NCBI GenBank assembly: GCA_946646575.1
Contig: CAMPCR010000002.1
Span: 1,408-65,407, forward strand
Length of the DNA: 64,000 nucleotides
Direction: 5' to 3'
Source of the DNA: an uncultured Verrucomicrobiota bacterium
GTDB lineage: Bacteria > Verrucomicrobiota > Verrucomicrobiia > Opitutales > UBA9783
This document shows positions 1-64,000 of the stretch, piece by piece. Position 1 is the stretch's first letter. The number at the start of each line of letters is the position of its first letter. The notes under the pieces were generated by a model, which was given only the letters and a program-made list of their open reading frames with translations, had not been told where the DNA came from and ran no database searches. The translations under genes were made by a program, and so were the position numbers.

Positions 1-781
1 CGTTTGAAACATAATCGATCCAACCGTTTGTCAGTGAATCAAAATACGGCAATGCGTTCTTTGTATGTGTCCAAACTCCTCTCTGTAAAGCATTGGCGGA
101 AGCCCCGCCGTATCGTACTTCGCAAACATACTGACCCTGTCTATCAACGAAAAGGTAGATTGGATGTTTCCTTCCTTTAATGGCAACGATATTTCCGCTT
201 TTTTCATCAAAGTATTCATTTTTATCGATAAAAAGTATGCGTGTGACGGATTGAAAAGCTTTTGAAAAATCAAAAACCATGATATTACATCTCGCATGAA
301 CTTCGTCGTATATCAGAGGCATGATATTTATGGCGAAAAGTGCAGAAAATGCCTCTGATGTCAAAATGTTTTTGATCACATTTTGTTTTTCGATACATTT
401 CCCGTAATTTTGAAGATATCGAAAGAAGATTTGTTCTTTATCCGTCGAAAGTTGTAGCGGACCATTCCCGTACGCTTTCAGGCTGATTGGTATTCTGACC
501 CCTTTTTGAGTTCCGATAATGCTCTCAACCAGAATATCCTCTTCACAAGTTTTACTTCTGAATAGATTTTTACCGACGTGAGAACTTTTAAAATCGTACA
601 TAAATTGATTGATAAATTCCGAAATTCCGATTTCGGCTAAATCACCATGGGTTTTATTTCCGATCATTCTCATCGAAAATATGTTCGAAAGTGTATTTGT
701 AATTAAACTCGGATTTTTTCCGATAAACAATTTGAAACGATTTTTAAATTCCTCATAAGCAACGTTTGCGGAGATATTCAT
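1..781 (-). CDS. Hypothetical protein, 3' end outside the window (at least 260 codons); possibly a PD-(D/E)xK nuclease / type II restriction-endonuclease-like protein
   Basis: This ORF is absent from the ORF track because no stop lies inside the window. I checked the frame codon by codon from ATG 781-779 down to position 2 and found no stop. The translation runs MNISANVAYEEFKNRFKLFIGKNPS...RIPISLKAYGNGPLQLSTDKE...EVRYGGASANALQRGVWTHTKNALPYFDSLTNGWIDYVSN. It is AT-rich and sits directly beside tRNA-Pro. The nuclease idea rests only on an acidic block followed by a hydrophobic-S-L-K strand, which I recall as resembling MspI/HinP1I-type enzymes. Confidence 0.5.
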   Translation of the reverse strand, partial: MNISANVAYEEFKNRFKLFIGKNPSLITNTLSNIFSMRMIGNKTHGDLAEIGISEFINQFMYDFKSSHVGKNLFRSKTCEEDILVESIIGTQKGVRIPISLKAYGNGPLQLSTDKEQIFFRYLQNYGKCIEKQNVIKNILTSEAFSALFAINIMPLIYDEVHARCNIMVFDFSKAFQSVTRILFIDKNEYFDEKSGNIVAIKGRKHPIYLFVDRQGQYVCEVRYGGASANALQRGVWTHTKNALPYFDSLTNGWIDYVSN

Positions 782-891
782 AATACACGCATTCTGTTAT
801 TTGAATGAGAACGACATTTCTGATGGGTCATAGTAAATGCATCAAAAAAATGCCAGACGCAAAACGACACGACAGTTGTGTGCACGTCCCC

Positions 892-968
892 TGGTCGGGA
901 TGGCCGGATTCGAACCGGCGACACCTAAGTCCCGAACCTAGTGCTCTGCCAGGCTGAGCTACATCCCG
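892..968 (-). tRNA. tRNA-Pro (anticodon CGG)
   Basis: The reverse complement folds as a cloverleaf. Acceptor stem CGGGATG/CATCCCG. D arm GCTC-AGCCTGGCA-GAGC. Anticodon arm CTAGG-TTCGGGA-CTTAG (anticodon CGG, G37). T arm GCCGG-TTCGAAT-CCGGC. Discriminator A and an encoded CCA. Confidence 0.9.
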
Positions 969-996
969 ATATCCTTATCGAGAAAAAAAACGCCTC

Positions 997-1566
997 TCAC
1001 TTCAAGCTTTTTAACGAAAAAATATAACACAGTGCGGCGGCGGCGGCATCGGATTCGTCGGGCGGAAGGACTTTGGGTAAATGTAACAATTGCGCCGCCA
1101 TATGGGAAACCTGGATTTTCGTCGCCTGTCCGAGCCCCGTAACCGCTTTTTTGATGCGCAACGGTGCGAATTCAGAAACCGGCAAATCTTGCAGAGCAAC
1201 CGCCGCCAGGCAGGCACCGCGCGCGGATCCCAGAATGTGCGCCGTTCGGAAATTCTGGACGTAGACGGTTTGTTCAACGGCAACCGCGCGAATTTCGTGT
1301 TCCTCCAAAAGCCGTCGGGTGGTTGAGAAAATTTCCCCCAAACATTCAGTAAAGGAACGGCGCGCCGTCAGTTTGAGCGTCAGCGATGTCACATAATTGA
1401 CGGTGCGCGCATCGGCTTCCAAAACGGCGAACCCGGAGCCGCGCAAACTCGGGTCGATGCCGAGCACTTTGCCGCAAAAGTTTGAACCTTGAATCGCAAA
1501 GGCTTTTTTTTCGGGACGCGACCGCTTCGTCAGGGTATTCGTCCACAGCGCGCGCCGGTTGTTCAT
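997..1566 (-). CDS. ruvC: Crossover junction endodeoxyribonuclease RuvC
   Basis: Contains KVLGIDPSLRGSGFAVLE (the RuvC N-terminal catalytic strand) and is RuvC-like throughout. I trimmed the tracked ORF 997..1668 to ATG 1566, whose ATGA overlaps the stop of the upstream LysM gene. Confidence 0.85.
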   Translation of the reverse strand: MNNRRALWTNTLTKRSRPEKKAFAIQGSNFCGKVLGIDPSLRGSGFAVLEADARTVNYVTSLTLKLTARRSFTECLGEIFSTTRRLLEEHEIRAVAVEQTVYVQNFRTAHILGSARGACLAAVALQDLPVSEFAPLRIKKAVTGLGQATKIQVSHMAAQLLHLPKVLPPDESDAAAAALCYIFSLKSLK

Positions 1567-2291
1567 TGCTTGGCTGCCTTTAAAGCGGGAATGCGCAACT
1601 TCATGCCGATTTTTAAACTGTTCGCCGACGGCAGAATGTCGCGATTTGCCTCGTAAATCAGTTTCCACTTCACCGCCGAACCGTACATTTTCAGGCTGAT
1701 TTTCGAAAGCGAATCGTCATATTGAACAACATAGGTGCGTTCGCCGGACGCTTCCGATGGCGTTGTTGCCGAAATGACGGTGTTCTTTATGGCTTCCTTC
1801 GCCGGTGCATACGATAAGCGCGTCTGTGCCAGTTGCGCCTTTAAACGCGCATTTTCTTCCCGCATCTGCTTCAAAACTTCCGTCAGACGGATGTATTCGG
1901 GCGTTTCGGCGGTGCGATTACCCAACGGCAACGTGCGCGCAAACTCCTTTTTCGCCGTTTCAATCAGCTGCATCGCAATTTTCGAACGCGTACCATCCGT
2001 TGTTTGTGACAGGTAGCGTTGAAAATGATAAATCGCGCCGATCGGATCGCTTTTAACGGACAACTGACCGAGTTGGAAATGCGTTTCCGGGCAGGGTTTC
2101 CTTCTCTCTTCAACGAGGCGATTGAGCAATTGAAAGGCTTCGTCGGTACGATCCGTTCGCAAACACCGCTGCGCCTCCGTGAACAGCGGCTCTTCGATTT
2201 CCGAAAGAGTTTGTTTCGGGTTTTTAAACCAAAAAAGAACCGGAAGCCATCCGATCGCAATGAGCCAAAGCAACCACCGATGCTTCCGCAT
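1563..2291 (-). CDS. Membrane-anchored LysM-domain protein with a helical (TPR-like) middle region
   Basis: N-terminal TM helix WLLWLIAIGWLPVLFWF. C-terminal LysM signature TYVVQYDDSLSKISLKMYG..WKLIYEANRDIL...LKIGMKLRIP. Confidence 0.75.
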   Translation of the reverse strand: MRKHRWLLWLIAIGWLPVLFWFKNPKQTLSEIEEPLFTEAQRCLRTDRTDEAFQLLNRLVEERRKPCPETHFQLGQLSVKSDPIGAIYHFQRYLSQTTDGTRSKIAMQLIETAKKEFARTLPLGNRTAETPEYIRLTEVLKQMREENARLKAQLAQTRLSYAPAKEAIKNTVISATTPSEASGERTYVVQYDDSLSKISLKMYGSAVKWKLIYEANRDILPSANSLKIGMKLRIPALKAAKQ

Positions 2292-2469
2292 GCAATTATT
2301 ATTGCAGGATTTTAAAACGGAGCAAGGGGAAAGGGTGCGGGGGCTTTTGCATTATCCGATGTGTTACAACGAAGGTTGGACAACGGCATGGAGGTCGAAG
2401 AAAATTCAATACCGTAAACCGACCCAAAATTACTTTCGACGGTTCACGATTGTCAATCTTTACAAACCT

Positions 2470-3246
2470 TTAAAAGCAATCCGCTTTCATTTCAACCTCC
2501 ACGGGCGCATGGTCGGAGCCGAGTATGTCGGATAAAATTTTGCAGGATGCAATCGACGGCAACAATTGTTTCGAAGCGAGAAAGTAATCAATTCTCCAGC
2601 CGATGTTGCGTTCCCGCGCCCGCATGCGGTACGACCACCAGGTGTAACAATGCGGCGTTTTCGGGTAAAAATATCGGAATACATCGGTAAAACCCGCATC
2701 GAGATGTTCCGCGAACGACTGCCGCTCTTCATCGGTAAATCCGGCACTGAAGTGATTGGCATCAGGATAAGAGAGATCGATAGGCTGATGTGCGACATTC
2801 AAGTCTCCGCACCAAAGTACGGGCTTGGTCGTTTGCAGTTTTTTGACCAACAAGCGAACGGTCGCATCCCATACTTTTATGCGATAAGGAAGCCGTCGCA
2901 GATCACCCTGGGAATTCGGGACGTAGGTATTGACCAAAAAGAATTTCTTGAACTCAGTTACCAAAATGCGTCCCTCGGGATGTTCCGCATCCGCATCGAG
3001 ACAACGCACCGAAAGCGGTTCGATATCGGAAAAAATCGCCGTCCCGGCATACCCTTTTTTGGCGGTGCTGTGATTGAAATATATATATTTGAAACCTTCG
3101 ATTTGCGGGCAGGTTTCGGCATCGACGCGCGTCTCCTGCAGACAAAGAATGTTCGGTTTTTGTTGTGCCGCGAATGTGTAAAAATTCTTCCGTAAAATCG
3201 AACGCAGACCGTTCACGTTCCACGTCACAATTTTGACGGGTTCCAT
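2470..3246 (-). CDS. xth: Exodeoxyribonuclease III (AP endonuclease family)
   Basis: Contains MEPVKIVTWNVNGLRS, LCLQETR, WCGDLNVAH and C-terminal GSDHAPV. I rejected the long 5' extension of tracked ORF 2470..3573 because it overlaps the upstream lipoprotein ORF. The ATG at 3246-3244 was verified. Confidence 0.9.
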   Translation of the reverse strand: MEPVKIVTWNVNGLRSILRKNFYTFAAQQKPNILCLQETRVDAETCPQIEGFKYIYFNHSTAKKGYAGTAIFSDIEPLSVRCLDADAEHPEGRILVTEFKKFFLVNTYVPNSQGDLRRLPYRIKVWDATVRLLVKKLQTTKPVLWCGDLNVAHQPIDLSYPDANHFSAGFTDEERQSFAEHLDAGFTDVFRYFYPKTPHCYTWWSYRMRARERNIGWRIDYFLASKQLLPSIASCKILSDILGSDHAPVEVEMKADCF

Positions 3247-3488
3247 CAGTAACTGATGCCGGGCGCGAGCGGCATCTCCGTTTCCCAATCGGCGGGACGC
3301 CCCCACGGCAATTCCGAATCGTCCAGTTCGCGGGTGTGAGATTTTTTTTTGTCCTTCGTATGCTCGACTTTGTCCGCTTCCGCGAGTTGCATCGCCGACC
3401 GACGGTCGACCTTTGAAGAAGTTGTTTGACCGCAACCGCCGCCGATAAGCAGGAAGACGAAAAGAAAACGTTGTAAAAATTTTCCCAT
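3246..3488 (-). CDS. Small putative lipoprotein
   Basis: 80 aa with a signal peptide, a lipobox-like LLIGGGC and a charged tail. Its stop overlaps the xth start (TGATG). Confidence 0.5.
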   Translation of the reverse strand: MGKFLQRFLFVFLLIGGGCGQTTSSKVDRRSAMQLAEADKVEHTKDKKKSHTRELDDSELPWGRPADWETEMPLAPGISY

Positions 3489-3632
3489 AAACCATCACAA
3501 ATCCACGCCCGCTCGAACCGCTACGTACGGTCGTCCGTCCGAACAGCGATGGAGGTTCTGTGCAGAGCCGCACCCGCTCAACAAAGGCAACGTCAAGAGT
3601 GCAAACAGTCGCACTGCAACAACCATCTGCGC

Positions 3633-5189
3633 TCAGGATAAACCATAGGTGCTTTGCGTCAAGGGTGAAGCGGTATGACGAACAATGCGTTCGTTGGCGG
3701 CAAGGTATTCCAGAATTTTGAAAACATCCTCCGCATTCGAAACTTTCAGGGCATCTGCCAATGCTTCGACCGAAAAGGTTTCCGTACGATGTTCCGAAAG
3801 ATACGAAATAAGGCTTTTTTGCAGTTCCAAATAACGTTTTGCGGCTTTTTTGCCGGCTTCCACGCCCGGCTGATGGTAAGCGTTGATATGAATAAAGCTC
3901 GCGTAAAACCCGACAGCGCGCTCGAACAGCGCCACCAGCGCACCGAGCGATCGTTCATTTAATTCTTTTAGCGTAATCGTAATCGACGGTCGTTGTACGT
4001 CCGACAGTGCCGCACGCGTTCCGAGAAAGAAACCTTCGAGGAAATCGCCGCTCGTCAATTCCGGCTCGACTTCCACCGAGGACAGTCGGCTCGATTTTTG
4101 CACCTCGATAAACGTCACGAACGCATCCTCCAAACCGTCGCGCAGTTGTTGAACATAGGCGTGTTGGTCGGTGGAGCCTTTGTTGCCGTACACCGTCAGT
4201 CCCTGATGCACAACATTACCATCGAGGTCGAGCTTCTTCCCGAGCGACTCCATGACGAGCTGTTGCAGGTATTTCGGGAACAAAACAAGCGCATCCCTGT
4301 ACGGCAAAACAACCATGTTGCGTCTGCCGTGACCGTCCGTGCAGGCATGCCACGAAAGAGCCAACATCAGTGCAGGATTACGAAAAACATCCGTTTCGCG
4401 CGTGGATATATCCATTTCGGCAGCTCCTTTTAACAATTCTTCCGTTGAAATCCCCTGCAACGCTGCCGGCAACAGCCCGACATTGGAAAAGAGACTGGTG
4501 CGCCCGCCGACCCAATCCCACATGGGAAATCGTGCCAGCCATTGTTCTTCCGACGCTAATCGATCCAAAGCACTGCCTTCGCAGGTAACGGCAACCGCCT
4601 GCGGTGCAAACGGAAGATTTTTTCTACGAAAAACATCGCGCACTTCCGCCAAACCGTTGCGCGGTTCCGGCGTACTTCCGGATTTGGACGTTACCATCAC
4701 AAGCGTTTGTTCCAATTCCGGATCCAAGCGACGCAAAACGCGTCCGATGCCATCCGGATCTGTATTGTCGATAAAGAACGGTTGCAACCCGTCACGTTCC
4801 GCCCCGAGGGCGTCGCTCAATAACTGCGGACCCAGTGCCGAACCGCCGATGCCGATACACAGCAGATTTTTGAAGATTTTCCCATCTTTGGCGTTTAAAA
4901 CATGTTCGACAAAATCTTTCCGCTTTTGCTCGTTTTCCCGCAATTCATCGCGGATATCTTCGTTCGGCGCCAACGCGTGATTTCGCAACCAGTAATGCCC
5001 GACCATCCGATGCTCATCGGGATTGGCGATGCCGCCCGCTTCCAGCGCGGACATGTCTTGTAATGCCCGAGCGATTTTCGGTTGCATCGCTTCGAAAAAC
5101 GAAGATGCAAACGGGACCTTGGTCGTATCTAAAGAGATGTCGAGCGGTGGGAGATGGAGGAAGTGTTGTTGGTAGTGGGGGAGGGACAT
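3633..5189 (-). CDS. pgi: Glucose-6-phosphate isomerase
   Basis: 518 aa, PGI-like throughout: IGIGGSALGPQ, VTSKSGSTPEP, GGRTSLFSNVGLLP. Confidence 0.9.
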   Translation of the reverse strand: MSLPHYQQHFLHLPPLDISLDTTKVPFASSFFEAMQPKIARALQDMSALEAGGIANPDEHRMVGHYWLRNHALAPNEDIRDELRENEQKRKDFVEHVLNAKDGKIFKNLLCIGIGGSALGPQLLSDALGAERDGLQPFFIDNTDPDGIGRVLRRLDPELEQTLVMVTSKSGSTPEPRNGLAEVRDVFRRKNLPFAPQAVAVTCEGSALDRLASEEQWLARFPMWDWVGGRTSLFSNVGLLPAALQGISTEELLKGAAEMDISTRETDVFRNPALMLALSWHACTDGHGRRNMVVLPYRDALVLFPKYLQQLVMESLGKKLDLDGNVVHQGLTVYGNKGSTDQHAYVQQLRDGLEDAFVTFIEVQKSSRLSSVEVEPELTSGDFLEGFFLGTRAALSDVQRPSITITLKELNERSLGALVALFERAVGFYASFIHINAYHQPGVEAGKKAAKRYLELQKSLISYLSEHRTETFSVEALADALKVSNAEDVFKILEYLAANERIVRHTASPLTQSTYGLS

Positions 5190-5318
5190 AGAGGGTTAGG
5201 TACCAAATACAAATGAGGGCGAAACAAGATACAACCGCATAATATTATTATACCACATGGAGGCAAAATTGTAAGAATTATTGCTGTTTCTGTCGGTTTC
5301 ACGAGAAGTGTTGGATTT

Positions 5319-6599
5319 CTACAACACCACCCCTTCCTCCACAACTCCGCCTTTTTCGATCACCAAAATACCGTCTTTGACGTAAATCGGACCTTGATGA
5401 AAGCCGTTCGGTTTGCCTTCCGGCGAAAGGCGGACGTTGTTGCCGATGCGCACATTGCGGTCGATAACGGCGTTGCGAATGTAGCAGTTTTCACCGATGC
5501 CCATGCCGATTTTTTCGGAAGTCGTCGGGTTCACGGCGGGGTGTTCGTAATGGTCGGCGCCCATCAGATAAACGTTTTCCAACTGCGTTCCGCCGCGGAT
5601 AATCGACCGAATGCCGATGACGCAGCGGTTGAGGCGCACATCGGTGAGGATACTGCCGTCGGCGATAATCGAATGTTCGACGGTGCAACGGTTCAGTTTG
5701 GAAGCCGCCAAATGGCGCGGTTTGGAAAAGATCGGTGCCAATTCGTTGTAAAAATCAAATGCCGGCAGCGGATCGGTCAGCATTAGATTGGCTTCGAAGA
5801 ACGACGGAATGGTTCCGATATCCGCCCAATAGCCGTTAAAAAGGTAGCCGTACAGACGGAAACGATTCAGTGCCGTCGGAATAATATCTTTGCCGAAGTC
5901 GTGCAAATTCGACGCCAGGCAGGTTTTTAAGACGCCCGCTTTGAAGGCGTAAATGCCCATGGACGCCAAGCAGTACGGTTGGTCGCTCGGATCGTTGACG
6001 CCGGCGCGCAGATGGTCGCAAAGATGCAGTTCGCGGATGAGTTCTTCGTGTTGCGGTTTTTCGACGAAACGCCGAATGTGCCAATCGTCCGCCACATCCA
6101 TGATGCCGAACGCGGATGCCTGTGATGCGGGGACGGCTTTGGCGGCGACGGTAATGTCGGCGTGCGTATTTAAGTGATGCTTTACGAAGGCGGCGAGATC
6201 CATGCGATAGAGCTGGTCGCCGGACAAAATAAGCACCGTTTGTTCGTCCTCCAGCGGAATGTGAATGAGATTTTGCCGAACGGCATCGGCGGTTCCGCGG
6301 TACCAATCGTCATTTAAAGCGGTTTGTTCCGCCGACAACACTTCCACAAAACCTCCCGAAAAGTGGTCAAAGCGATAAGCCTGTCGAATGTGTCGATGGA
6401 GGGATTCGGTGTTGAATTGCGTCAGGAGATAGATTTGATTGTATCCGGCGTGCAGGCAGTTGCTGATGGGAATATCCACCAAACGGTATTTGCCGCCCAA
6501 CGGAACGGCGGGTTTGCAACGCACCTTCGTCAGCGGTTCGAGCCGCGTTCCGCGACCGCCTCCCATAATAATACAGACAACATTTGACGGACGACACAT
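5319..6599 (-). CDS. glgC: Glucose-1-phosphate adenylyltransferase
   Basis: Contains CIIMGGGRGTRLEPLT (nucleotide-binding loop) and WYRGTADAV. The C-terminal region has hexapeptide-repeat (left-handed beta-helix) character. Confidence 0.9.
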   Translation of the reverse strand: MCRPSNVVCIIMGGGRGTRLEPLTKVRCKPAVPLGGKYRLVDIPISNCLHAGYNQIYLLTQFNTESLHRHIRQAYRFDHFSGGFVEVLSAEQTALNDDWYRGTADAVRQNLIHIPLEDEQTVLILSGDQLYRMDLAAFVKHHLNTHADITVAAKAVPASQASAFGIMDVADDWHIRRFVEKPQHEELIRELHLCDHLRAGVNDPSDQPYCLASMGIYAFKAGVLKTCLASNLHDFGKDIIPTALNRFRLYGYLFNGYWADIGTIPSFFEANLMLTDPLPAFDFYNELAPIFSKPRHLAASKLNRCTVEHSIIADGSILTDVRLNRCVIGIRSIIRGGTQLENVYLMGADHYEHPAVNPTTSEKIGMGIGENCYIRNAVIDRNVRIGNNVRLSPEGKPNGFHQGPIYVKDGILVIEKGGVVEEGVVL

Positions 6600-6837
6600 A
6601 GGTATTTTTTTCCTTTTAACGGCAACGGAATGCGCACGAACGGTACTGCGATGCGACGGTTCCGAACGGCGACGGATGCAAATTCAGTATATAAAAAAGT
6701 CCCACAGGCGGCAAGCCTTTAACGTGCTTGAGCGATGGGAAGCGGTTTCCGAACAATCAGATGTTTCGAAACATGTAAAAACAGTACATATCGCATTTAA
6801 GTTGCAAAAATTTTCTTTTTTGCTTTTACTTTAGAGG

Positions 6838-9800
6838 ATGTGTAAATATTTCAAAATATACGCTGTCCTTCTGGCAGCTTTGGGATGCGGTCGCGCATGG
6901 TGCGATGTTCATTTTTTCTGCACACAGTGTAACTGTGGCGTCAACTGGAAGGAGTGGGGAAGCCATGCGGCGAAAAACCATGCGGGTAAGTATAAGAAGC
7001 CGTTCTTTTTGTGGTGCCCTTCTTCGAACTGTAAGTGTCCTTTGGCACCTGTTTCACCCTTGAAAATTGGCGGTCAAACGGTAGAGTGTGCCGATAGGCA
7101 TGTGCGTAAACACGGGGATAAGTATATCACATATGATCTTTGGTGTACAAAATGCAACATGGTTGTTCCGAGACATCTTTGGGAGATGCATTTGATACGA
7201 GTGCATCCGGACGTTGGTGGATTATACCAGGTTTTTTGTCCTTGTGGCAAGGAGAAGTCTTCCCAAAAAAAGGAAGACCAGTTTTTTGATAAGTCTGAGC
7301 CATCCGAATCGAGTGGATGTTTGCAGGGTTCTATAGAGTTTTATACCGTGTCTTCCGGCACACAGAGCGGGAATTTCGATGCCTTTGAAGGTGAGGGTGA
7401 CAATTCCGGATGGGTATGCTCGTGTTCGAGCACATACACTCAGGAAGATCAGTTGATTTGTAAGGAGTGCAAGAAGGATTGTAAGGAGTGCAAGAAGGAT
7501 TGTAAGGAGTGCGGGAAGGATTGTAAGGAGTGCAAGAAGGATGGTAAGGAGTGCGAGAAGGATTGTAAGGAGTGCGGGAAGGATGGTAAGGAGTGCAAGA
7601 AGGATGGTAAGGAGTGCAAGAAGGATGGTAAGGAGTGCAAGAAGGATGGTAAGGAGTGCGAGAAGGATGGTAAGGAGTGCGGGAAGGATGGTAAGGAGTG
7701 CGAGAAGGATGGTAAGGAGTGCGAGAAGGATTGTAAGGAGTGCGGGAAGGATAGAATCCCGTCCTATCTTGGGCTCGAGCACCTGTTTGCGAAACATAAA
7801 GACAAGGTGAAGGACTATTTGCCACAGTACGAATTTTATTGCAAAGAATGCAAAAAAACCTTCAAGACGGCACAGAAATGGGGCAGTCATGTGTTCAAGT
7901 GCTCGGGACGTTTGGAAAAAGAAGGTGAATGGAAGGTATTTTACTGTCCGTTGTGCGGGGAAAATCCGAAAACATTTTATGAAAAACACGCAGCCGAATC
8001 CCATCCGGAGCAGTGCATATATTGTTTCGAAAAGATTCAGAGTGAAAAATTACGTGAGGAGCATATGAAAGAAGCGCATAGAATTTTCTGTCCGTTTTGT
8101 AATCAGGATCAATTTGAAGTGCCGCTTGCGGTTCACATCGTGAGGGCGCATGAGATATGGGAAGGTCCCTGTCCCTGGGACAGGCGTCGTGAGGTTCGTT
8201 GTAAATGGTGTCCTCCCGGTTTAGGCGGTTTCAGAAGTTTTTACGCTGATGAAGCAATACAAGGCCGAAAAATGATACTGTATCACTTCATGCAAAAACA
8301 CACTTCGCAAATAAAAGAACTATACTGGAATCCCAATGGCTTGTACCGATTTATCGTCCAGCAAAAACTATACAATACGCAAAGCGTAGAGCCGTGTAAG
8401 AGTTTATACTTTCGGTATTCGGGATTGTGTGTCCTGAATGGGCATAGTAGTCATCCATCGCTAGACTGTGGGGGGTGTCCATATTGCAAAAGTCTGGTGA
8501 TACCAAAGAATAACGACCAGAAATGGTACACAAAAATTGAAGCAGCAAAGGAACATTGGAAGCTGTTTCACGCAGGCATGAAATATTGCCGGTCTTGCAA
8601 CTCTATTCATCAGGAAAAGGACTATGACAACCATTTATTGTCGTCGGAACACAGCGATAAATGTGAACCGCAAGCGGCATATGTAAAATGCCCGGACTGT
8701 CCTAAGGCGGTTTTGATGGAGGATTTGTATCACGGAGAGAAGAAACACGGCAAGGGATTTGTTTTTTGTACCGAATGCAAACGCTGGGGAACAGGGAGTT
8801 GTCCGGGTTGCGGGAAATGGGTGCTTGATGAGTGTGAGGAATGCCAGCAACGGATCTGCGGAACGTGTCCGCAGTGCGAGAAGAAGGCATTCGGATCCTG
8901 TTCCGAGTGCCAGCAATATGTGACAGGGGAGTGCTCCGAATGTAAGAAGGAAGTGAACGGAAAGTGTCCGACGTGTGTCACGAAAGTGTTGGGAAAATGC
9001 CCGGTTTGCGGGAACGAGGTAACCGGTTACTGTAGTCGATGTAAGCAACGGGTTGTCGGGAAATGTTCCGTGTGTGGTAGTAACTGTGCCTCGGGGGTCT
9101 GTTCGAACTGTAAACAAAAAGTAGGGAGTATCCCAAGGGGCTATATAGCTTTTGAATCCCATATGAGGGAGAAACACAACAAGAAGTTGCAAGATAAACA
9201 ACCGGCTAAACAAGCGGCTGAGAAGCTACGCGAGCAGGCAGAAACGTTCAAAGACGATAAGGATTTTCGTTGGTGTGAGGAATGCGGTGTTCACGTTTGT
9301 AACGAAGACAAAGATCGCATAGCCCATTGCAGGGACCGGCATAAAGGTTCCCGTAACGGGTGGTGCGAGCTTTGCAGGTGGGATTTTGATGGTACACTCA
9401 GCGATCATTTGGTGAGAAAACATTCGAAGGAGGTGCAACGTTGCAAGTGCGGTTTGTATGTTTTCAAAGATTTGGATAAACGGCATTTGGCGCGTCACAC
9501 ATGCTACTGCATCCAATGCAGGAAGGATGTACCGTTTGAACATATGAACAAGGCGCATAACTGTACTCCGAAGTGCAAGCCGATTGCGAATTACGGAGAA
9601 CTTGTATGGGACATTCAGCACGACGAACAATGCCAGGACCGTCACTGGTTTATGTGTAATTTCCTTGTCTGTGACTTTAGAGGGTCAAGTGATGACGCGT
9701 TTAGGCAGCATATCATGGAAGCTCACGGATGTACGGAAGATTGCAAGTATGAACGGAACGGTTACCAGTTTAAAATTACACATTGCGGTTGTATGTATGA

Positions 9801-10269
9801 TGAAAAAATACAGGTAAAATGTCCGTGCGACAAGTGGTGTGGCGTTAGGGGTACGAAAGGAAGCATTCTTGAGCACGTATGGTTGGAACACGGTTGTACC
9901 TGGGGTAAGTGTGGCTATGGAAAGGATGGGTTTAGACATGATGCGAATTGTCAATACATAGCTTCCATAACATTTTACCCATGTCCGTTTGGCGGATGTC
10001 GCTTCCAGGGTGTAGAGAAGGATATGGAGGAGCATATGTCTGATAAGCACAACTGCCTCGATTATTATTGCACTTTTAAAAAAGGTGTCCCGTCTCACGC
10101 CGTGACTTGCCCCAACAGAGTTTTCAAATGCCCCGTGTGTTCTAATAAGCCCTCCGTAACAAAGAAACATTTGAGGGATTTTCACGGGTGCCATGACTTT
10201 TGTCATATTAACGAGGAAGGTAACGGCATAGAGCATCATTATGAGTGTATAAACAAAGATCAATTTTAA
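6838..10269 (+). CDS. Giant exported (possibly lipidated) Cys/His-rich protein with multiple C2H2-like finger motifs
   Basis: One uninterrupted 3432-nt ORF. The N-terminus is hydrophobic, with a lipobox-like LLAALGC. The body is made of C-x2/4-C...H-x3-5-H units, a 7-aa tandem repeat and CxxC beads (see findings). Confidence 0.8.
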   Translation: MCKYFKIYAVLLAALGCGRAWCDVHFFCTQCNCGVNWKEWGSHAAKNHAGKYKKPFFLWCPSSNCKCPLAPVSPLKIGGQTVECADRHVRKHGDKYITYDLWCTKCNMVVPRHLWEMHLIRVHPDVGGLYQVFCPCGKEKSSQKKEDQFFDKSEPSESSGCLQGSIEFYTVSSGTQSGNFDAFEGEGDNSGWVCSCSSTYTQEDQLICKECKKDCKECKKDCKECGKDCKECKKDGKECEKDCKECGKDGKECKKDGKECKKDGKECKKDGKECEKDGKECGKDGKECEKDGKECEKDCKECGKDRIPSYLGLEHLFAKHKDKVKDYLPQYEFYCKECKKTFKTAQKWGSHVFKCSGRLEKEGEWKVFYCPLCGENPKTFYEKHAAESHPEQCIYCFEKIQSEKLREEHMKEAHRIFCPFCNQDQFEVPLAVHIVRAHEIWEGPCPWDRRREVRCKWCPPGLGGFRSFYADEAIQGRKMILYHFMQKHTSQIKELYWNPNGLYRFIVQQKLYNTQSVEPCKSLYFRYSGLCVLNGHSSHPSLDCGGCPYCKSLVIPKNNDQKWYTKIEAAKEHWKLFHAGMKYCRSCNSIHQEKDYDNHLLSSEHSDKCEPQAAYVKCPDCPKAVLMEDLYHGEKKHGKGFVFCTECKRWGTGSCPGCGKWVLDECEECQQRICGTCPQCEKKAFGSCSECQQYVTGECSECKKEVNGKCPTCVTKVLGKCPVCGNEVTGYCSRCKQRVVGKCSVCGSNCASGVCSNCKQKVGSIPRGYIAFESHMREKHNKKLQDKQPAKQAAEKLREQAETFKDDKDFRWCEECGVHVCNEDKDRIAHCRDRHKGSRNGWCELCRWDFDGTLSDHLVRKHSKEVQRCKCGLYVFKDLDKRHLARHTCYCIQCRKDVPFEHMNKAHNCTPKCKPIANYGELVWDIQHDEQCQDRHWFMCNFLVCDFRGSSDDAFRQHIMEAHGCTEDCKYERNGYQFKITHCGCMYDEKIQVKCPCDKWCGVRGTKGSILEHVWLEHGCTWGKCGYGKDGFRHDANCQYIASITFYPCPFGGCRFQGVEKDMEEHMSDKHNCLDYYCTFKKGVPSHAVTCPNRVFKCPVCSNKPSVTKKHLRDFHGCHDFCHINEEGNGIEHHYECINKDQF
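7462..7755 (+). repeat. In-frame tandem repeat of 14 x 21 bp, encoding K-E-C-(K/G/E)-K-D-(C/G)
   Basis: Read directly: aaggagtgc(aag/ggg/gag)aaggat(tgt/ggt) iterated 14 times from 7462. Variation is confined to codons 4 and 7 of the unit. Confidence 0.95.
8767..9126 (+). repeat. Protein-level repeat: eleven consecutive ~11-residue C-x2-C-x4-hydrophobic-x-G-x beads
   Basis: The beads are CTECKRWGTGS, CPGCGKWVLDE, CEECQQRICGT, CPQCEKKAFGS, CSECQQYVTGE, CSECKKEVNGK, CPTCVTKVLGK, CPVCGNEVTGY, CSRCKQRVVGK, CSVCGSNCASGV and CSNCKQKVGS. Confidence 0.9.
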
Positions 10270-10645
10270 CGGCGGAATACGTTTATTTCGAAAACATGAA
10301 AAAATAAGCGGAGAGTTGTAACGGTTCGCAAAGGGGGGGGGCGGCAAGTCGAAGGACGCGTATTCCTCGTAAAAAGCAAAAAACAAACGGGCAATCGGTT
10401 TTGTTCTTGTAAAAGCAATGATGAGGGTGCACGTGTTTCGGACGATAGAGAAAATGGTCATCGGTATATTGTGCACCGGCATACGGTGAGTGACGATATA
10501 TGGGATCGTTCGCTCGAATGTGCCCGCATGGGCTTGGTGTTTGGGTATTTTCTTTTGTAAATTCGTCGTTTTTTACATTTCCGATGCGAGTACGTCGTAA
10601 TTTTTTGGGATTGCAACGGGATAGCGTGGTCTTACCCTGAAAGCT

Positions 10646-12505
10646 GTGTGCGGCATCATCGGCTACATCGGTAAGGAAGAGGCATTGCCGGTTCTCTTGA
10701 AAGGTTTAACCTGCATGGAGTACCGCGGCTACGATTCGGCGGGATTGTCGGTCGGGGACGAGCAACATGCGTTTCGGACGGTGCGTGCCGTCGGGCGGGT
10801 TGCGCAACTGACGAAGCGCGCGGCGGAAGTTTCGTTGCGCGGGCATGTCGGCATCGGGCACACCCGTTGGGCAACGCACGGCGGCATTACCGAAAACAAC
10901 ACCCATCCGCATACCAGTTGCGACGGGAAATTTATTCTCGTTCACAACGGCGTGATCGAGAATTATGCCGCGCTGAAGGAGCATTTAAAGAAAAACGGGT
11001 GTACGTTTTACGGCGATACCGATACGGAGGTATTGGTCAATTTAATCGCTTGGCATTATCGGCAGTTTTCGGACATTTCAACTCTTTCCAAGCGTTTTAA
11101 GACGAGTGTCCGCAAAGCGTTGTCGGAACTGCAGGGAACCTACGGGATTGCGGTACTTTGCACCGATTGCCCGAACGAACTGATCGGCGCGCGCAAAAGT
11201 TCGCCGCTGGTACTGGGTGTCGGGAAAGACGAATTGTTTTTGGCAAGCGACATCGGTGCGTTCGGCGGTCGAACCAAGGATGTGGTGTTTTTGTCCGACG
11301 GCGAAATTGTCCATTTAAAAGGGAATGAATTCCATATTACGGGTGCGGACGAACGGGCGTTGTCGCCGACCGTTGAAACCGTCGATTGGGAGGGCGATGT
11401 TTCCGATTTGGGTTCTTATACGTCCTACATGCAAAAGGAGATTTTCGAACAGCCGAAATCGCTGGAAAATACAATGCTCGGGCGATTTTCAGCGGACGGA
11501 AGTTCGGCGCATTTGGGCGGTCTGCAACTATCCGCGGACGAATTGCGGCGCGCGGAACGCCTCTTGTTGATCGGTTGCGGAAGCGCGTATCATGCGTGCA
11601 AAGTCGGTGCGTATCTGCTCGAACGCTACGCGCGCATTCCGACGGAAGTCGAGTATGCATCGGAATTTCGCTATCGCAACGCGCCGTTGGGCAAAAATAC
11701 TTTGATATTCGTTGTGAGCCAATCGGGCGAAACGCGGGATACGCTGGATGCGTTGCACGAAGCGCGGCGAAAGGGACTTCGCGTGTTGGCGATTACCAAC
11801 GCCGTCGGATCAACGGTTGCGCGCGAATCGGACGGCGGCGTTTATCAGCGTTCGGAACCGGAAATCGGGGTTGCAAGCACCAAAGCGTTCACGGGGCAGA
11901 TTGCGACGTTCCTGCTGCTTTCGCTGTATCTGGGGCGCATGCGCGAAATGAGTTTTTCGGAGGGATGTCGGCTGGTGCAGGCACTGAAAGACCTGCCGAC
12001 GTGCGCGAAGGAGGTTTTGACGTCTTGCGACGATTGGGCGCGTGCGACGGCAAAAAAGTACGCAAAGTGTCCGAGTTTTTACTTTATCGGTCGGCAGATG
12101 CTGTTCCCGATTGCGCTGGAAGGTGCTTTGAAGTTGAAGGAAGTTTCTTATATTCACGCCGAAGCATATCCCGGGGGCGAACTGAAACACGGACCGATCG
12201 CGCTGATTGAACCGTCGTTCCCGACGTTCGTTTTGGCGTCCGACCCCGAAATGCTTTCGAAAAACATCAACAACATGACGGAAATCAAAGCGCGAAAAGG
12301 ACAGGTGATTGCGTTGGGCGTCGAAGGTCATCCGTTCCCGAACGATGTTTGCGACGATGCTTTTTATCTGCCGAAGGTACACGAAGCACTTTTGCCGATT
12401 ATCACGGTGCTTCCGTTGCAGTTGTTTGCCTATTATGCAGCTTTGGAACGCGGTTGCGACGTCGATAAACCGCGGAATTTGGCAAAAGCGGTTACGGTGG
12501 AGTAG
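10646..12505 (+). CDS. glmS: Glutamine--fructose-6-phosphate aminotransferase
   Basis: GTG start followed by CGIIGYIG (the N-terminal nucleophile Cys). SIS-domain blocks are present and the C-terminus is LAKAVTVE. Confidence 0.95.
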   Translation: MCGIIGYIGKEEALPVLLKGLTCMEYRGYDSAGLSVGDEQHAFRTVRAVGRVAQLTKRAAEVSLRGHVGIGHTRWATHGGITENNTHPHTSCDGKFILVHNGVIENYAALKEHLKKNGCTFYGDTDTEVLVNLIAWHYRQFSDISTLSKRFKTSVRKALSELQGTYGIAVLCTDCPNELIGARKSSPLVLGVGKDELFLASDIGAFGGRTKDVVFLSDGEIVHLKGNEFHITGADERALSPTVETVDWEGDVSDLGSYTSYMQKEIFEQPKSLENTMLGRFSADGSSAHLGGLQLSADELRRAERLLLIGCGSAYHACKVGAYLLERYARIPTEVEYASEFRYRNAPLGKNTLIFVVSQSGETRDTLDALHEARRKGLRVLAITNAVGSTVARESDGGVYQRSEPEIGVASTKAFTGQIATFLLLSLYLGRMREMSFSEGCRLVQALKDLPTCAKEVLTSCDDWARATAKKYAKCPSFYFIGRQMLFPIALEGALKLKEVSYIHAEAYPGGELKHGPIALIEPSFPTFVLASDPEMLSKNINNMTEIKARKGQVIALGVEGHPFPNDVCDDAFYLPKVHEALLPIITVLPLQLFAYYAALERGCDVDKPRNLAKAVTVE

Positions 12506-12621
12506 GGGCAGTTGATTTCGAAGTTCCAATAATGAGTATTTTTGCCGATTGTTCTCGAAGGTGTATTTTTAAGTCGTCTGCCGCAGGCTGTTGAGTGTAT
12601 AATCTTCGCAAGTAATTCGTG

Positions 12622-13386
12622 ATGAACTCCTCCGTCTCACTCGAAACGATTGTTTCTTTTTTGGATGAAACCTTCCAAACGCACCAAATCGAGGATTTCA
12701 CCAATGCCTGCAACGGATTGCAGTTAGCGAATGACGGCTCCGTAACATGCATTGTCGGTGCCGTGGACGCGAATGTGAACGTTATTAATGCGGCGATTGG
12801 GCAAAAAGCGGATTTGCTTTGCGTTCATCACGGTTTAACTTGGCGCGGGTTGCAACCGCTGACGGGGGCGTTGTATGACTTGTATAAACGTGCGATGGAG
12901 GCGAACCTGGCAATTTACAGCCTGCATCTGCCGCTCGACGAGCACCCGATGTACGGACATAACGTGTTGATTGCCAAAGCGCTCGGTGTATCGACGGAAA
13001 AACCTTTCATATCTTACAAAGATCGACTTTACGGTTGTGTTTGCAAAGGCATGCCGCTTGATGAACTTAGCCGACGATTGAAAGCCTCGTTCCCGCGTTC
13101 GTATCGTGCGTTTTGTTACGGCTCCGAACAACCCAAATGCATCGCGATTATGAGCGGCAGCGGCGGTCAGGAGTGTCTGAACGAAATGGTCGCATCCGAC
13201 ATCGATACGCTCGTTACGGGCGAAATCCATTATTCGGCAATTTCCTTCGCACAACTGTATCAGTTAAATTTGTTCGCCTGCGGACATTACGCCACCGAGT
13301 GCTTCGGCATCAAGGCATTGTTGCGGTTATTACACGAAAAAACACAACTGCCGTGCGAATTTATTGAGGATTTTTGCGAATTATAA
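12622..13386 (+). CDS. NIF3-family dinuclear metal-centre protein (YbgI/GTP cyclohydrolase 1 type 2 homolog)
   Basis: NIF3-like layout: DANVNVINAAIGQKADLLCVHHGL..W, a YSLHLPLDEH block, and C-terminal GHYATE. An ATG at 12622 lies directly after a GTG at 12619. Confidence 0.8.
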   Translation: MNSSVSLETIVSFLDETFQTHQIEDFTNACNGLQLANDGSVTCIVGAVDANVNVINAAIGQKADLLCVHHGLTWRGLQPLTGALYDLYKRAMEANLAIYSLHLPLDEHPMYGHNVLIAKALGVSTEKPFISYKDRLYGCVCKGMPLDELSRRLKASFPRSYRAFCYGSEQPKCIAIMSGSGGQECLNEMVASDIDTLVTGEIHYSAISFAQLYQLNLFACGHYATECFGIKALLRLLHEKTQLPCEFIEDFCEL

Positions 13387-13669
13387 GCGTCAAAGTGCTC
13401 CGATTTTTGAGAAAGGACATTTTATTTTTCTTGATAGCAACCTGTCAAGGACTTTGTTGGTCATAAGCGCAGAAACGGTTTATTTAGTTGTTTTAATATA
13501 AGCACGCGGTTACATGGGTACGCGGTTTTGTTTATTCGTTGCGTTTCCGCCTTGTTTCAAGGATGTAAATTTACATATTTCTAACCATTGCAAACCGTAC
13601 GCACGCGGTGTTGAACGAGAAAAGCGGTTTTACGTTGCGTTCGGTCTGTTTTCGGAGAGAAAATAAGAC

Positions 13670-14425
13670 GTGAGCGAAAGTGTGAGTATTGCCATTCCGG
13701 CGCGCATGGCATCGTCGCGTTTGCCGGGGAAAATGCTCGCCCTATTGGGCGGGAAGCCGGTACTTCAGCATGTCATCGAGCGTGTCAAGCAGGTGCGCTG
13801 TTGCAAAGAGGTCTATGTGGTCACGGACAGCGAAGAAATTGTTCGTTTGGCGCAAACGCTCGATGTGCACGGATTGATGACGTCGCCGAATTGTATTTGC
13901 GGAACGGAACGCATTGCATCGGTTTTGGAACACATCAACGGCGATATTATTTTTAACGTCCAGGGCGATGAGCCGTTCATCGAACCAAAACTTTTGGAGG
14001 ATATGGCGGAGGCAATGCATTTGTCAAACGGAGATGTTTTGATGCCGTCGTATCGATTAAAGACAACGGCGGAACTGTTCAATCCGTCCGTTACGAAGGT
14101 TGTTTGCGACAAAGACGGATGCGGTTTGTATTTTTCCAGAAGTCCCATTCCCTATGTGAGAGATTGCGAACAAGCTCAATGGACGGAGAAGTATGCATTT
14201 TGGGGCGTTTTTGGCGTTTATGTTTTCCGACGGGAAGCCCTGAAAGCGTATCGAAACTTTCCCGTAAGTCCCTTGGAAAAAGCGGAATCCCTGGAACAAC
14301 TGCGCTGGCTCTCCAACGGCTACCGCATTGCAACGTTCCCCGTCGATACGCACCCGCTGTGCTCCATCGATACGGCGGAAGATTTAAAGCGTGCGGAAGA
14401 ATTTATAAGGCACCAAGTCCGTTAA
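13670..14425 (+). CDS. kdsB: 3-deoxy-manno-octulosonate cytidylyltransferase (CMP-KDO synthetase)
   Basis: Contains IAIPARMASSRLPGKMLALLGGKP and NVQGDEPF, and is collinear with KdsB overall. GTG start. Confidence 0.9.
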   Translation: MSESVSIAIPARMASSRLPGKMLALLGGKPVLQHVIERVKQVRCCKEVYVVTDSEEIVRLAQTLDVHGLMTSPNCICGTERIASVLEHINGDIIFNVQGDEPFIEPKLLEDMAEAMHLSNGDVLMPSYRLKTTAELFNPSVTKVVCDKDGCGLYFSRSPIPYVRDCEQAQWTEKYAFWGVFGVYVFRREALKAYRNFPVSPLEKAESLEQLRWLSNGYRIATFPVDTHPLCSIDTAEDLKRAEEFIRHQVR

Positions 14426-14436
14426 GGTTCGGAAAC

Positions 14437-15564
14437 CTACTCTGTTTCGGATTTTGCTTCGACAGCGTTGTTTGCTGTTTCCGATTGGGGTAACAGTGTA
14501 TCGTAATCGAGGATATGGTCTTTGCCACCGATTTCTTTAATGATCGCTAGCGCCTTGCCCTTATTATCCTCCCCTGATATCCAAAACGTATTCTCCAGCA
14601 TATGCTTTATTTTTTTCTTACGTTCCTCATCTTCTTTCGACGGCTCCGGCGTTGTCCCCTCTTTACCTCCTTTAAGACCAAAGCGTTCTTTCAACATTTC
14701 TTCGAATTGCGGTATGTTATCTTTAGTCAATTTTTCATCTTTAAGTTCCTGCATCCTTTTATATAGTTCCGATTTGTTTTTCCAAATCGGATCTGAACCT
14801 CGTACCAACAACGGCTGTTCGTCAAGTCTATCGACGTACAGAATGCCGTTCAAGTGATCAACTTCGTGTTGTACAACTTTTGCCAAAAAACCGTTACACT
14901 TTAATGTGTGCTTTTTCTCGTCTACGTCTTGATAGGCTACCGAAATTTCGAGGTTTCGCAATACATTTGCCATGATCCCCGGCAATGATAAACAGCCTTC
15001 TTCGCTGACATCTTTCCCGTCTGAAGGGAATGAAACCGTCGGATTGACGAGAACCAACGGAAAGATATCAAAAACATTCTTCAAAACGACCTCGGAGCTA
15101 TTAAACTTCCCTTCCCTATCCTTAACGTTGTCCTCAATTTTCTCATTGTACAGAACCGTCTCGGTTGCATAGAACGGAGCTGTCTTTTTTTCAAACTCAA
15201 TTCGTTTCTGTTCCATCCCGGGCTTTCTGAGAGCAGCCAAACGCGGGTCATCGATGACAACAATCCGACAAGGCAAGCCGACTTGAGGCGCCGCAAGACC
15301 AACACCGTTACCCGTAACGTTTAAGATTTCAAACAGACCATTGACGACCCTTTTTAATCCATCGCCAAACTCCGTAATCAGCTTTGCTTCTTCCTTAAGT
15401 ACTTTATGCCCAAGAATGCAAATCTCATGTTTTGCGAACAATGCCGTTGAACTATTTAAAACCGCCATACCCGCCATTGCTAAGGTTGAAAAAACACATG
15501 AACTGCGAATGTGCATATCATATGCGAACAGATCGTAAAGACAAACGTCAAGAAGTAAATTCAC
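14437..15564 (-). CDS. def: Peptide deformylase paralog with a hydrophobic N-terminal segment, an internal insertion and a long charged C-terminal extension
   Basis: All three PDF motifs are present: GVGLAAPQVG, EGCLSLPG and QHEVDHLNG. The ORF is 375 aa, against roughly 170-190 aa for standard bacterial enzymes. The true start is uncertain (M1, M17, M30 or M33). Confidence 0.8.
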   Translation of the reverse strand: MNLLLDVCLYDLFAYDMHIRSSCVFSTLAMAGMAVLNSSTALFAKHEICILGHKVLKEEAKLITEFGDGLKRVVNGLFEILNVTGNGVGLAAPQVGLPCRIVVIDDPRLAALRKPGMEQKRIEFEKKTAPFYATETVLYNEKIEDNVKDREGKFNSSEVVLKNVFDIFPLVLVNPTVSFPSDGKDVSEEGCLSLPGIMANVLRNLEISVAYQDVDEKKHTLKCNGFLAKVVQHEVDHLNGILYVDRLDEQPLLVRGSDPIWKNKSELYKRMQELKDEKLTKDNIPQFEEMLKERFGLKGGKEGTTPEPSKEDEERKKKIKHMLENTFWISGEDNKGKALAIIKEIGGKDHILDYDTLLPQSETANNAVEAKSETE

Positions 15565-16020
15565 ATGCGGATAAAATTTTCACTTTGACGGAAAATTTTT
15601 ATATATGCGCGGAAGACGATGTCAACCGCCAACCGACAAACCAAACCGAAAAAAACTTCAGGAAAAAACACCACACGCATCTGTCGAATACGCAACAGAA
15701 TACCCCTTATAAACAACAACGCAGCCAGGCACTCCGCGGCACCGACGCACAAGAGTACCGTTGCTGTCTTCCGACCCTGGCGGGGTTCATCCGTTCGCCC
15801 TGCACGGAACCCGACTGCAAGCTCATGCTGTGTTTAAGAACGCAGGCTGTCAAACGGAAACGCCCGTCGGAAGTCGCGGAATTGTCCCGGAAACCGTACT
15901 TTCTCTCGGATTCGGTGCGGAAAAACAAACCCGACGATTTGCCGTTTATGTCGACGTATTTCGCGTGTCTCGATAAAAAAGTCTTGCCTTCTGGCAAAAA
16001 AATTCCATGGGAGAATTATT

Positions 16021-17103
16021 ATGAATATGAAAAAATCACTGAAATATCTCGTTGCGGCTGCCGTTGCGGGCAGCGCCTGTACGGCTGACGTTTTCGGAGG
16101 GAAGATTAGCGTCAATCTGTTTTCCTTTTGCCATGGAGATAATTGGCGGAAGCTCGCGAACTTATGGGGTCAATCTCCGAAGGAAGTCTACGAACAGTGT
16201 CTGAGAGAGGGATTAAGAGAGAAATTGAATAATACGCATTTGTATATTCTGATTTCTTCTTACAAACAGGCGGAAATATACGGCAAAGAGATTGTTAACA
16301 GCATGGAAGCCAACGCGAAAAACCTGGCGGATCTCGGTGTTACTTCTCACATTATCGTTCGTTGCGACGGAGAAAAAACGGAGAACGGGGAAGATGTTAT
16401 TTCGGGCGATCTTCGGACGTATGCCAAACTTTTGAACGCAAAGGAGATTGCCTTTAATGTGCACGAATCCAAAAGTGTCAAACCGTCGGATTTTACCTAC
16501 GAACATCACAAGCCCAATGAAGCGCATTGGGAGTTGGTTGCCAACGAGCAAAATCTCGGTTGCAGCGGAACGCGTCACGAGAGTATCGATGCGATTGAGA
16601 AGGAAGTTAATCAACTGAGCGAACAGGGAAAGCATGTGTACATCGGAATTTTTGACGGCGACGATTGGGTGCATGAAGACTTTTACCCGGTGTTGTTGCT
16701 CAATGCGCTTTATACAAATGCGCCCGTTTCCAACTATAACGGGCGAATGGGTGCTCACGGACTCGAATACGAAAACTTGCGGGAGGGTCGTCTGTTGGGT
16801 ACCGATGAGCAGTGCACTTGGACGTTATACACGGATATGAAGAGCGATGACGTTGAAGAAACCCTGAGTAAGCAATACGCGAATTCGGGTTACGGTGGCG
16901 AGTGTTGTACGACAAAGATTTTCAGAGCGGATTATTTCTACAAAAGATTGAATTCGTTATTGGAGAAAGAGCTGAAGAGGAAGTCGGATGCACAACGAAA
17001 TTGGATCGACTTAAGGGATCTGACATTGCTGGACGGATTTTGCGACGGTGCCTGTACATGTACAACAGAGAAGAACTTGTTCCATTATACGCAACATAAA
17101 TAA
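16021..17103 (+). CDS. Exported/anchored GT-A (GT2-like) glycosyltransferase-like protein, paralog 1
   Basis: Signal/lipobox-like LKYLVAAAVAGSAC. Shared family blocks: THLYILISSYKQ, MEANA, VRCDGE, AHWELVANEQNLGCSGTRHESIDAIEKEV, HVYIGIFDGDDWVHEDFY, VSNYNGRMGAHGLE, CCTTKIF and CTCTTEKNLFHYT. Confidence 0.8.
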   Translation: MNMKKSLKYLVAAAVAGSACTADVFGGKISVNLFSFCHGDNWRKLANLWGQSPKEVYEQCLREGLREKLNNTHLYILISSYKQAEIYGKEIVNSMEANAKNLADLGVTSHIIVRCDGEKTENGEDVISGDLRTYAKLLNAKEIAFNVHESKSVKPSDFTYEHHKPNEAHWELVANEQNLGCSGTRHESIDAIEKEVNQLSEQGKHVYIGIFDGDDWVHEDFYPVLLLNALYTNAPVSNYNGRMGAHGLEYENLREGRLLGTDEQCTWTLYTDMKSDDVEETLSKQYANSGYGGECCTTKIFRADYFYKRLNSLLEKELKRKSDAQRNWIDLRDLTLLDGFCDGACTCTTEKNLFHYTQHK

Positions 17104-17148
17104 AAATCGTGTAGACTTTTGCAAACAAATTTCCTTATATACAGAATT

Positions 17149-26024: not shown

Positions 26025-26350
26025 GGCAGGATTGGAAGGATTGCCGTTTGTTTTTACGGAAAAAAATCAAACGAGTGAGTTGTGTGTTCGGGATGTTCTT
26101 GGTTGTTTTTTAAATCGGATTTTAGGCGGAGTATTTGCGATAAGTGTGTTTGCCTTTTGTGCCCGTGTTGTTCGGAGTTTTCGGAACAAGATGCGTTATT
26201 TGCTTTTTCCAAGAAGGGCGTGAGCCAATTATATTTTAATACCAATCCGGCTTATCCCATGTGGCACGTCTCAAATGGTCACATAAAACACGTTCCGCCG
26301 ACGCAATGACAGATAAATCCTGCACCGACGGAGCGTGTTTTTAATTTCTT

Positions 26351-27382
<1,032 letters not shown>

Positions 27383-27695
27383 TTATTATAAGCGTTTTCG
27401 GAGCGAGAGACAAGTGCACTTGCGGCGCGATGGGCATGGCATTCTATCGGCAATTGAAGGCATTTTCGGCAATCATCTTATGTTCAACAGCTTTATATGA
27501 GTACGGGCTATGATGCTGTTACCAAACCGTTAAAAGTGCCCGACGAGTTCCGTTTGCGATTTTTTTATGTATATCGAAGTTTTCTTTGAAAGAGACCGAA
27601 GTACGTTTTTTTAAAAAACAACTCTACTCTTCTCGGTTGTACGCATCTTTTTACGCAGGCAGTCGAAGGAATTTTCGGCGACGTTCCTGCGACTT

Positions 27696-29492
27696 TTAAA
27701 CAGCCGCCATTGCCGCAACGGCTTCATTACCGTGAACCAAATGCGATTGCCGTTCCAATGCATCGACCAGTTCTTTAAATTCTTCGTTCGACTGATATAA
27801 ACCGTCGAAAGTGCCTTCTGCGGCGATGCGCCCCTCCTTCATGTACACGAGGCGATTGCACATTTTTAATGTGCCGAGGCGATGGGCGATGGCAATCACG
27901 GTGCATTTGCCCTTTAACGAAGCAATAACATTCGAAATTTTTTCTTCCGTTAATGCATCCAGGGAGGCTGTGGCTTCATCCAGAATGAGCAACTTCGGAT
28001 TGCCGTACAATGCGCGTGCAATCGCAATTCGCTGTTTCTGTCCGCCCGAGATGTTTTTCCCGTTTTCCGCAAGATACATATTCGACCGGAATTCGTCCAA
28101 TTGCGCCATTTTTAAAACACGTTCGACCTGTTCAGAATTCGGTTCGCGTCCGAAAATAACATTCTCTGAGACCGTTCCCGTGATGATGCAGGGATTCTGC
28201 GAAACATAACCGAAAAACGGCGCCAGCTGATTGTGCGCCGTGATGATATTCCCGTCGACGGAATAAGTACCTTTTGTCGGCGGCAATAACCCTAAAATCA
28301 TATCCACGAGCGTTGTTTTCCCCGCACCCGACTTTCCCGTCAATCCGACAAAGTCGCCCTCGTTAACGGTCAGACAAACATCATGCAGAACCTCTTTTTT
28401 TGTCTCCGTATCATAACAAAAACAAACCTGTTCCAATCGTAACCGGTGCTTAAAAGTCACGCGTTCTCCGTCATACGGCGGCAACTGATGCTCTAACAGC
28501 TGCCGATAGAAATCATTGAGATAAACGACGCTGCTTTTGTAAGCATCGATTTGTTGTTTTGCCACGCAAAAACGATTAAAGTACGGCAGAATGCGCACGA
28601 TGCAAACAACCAAAAACGTGATTTGCTGCATCAAAACCGAAAACGGATAAACAAAATGCAGGAGAAGAATCGTTGCGGCGATGCAGATAAGACCGAGGAA
28701 TTCAAGGAGAAAGGGTTGATTTTGCACTCGACATGCAAGTTGCTGTTCCGTTCGTTTCCACTTATCAAAAGCGGTTAACAAAGTGTCTAAAGATGGAATT
28801 TTGCAAAAAAAACTCAGCATTTCCTTAAGAGTGTTTACTTTGGTATTAAGTGCTTGTTCTTTGTTTTGGTAGAGTTCGTGAAGATCTTGAGTTTTCAGGT
28901 GCCGTTTTTTTAAAGTTTTTTTGATAACGCAACTAATAACGGCGAATAAAAAAAACGATGATGTTATGATGGGGGAAAAAAAGAACAACATGATTAAGAT
29001 GGTGAAAAAAAGAGAACCGTTTATCCCGTACAGAGAGAGAGCTGCAATATAAGCGGTAGCATTTGTACCTACGCAGGCACTATATGCCGTTTGTAACTCG
29101 CAGTGTTTATGTTTTTGCAGAAAAATGTATGTCGCGTTATATTCCAAACGAGACAGTTTTTCAACCGTGTTGTGAACAAATATTACGATGGTTTTGTAAC
29201 TCAGGTAATTGCATAAAATCGACAGCAAATCCTTCAAAACAATCGAAACAATACAAATACCGATGAGCCCCGCGATGATGCTTGTTTGCGGAATATCCGC
29301 AAGCCACGGCGGCAGAACGGTGTAAAGTTTTTCGGGATTTAAAATAAGCTGCAACGCCGGAAGAAGTATCGATAACCCGAAGCACTCCAGAAAAACGCAG
29401 ACAAAGGAGAGGATGCCGTACATGATGAAGCGTTTTTTTTGATCGGTCAGAAAATTTTTGTAGAGTTCCTTGAAAATTCGGAAGTTTTCCAT
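27696..29492 (-). CDS. ABC exporter, fused permease/ATPase (MsbA-like type 1 exporter)
   Basis: The N-terminal half is hydrophobic and multi-TM. The NBD has Walker A GKSGAGKTT, signature ISGGQKQR and Walker B LLILDEATASLD. Confidence 0.85.
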   Translation of the reverse strand: MENFRIFKELYKNFLTDQKKRFIMYGILSFVCVFLECFGLSILLPALQLILNPEKLYTVLPPWLADIPQTSIIAGLIGICIVSIVLKDLLSILCNYLSYKTIVIFVHNTVEKLSRLEYNATYIFLQKHKHCELQTAYSACVGTNATAYIAALSLYGINGSLFFTILIMLFFFSPIITSSFFLFAVISCVIKKTLKKRHLKTQDLHELYQNKEQALNTKVNTLKEMLSFFCKIPSLDTLLTAFDKWKRTEQQLACRVQNQPFLLEFLGLICIAATILLLHFVYPFSVLMQQITFLVVCIVRILPYFNRFCVAKQQIDAYKSSVVYLNDFYRQLLEHQLPPYDGERVTFKHRLRLEQVCFCYDTETKKEVLHDVCLTVNEGDFVGLTGKSGAGKTTLVDMILGLLPPTKGTYSVDGNIITAHNQLAPFFGYVSQNPCIITGTVSENVIFGREPNSEQVERVLKMAQLDEFRSNMYLAENGKNISGGQKQRIAIARALYGNPKLLILDEATASLDALTEEKISNVIASLKGKCTVIAIAHRLGTLKMCNRLVYMKEGRIAAEGTFDGLYQSNEEFKELVDALERQSHLVHGNEAVAAMAAV

Positions 29493-29638
29493 GATTGTTC
29501 AGAACATTAAAAGGCGCCCATCGGGAAGCGACCGACATTTTTGTGTGTCGTGGGCGTCGATAGGGTTTTTGAATTTGGAAAATGCAAAAGGAACTTGCGA
29601 AGGAGGTTGCAAAACATCCTCTTCAAGGGAACAAAATC

Positions 29639-29650
29639 GGGGGGGGGGGG
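29639..29650. repeat. Homopolymeric G12 (C12) tract in a divergent intergenic region
   Basis: Counted directly: g at 29639-29650. It lies between the ABC exporter start (29492, minus strand) and the rpmB start (29868, plus strand). Confidence 0.95.
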
Positions 29651-29867
29651 CAAGAAAAATATGCATTTTTTTAATCTTTACGAACGAAACATTTGCTTTT
29701 TTTAAAAGCACCTTCTCGGAATACAGGCTTCGAGTGTGGTTGAAATTAACGGCAGGATTTAAACAATGTGCGTCGGCGTCGGTTTTTGCAGGCAACGCGT
29801 TTTTCGAAAAAGCTTGCGGTGAAGAATAAAAATCCGTTCCATGAAGGCAGTATCTCGGGAGCATTCT

Positions 29868-30104
29868 ATGGCACGTATTTGTTTTATCACGGGGAAGAAG
29901 CGCGTGATCGGTTCGCGCATCAGTCGGAAAGGTCAATCGAAGAAGAGCGGCGGTATCGGGACGCACGTGACGAAGAAATGGCCGCGCATTTTTAAGCCGA
30001 ACCTGCAACGCGTGAAGATCAAACTTCCGAACGGGCAGGTGCGTCGCGTTTGGGTGGCGGTGAAAGCGATTAAAGCCGGTTTGGTCGAGAAGGTTGTTTC
30101 GTAG
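29868..30104 (+). CDS. rpmB: 50S ribosomal protein L28
   Basis: MARICFITGKKRVIGSRISRKG...FKPNLQRVKIKLPNGQVRRVWVAVKAIKAG. The start was trimmed from tracked 29841 to ATG 29868. Confidence 0.85.
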   Translation: MARICFITGKKRVIGSRISRKGQSKKSGGIGTHVTKKWPRIFKPNLQRVKIKLPNGQVRRVWVAVKAIKAGLVEKVVS

Positions 30105-30428
30105 GTTCGTGCCGGCGTGCCGTTTGAAGCGCGCATCGGGTGTTGTCTGCGGTTTCCGTGTGTTGGCTTGCGCTCTTTGTAATCCGCGGACACTGTGTGG
30201 TGGTGCTTTATGCGTTTTTGACCCGTTTCCGAAGTGTTTAGGTTGAGCGTTGCGGTTGTTTTCGGTGCAACGCATAGTCGGTGATAACAGACGGAGCGGG
30301 TTTTGTGCGGATAGCGGTGAGGATCGATAGTAAGACAGCCGGTGTTGGGGTACTGTTGTAAGGCGTGTAACGGTGGAAGTGGCGGGAGCTGTGCCCGATG
30401 ATTTTTCACACGTTGTCTTTCCTTCTTT

Positions 30429-31400
30429 ATGTATGTTTCGGAGGCGTTGCAATCATTGACGGTGTACCTGTGGCGTCACGGAATTGAGCATCCTAGTACC
30501 GACGCCGAATGGTTGTTGTCGTTTGTGATCGGTTGCAAACGTTTGGAGTTGTTTTTAACACCTGACCGCGTGCTGACGGCGGAGCAGACGGAGCGGTTGC
30601 GGGCGTTATCCGTGCGTCGTGCGCGGCGGGAGCCGTTGCAGTATATCGTCGGAGAGGTTGATTTTTTCGGGCAGAAACTGCACGTCGATCAACGCGTGCT
30701 CATTCCGCGTCCCGAAACGGAGGAGTTGGTGTATCAAATGCAGCAATATCTGACGGAAAATTTTTTTAAAGAACCATCGGGTTCGCCGGATATTGCGGAT
30801 GAAAAACAGAAGTGTTTGGCAATTTTGGATCTCGGAACGGGCAGCGGAGCGATTGCGATTGCTTTAGCGGCGTTGTTCCCGATTATAAAACTCACGGCGG
30901 TCGATTGTTCGGCGGAGGCATTGGCGGTTGCCGAAAAGAATTCGATTGAAAATAATGTTCGGGAGCGCATCTCTTTCGTACAAAGCAACTGGTTTTTGAA
31001 CATCAAAGGAACGTTTGATGTGATTATTTCCAATCCTCCTTATGTGAGTGAGGAAGAATATCGATCGTTACAACCGGAAGTGCGTTGTTTCGAACCGAAG
31101 AGTGCTTTAACGGCGGGTGAAGAGGGTTTGGCGGACTTGAAACACATTCTTTCAAAGGCACCCGAGTATTTGAAGTGCGGCGGTTTGTTGGTTATGGAAA
31201 CCGGGTGTACCCAACATACTGCTTTGCATGCGTATGCAAAAACGCTCGGTTATGCCAAGACGCAATCGACGCTTGATTTATCGCATCGGGAGCGTTATTT
31301 CTGGGCGTGGGTTAGAGGTGCATCGGGTGATGGCGCCTCCGTCTTTAGACAGCGATTGTCACGGGGTTGCGCCGATAAAAATTATGTGTTGCTCGATTGA
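30429..31400 (+). CDS. prmC: Release-factor glutamine N5-methyltransferase (HemK/PrmC)
   Basis: Contains LDLGTGSGAIAIALA (SAM site), the ISNPPY motif and REPLQYI. Confidence 0.85.
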   Translation: MYVSEALQSLTVYLWRHGIEHPSTDAEWLLSFVIGCKRLELFLTPDRVLTAEQTERLRALSVRRARREPLQYIVGEVDFFGQKLHVDQRVLIPRPETEELVYQMQQYLTENFFKEPSGSPDIADEKQKCLAILDLGTGSGAIAIALAALFPIIKLTAVDCSAEALAVAEKNSIENNVRERISFVQSNWFLNIKGTFDVIISNPPYVSEEEYRSLQPEVRCFEPKSALTAGEEGLADLKHILSKAPEYLKCGGLLVMETGCTQHTALHAYAKTLGYAKTQSTLDLSHRERYFWAWVRGASGDGASVFRQRLSRGCADKNYVLLD

Positions 31401-31446
31401 ATCGGCTTTAAATAAACAGGGTTGCGGGTGTTTTTTTTAAAGGAGT

Positions 31447-32178
31447 ATGAAACGCGTTTTACTCAAATTAAGCGGCGAATTTTTAAAGAACGAAGCCTTT
31501 TTATGGGATATTGAAAAAATTGATACCGTTATCGATCAACTGAAACATCTGCACGATGAAGGTTTCCAAATCGCGCTCGTGATCGGCGGTGGGAATATCT
31601 TCCGCGGCGGTCGCAACGGTTATATTTTGGAGCGTTGTGTTGCCGATGAAATCGGTATGGCGGCGACGTGCCTGAATGCGTTGTTTCTGCGGGCATGCTT
31701 CCAAAAATTTGAATTGCCTGCGGTGATTTTCGGCACTTCCTTGTGCGGCGGAAGCATCGAGGCTTTCGATTTGCAACGTGCACGGCAGGCGTTGTCGGAC
31801 GGAACGATTGTCTTGTTTGCCGGCGGGACGGGGCATGCGTTCTTTTCAACCGATACCGCGGCGGCGTTGCGCGCCTGCGAAATAAAAGCCGATCTTTTGT
31901 TAAAAGCGACCGACGTCGACGGTATTTTTAACAAAGATCCGAAGCGCTTTTCGGATGCAAAGCGTTTCGAACATTTGACATATGAAGAAGCGTGCGAAGG
32001 GCATTACGCGGTGATGGACGGGTGCGCGTTCGAATTGTGTCGCGAGCAACGGATGCCGCTATTTGTGTTTAACGTTCACCGACCGAACGCGATTTACGGA
32101 GCGGCGCGCGGAAAAGGGATCGGAACGCGGGTGAGGGAGGGAGGTGTCGAAGTTCTCTTATCAAGCGGGTCTGTTTAA
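31447..32178 (+). CDS. pyrH: UMP kinase
   Basis: Contains MKRVLLKLSGEFL, VIGGGNIFRG and ATDVDGIFNKDP. Confidence 0.9.
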   Translation: MKRVLLKLSGEFLKNEAFLWDIEKIDTVIDQLKHLHDEGFQIALVIGGGNIFRGGRNGYILERCVADEIGMAATCLNALFLRACFQKFELPAVIFGTSLCGGSIEAFDLQRARQALSDGTIVLFAGGTGHAFFSTDTAAALRACEIKADLLLKATDVDGIFNKDPKRFSDAKRFEHLTYEEACEGHYAVMDGCAFELCREQRMPLFVFNVHRPNAIYGAARGKGIGTRVREGGVEVLLSSGSV

Positions 32179-32316
32179 GACGGATGTACGACGGGTTGAT
32201 GGTTGTTGATGCCTTTTTGTTTTATTCCCACAAAGACGGGTTTGAAAAGATTTCGCGGGTTTACAGTTCAACCCTTGTGCTTTCCCCTGCCCTCCCGAAT
32301 ACTTCCGTGTGTGTTT

Positions 32317-32646
32317 TCAGGTTTTCGATGCGATAATCCGATTAAGCGCGACATCGTCCAGCCCGACCGAGATCGTGTCGCTGTGCGGTTGCGGTGTGCT
32401 TTGCGTGACATATTTTGACTGCGGAAACGCGGATTTTCCGCTCGCAACGGCATTCACCGTTCTTTGGACACCGTCGTGACGGGCATTCAGATGCGCAACG
32501 TTGATGTTTTTTACAAGGGCGTTTTCGGAGAAGTTCCCGACGGCGTTTTTGGAAACGGACGAAGCATCGCCTCCTGCCGGGACAAGCCCGGAAAGTTCCG
32601 TAGAGGCTTGGATTCCGATCTGTGAAGATATGCGGTTGTCGGTCAT
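32317..32646 (-). CDS. Hypothetical protein (109 aa), antisense-oriented between pyrH and frr
   Basis: This is the only sizeable ORF in the 670-bp pyrH-frr gap. Its N-terminus is S/T/N/Q/G-rich (MTDNRISSQIGIQASTELSGLVPAGGDASS). I recognised no family, and coding status is uncertain. Confidence 0.35.
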   Translation of the reverse strand: MTDNRISSQIGIQASTELSGLVPAGGDASSVSKNAVGNFSENALVKNINVAHLNARHDGVQRTVNAVASGKSAFPQSKYVTQSTPQPHSDTISVGLDDVALNRIIASKT

Positions 32647-32848
32647 AAGATCCTTTGTTCTATTGTATCAAAAATATCGGACGATTTTCGGATTTTTTTA
32701 TCAAAAATTCGGGTTCACGGATGTTTTTCGAATGCAAAGTACTTTGGATAACCGCCTTTGACCGATGTCCGCAGTTGAAATCGTCCGTGAAGCGTGTACA
32801 TCGTGTTCCTCGTTGCTTTTATTCGATAAACGTCATAGAGTGAGAGCG

Positions 32849-33409
32849 ATGGATTTTAACGCAATTTTGAAACCCGCCGAGATGGCGATGCAACAATCGG
32901 TTGATCATACGCAAAGGCAGTTTGGCACGTTGCACACAGGGAAGGCGTCACCGCAGATGCTGGAAAACGTGCTTATTGAGGTGTATGGTTCGAAGATGCG
33001 TTTAAAAGATATTGCGTCGATTACCACGCCCGATGCGCGTACGTTGCGCGTTCAACCGTGGGATAAAACCAATTTAAAACCCATTGAAAAGGGTATCTTA
33101 CTGGCGAATTTGGGCATCAATGCCTCCGTGATGGGCGAAAGCGTCCATTGTCCGTTGCCGGAATTGAGTCGCGAACGTCGCGCGGAACTTGTGAAACTCG
33201 CGGGCGGCATGGCGGAAGAGGGCAAAGTTTCCGTGCGCGGTTGCCGTCGCGACGCATTGGAAAAGGTCAAGGAAATGAAAAAAGCCGGCACCTGCACGGA
33301 GGACGACGTCAAAAAGCTCGAAAAGGAAATTCAAACCCTGACCGACCGTTATGTGAGGAAAATCGATGCGCTTTTGGAGGAAAAATCGCGGGAATTGACG
33401 GCGGTGTAG
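32849..33409 (+). CDS. frr: Ribosome recycling factor
   Basis: MDFNAILKPAEMAMQQSVDH...TLRVQPWDKTNLKPIEKGILLANLGINAS. The start was trimmed from tracked 32765 to ATG 32849. Confidence 0.9.
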   Translation: MDFNAILKPAEMAMQQSVDHTQRQFGTLHTGKASPQMLENVLIEVYGSKMRLKDIASITTPDARTLRVQPWDKTNLKPIEKGILLANLGINASVMGESVHCPLPELSRERRAELVKLAGGMAEEGKVSVRGCRRDALEKVKEMKKAGTCTEDDVKKLEKEIQTLTDRYVRKIDALLEEKSRELTAV

Positions 33410-33515
33410 CGCAGGTCGGTTTAAACGAATTATTTGCGTTTTCGTTCTTCAATCGTCAAGAGGGTGTTGTTCGCGCAGAGGTTTGTAGTGTGGTTTTGAG
33501 AGAATCAGGCAAGTG

Positions 33516-35405
33516 TCAAAGGTTGCTGCGGAGTTTTTTTTGTTGTTCAAGCTGCTTAAGACGTTCCAAGGTAGCTTTTGCCGCCGTTTGGATGTCTTTA
33601 TTTTCGTTGGTCGATAATTCCTCTAGCAAATTTTCATCTTCGTTATCAAGGGCGTCCTTGAGTTTAAGAAAATCAATGATTTCGTTGCGTACGTTTTCAT
33701 CTCCCAAATCATCAATTTGAAGATTTTGTCGCGTTTGTTCGATATCCATGTTAAGGATACCATTCGATTTTCTATCGGAAGCGTACAATTTTGCGGCTTC
33801 CGATAATCGTTTTCTTCTTAAGAAATTTGTTTCAAAATTCACTTTTTGTTCACTTTGTTCACGCAGATATTTGGGTAGATTACTTTCTAGGTTTCTGATT
33901 TTTTGAGCCAACGGTGTATTCGGTGTATTGCCTTTTAGCGTTTTGAAATATTCGACAAGGAAAATGCAATCTTCGTCTTTCAGCAGTATATTGTCATTCG
34001 ATAGTAGTTCTTCGAAAGTCTTGTTACTGTCAGGAGATGTCTGCAGTGTCAGCAGAATTTCGAGCAGTTGCAACTTTTGCAGCAGCTCGATCGAAGCGGA
34101 GCTGCTACTTTTCTTCTTAATCGTTTTAAGCCGATCGAGTACGCTTGATGCGTGATCCTTTCCCATTCTTTTTTGTACGATGCATTCGAAATTACCTTTG
34201 ATAAAATTCGACATTTCTTTATCTTCTTGTTCCGCATATGCTTCCATGATGTCCTTATACAACTCCGTGTATTGGACATATGTTTCCCGAGGCATGACTT
34301 TCTCAAATGTTTTTTCTGATTTCTTGCTCGGAATACACGCCTTCGAAAGTTCCGCGAAGGCATCTTTCAGCGATTCAATGTCGTCTTTCGAAAGATTCTT
34401 GTTCGGAAGCCTTCTACCGTCCTTTTCTTTAATCGTCAGTTTTTCTACAGTACATCGCCAATTGTCTATGAGTGGTTTTAGTTCCTTTTTTTTTGCTTGC
34501 AGTTTTTCTTTGTTTTCTTCAGTAGCAGTGTCGGGGTAAAGTCGTTCCAGAAACGGAAGCCATATTTTTCTGTTACAACTGTTCAAGGTCTTTAACTGAT
34601 CTTTTAAGAAAGGACTTCTCGTTGAATTCTCGCATGGAATCCAGTCATGTTTCAGAGTGCTATCAAGTTTTTCAAGTTTTTCCTTGAGACCTTGATGTAT
34701 CTTATCCATGAGTTTTCCGTTAAAGATATCCTTTACCTCGGTCAACGAAAAATTTCTACTACGTCCTTGAACGTCGATGAGTTGCTGTTTTGCATCATAG
34801 TAACATTCCGCAATCGTAAGACTTCGCGCCAGTGCTTTGTAAAATTTGAGACAGTCGACCAGGAGTTTTCGGTTTTTCATAGACGGAAGACACTGTTTGA
34901 TTTTATCAAAGTTTGTTCGGATTTGCTCTTGAATGCTTTTGTACTCCTCAGGGTGCATTTTGATATTACGCATTTCCAATTCATTTTTTTTGAGTTCTTT
35001 TCGCTTCTCTTCATTTGCGTTGCATTCAATTTTGAGATTTTTATTTAGTTGTTCCTTGAATGCGTCAAAATGTTTTTCGAGCGATATCTCGATATCCTCT
35101 GCTTTACTCTGATTACCGAAAATCAATGCATAAACCGCGTGCCCGAACGCTTTCAGCGCATCGAGAATCTTGCCGCCGATGCTTTTCGGTTTAACGTTAT
35201 CAACGGGACGGATGATGCGGGATTTTTCCGGTTGATGCAGATCGTTCAGAAAGGTTTTATTGAATGTCTGCAACGTTTCGGCGGTGACCATCGGTTGCGG
35301 ATTGATTTGAACGTTGATTGCTTTACCGTTTTCGTCGAGCGTTTGCATTTCGACGGTTACGGGTTGATGGGGAATGGGTGCAGGAGTGCCGAACGTACCG
35401 CTCAT
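33516..35405 (-). CDS. Large coiled-coil orphan protein (629 aa), effector-like
   Basis: AT-rich. The start was set at ATG 35405 (MSGTFGTPAPIPHQP...) so that it does not overlap the gyrB leader. Beyond the first ~100 residues it is K/E/L/N-rich with heptad-like sequence. I recognised no family. Confidence 0.75.
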   Translation of the reverse strand: MSGTFGTPAPIPHQPVTVEMQTLDENGKAINVQINPQPMVTAETLQTFNKTFLNDLHQPEKSRIIRPVDNVKPKSIGGKILDALKAFGHAVYALIFGNQSKAEDIEISLEKHFDAFKEQLNKNLKIECNANEEKRKELKKNELEMRNIKMHPEEYKSIQEQIRTNFDKIKQCLPSMKNRKLLVDCLKFYKALARSLTIAECYYDAKQQLIDVQGRSRNFSLTEVKDIFNGKLMDKIHQGLKEKLEKLDSTLKHDWIPCENSTRSPFLKDQLKTLNSCNRKIWLPFLERLYPDTATEENKEKLQAKKKELKPLIDNWRCTVEKLTIKEKDGRRLPNKNLSKDDIESLKDAFAELSKACIPSKKSEKTFEKVMPRETYVQYTELYKDIMEAYAEQEDKEMSNFIKGNFECIVQKRMGKDHASSVLDRLKTIKKKSSSSASIELLQKLQLLEILLTLQTSPDSNKTFEELLSNDNILLKDEDCIFLVEYFKTLKGNTPNTPLAQKIRNLESNLPKYLREQSEQKVNFETNFLRRKRLSEAAKLYASDRKSNGILNMDIEQTRQNLQIDDLGDENVRNEIIDFLKLKDALDNEDENLLEELSTNENKDIQTAAKATLERLKQLEQQKKLRSNL

Positions 35406-35418
35406 ACCACAAATATAA

Positions 35419-38103
<2,685 letters not shown>

Positions 38104-38142
38104 GATCAGGATAGTTCGGTTGCAGTTACGGCGGTCGGTTTT

Positions 38143-40131
38143 TTATTTTATCCCTTTCAGATAGTTGACGTACATGTCGCGTGTTTCTTTTTTGGCGCTG
38201 TCATAGATATTTTGTCCGAAGGCTTTTCTGATCGTCGGATCCATTTCTTGAAATTTTTGTTCCATTTGCCGGAGAACGGTATCCGTATAGTGCTTTGTCA
38301 GCAGGCGTTCTTTTTGCTTCAGATCTGGTACTTGCGAAAGATTCTTTATGAATTTTGAGAATTCCGTTTGTATTTCTTTAAAACTGTTTGCAACGTTACC
38401 TTCTGCTATTTTATCTACCATTATCTTATCGTTAAGCTCTTTAATCAGTTCGTTGCAGTCAACAATTGTGTTATAAGCAACCCTGTTGTTCATCTTTATA
38501 TAATCGATACCTTTCGTGAGTGCCTCCAGTGCTTCTTTCTGCGTTTTGAGAGCTTCCAGTTTCTCCGAAGGCGACGAATCACTTTCGCGTATTTTGAGGA
38601 GGTTATCACTGATTCCCAAAGCCTTTTTGCCTATTATTGCTTCAAAAGACTCTTGGATTTTAGAGAAGAGAGGGTTCATTTTTTCCCGATAACTCAAATT
38701 CAACTTTTGGATATCTTCGTTCAGTTTTATCATGCCCTGTTTGACGCTTTCGAACGTCACACCGTCATTGTCCCCATTTAATTTGCGGATGCTGTCGTCA
38801 AGACGGTTCAGATCTTTGATTGCAGCAAAGTGCTGTTCCATCTGCTCATGAAGAGTTTTTTTCGTATTTAACAGTTTCCGAAGGTGTTCCTTGGTCTCTT
38901 TATCGGGATGATTCTTGATCTGTTCTTGAATTTGTTTCAGGCTAGCTTGGATTTTTTGATTTTCTGTTTGGAAAGTATTCTCGAATTTTTTTCGTTCGGC
39001 GATGGGTGTGTTCGTTGCAAACTTCTCGTTATTTTCCTCCAATTGATGCAAAGCGTTATCGAGAGCGTTAAGTCCATTCGAAACGTTTTCCAGATTAGCG
39101 AAAAAGGTTTTCAAACCTTTCGGCGTTTGACCTTCGAGTTGACATTTTTGTTTTGCCGTTTCTAGAAGGTCCTTGATACTATTGTTCCCATTTGCGATGC
39201 TTTCTTTTATTTTTCTGATTTCCTTCGATTTCTCCAGGATTGCATCGGTGCAGGTTTCATCCAGGCGGGTAGCAAGTTTTTTAGAAACCACCGAACCCAG
39301 GCCACTCTCGCTGACAAAACCATTCCCCTCGTAATATGCTGCAAGAATACCATCTACCGTTTCATCCTTGTTCTTGCTTTTTTGTATGCACTTGGCAATG
39401 CCATTGAACTCGACCATTTTATCAAAATACCCCTTCAACCTCCCCTGCAAGGACTTTTCGATCCCAGAGAGAGCTTCCTCGTCTTTTGAAAATAATTCCA
39501 GTACCTCCAGTATGTGGTCAGTACTACCGTTTCTACCGTCTGTGTCCACTGTGCCCCACCAAGAGTTGAGATTGCTTTTAAGTTCCTTGATTGTTTTTTT
39601 TGTTTGTTCCTTCAGTGTTCCGGATATGGTACACAGATCGCATTTTAATGATTTCAGACGATTGCTGTAACCATACAGACCCTCCAATTGGGTCTGATAG
39701 TCATTAAGTGTTGTGATGCATTGTTGGAATTGGTTGTAATTGTCGGCTTTGAGAGTTTCCTTGTAATCGTCTTTCGTAAAATCATGTATTATAATGTTGT
39801 ACAGTTCCTCGATTTGTGTATTTAAATCCCCTTCGATTTTGGCGACATTCCCTTCGCCGCGGCACAATACGGCGATATTATGACCGATATTATCGAGTAT
39901 TTGTTTAAAACGGCCCAACCCTATTTTCCCTTTGGGGTTGTATGAAAAAATATTCACCGTGCGATGTGTTCGGATGGTAGCAGCCGCAAGACTAAAGGCG
40001 TTTTTAAATGCGTCAAGTTTATTCTTGAAAACGGCAACTTGGTTTTCCTTAACATTACCCGCACTGCCTGTGGTATCCAAATTGCCAATGTCGGACTGAG
40101 ACCCAATCCGCATGCTCATGTCGGTATTCAT
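38143..40131 (-). CDS. Large coiled-coil orphan protein (662 aa), effector-like, lying between gyrB and gyrA
   Basis: AT-rich. The tracked ORF 38143..40554 would overlap the gyrA start, so I set the start at ATG 40131 (MNTDMSMRIGSQSDIGNLDTTGSAGN...). The body is a long K/E/L/N/Q-rich helical sequence. Confidence 0.75.
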   Translation of the reverse strand: MNTDMSMRIGSQSDIGNLDTTGSAGNVKENQVAVFKNKLDAFKNAFSLAAATIRTHRTVNIFSYNPKGKIGLGRFKQILDNIGHNIAVLCRGEGNVAKIEGDLNTQIEELYNIIIHDFTKDDYKETLKADNYNQFQQCITTLNDYQTQLEGLYGYSNRLKSLKCDLCTISGTLKEQTKKTIKELKSNLNSWWGTVDTDGRNGSTDHILEVLELFSKDEEALSGIEKSLQGRLKGYFDKMVEFNGIAKCIQKSKNKDETVDGILAAYYEGNGFVSESGLGSVVSKKLATRLDETCTDAILEKSKEIRKIKESIANGNNSIKDLLETAKQKCQLEGQTPKGLKTFFANLENVSNGLNALDNALHQLEENNEKFATNTPIAERKKFENTFQTENQKIQASLKQIQEQIKNHPDKETKEHLRKLLNTKKTLHEQMEQHFAAIKDLNRLDDSIRKLNGDNDGVTFESVKQGMIKLNEDIQKLNLSYREKMNPLFSKIQESFEAIIGKKALGISDNLLKIRESDSSPSEKLEALKTQKEALEALTKGIDYIKMNNRVAYNTIVDCNELIKELNDKIMVDKIAEGNVANSFKEIQTEFSKFIKNLSQVPDLKQKERLLTKHYTDTVLRQMEQKFQEMDPTIRKAFGQNIYDSAKKETRDMYVNYLKGIK

Positions 40132-40359
40132 ATGCTTTTCCCTGTTTCTTTGTGGTGCTCTTTGTGATACATATCGTCCGAAATTCAAAATTTTTTGCAA
40201 AAAAACACAAAAATGTTCAAAAATTTGGGTCATTGCCGTGTGTTTTTGCTCCAAGATGCTTTTTTCGGGCGTGGCAAAGTTTAAACATCGGAGGTACAAT
40301 ACATCGCGGCGGTCGGGTCTCGACTTTTGAAGATTTTTCCCTAATACTGAACTAAAAAC

Positions 40360-44074
<3,715 letters not shown>

Positions 44075-44167
44075 AAAGGTTTTAGACGATTTACGGAAGT
44101 GTTGTTCGATAGCATCGTGTACCGAAAAGGCATTGCGGTATTCCCGTAAAATGCTTACAATAAAACC

Positions 44168-45187
44168 ATGTCCGACACGCATCAGTCCTTACTCTTTTTC
44201 AGTGCTCAGCCGTATGACGAGCAATTTTTTAAGTGCGTGAACGAAGCGCAAAACTTCGGGTTCGATTTAAAATTTCTCAATGCTCCACTGAACGAACAGA
44301 CGGCGTCTTTGGCGAAGGGTTATGAAAGTATTTGCGTGTTTGTCAATGATACGGTGAATGCGACGGTGATTGAACAACTGTACGAAGGCGGAACGCGGCT
44401 GGTGGCGTTGCGTTGCGCAGGGTTCAATAACGTCGATTTAAAGGCAGCAAGGGATAAACTGCATGTCGTGCGGGTGCAGGCGTATTCGCCGCATGCGATT
44501 GCCGAATACGCGCTTGGTCTGATGCTGACCGTCAACAGAGGTTTTTGCAGAGCTTACAACCGTACCCGCGGCGCCAATTTCTCCCTGAACGGTCTGCTTG
44601 GCTTTGACATGCACGGCAAAACCGTCGGCATCGTCGGAACGGGAAAAATCGCGCGCGTCCTCATCAAATTGTTGCAGGGGTTTGAGATGAAGCTTTTGGC
44701 GTATGACATTTATCCCGACGAAGCGTTTGCCAAACAATACAACGTGCAATATACGGATTTGCAAACGCTTTACCGTCAATCGGACATTATCACACTCCAT
44801 TGCCCGCTGACGAAGGACAATGTTCACATGATCGATCGCAAAGCCGTCGACGAAATGAAGAAAGGCGTGATTTTAATCAATACCGGGCGCGGTGCGCTCA
44901 TTGACGCCAAAGCACTCATTTACGGATTAAAGAAGCGCATCATCGGTGCAGCGGCACTGGATGTGTACGAAAACGAAAGTTCTTACTTTTACCGCGACCA
45001 CAGCGACGACATCATGGAAGACGGCGTTTTGGCGCGCCTGATGACGTTCCCGAACGTTTTCGTCAGTTCGCATCAGGCATTTTTTACAAAAGAAGCTCTC
45101 ACCAATATCGCGCAAACGACGTTGGAGAACGTTCAGGCATACTTCAACCGCGAACCGTTGGTCAATGAAGTGAAGGAACAGGCATGA
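44168..45187 (+). CDS. ldhA: D-lactate dehydrogenase (D-isomer-specific 2-hydroxyacid dehydrogenase)
   Basis: Collinear with E. coli LdhA as I recall it: ALRCAGFNNVDL, GIVGTGKIARVL, LHCPLT, NTGRGALID and HQAFFTKEAL. Confidence 0.88.
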   Translation: MSDTHQSLLFFSAQPYDEQFFKCVNEAQNFGFDLKFLNAPLNEQTASLAKGYESICVFVNDTVNATVIEQLYEGGTRLVALRCAGFNNVDLKAARDKLHVVRVQAYSPHAIAEYALGLMLTVNRGFCRAYNRTRGANFSLNGLLGFDMHGKTVGIVGTGKIARVLIKLLQGFEMKLLAYDIYPDEAFAKQYNVQYTDLQTLYRQSDIITLHCPLTKDNVHMIDRKAVDEMKKGVILINTGRGALIDAKALIYGLKKRIIGAAALDVYENESSYFYRDHSDDIMEDGVLARLMTFPNVFVSSHQAFFTKEALTNIAQTTLENVQAYFNREPLVNEVKEQA

Positions 45188-45320
45188 AACGGGCGCGACG
45201 GAAACGGATACGGTTTAGGTCGAAAACGCATTTCGATTGCATGAATCTTATCGTCTTTTTGATGAAAAAAGCTTGCCTGATGGTTTGGAGGTTATTTAGC
45301 ATGGGACTGTTTCTATTTGT

Positions 45321-45407
45321 GCCCGGATGGCGGAATCGGCAGACGCGTCAGACTCAAAATCTGATTCCTGCAAGGGAGTGAGGGTTCGACCCCCTCTCCG
45401 GGTACCA
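45321..45407 (+). tRNA. tRNA-Leu (anticodon CAA)
   Basis: Acceptor stem GCCCGGA/TCCGGGT. Anticodon arm TCAGA-CTCAAAA-TCTGA. Long variable arm TTCCTGCAAGGGAGT. T arm GAGGG-TTCGACC-CCCTC. Discriminator A and an encoded CCA. Confidence 0.9.
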
Positions 45408-45565
45408 GGGGGGCGGGTTGTGATCCTTGGTTGGTTTTAAAATTTGGTGACCGGGCGGGTGCTCATTCCGATGAACGGTAGTTTGTGGGTGCGGTTTTTT
45501 TGTTGAATGCTGTTCGATACCCGTTGGCGCTTGGTTTTTCGGAGTAAGAACGGTTTGTATTTTAA

Positions 45566-46912
45566 TCAAAACTTGTTGAGAGTTTCATTCCGTTGATCCA
45601 ATTGTTCTTGGATCTTTGAGTTGTGTGTAATACCTCTGTTACCGCTCGCATCCGTTTGAAACTTGTTCGTTGTATTCCAGTTGTTTTTTGATGCGTCAAA
45701 AGGCTTTTTCGGCATGTCTTGGTTGTTGTTGTCGACCGTTTTGCTGTATGCCTTTTTTCTCTCCCATACGGACGGTTTCTGCTCTTCTTCCGTTTTTTCG
45801 GTTTCTTTGAAAGTAATTCGTTTTCTTTTTCCGATTTTTTGAACGGACGGCTTTCCCGGTTTCGAGGGGGATGGGTTCGGGGGTGTTTCCTCTTCCGGAA
45901 TCGGATCCAATGAAGGAGGTTTGTGAGCAACGGTACTTCTCTTTTGATCGAATTGAGACGGCGCCGTGTTGCCTTGCCCCTTTGGTTGTTGAGGCACTTT
46001 TTTGGCTTTTCCGTGCCCTGGCGGTTCAAGGTTCGGCGACGGAGAAGCATCCGTTTTCGGGTTGCGTTTTATATCGGGTTCCTTCGCAACTTTTTCGAAG
46101 GTACTCTTAAAAGCTGACCGAATGGTTTCAAACGACGCTTGCCGTTCCCCGTGAGCCGGCGGTTGCGGAATGTTCGTTGCATTTTGCGGTTGCATACCGA
46201 CGGGTTTCTCCGCGATCGTTGGCGCGGAAGCATCCGGATCGGGAACGTTGCGGATGTTCGGAATATCCGTTGCCCCTGCGCGGGATAGAAGTTTCATGAT
46301 TTCCAGCGACAGTTGATGCGTTTCCGTTGCAAGCTTTGCCAAATTCTTTGCTGCTTGCATCAGGTGTAATCGACAACCGACATCTGTGGTTTTCTTAAGT
46401 TTGGCTTGCAGTTCGTCAATACGTGTTTCGCACATATCGATGACTTCTCCGTTTTCGGCAATCTTATTTTTGAGTATCAGTGTTTCCGTTGTTCCCAATC
46501 GCTTTCCGTTTTCTTTCAGGTGAGATTGCAAGACTTGTAATTGCGCTTCCGTTTCCGCATGTTCGACCTTGAAGCAATGCAACAGCCTTTCCGTTTCCAA
46601 TTTAATCGCTTTGGCGTTTTTGCGGGCGGCTTGAATTTCCGGCGAATCGCAAAGGTTCAGGAGAGATCCGATCCTTTGGAAAAATTTTGCGCATTTATCC
46701 AGGAAGCGGTCGAGTCGGGATTCAACGGAGCGATTTTTTACGCCGGCGGTTGCGTCCGACAGCAGCGTACCGACGCTGTCCGTTCCGCTTTTACCCATCG
46801 CTCCGAGCTTGGTGCACGGTTGTTCGGAACCGGAAATTTTGTTGGTATTTTGCGTTTGTTCAATGCCTGCGGACGACGGATCGACGGTCGTAAGTTGAAG
46901 TTCAAGGGGCAT
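45566..46912 (-). CDS. Hypothetical protein (448 aa): disordered N-terminus, helical middle, Pro/Lys-rich tail
   Basis: The N-terminus MPLELQLTTVDPSSAGIEQTQNTNKISGSEQ is S/T/N/Q-rich. The helical segment is ...LETERLLHCFKVEHAETEAQLQVLQSHLKENGKRLG.... The C-terminal ~200 aa are P/K/T/N-rich and low in complexity. Confidence 0.7.
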   Translation of the reverse strand: MPLELQLTTVDPSSAGIEQTQNTNKISGSEQPCTKLGAMGKSGTDSVGTLLSDATAGVKNRSVESRLDRFLDKCAKFFQRIGSLLNLCDSPEIQAARKNAKAIKLETERLLHCFKVEHAETEAQLQVLQSHLKENGKRLGTTETLILKNKIAENGEVIDMCETRIDELQAKLKKTTDVGCRLHLMQAAKNLAKLATETHQLSLEIMKLLSRAGATDIPNIRNVPDPDASAPTIAEKPVGMQPQNATNIPQPPAHGERQASFETIRSAFKSTFEKVAKEPDIKRNPKTDASPSPNLEPPGHGKAKKVPQQPKGQGNTAPSQFDQKRSTVAHKPPSLDPIPEEETPPNPSPSKPGKPSVQKIGKRKRITFKETEKTEEEQKPSVWERKKAYSKTVDNNNQDMPKKPFDASKNNWNTTNKFQTDASGNRGITHNSKIQEQLDQRNETLNKF

Positions 46913-46931
46913 GGCGGATGATTAGACTTTC

Positions 46932-46953
46932 GCGCCGCCCATAGTGGCGGCGC
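46932..46953 (-). promoter_or_regulatory. Perfect 8-bp GC hairpin, 19 nt upstream of the 45566..46912 start codon
   Basis: gcgccgcc-catagt-ggcggcgc was read directly. No U-run follows on either strand, so it is not a canonical terminator. Confidence 0.3.
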
Positions 46954-47073
46954 ATCAGTTTAAAATGAAAGTCTTTTGGTTAAGGGGTTGGCGACCATGG
47001 CGGAAGGCGTTGGGCAGGTAAGAATTTAAATTGCTTTTTGGGTTACGAACCAAGGAAGTTATTTATTTCAATT

Positions 47074-47892
47074 TTACGTTTTGTTCCCGAAGTTTTCTAC
47101 CTTTTCCCCCAAACTTTTTATTCCCTTCCCGATCGATTGGATCCATTGCTTGGTGTTTTCGCTAATCTTGTTGGATGCTCCTTCTATTTTTTGCAAGGCG
47201 CTTTTGAAGATGGCTTCCATGTCTCCTTTTATTTCGTCCACATTTAATTTCATTTTTTGCGGCGTTGAGATAGGAAGACGGTCGATGATCTCGTTAATAT
47301 AAATTACGCCTGCCGCCAGTACTTCTTTGCCCATTTTTCCGCGATTATACGTATCCAGTTCTTCCATAATATCGCTCCTCAGCTTAGAAAGATTTTGCGC
47401 CATCTTGTCACAATATGTTTGTGCATTTTCAGGTATTTTTTTTAAACTCTCGCTTACGCTCGAGGTTGTAAGGTCGTACAGTAACTGCTCCAGCGGTACC
47501 GTGATATCGAAAGCCGGTGCCGAAGTTGAGTACATGGCAACTCTGAAATTGTGACAAATATCCGCAATCTTTTGCCCTAGTGTCCTGAAAAAATCTCCGA
47601 AACTTGAAGTCTTGATCTCTGTTGGTTTCTTGTAGTTTAAATTTCGCAACGTAGAAAGCGCATTTTGCGAACTTCGATATTTCAGATCTTTTTTGAAGTT
47701 CGTGAAAGTTTCCTCAACGGAATACTTTCCATCGTTACCGACGAGCTCGTCTAAGCCTTTTAATGATTTTGTTGGTTCTGCTATGATTCTGCTGATGCTG
47801 TTGTTGTTCTCGATGGACATGATGTTTTTTGTTACCTGACTTATCCGAATATCATCTCTCAAACGGAACCGTTCCGTTATCTGCCGTGACAT
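47074..47892 (-). CDS. Hypothetical helical protein (272 aa, or 248 aa from ATG 47820), effector-like
   Basis: AT-rich. Alternative start MSIENNNSISRIIAEPTKSLKG. It carries the FGDFFRTLGQKIADICHNFRVAM motif shared with the two large coiled-coil proteins. Confidence 0.65.
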   Translation of the reverse strand: MSRQITERFRLRDDIRISQVTKNIMSIENNNSISRIIAEPTKSLKGLDELVGNDGKYSVEETFTNFKKDLKYRSSQNALSTLRNLNYKKPTEIKTSSFGDFFRTLGQKIADICHNFRVAMYSTSAPAFDITVPLEQLLYDLTTSSVSESLKKIPENAQTYCDKMAQNLSKLRSDIMEELDTYNRGKMGKEVLAAGVIYINEIIDRLPISTPQKMKLNVDEIKGDMEAIFKSALQKIEGASNKISENTKQWIQSIGKGIKSLGEKVENFGNKT

Positions 47893-48032
47893 TCGACGTT
47901 ACTTCGTATATCGGTCGGATTTAAAAATTTTATCAAAAAATTTAATTATTTTTTTTGCGCCAAAAACAAGCGATGTTTTTCATGAAAATCATTGCGGCGG
48001 CGGTGTGCTTTTGTTTCTCTGAGAGTAAGACG

Positions 48033-48533
48033 ATGGCGAAGATTGATTTGGAGGTCGTAAAGCGCATTTTGAAGCGCGCGGATTTGGAAAGCTCCGTCAT
48101 GAGCGAGATTTTGGGCGAGCTGCAATCGGCGGTGGCGGATGCGGCATCGGAAGCTGATGGGCCGAAGGTTGCCCCCGAAAAGAAGCAATTTATTATCGTC
48201 GTCGCCGACAACGAGGGTTTATTGACGGACAAAGAAATGGTCGGTTGGGTGTTGCAGTTGCCGGAGGAAGACGACATGACGTCAGTGTCGGAAAAGTTAC
48301 TCAAAACCGCCAAGTCATTTAATTTAAGCAAAAAAGGGCGAAAGCATCCGGTGGAGACGCTCGGCGAGCTTTGTGAATACGTGCCGGCGCGCATTTTTAA
48401 AGAGCAAAAGTTGTCGTTAAAGACGAAAGTCCCTGTTTTGGTTGTGCCGATGGCGAACGCGTTGGAATTGGATACAACGCCGCAACCGTCGTCTCGGAAA
48501 GCTTTCAAGGATGATGATGCGGAGGTGTTTTGA
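48033..48533 (+). CDS. Hypothetical acidic protein (166 aa)
   Basis: MAKIDLEVVKRILKRADLESS... follows a GAGAG Shine-Dalgarno-like element 8 nt upstream. The tracked ORF begins at 47955. It is divergent from 47074..47892. I recognised no family. Confidence 0.55.
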   Translation: MAKIDLEVVKRILKRADLESSVMSEILGELQSAVADAASEADGPKVAPEKKQFIIVVADNEGLLTDKEMVGWVLQLPEEDDMTSVSEKLLKTAKSFNLSKKGRKHPVETLGELCEYVPARIFKEQKLSLKTKVPVLVVPMANALELDTTPQPSSRKAFKDDDAEVF

Positions 48534-48575
48534 GAAGACCTGCCTTTGAGATTGATTTTTTAAAACATAAACATC

Positions 48576-49334
48576 ATGGAAGAAGTAAAGTGCGAAAAAA
48601 ACAAAACCTGCGGTTGCGGCGACAACTGCGAGTGTAATTGTTGCGACTGCGGCTGTTGCTGCGAGATGAATGCGCCGACGTCGCTGGTCGGTCGGAAAGC
48701 GCCGTGTTTTACGGCTCCCGCCGTGTTGGAAGGGACGGAGATTGTTGAGAATTTCTCCCTGTCGAAGTACCTGGGGCGGAAGTACGTTGTACTCTTTTTC
48801 TACCCGAAAGATTTTACCTTTGTTTGTCCGACCGAACTGCACGCGTTCCAGGATGCCCTGCCGGAGTTCGACAAACGCAACACACACGTGGTTGCCTGTT
48901 CGACCGATACCGTCGAAAGTCACTATGCGTGGCTGCAACAGCCGAAAGCGCAGGGCGGCGTGAAGGGTATTGTTTTCCCGATGGTTTCGGACACCAATAA
49001 AACCATCGCGGCGCGTTACGGCGTGCTCTCGGGAACGTATTACATCGAAGACGGAGCATTGAAGACCTGTCATTTCGACGCCGACGGCGAGTGTCAAGAA
49101 GGCGGTACGTTGGTGGCGTATCGCGGGCTGTTTTTGATCGATAAAAAGGGTATCGTCCAACACCAGGTGGTCAACAATATGCCCCTGGGGCGTTCGGTAC
49201 AGGAGACGTTGCGCATGATCGACGCCCTGCAACATTTCGAGCAGTACGGCGAGGTTTGTCCGATCGATTGGCACAAGGGCAGTGCCGGCATGAAGCCCGA
49301 TGCAGACGGTTTGAAGGGATACTTTTCGAAGTAA
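48576..49334 (+). CDS. ahpC: Typical 2-Cys peroxiredoxin (AhpC/TSA family) with a possible 30-residue Cys-rich N-terminal extension
   Basis: Contains FYPKDFTFVCPTE (peroxidatic Cys) and GEVCPIDW (resolving Cys). In the extension MEEVKCEKNKTCGCGDNCECNCCDCGCCCE, 11 of residues 6-29 are Cys. An alternative canonical start is M31 at 48666. Confidence 0.85.
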   Translation: MEEVKCEKNKTCGCGDNCECNCCDCGCCCEMNAPTSLVGRKAPCFTAPAVLEGTEIVENFSLSKYLGRKYVVLFFYPKDFTFVCPTELHAFQDALPEFDKRNTHVVACSTDTVESHYAWLQQPKAQGGVKGIVFPMVSDTNKTIAARYGVLSGTYYIEDGALKTCHFDADGECQEGGTLVAYRGLFLIDKKGIVQHQVVNNMPLGRSVQETLRMIDALQHFEQYGEVCPIDWHKGSAGMKPDADGLKGYFSK

Positions 49335-49349
49335 GCCTCGTTGCGAAGG

Positions 49350-49394
49350 TCGTCGAAGGGCATTGATAAGATAATGCGCTTCGACGATTTATTT
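49350..49394 (+). terminator. Possible intrinsic terminator after the peroxiredoxin gene
   Basis: Perfect 9-bp stem tcgtcgaag / cttcgacga (49350-49358 and 49379-49387) followed by tttattt. The 20-nt loop is long for a terminator. Confidence 0.4.
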
Positions 49395-49609
49395 AGGCAG
49401 GTGGGTAGTGTTTTTGTCGTTTTGCCTCGTATTGTACGGGTGATGGTTGGAGTGTGCGCCTCCGCTCGTTTGTGTAACCTGGCCGCGGGTGATTGTTGGT
49501 GTATTGTAGCGAAGCGGGTTCGTTAAAAAAACGGCGCGGTTTTATGAATTGCACGGGGCTTTTTTACGTTTGAACACAGCCGTGTGGGATGAGAAAGTAA
49601 AATCATCTC

Positions 49610-52018
49610 ATGGCGTTTCCTCCTTCACCTCTTTCGGATGCGGAAGCGCGGCGGCGGTTTCGGGTTGAGATTGACAGGGATTTTTCGGTCACGGCTCCGG
49701 CGGGCGTCGGGAAAACGCACGCGCTGGTCGAGCGCATTGCGACCCTGGCGGAACGACAAACGCAGCGTTTGACGGGATTGGTGGTTATTACTTATACCAA
49801 AAAAGCCGCGAATTCCCTCAAACAGCGCGTGTATGAACGTTTGGAATACAGCGGTGATGGCGTTTGCACGCTGTTAAAACAAAGTTTTTTCGGGACCATC
49901 CACTCCTTTTGTTGGCAACTGATCCAAAAATTCGAAGAAACGCCCTATGAATTGTTAAAAGACGATACCGAGGTAAGGGAACGGTTTTTGGGTTCTTTAA
50001 ATTTGGAAGAACCCGATTTTGCGCGTTTTCAAAATTTGTTTCGTTTTTTGGATGTCGATGAACTCTTGGATGTCGCAAAGGGCGATGGGTCGGCAACCGA
50101 TGATACGGACGACATAACGAACGAAGGCGTCTGCACCGTCGATCCGTCGGAAATTTTCAATTTTCAACCGAAACGAAAAGATCCGCGGGTACTTAAAAAT
50201 ATCGAGGCGACGAAGCGATCGCTTCGGCAATGGTTATCCGTTTATCAAAACACGCAACGGCCGTTGGAGTTGCCTGTGTGCGAAAAAGGCGGGGAAGGTT
50301 TTGTAGATGTTTTTTACGAAACCTTTCGCCCGTTTTATCGGCAATTACATGCGGAAGCAACGGCGTGCGGTCGGTTGTTGCACCAGCGTTATGCCGAATT
50401 TCGGTGCGAACACGGTTATCTGACGTATGATGATTGCATTGTGTTTGCGCAACGTATTTTGGGAACCGATGAGGCAAAAGCGTTCTATCAAAAGAAACCG
50501 CTGTATATTCTCTTGGACGAAGCACAGGACACCGATCGCGCGCAGTTTTGCTTTTTGCAAACGTTGATTTCGCTCCATCCGAACAGCCGCTTTTCAATGG
50601 TCGGCGATCCGCAACAATCCATTTACGGTGCTCGGGCGGATGTTCGGGATTATGCGGAGCTTCATCAATCTCTGGTGCGGTCGAAGCGTTGTGAAGAATT
50701 GGTTTTTTCGGAAACCTTTCGTTGTCCGCCGAAAGTTGTGTCTGCTCTGAATGCACGTTTCCCGAAGATTTTTAACGATCCGAAGCAAGTCAGGTACGTT
50801 CCTTTGCATTCGTCCGTCGGGCATGATGGTTGCGTGAAGGAAATTACGGTTCCGTATGAAAGCGAAGAGGAGAAAATTGCCAAGGAAGATGCGGTTGCGC
50901 TTGAAGCGCGTGTACTGTCGAATTTTTTAACCGTCTATTTACAAGAACATCCGCGCGATTTGTGCGATATTTGTATTTTGTCGCCGCGCAATGACTGGTT
51001 GCGTGAGTTGAAGGTTCCCCTGGAAGCACTCGGTTGGAAACTGCAACTGCATTCGGAGCAGGCGACGGGACGCGACAATGCGCTGTTTTGCAACGCCCTT
51101 GCCGCGATCCACTGCATCAATTTCCCGCAGGATACGTTCGAAGAAGCGGGCTTGCTCCGTGAAACCTTCGGCTGTTCCGATGAAGCTCTCGCGTATGTGT
51201 TTAATTCCGATCGGGTGCGTCGGACAAACGATGCGGAGCCGTTAAAAGACGATTGTTCGGAAGAGTGCGGGCAGGGCGCGTCGGCGACGGACGACCTTTG
51301 CGGCGAGCAACTGGCACATACTTCGGAACGACAGGTAAGCTTTGCGATGCCGACGGATGCGCGTTGCGAAACCCCGTCACGGCATGTCTTACACCTTCCC
51401 ATGAATGTTCACGTAACGGACGATATCAAAGCAACCCAAGACGTACGGCGGCGGTGGCGACAGACGTTGGAAGAAATTTCGGAGCAGTCACTGTGTGTCG
51501 GAACGGTGCGGTTGATTGAATTTTTTAAGGCTTTCGTTTCGCTGATGCCGACGGATGCGTATTTTGAGGAAATTTTACTTGAAGCGGCGTTTCAAACGCA
51601 ACAACTCGGACAGTCTTGGTTGTCGTTGGAACGGCGTTTGCGGGCGCATTTAAACGAGGAAGCCGAAACGGAGGAGGAAATTCAATCGGATGCATTGCAG
51701 GGATTTTCGTGCCACAAAGCGAAGGGGTTGGAATGGAAGACAGTGATTATGCCGTTTTTTGACCGTTCCGTCCGTTATCAAACGCCGCATTATCCCTGTG
51801 CGTATCGCGGTCAAATGTTGTGGAATAAAAAAGATACCGAAGCTTCGGAAATTGATTCCGATCGCCGACGCGAACTGCAACGCTTGTTGTACGTTGCCTG
51901 CACGCGCACAAAGGAGGATTTGTTTTTTATGCGCGATGATGCCTTTTGGAAGTCGGAGACAACATGTCTGTCATGGGGTGAGCTGTATGGTGCGGCAGAG
52001 GAGAGGTGCTCAGTTTAA
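49610..52018 (+). CDS. UvrD/REP superfamily 1 helicase (RecB/AddA-like, no obvious nuclease domain)
   Basis: Contains APAGVGKTHAL (Walker A), YILLDEAQDT, VGDPQQSIYGAR, FRCPPKV, CHKAKGLEW and LLYVACTRTKEDL. Confidence 0.85.
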   Translation: MAFPPSPLSDAEARRRFRVEIDRDFSVTAPAGVGKTHALVERIATLAERQTQRLTGLVVITYTKKAANSLKQRVYERLEYSGDGVCTLLKQSFFGTIHSFCWQLIQKFEETPYELLKDDTEVRERFLGSLNLEEPDFARFQNLFRFLDVDELLDVAKGDGSATDDTDDITNEGVCTVDPSEIFNFQPKRKDPRVLKNIEATKRSLRQWLSVYQNTQRPLELPVCEKGGEGFVDVFYETFRPFYRQLHAEATACGRLLHQRYAEFRCEHGYLTYDDCIVFAQRILGTDEAKAFYQKKPLYILLDEAQDTDRAQFCFLQTLISLHPNSRFSMVGDPQQSIYGARADVRDYAELHQSLVRSKRCEELVFSETFRCPPKVVSALNARFPKIFNDPKQVRYVPLHSSVGHDGCVKEITVPYESEEEKIAKEDAVALEARVLSNFLTVYLQEHPRDLCDICILSPRNDWLRELKVPLEALGWKLQLHSEQATGRDNALFCNALAAIHCINFPQDTFEEAGLLRETFGCSDEALAYVFNSDRVRRTNDAEPLKDDCSEECGQGASATDDLCGEQLAHTSERQVSFAMPTDARCETPSRHVLHLPMNVHVTDDIKATQDVRRRWRQTLEEISEQSLCVGTVRLIEFFKAFVSLMPTDAYFEEILLEAAFQTQQLGQSWLSLERRLRAHLNEEAETEEEIQSDALQGFSCHKAKGLEWKTVIMPFFDRSVRYQTPHYPCAYRGQMLWNKKDTEASEIDSDRRRELQRLLYVACTRTKEDLFFMRDDAFWKSETTCLSWGELYGAAEERCSV

Positions 52019-52066
52019 AAGCATCCGATATTTGCGTTTCGTTGTAAAATTTTTTAAATTACAGCT

Positions 52067-52408
52067 ATGGGTTACGGAAATTTTTTACAAAAGGCGGAAG
52101 CTTTTTGCGGGCAATATGGTTTAACGTTAGCGCAGGCGATGTGTATTTTGTCGGTCATCGTCGGCATTTTGTGTTTTTTGCGACGGTTTTCATTGCGGAG
52201 AGTGCGGCTTTTTTCGTCACACAAACTGAAAATTTTGGAATCGAAATCGCTCGGTAATCGGCAATTTTTGCTGGTCATTTCCTACGAAAGCGAAAAACTT
52301 CTTCTCGGCGTTTATCCGAACGGTATGCGGTTTTTGTGCAAATTGGGTGCCGATAGAGACATTACATCGAAAACGGAGCCTCCGTGTCCGAATGTGTCGA
52401 AACTTTGA
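52067..52408 (+). CDS. FliO-like small membrane protein (orphan)
   Basis: One TM helix (LAQAMCILSVIVGILCFL), then LKILESKSLGNRQFLLVISYESEKLLLGVYPNGMRFLCKL. This mirrors the FliO core pattern as I recall it from E. coli FliO: LKI..S.SLG.R...VVV.V......LGVT.....L.KL. Confidence 0.5.
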   Translation: MGYGNFLQKAEAFCGQYGLTLAQAMCILSVIVGILCFLRRFSLRRVRLFSSHKLKILESKSLGNRQFLLVISYESEKLLLGVYPNGMRFLCKLGADRDITSKTEPPCPNVSKL

Positions 52409-52918
52409 AAGAGCTCCCCGGGATGGAATGCTGTGCCTGCTTCGTTTTTTTAAAAAGATTTCGTGAGCGGAGCACCCTCATGCTCCTGCCCTTTTAAAAG
52501 AGGTTGAAGAAACGGCGGTTGCAGAAGAGTTGTTCTTTTAAGAGCGACGGATGGAACGGTTTTTTTGTTGAAACTCAACGACTTCCGCAGGCAGAAAGGG
52601 AGTTATTTCCAGTGGAGCTTTTTTGTCGTTACGGTCGCATGATTTTATACGGACGGAGGCGGTTGTTTCATTGCTTTCAAATACAGGAGATTGCAGGGGC
52701 ACCCTTTAAAAGGAGTAGGGCGGAACGGAGTTTTCTTTCTTTCTCTTTCTCTCTTTCTCCAACGTACACCCGCACACAACCGAACAACGCTCACGGGTAG
52801 GCACTTCTTCCTATCAGAGTACTTTTTTGTATTTCTTCATATATTTTTATACCTACGCAGGCGGTTGCCCATGGCTCTTAAACAAAAATTTTAAAAAAAA
52901 CACAAAATTTTAAAAAAT

Positions 52919-52947
52919 TTGTAACTTTTGATCCGTCTTATTATAAT
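52919..52947 (+). promoter_or_regulatory. Near-consensus sigma-70-type promoter positioned for a leaderless fbaB mRNA
   Basis: TTGTAA (52919-52924), a 17-nt spacer, then TATAAT (52942-52947). Only 6 nt (agagtc) separate the -10 box from ATG 52954, and there is no Shine-Dalgarno element. Confidence 0.45.
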
Positions 52948-52953
52948 AGAGTC

Positions 52954-54003
52954 ATGAACAAGCACATTGAACGATTTTTGGAGCAGGACGGCGGGCGGCT
53001 GGCAAAGCACGTCTGCAAAACGATTGCGAAAGAGAAATTACAACTGCCGGGGGCGGATTTTATCGAGCGCGTTTGGATGAACAGCGACCGTTCGAACGCC
53101 GTTCTCAATAACATGGCGCGGCTGTATCATCACGGGCGTCTGGGCGGAACGGGCTATTTGTCGATTTTGCCGGTCGATCAGGGCGTGGAACATTCGGCGG
53201 GCGCCAGTTTTGCGCCGAACCCCGATTATTTTGACCCGGAAAACTTGGTGCGCTTGGCAATGGAGGGCGGTTGCAACGCGATTGCGTCCACCTACGGCGT
53301 GTTGTCGGGTGTTTCGCGGAAATATGCGCACAAAATTCCGTTTATCGTTAAACTCAATCACAACGAACTTTTAACCTACCCGAACAAATTCGACCAAATT
53401 TACTTCGCCGACGTGGAGCAGGCGTGGGATATGGGAGCGGTTGCGGTCGGTGCCACGATTTACTTTGGTTCGGAAGAATCGAGTCGTCAAATCGAGGAAA
53501 CGGCGGCGGCATTTGCCCGTGCGCATGAATTGGGATTGGTGACGATTTTGTGGTGTTATTTAAGGAATTCGGCATTTAAAGCCGATAAAAATTACCACAC
53601 GAGCGCGGATATGACGGGGCAGGCGAATCATCTCGGCGCAACGCTCGGCGCGGACATCGTCAAACAAAAGTTGCCGACGAACAACGGCGGGTTTAAGGCG
53701 TTGAATTTCGGCAAAACGCACGAAAAGGTCTATTCGGAACTCACGACCGATCATCCGATCGACCTGACGCGTTACCAGGTGGCGAACGGCTACATGGGGC
53801 GTGTCGGTTTGATTAACTCGGGCGGAGCTTCGGGCGCGGATGATTTTCATGACGCCGTCGAGACCGCGCTGATCAATAAGCGTGCCGGCGGAACGGGGCT
53901 CATTCTGGGACGGAAAGCGTTCCAGCGACCGTTCAAAGAAGGCGTCGAATTGTTGCACGCGGTACAAGACGTCTATTTGGATCCGTCGATTACCGTAGCT
54001 TAG
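52954..54003 (+). CDS. fbaB: Class I fructose-bisphosphate aldolase (FbaB/DhnA type)
   Basis: Near-collinear with E. coli FbaB as I recall it: [66 protein letters not shown] and LINSGGA. Confidence 0.92.
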
Positions 54004-54046
54004 AATTTGTTATTCACAGTTATTCTTGTTTTTCATTGTTATTCGC

Positions 54047-54076
54047 AAAAACGGCTGCCGAAAGGCAGCCGTTTTT
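54047..54076. terminator. Bidirectional intrinsic terminator between the convergent fbaB and 54454..55587 genes
   Basis: aaaaa-cggctgcc-gaaa-ggcagccg-ttttt. This is a perfect 8-bp GC-rich stem with a GAAA tetraloop, an A-run upstream and a T-run downstream. Confidence 0.8.
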
Positions 54077-54453
54077 GCGTGTGTGGGTTCGGGTATTTTC
54101 TCGTCTTTCTTTTTTAACACGGGGATGTCTCGGACGGTGTGTTTGTGGGAAACAGTTATGTTGTATGGTTCCTTAATACGGCATGCATCTCGACCGGCGG
54201 ATCGTGTTGAAGCCGTCAAAAAACACGTTTGAAGTGCAAAACGGCATCGTATTCTTTACTTTGAACGATTCCACAAGAATATCTGTCGTTGGTTGATGTA
54301 TCGGTCTGTTATTAAATCGTCTGAGAATGAAGTGCAAATTTTTTCTACGCAGGTGTCTGATTTGAATGTTGCTTTAAGAGGGACAGTTTGAATGTTGCTT
54401 CTACATGAACCAGCGACTGTCGTTAAATATCCCACAGATGGATCAAAACGCAC

Positions 54454-55587
54454 TTACGGTGTGCCCATTTTGGCTTGTTTGGCATCTATGTGTGGTTTTA
54501 GCACTTCATCTAAGAACCAAATAAGTGTAGGGTCTAAAACTTTCTTTTTCTCCGAAAGCTCATCGCAAAGCGAGTCAAGAGAATCCTTGCACTGGTTTAC
54601 CATTATTTCGGCAACCTGTTTAAAATCGTTTTCACAGTATTGGGTTGGCCAACACCAGGCAAACGCTGAGTGATAATACTGCTGAGCGGTTGTTTCACGA
54701 AAGAGGCGCCGCGCATCATCCGTATATACCCGGGGATCATCTATTTTAACGGGTTTGGTTTCAGCCCACCAATCTCCTTTAAACAAACACTGACGACCCC
54801 AACACTGGACAAAAGCATTATCATTATACCCCACGAAGGCGTCAAAAATCTCCTCTGGTGACAGAGCTTTTGCGCCTTTTCGCGATTTTAAAAATTCATA
54901 CATGTATTTATCCCACACAGGATCCACATTTTCATCCCCTTCCGACGGGCGGGAATTATTGCACAATTCCCACTTCGCTGCCTTTTTGCTGACTCTTTCG
55001 TATCCGCATATCAGCGTACGCAGAACCTCAGAATTGACTTGCCCGACGTAGAGTTCGGGATCCATCATCCGTTTATGCATGGCATGCATCTCACACTCAT
55101 ATTGTTTCTGAAAACGATCGCACACATCGAGTAAGCTCAAAGCCGGTATTATTGATCGGGAAAGCAGTGGCAAATTAGAGGAAGGACTCGAATGTGAAAA
55201 ATAGCAACATGTCTTCCCCCAAAGGTGTTTATTTTTATCGAGGACTGTCTTGAAGTTTGACTCAAGAGTGTCAACCTGAATCGACCCCCCTGTATTGAGG
55301 ATATGGTTGAGCTCTACGTAATCCGTCTTTTCGTTTGATTTTTTATAATCTTCAACAATTTTCATCATCTTATCAGCGCATCCACAACATATCAGTTCTG
55401 CTTTGCGCAGTTCTACAGGGACACGTTTTTTGTCTAGAAAATCGCTCACTTGTTTTGAACAGGCTTCCAGTATTTTGCTCCACACCCGTTCTCGATAATC
55501 CGGATTGTAATCATCACCCCGTGTACAATTCACACCGACCGTCAGTGCCGAAACCAAGAGGAACATGTTCTTTGTAATATTTTTCAT
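54454..55587 (-). CDS. Exported Cys-rich hypothetical protein (377 aa)
   Basis: Signal peptide MKNITKNMFLLVSALTVGVNC. Many Cys and Trp residues are scattered through it (CCGC, CCYF, CWGRQC, WCWPTQYC). AT-rich and adjacent to two tRNA genes. I recognised no family. Confidence 0.7.
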   Translation of the reverse strand: MKNITKNMFLLVSALTVGVNCTRGDDYNPDYRERVWSKILEACSKQVSDFLDKKRVPVELRKAELICCGCADKMMKIVEDYKKSNEKTDYVELNHILNTGGSIQVDTLESNFKTVLDKNKHLWGKTCCYFSHSSPSSNLPLLSRSIIPALSLLDVCDRFQKQYECEMHAMHKRMMDPELYVGQVNSEVLRTLICGYERVSKKAAKWELCNNSRPSEGDENVDPVWDKYMYEFLKSRKGAKALSPEEIFDAFVGYNDNAFVQCWGRQCLFKGDWWAETKPVKIDDPRVYTDDARRLFRETTAQQYYHSAFAWCWPTQYCENDFKQVAEIMVNQCKDSLDSLCDELSEKKKVLDPTLIWFLDEVLKPHIDAKQAKMGTP

Positions 55588-55842
55588 AAACTTTTTCTTT
55601 TAAGGAAAAAAATGTATATTTCTATTTCAAGCAAATTTTTCACAAACTTTCGACCCAAGCGACGGAAACGAATTGAAAAGCAGTCGCATGATCCGAAAAA
55701 TGGGATGGATCATCACGGAAGATGCAGGATGATGTTTGCGGTCGGTTTCGTGTTTTTCTTTGTTCGAACAACCGACGACAGCTTATGCAATCTGTCGTTG
55801 TACCTGCAAACCGAAGCCTCTGAAAAAGGACTACCCCCTCCC

Positions 55843-55918
55843 TGGCGGGGAAAGCGGGACTCGAACCCGCGACCTACGGTTTAGAAAACCGCAGCTCTAT
55901 CCGCTGAGCTACTTCCCC
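55843..55918 (-). tRNA. tRNA-Arg (anticodon TCT)
   Basis: Reverse complement: GGGGAAG-TA-GCTC-AGCGGATA-GAGC-T-GCGGT-TTTCTAA-ACCGT-AGGTC-GCGGG-TTCGAGT-CCCGC-TTTCCCC-G-CCA. Confidence 0.88.
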
Positions 55919-55963
55919 GCAATTTCAACGCCGACATCTCAAAAAAACGCCATCGGCAAAAAC

Positions 55964-56038
55964 TGGTGCCGGGGAGTGGATTTGAACCACCGACCAAAGG
56001 CTTATGAGTCCTCTGCTCTGCCGCTGAGCTACCCCGGC
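55964..56038 (-). tRNA. tRNA with CAT anticodon (elongator Met or lysidine-modified Ile2)
   Basis: Reverse complement: GCCGGGG-TA-GCTC-AGCGGCA-GAGC-A-GAGGA-CTCATAA-GCCTT-TGGTC-GGTGG-TTCAAAT-CCACT-CCCCGGC-A-CCA. The 31:39 pair is an A/G mismatch. The body resembles E. coli ileX as I recall it, so Ile2 is plausible. Confidence 0.85.
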
Positions 56039-56432
56039 GGGCAACAGCTTTATTATTTCCCATGTTGACGGGAGGTCAAGAGAAATGCGGGTTGTTCGGC
56101 GGTGGGGTGTGTTAGTGGAAGCGTATGTTACGTGCGTATTTCAGGAAAGATCCGAAATTTTAAACAAACGGAGCGCTTATGTAGACAGATATGCTCCGAG
56201 TTAGAGGGGTTAAAAAGAAGTTGAAGCACTTATAGAACGATGATAACGGATTTTAAGTCGAGGAGGATGTGCCGAAACCGCCGTTCGCCTGTTCGGCTCC
56301 CTTTTGTTACGAAACGCGCCGTTCCGTTGAACGGGCGATGTTCAACAGTCGCCTTCCTTCAGCATTTTTTGAGCATTTTTCGCAACAACTGCCTGCAAAT
56401 GAGACGCACCTGTCTTCCGAAGTTCTTCGCCC

Positions 56433-57422
56433 TTAGAACAGCGCGCTTGCGGCGGCACCGACTGCCGTAACAGGTCCCGAGTTGGAAACGCTGTTGACGG
56501 CACCGTCGACTTTGTCGAGCGCGGCTTCGGCTTTTTTGTACAGCGAATCATCGGAAATAATCCGTCCCAACGTACTGTGTTCGTTGTTGAGGCGGGCGGA
56601 AAATTCCTTCAAATTCTTCATCATGGTGTTGGAATTTTCCATCAACGTATCGAACGATTGCGAAGTTTTCGGATCGTAAAGTAATTTCCCGACGAGCCCT
56701 TGTCCGCTTTGTACGTCCTTTGCAATATCCGACAGCGATTGGATCATTTCATTGAATTGTTTATAGGCGTGTTCGTCGTAAATCAGCTTCCCGAGCGTAC
56801 CTTGCCCCTCGGCAACATGTTGTGTAATGGTGTTGACGTTTTGGGTGATTTCGGAGCAGTTATCGATGATTTTTGAGAATTTTTCGCGATTGTCGCGGAA
56901 GAAATCGCCGATGTCCCGCAGACCGCCGAAAAGGTTATCGCCGATATCTTTCCCATCGAAATTTGCCAAAATACGATCCAGACGTTCGCCGACGGAACCG
57001 AATTTTTGAAGCACCGCGCCGACGTCGAGCGGGTTTTGGGTTTGGAGCGTTTCGTTCGGTTGCAACGGATTTCGACTGTTCCCGGGAATAATCGCGATGT
57101 AGTTGGCACCGAGCAATCCCGCCATGGAGATGGTGGCGACGGAATCGGACGGGACGGAAAATTTCTTATCGATGCTCAGCGTCGCAACCGCCAAATTGTT
57201 TTGGAGCGAGGCATCAGTAACACTGCCGATGCGGACGCCCGCCAGCCGTACGTCATCGCCGATTTGCAACTGTTTTAAATCGTCAAATGCCGCATATACA
57301 AGGTACGTTTGACGGTCGTCTTTGACGTTTAAGCGGTTCAGTGCCTGATAAACGATAACCGTCAAGGCAGTGCCGAACAGCGTGAAAATCAGAACTTTCA
57401 GGGTTTCAAAGACGTGTTTCAT
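56433..57422 (-). CDS. mlaD: MCE-domain protein (MlaD-like) with an extended helical C-terminus
   Basis: N-terminal TM helix, then the MCE block YLVYAAFDDLKQLQIGDDVRLAGVRIGSVTD...ATLSIDKKFSVPSDSVATISMAGLLGANYIAIIPG. Confidence 0.8.
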   Translation of the reverse strand: MKHVFETLKVLIFTLFGTALTVIVYQALNRLNVKDDRQTYLVYAAFDDLKQLQIGDDVRLAGVRIGSVTDASLQNNLAVATLSIDKKFSVPSDSVATISMAGLLGANYIAIIPGNSRNPLQPNETLQTQNPLDVGAVLQKFGSVGERLDRILANFDGKDIGDNLFGGLRDIGDFFRDNREKFSKIIDNCSEITQNVNTITQHVAEGQGTLGKLIYDEHAYKQFNEMIQSLSDIAKDVQSGQGLVGKLLYDPKTSQSFDTLMENSNTMMKNLKEFSARLNNEHSTLGRIISDDSLYKKAEAALDKVDGAVNSVSNSGPVTAVGAAASALF

Positions 57423-58195
57423 AACAAAAAGGACGGAAATTGCGGATGGTCGAGGTTAATCGTCGGATTGAGAAAGTTTCTAATGAACGCGTTGTCGGCA
57501 TGCAACAACGTTTCGGGCGTATAAATTTCTCCCAGCGTGCCGTTTTGCAGGACACCGATGTGATGACCGATGCTTTTCGCGAGCAAAATATCGTGCGAAG
57601 CGATGACGGTCGTAATTCCGAGGCGGCGGTTGACGGAGCCGATCAGCTCGATGATGGAGGAAGCGGTCAGCAAATCCAGTTCCGACGTCGGTTCGTCGAA
57701 AAGAAGAACGTCGGGTTCCATCAGCAGTCCGCGCGCCAGTGCGACGCGTTTTTTCATGCCGCCCGATAAAGATGAAGGCATTTGTTGTTCGATGCCCTTT
57801 AAATTAAGCATTTCGAGTACCCGTTCAATGCGTGCGGTGATTTCTTTTTCGGAACAAAGGCAGTGTTCACGGAAATAAAGCGCCAAATTATCGAAGATCG
57901 AAAGGGAATTAAACAGCGCGCCGGCTTGAAACACCAGCCCGAGAACGTACTTATTTTTACGCTTCACTTCCTTTAACGGCGTTCCGTTGATGCAAATGTT
58001 CCCCGACGTTACCTCATCCAGCCCGGCGATCAGACGCAACAGCACGCTTTTGCCGGTGCCGCTCGGTCCCATGAGCACAAAAACTTCTTTCGGTTTTACG
58101 GAAAAGTTTAAATCCTTCAGCACGGTTTTCCCGTTAAACACCTTTGTAACGTGTTTTGCTTCAATCCCGACCGGTGTTTGTTTTTCAGCCGTCAT
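57419..58195 (-). CDS. mlaF: ABC ATPase of the Mla-type transporter
   Basis: Contains GPSGTGKSVLL, LSGGMKKRVALARGL and LLFDEPTSELD. A 4-nt overlap with mlaD. Confidence 0.85.
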   Translation of the reverse strand: MTAEKQTPVGIEAKHVTKVFNGKTVLKDLNFSVKPKEVFVLMGPSGTGKSVLLRLIAGLDEVTSGNICINGTPLKEVKRKNKYVLGLVFQAGALFNSLSIFDNLALYFREHCLCSEKEITARIERVLEMLNLKGIEQQMPSSLSGGMKKRVALARGLLMEPDVLLFDEPTSELDLLTASSIIELIGSVNRRLGITTVIASHDILLAKSIGHHIGVLQNGTLGEIYTPETLLHADNAFIRNFLNPTINLDHPQFPSFLL

Positions 58196-58210
58196 TGCAA
58201 AAAAACTTTC

Positions 58211-58957
58211 CTACAGCAGCCATTTGGAGACGAAAAAGTCGCATGTCAAAATCGCGACCATGGTTTGTACGATGGTGCTTGTAACGGAAGCGCCGATTTC
58301 GCGCGGACCGCCGCGGGTACGCAAACCGACGGCACAGCTGACGGCAATGATAATCAACGCAAACAGTTCCGCCTTAATCAGACCGTCGTTGATGCTTTCG
58401 ATATCCACAAATTTTTTCAGACCGCGCCAGTAAATGCTGCCGTTAATACTGATAATATCGACGGAATGCACCACGATCCAACCGCCGACCCAACCGAGAA
58501 TGTTGGAAAAAATCGTCAACAACGGCATCATCAGCAAGCCCCCGAGGAGGCGCGGCATGACCAGCAGGCGCACAGGTGATAAATTCATGGTTTTCAGGGC
58601 ATCGATTTCCTGGTAGACCGCCATGGATGCCAATTCGGCGGTGATCGCCGAGCCGACGCGCCCCGTTAAGAGAAAAGCCGTCATCAATGGTCCGAGTTCG
58701 CGGCACATCGATAATCCGACGATGCTTCCGAGAAAGTTCTGTGCACCCGGTACTTTATTTAAACTGTAGCCCGTTTGCAGTGCCAAAATACCGCCCATGA
58801 ACAAGCTCAGAATGCCGACAATCGGCAGCGTTTGATACCCCATGTTGCAGGCGTGTTGCATGCATCGTCCCCATTGTCGCGGCAAAAAACGCAGTTCGCC
58901 GATCGTTTTGAACAGCAAAACCAATGCGTATTGCCAATCTTCGAGGATTTTCATCAT
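58211..58957 (-). CDS. mlaE: Mla-type ABC permease (MlaE/YrbE family)
   Basis: A 248-aa polytopic membrane protein. It contains GYQTLPIVGILSLFMGGILALQ and GRVGSAITAELASMAVYQEIDALKTM. Confidence 0.85.
   Translation of the reverse strand: MMKILEDWQYALVLLFKTIGELRFLPRQWGRCMQHACNMGYQTLPIVGILSLFMGGILALQTGYSLNKVPGAQNFLGSIVGLSMCRELGPLMTAFLLTGRVGSAITAELASMAVYQEIDALKTMNLSPVRLLVMPRLLGGLLMMPLLTIFSNILGWVGGWIVVHSVDIISINGSIYWRGLKKFVDIESINDGLIKAELFALIIIAVSCAVGLRTRGGPREIGASVTSTIVQTMVAILTCDFFVSKWLL

Positions 58958-64000: not shown

Follow-up and report, generated by a model that had tools for sequence, protein, structure and literature searches.

A putative exported zinc-finger-array protein with gene-wide dN/dS above 1 in an uncultured rumen verrucomicrobium

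Modular layout of the protein encoded between glgC and glmS

The window analyzed here, 64,000 nt of an uncultured Verrucomicrobiota bacterium, carries between glgC and glmS a complete ORF whose position and 1143-amino-acid length were as originally predicted and were confirmed by the ORF list. The gene lies on the core chromosome, its G+C content is near that of its surroundings, mobile elements are absent, and the surroundings in the window are the ordinary core metabolism of a diderm fermenter. Homologs occupy the same glgC/X/glmS position in every locus showing both flanks. An identical protein also occurs in NCBI MAG GCA_002363035.1 and in an assembly with a record label suggesting sheep rumen; the family is known only from metagenomes, which are of ruminant origin wherever the source is readable. 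The following features were assigned.

6600–6837, no strand: intergenic region, common with divergent glgC, including the ORF start context (six-locus alignment)
6838–10269, + strand: Cys/His-rich putative exported zinc-finger-array protein (complete ORF, ATG start)
6838–6894, + strand: putative Sec-type signal peptide, residues 1–19 (MCKYFK / IYAVLLAALG / CGRA; heuristic analysis)
6919–7206, + strand: N-terminal module, three C2H2 sites, ZF1–3 (C28/C31/H43/H48; C60/C65/H88/H92; C103/C106/H118/H123)
7207–7458, + strand: Ser/Gly/Glu-rich linker, low conservation, with a tentative Cys4 site (conservation map)
7459–7797, + strand: split C2H2 finger with a repeat array in its loop (C208, C211 ... 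H315, H320; all four ligands invariant)
7460–7752, + strand: in-frame 21-bp tandem repeat, 14 copies, KECKKD[CG] heptads (TRF, 94% matches)
7840–8151, + strand: four tandem fingers, ZF4 C2HC and ZF5–7 C2H2 (16/16 ligands invariant)
8152–8748, + strand: middle region, ZF8–11, two long-loop and two short C2H2 (ligand conservation)
8767–9177, + strand: ten CxxC pairs with an 11-residue period, then C755/C758/H775/H780 (20/20 Cys of the pairs invariant)
9274–10248, + strand: C-terminal block of 13 contiguous SIAH/TRAF-like fingers, ZF13–25 (52/52 ligands invariant in 7/7 homologs)

Upstream of the gene, the intergenic region retains 79% mean column identity over six loci, with the ATG and first codons conserved. 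This is about what the flank dS of 0.1–0.3 predicts, so no regulatory element is claimed; neither a convincing sigma-70 site on the + strand nor a Shine-Dalgarno sequence at normal spacing was found there.

The protein contains 119 Cys (10.4%), 56 His (4.9%) and 12% Lys. The pattern C-x2-4-C-x7-13-H-x3-5-H matches 17 times, compared with 1.4 ± 1.4 (maximum 7) in 500 composition-preserving shuffles, and CxxC occurs 33 times compared with 12.2 ± 3.1. All finger strings quoted in the original prediction were found in the translation, and its figure of about 17 fingers holds as a motif count but underestimates the total, which is about 30–33 sites when conserved ligands are used. Thirty putative four-ligand metal sites were assigned (16 short C2H2, 3 long-loop C2H2, 6 C2HC and 5 Cys4), with ligands invariant in nearly all aligned homologs, and approximately three more tentative sites can be built from leftover invariant Cys and His.

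The ligands of ZF1–3 are invariant in 8/8 homologs except C65 (7/8), and residues 85–142 weakly match the profile of the zinc-binding protein Churchill (PDB: 2jox; E 5e-4). The linker that follows has an AlphaFold pLDDT below 35 and contains four invariant Cys (C134, C136, C194 and C196, the last at 5/6). In the homolog P0002, the counterpart of the split finger is without the repeat and reads CQECKRDDILCHLGLEHLFAEH, an ordinary finger. ZF4–7 form the most conserved part across the wider family; residues 333–351 weakly match Pfam zf-C2H2_jaz. The middle region, for which AlphaFold gave no confident structure, also holds a tentative site (C445, C520, H536, H539). The ten CxxC pairs (residues 644–746) suggest five consecutive putative Cys4 zinc-ribbon or knuckle sites. 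Like DnaJ-type CxxCxGxG and zinc-ribbon repeats, the pairs are often followed by Gly, but there is no DnaJ context, five sites stand in a row, and matches in this region are weak (Zn-ribbon RNA-binding protein, PDB: 9fny, E 2.5; Pfam zf_RING-like, E 0.012).

Ligand conservation and predicted fold

Across eight metagenomic homologs, the invariant fraction is 84% for Cys and 82% for His, whereas any other residue reaches at most 42%; at non-ligand positions, aromatic and aliphatic residues are conserved above K/E/S/Q/N. His conservation was the check proposed with the original prediction, and its zinc-finger-like units are upheld by that result together with two further lines of evidence. First, hhalign places residues 332–439 in register with four fingers of P0029 (probability 96.9%, E 1.8e-10), which Pfam scores as a genuine zf-C2H2 array (153 bits). 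Second, the AlphaFold model of residues 805–1143 (pLDDT 80.4) shows beta-beta-alpha units one after another; the model of the whole protein is of low confidence (pLDDT 46). Foldseek matches of this C-terminal block were exclusively to eukaryotic or giant-virus C2H2 and TRAF-type finger arrays: CTCF fingers (E 3.6e-4) and the TRAF6 N-terminal domain (E 0.025) in the PDB, and a Pithovirus C2H2 protein (E 1.3e-5) and a TRAF-type finger protein (E 4e-4) among viral models. TM-scores were low, as flexible arrays lead one to expect, and carry little weight by themselves. These comparisons demonstrate a resemblance to C2H2 and TRAF-like fingers in profile and in predicted fold. AlphaFold models contain no metal; judging from the quartets, the metal held would be zinc. 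Extracytoplasmic zinc sites with Cys ligands are, to our knowledge, uncommon among bacteria, a point against an exported zinc-finger array.

Neither the protein nor the eight family members scanned reached a Pfam zinc-finger gathering score, which places it outside the curated C2H2 families. It shares with eukaryotic classical C2H2 arrays (PF00096; CTCF, TFIIIA, ZFP568), the source of its best Foldseek matches, tandem Cys2-His2 modules of about 25 residues, an aromatic residue ahead of the first Cys, and the predicted fold. It differs in spacing (Cys to His 7–13, mostly 10–12, with H-x4-H, versus x12 and H-x3-H), in lacking TGEKP linkers, in mixing in C2HC and Cys4 units, and in being bacterial with a predicted signal peptide. 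In the C-terminal third, C2HC units alternate with C2H2 from ZF16 onward (C-x4-C-x11-12-H-x4-H and C-x3-4-C-x8-12-H-x2-3-C), with units of the CPF.GC.F.G type, as in the TRAF/SIAH-type fingers of TRAF6, SIAH2 and giant-virus proteins. The matches are weak (SIAH2 profile, E 0.26), however, and where TRAF/SIAH proteins have 2–5 units, 13 follow one another here, in a putatively exported protein without RING, TRAF-C/MATH or substrate-binding domains. The Ros/MucR prokaryotic zinc finger is likewise bacterial with Cys2His2 coordination, but it is a single finger inside a 58-residue beta-beta-beta-alpha-alpha globular domain of a DNA-binding gene regulator (PMC9779718), in contrast to about 30 small units behind a putative signal peptide; no Pfam or NCBIfam match to Ros/MucR was found at E ≤ 10. 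The original statement that such arrays are essentially unknown in bacteria proved too strong, with two other metagenomic C2H2 arrays, P0029 and P0042, turning up; both are uncharacterized and of unknown source organism, and one has a signal peptide.

Divergence, repeat variation and paralogs

Between relatives, flanking proteins are 93–99% identical and the zinc-finger-array protein 49–69%. The NG86 dN/dS is 1.72 (bootstrap 95% CI 1.37–2.25) for the window against locus L085, 1.63 (1.24–2.21) for L081 against L084, and 3.1 for the window against L090, a nearly identical pair; the NG86 method is simple, and saturation leaves only a few usable sequence pairs. The gene and its flanks have equal dS, with a dN/dS of 0.05–0.10 in the flanks, and sliding windows along the gene give at least 0.9 throughout. 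Gene-wide, dN/dS exceeds 1. Divergence beyond the neutral pace outside the ligand Cys and His would be expected for a surface or secreted protein in an arms race.

Repeat number varies as well. L090 has six copies, with the rest of the protein 97% identical to that of the window; L085 lacks the 21-bp repeat, and L081 has different ones (39 bp x 3 and 27 bp x 2). The family is also paralogous: the MAG carrying the gene has a second paralog, at a locus where paralog turnover is seen (flank 89% identical, paralog 50%), and another cattle-rumen contig holds 5–6 paralogs in tandem, their signal peptides nearly identical. Taken together, the dN/dS above 1 across the gene, the existence of paralogs and the varying repeat point to a variable exported protein. 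None of the three was part of the original prediction.

A functional analogy may be drawn with Giardia variant-specific surface proteins and protozoan Cys-rich coats. The Giardia proteins are Cys-rich (about 10%) and CXXC-rich, with an N-terminal signal peptide, reported zinc binding and often tandem repeats, and form a highly variable multigene family in an organism living extracellularly in the anaerobic gut (PMC2996952). They differ in being eukaryotic and in having a C-terminal membrane anchor with a conserved tail and no systematic His ligands. Their variation comes from switches between about 200 genes, whereas here one or a few loci diverge in sequence; similarity in sequence to the 1143-aa protein was not detected.

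Putative export and candidate roles

By heuristic analysis, residues 1–19 comprise an n-region with two Lys, a core of 10 hydrophobic residues, not long enough for a membrane helix, and small residues at -3/-1, with no twin-arginine motif. Charge is placed ahead of the core (K3 and K6) and is net neutral behind it. This layout recurs in all full-length family members with intact N termini, as a K-containing n-region, 10–13 hydrophobic residues and a G-R-A-[FLW]-[GC] element resembling a signal peptidase I site. Similar N termini are found on other putative exported ORFs of the window. The signal proposed in the original prediction is therefore kept family-wide as a Sec-type candidate, but its lipobox is not: LAALGC conforms to a PROSITE-type lipoprotein pattern, yet the Cys is not conserved among more distant members, which makes surface anchoring uncertain. 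Cys17 is possibly a lipobox Cys, or cleavage may occur at a signal peptidase I site after G-R-A. From these features, we infer that the protein is exported; it may also be exposed at the surface.

An exported, zinc-stabilized, diversifying surface or secreted protein is the best reading, with a probability of about 0.5. An effector, the other role originally suggested, that leaves the bacterium and acts on or in a eukaryotic cell (rumen ciliate, fungus or host epithelium) is unlikely, though it has several points in its favor. Its C2H2 and TRAF/SIAH-like fingers would mimic host nucleic-acid-binding or signaling adaptors, and an arms race with host targets would explain dN/dS above 1. Elsewhere, such finger types characterize eukaryotes and giant viruses; there are weak matches to SIAH2 and Churchill, there are signs of positive selection, the genes form a multigene family, and the closest GlmS relatives are gut-associated Puniceicoccales/Opitutales MAGs. 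However, the window contains core metabolism, with neither a secretion system nor any other gene for symbiosis, a search of 1.84 billion representatives gave no close homolog from eukaryotes, G+C is not aberrant, and the fingers are without TGEKP-type linkers and stay below every Pfam threshold. At the phylum level, the prevalence of rumen Verrucomicrobia is also higher in the free-living fraction than in the one associated with protozoa (PMC6217230, PMC11222294).

A periplasmic or envelope metal buffer or thiol-redox sink is improbable. The approximately 130 invariant Cys/His, sufficient for about 32 metal sites, and the heuristic export signal would suit a giant metallothionein-like protein serving to sequester Zn, Cu, Cd or Fe or to soak up oxidants. 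A storage role, however, gives no reason to expect dN/dS above 1 across the gene, turnover of paralogs or a varying repeat, and the conserved aromatic/aliphatic core, together with the predicted beta-beta-alpha units, indicates that the sites are structural and not for storage. We consider a cytoplasmic nucleic-acid-binding regulator or defense protein, with the N-terminal stretch a membrane tether or nothing, highly improbable: zinc-finger arrays usually bind nucleic acids and anti-phage defense proteins also show positive selection, but no defense genes adjoin the ORF, the charge layout and short hydrophobic core agree with a signal peptide followed by an external body, and every intact paralog keeps the signal-like N terminus although the rest has diverged extremely. 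Least probable is the originally suggested disulfide-cross-linked envelope protein functioning like chlamydial OmcA (a lipoprotein) and OmcB, which are also exported and Cys-rich and come from the PVC superphylum that groups Chlamydiota with Verrucomicrobiota, but which lack His ligands, whereas the His here are invariant like the Cys and always at finger spacing, the predicted fold is beta-beta-alpha fingers, the rumen is a strongly reducing habitat, and no Pfam match to chlamydial Cys-rich envelope families was found at E ≤ 10.

As an exported, diversifying zinc-finger-array protein, it would pass through Sec and then be retained in the envelope or on the surface, or released; acylation of Cys17 would give it a lipid anchor in the present lineage. 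Some 30 small modules of approximately 25 residues would be strung together, each folding round one metal ion, most likely Zn, through its invariant Cys/His quartet. Stabilization would come from metal knuckles in place of disulfides, which would suit the strongly reducing rumen. Exposed residues between the ligands and the in-frame repeat inside one finger would be under diversifying selection while paralogs are gained and lost, which suggests a variable interface with an antagonist or partner, possibly phage, grazing protozoa, host antibody or a competing microbe. The protein may act either as a target escaping recognition or as a binder tracking a changing ligand.

Composition, putative metal sites and predicted fold

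The open reading frame (ORF) at 6838–10269 (+) encodes, as originally predicted, a protein of 1143 aa, of which 119 are Cys (10.4%), 56 are His (4.9%), and 12% are Lys. The predicted C2H2-like spacing was confirmed: C-x2-4-C-x7-13-H-x3-5-H matched 17 times, compared with 1.4 ± 1.4 matches in 500 same-composition shuffles, and CxxC occurred 33 times, compared with 12.2. The finger pattern is therefore far beyond chance. The original figure of about 17 fingers agrees with this motif count but not with the number of putative metal sites; grouping Cys and His by conservation in homologs gave 30 four-ligand sites, and the remaining invariant Cys/His would allow about three more.

Putative metal sites (by homolog conservation) and the tandem repeat
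N-terminal module: three four-ligand sites
C208, C211 ... H315, H320: split finger, among the approximately three additional sites; its loop holds a 21-bp tandem repeat
7460–7752: the 21-bp tandem repeat, 14 copies encoding KECKKD[CG] heptads, inside the loop of the split finger
Residues 335–438: four-site block, one C2HC and three C2H2
Middle region: four putative sites
Residues 644–746: ten CxxC pairs recurring every 11 residues, which make up five Cys4 sites
Listed between the Cys4 series and the C-terminal block: one long C2H2 site
Residues 813–1137: thirteen contiguous units, C2H2 and C2HC alternating from unit 16

The protein was aligned with eight homologs (38%–92% identity) drawn from 5.8 billion clustered proteins; none of the eight is named, and none contains a Pfam domain. 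Invariant columns accounted for 84% of Cys and 82% of His, compared with 42% or less for every other residue type, so the His positions on which the original prediction depended are retained in homologs. The constancy of His favours metal ligation over an explanation by disulfides alone. Aromatic and aliphatic residues were next most conserved, and K, E, S, Q, and N least, the ranking one would predict if the domains were small, with little core and exposed surfaces. A self-BLAST of the protein for internal repeats returned the identity match alone, and the finger blocks resemble one another weakly by profile comparison. At the C terminus (window 10246–10266), the sequence of most full-length orthologs closes with C-x-N-[KR]-x-x-F (ECINKDQF, DCKNRHKF, ECKNRFEF, etc.) with the terminal aromatic residue conserved; three relatives (P0002, P0006, and P0008) carry short Lys-rich extensions in its place. 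The conserved ending could be a sorting signal.

A full-length AlphaFold model (nine sequences) had a pLDDT of 46, usable for the secondary-structure pattern, which was strand-strand-helix at each unit; Foldseek found nothing for this model below E 1e-3. The model of residues 805–1143 (13-row alignment) reached a pLDDT of 80.4 and contained repeated strand-strand-helix units, and a beta-beta-alpha fold is thus predicted for the C-terminal units. Foldseek matched this region to CTCF (E 3.6e-4), ZFP568, TFIIIA, and the TRAF6 N-terminal domain in the PDB and to giant-virus C2H2 and TRAF-type finger proteins in a viral library (best E 1.3e-5). All of these matches were finger arrays, but their TM-scores were low, as flexible beads on a string would give, and we therefore regard them as supporting rather than decisive.

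When the whole protein was compared with Pfam and NCBIfam at E ≤ 10, no family reached its gathering threshold; the protein therefore lies outside the curated finger families. The sole match to the Pfam C2H2 clan was zf-C2H2_jaz (19.3 bits; cut-off 22.6), and distant family members gave zf-Di19, zf-C2H2_4, and zf-C2H2 matches, all sub-threshold. There were three exact matches to the classical C-x2-4-C-x12-H-x3-5-H pattern against 0.2 expected; most units have x7–x13 Cys-His spacing with H-x4-H, an aromatic residue commonly precedes the first Cys, and conservation among non-ligands is highest for F, W, and V. An exhaustive search of 1.84 billion representatives with the family profile found P0029 (E 4.6e-9), a metagenomic protein that scores 153 bits on Pfam zf-C2H2 (PF00096). 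Residues 332–439 align in register with four P0029 fingers (hhalign probability 96.9%, E 1.8e-10), and it is for these residues only that profile-level similarity to verified C2H2 members holds. A PDB profile search gave weak matches to Churchill (E 5e-4), SIAH2 fingers (E 0.26), and a Zn-ribbon protein.

TRAF-type fingers are defined by the Pfam threshold and by C-x2-6-C-x11-12-H-x3-7-C units beside RING and TRAF domains. No match to PF02176 or its relatives was found in Pfam at E ≤ 10, RING and MATH domains were absent, and the likeness lies in spacing and weak structural matches. Neither Pfam nor NCBIfam gave a Ros/MucR match. Ros/MucR proteins regulate genes by DNA binding through a single finger within a 58-residue beta-beta-beta-alpha-alpha domain (PMC9779718), whereas the present protein is a multi-unit array of about 30 sites. 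By sequence and predicted structure, the units behave like C2H2 and TRAF/SIAH-type fingers, yet the protein falls outside the curated definitions.

Predicted export signal and chromosomal setting

Manual reading of the N terminus (MCKYFK-IYAVLLAALG-CGRA) gave the layout of a Sec signal peptide cleaved by signal peptidase I, namely a positive n-region (K3 and K6), a hydrophobic core within the 7- to 15-residue range, and small residues at −3/−1. The core is 10 residues, too short for a membrane helix, and no twin-arginine is present. Every family member with an intact N terminus, including proteins less than 30% identical elsewhere, has this layout followed directly by the first finger. Sec-dependent export is a well-supported prediction, and the metal would then be acquired outside the cytoplasm. 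The lipobox-like signal originally proposed is seen in part of the family. The pattern used ([LVI][ASTVI][GAS]C, PROSITE PS51257-type, near the N terminus) fits at Cys17 here and in seven listed relatives (P0001–3, P0005, P0008, P0010, and P0026), but it is unmatched in P0007, P0009, P0012, and, by pattern scan, in other distant members. Because the Cys is missing in several members, G-R-A-[FLW]-[GC] seems to be where cleavage takes place in the family at large.

An identical protein is present in the NCBI metagenome-assembled genome (MAG) GCA_002363035.1 (DEWA01000017.1), an accession absent from the literature searched, and in assembly SHIW14 / SAMN02144231, whose label we read as sheep rumen. 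Homologs come from assemblies labelled STEW19, from study PRJEB21624, which we take to be a cattle-rumen survey, and from a JGI metagenome; these labels and the presumed nature of PRJEB21624 suggest a rumen origin. The GlmS of the window is 64% identical to its nearest matches, in Puniceicoccales/Opitutales MAGs of Verrucomicrobiota, which points to a poorly represented verrucomicrobial lineage. A scan of GTDB genome representatives for near-exact 8-mers found no relatives, and tblastn against 80 GlmS-anchored GTDB loci found none beside glmS in the nearest available genomes.

The window is unremarkable core chromosome of a diderm fermenter, with pgi, glgC, glmS, kdsB, def, proS, pfk, gap, gyrA/B, frr, pyrH, mlaD, and rseP. 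Gene order was glgC(−)/finger gene(+)/glmS/NIF3/kdsB/def in every locus spanning both flanks, the G+C content around the finger gene is like its surroundings, and no mobile elements were found in the window around it. Recent horizontal transfer from a eukaryote is unsupported, given this G+C content, the stable synteny, and the absence of a close eukaryotic homolog among the 1.84 billion representatives. GC skew (+ strand) is +0.22 to +0.23 over the finger gene and +0.16 then +0.11 over its downstream neighbours (window 6001–14000), and cumulative skew climbs across most of the window.

The 240 bp upstream have 79% column identity, not clearly above the level predicted from flank synonymous divergence, so no regulatory element is claimed. 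A promoter/terminator scan was uninformative, and Rfam identified tRNAs and SRP RNA alone in the window, none near the finger gene. Gene callers assigned two relatives, P0004 (L084) and P0006, an N-terminal extension of about 70 residues (MRTNGTAMRR...), which arises by reading through the conserved 5' leader (window 6631–6780); this frame is interrupted by a stop codon in the window, and translation probably begins throughout at the conserved ATG at 6838.

Other features of the window
15720–15816 (−), 895–968 (−), 45321–45404 (+), 55846–56038 (−): small SRP RNA and four tRNA genes (Rfam)
16021–20674 (+): four tandem paralogous ORFs of 360, 405, 413, and 332 aa, 39%–64% identical, with signal-peptide-like N termini and no Pfam family
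33516–35573, 45566–46912, 47074–47892: ORFs without a Pfam family
54454–55587: ORF without a Pfam family, lipoprotein-like N terminus
58954–60576: ORF without a Pfam family, signal-like N terminus

Other putative exported ORFs of the window have N termini similar to that of the finger protein, one ending ...SCQRAFCDS. Those at 16021–20674 look like a second lineage-specific exported family near the finger gene; two related loci (L081 and L082) have similar-sized ORFs without Pfam matches after def.

Diversification and paralogs

Flanking proteins were 85%–99% identical between the window and four related loci (GlgC, GlmS, and KdsB, 92%–99%), compared with 49%–69% for the finger protein. Against the 68%-identical allele (locus L085), dN/dS for the finger gene was 1.72 (Nei-Gojobori; bootstrap 95% CI 1.37–2.25), rising to 2.0 with Cys/His codons excluded. 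Its dS (0.117) lies inside the flank range (0.106–0.27), flank dN/dS was 0.05–0.10, and sliding windows along the gene gave at least 0.9 everywhere. A separate pair from a more distant clade (L081 and L084) gave 1.63 (CI 1.24–2.21), and the 97%-identical allele (L090) gave 3.1 against the window, with a lower bound of 1.31 and an undefined upper bound. In more distant pairs, dN/dS falls below 1, as saturation would lead us to expect. To our knowledge, a gene-wide dN/dS above 1 beside strongly purified genes is rare in bacteria. Every lineage retains an intact ORF and the ligands do not vary, a combination that indicates diversifying selection on a rigid scaffold rather than decay; a pseudogene or relaxed constraint was rejected on the same grounds and by the bootstrap lower bound above 1. 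The 21-bp repeat numbers 14 copies in the window and six in the allele of 97% identity, and is missing from the allele of 68% identity; at the corresponding position, a more distant relative carries repeats of another kind.

Approximately 25 of the 37 representative matches belong to the Cys/His-rich family; P0030–P0041 were low-complexity matches to the CxxC region and were disregarded. The MAG that contains the window protein also encodes a distant paralog, P0013 (764 aa; L094 4265–6559, DEWA01000041.1), adjoining a tRNA-binding-domain gene. In a relative, this locus (L096 4263–8587) has two tandem paralogs of 512 and 837 aa, and paralog identity is 50% compared with 89% for the flank. The gene upstream of the P0013-type locus encodes a 694-aa LRR_5 protein with a signal-like N terminus. 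Two cattle-rumen contigs (L092 1322–14956 and L093) carry five or six tandem paralogs of 289–959 aa, with 8%–10% Cys and 6%–7% His; four share the near-identical signal peptide MKNIIYKHLKTCVLSLCVAVSCGDKAFGE, and the five full-length copies hold 9–15 finger motifs each. The L092 contig has 43% G+C and adjoins a threonyl-tRNA synthetase gene.

Two further metagenomic arrays, from unknown organisms, bear on the original statement that bacterial C2H2 arrays are essentially unheard of. In P0029, about 10 fingers that pass the Pfam zf-C2H2 model lie between an N-terminal domain of another type and a hydrophobic helix at the C terminus. P0042 opens with a clear signal peptide, continues with about 11 classical fingers, and closes with a C-terminal domain that is not a finger. 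Both appear to be uncharacterised. Given their presence in databases, the statement needs softening, and the bare existence of such an array may have precedent.

A putative exported scaffold under possible antagonistic selection

Taken together, a conserved export signal, a rigid ligand scaffold, hypervariable exposed residues, in-frame repeat variation, and paralog turnover are the hallmark of a variable exported protein positioned where it meets an antagonist. On this basis, our preferred reading is a modular protein stabilised by zinc and either displayed at the surface or secreted, a prediction to which we assign a probability of roughly one half. In the reducing rumen, metal knuckles may take over from disulfides.

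An effector aimed at a eukaryote would fit the eukaryote-type fingers, but it seems unlikely: supporting gene context is absent in the window, and in two studies rumen Verrucomicrobia, compared as a phylum, had a higher prevalence in the free-living fraction than in the one associated with protozoa (PMC6217230, PMC11222294). A metal or redox buffering protein is improbable, as it would leave the selection pattern unexplained, and a cytoplasmic regulator or defence protein is still harder to credit because it is at odds with the conserved signal. The original alternative of a disulfide-cross-linked envelope protein akin to chlamydial OmcA/OmcB, in which cross-linking is by Cys only, is contradicted by the invariant His alongside Cys and by the absence of a Pfam match to the chlamydial family at E ≤ 10, and has very little probability.

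For the favoured surface or secreted protein, the closest functional analogy is the variant surface proteins of Giardia, which are Cys- and CXXC-rich, bear signals, reportedly bind zinc, and often contain tandem repeats (PMC2996952). More tentatively, this could be the first described family of bacterial extracytoplasmic zinc-finger arrays. In a strongly reducing gut, metal knuckles would stand in for disulfides in a protease-resistant, modular scaffold, at the surface or secreted, with exposed faces reshaped by an arms race, and the protein would be either a bacterial counterpart of protozoan variant surface proteins or a naturally diversifying binding scaffold. Literature searches for bacterial C2H2 proteins that are secreted brought up papers on fungi, plants, or TALEs and no others. 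What is new is the mixed C2H2/C2HC/Cys4 array of about 30 sites, predicted to be exported; a family confined so far to metagenomes, which come from ruminants in each case where a source could be read; and gene-wide positive selection.

If export and zinc binding are true, finger arrays would no longer be just intracellular, mostly eukaryotic nucleic-acid binders, and they would offer anaerobic bacteria a way to make stable extracellular proteins without disulfides. If the protein is not exported, it would nonetheless stand out among bacterial zinc-finger arrays for its unusual length and fast evolution, with no annotated relatives. A small, metal-stabilised, naturally hypervariable scaffold could also attract protein engineers. 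The selection would place the family in the front line of some rumen conflict, be the opponent phage, protozoan grazers, host antibody, or competing microbes, and the family may open a way into the ecology of this uncultured lineage of Verrucomicrobiota.
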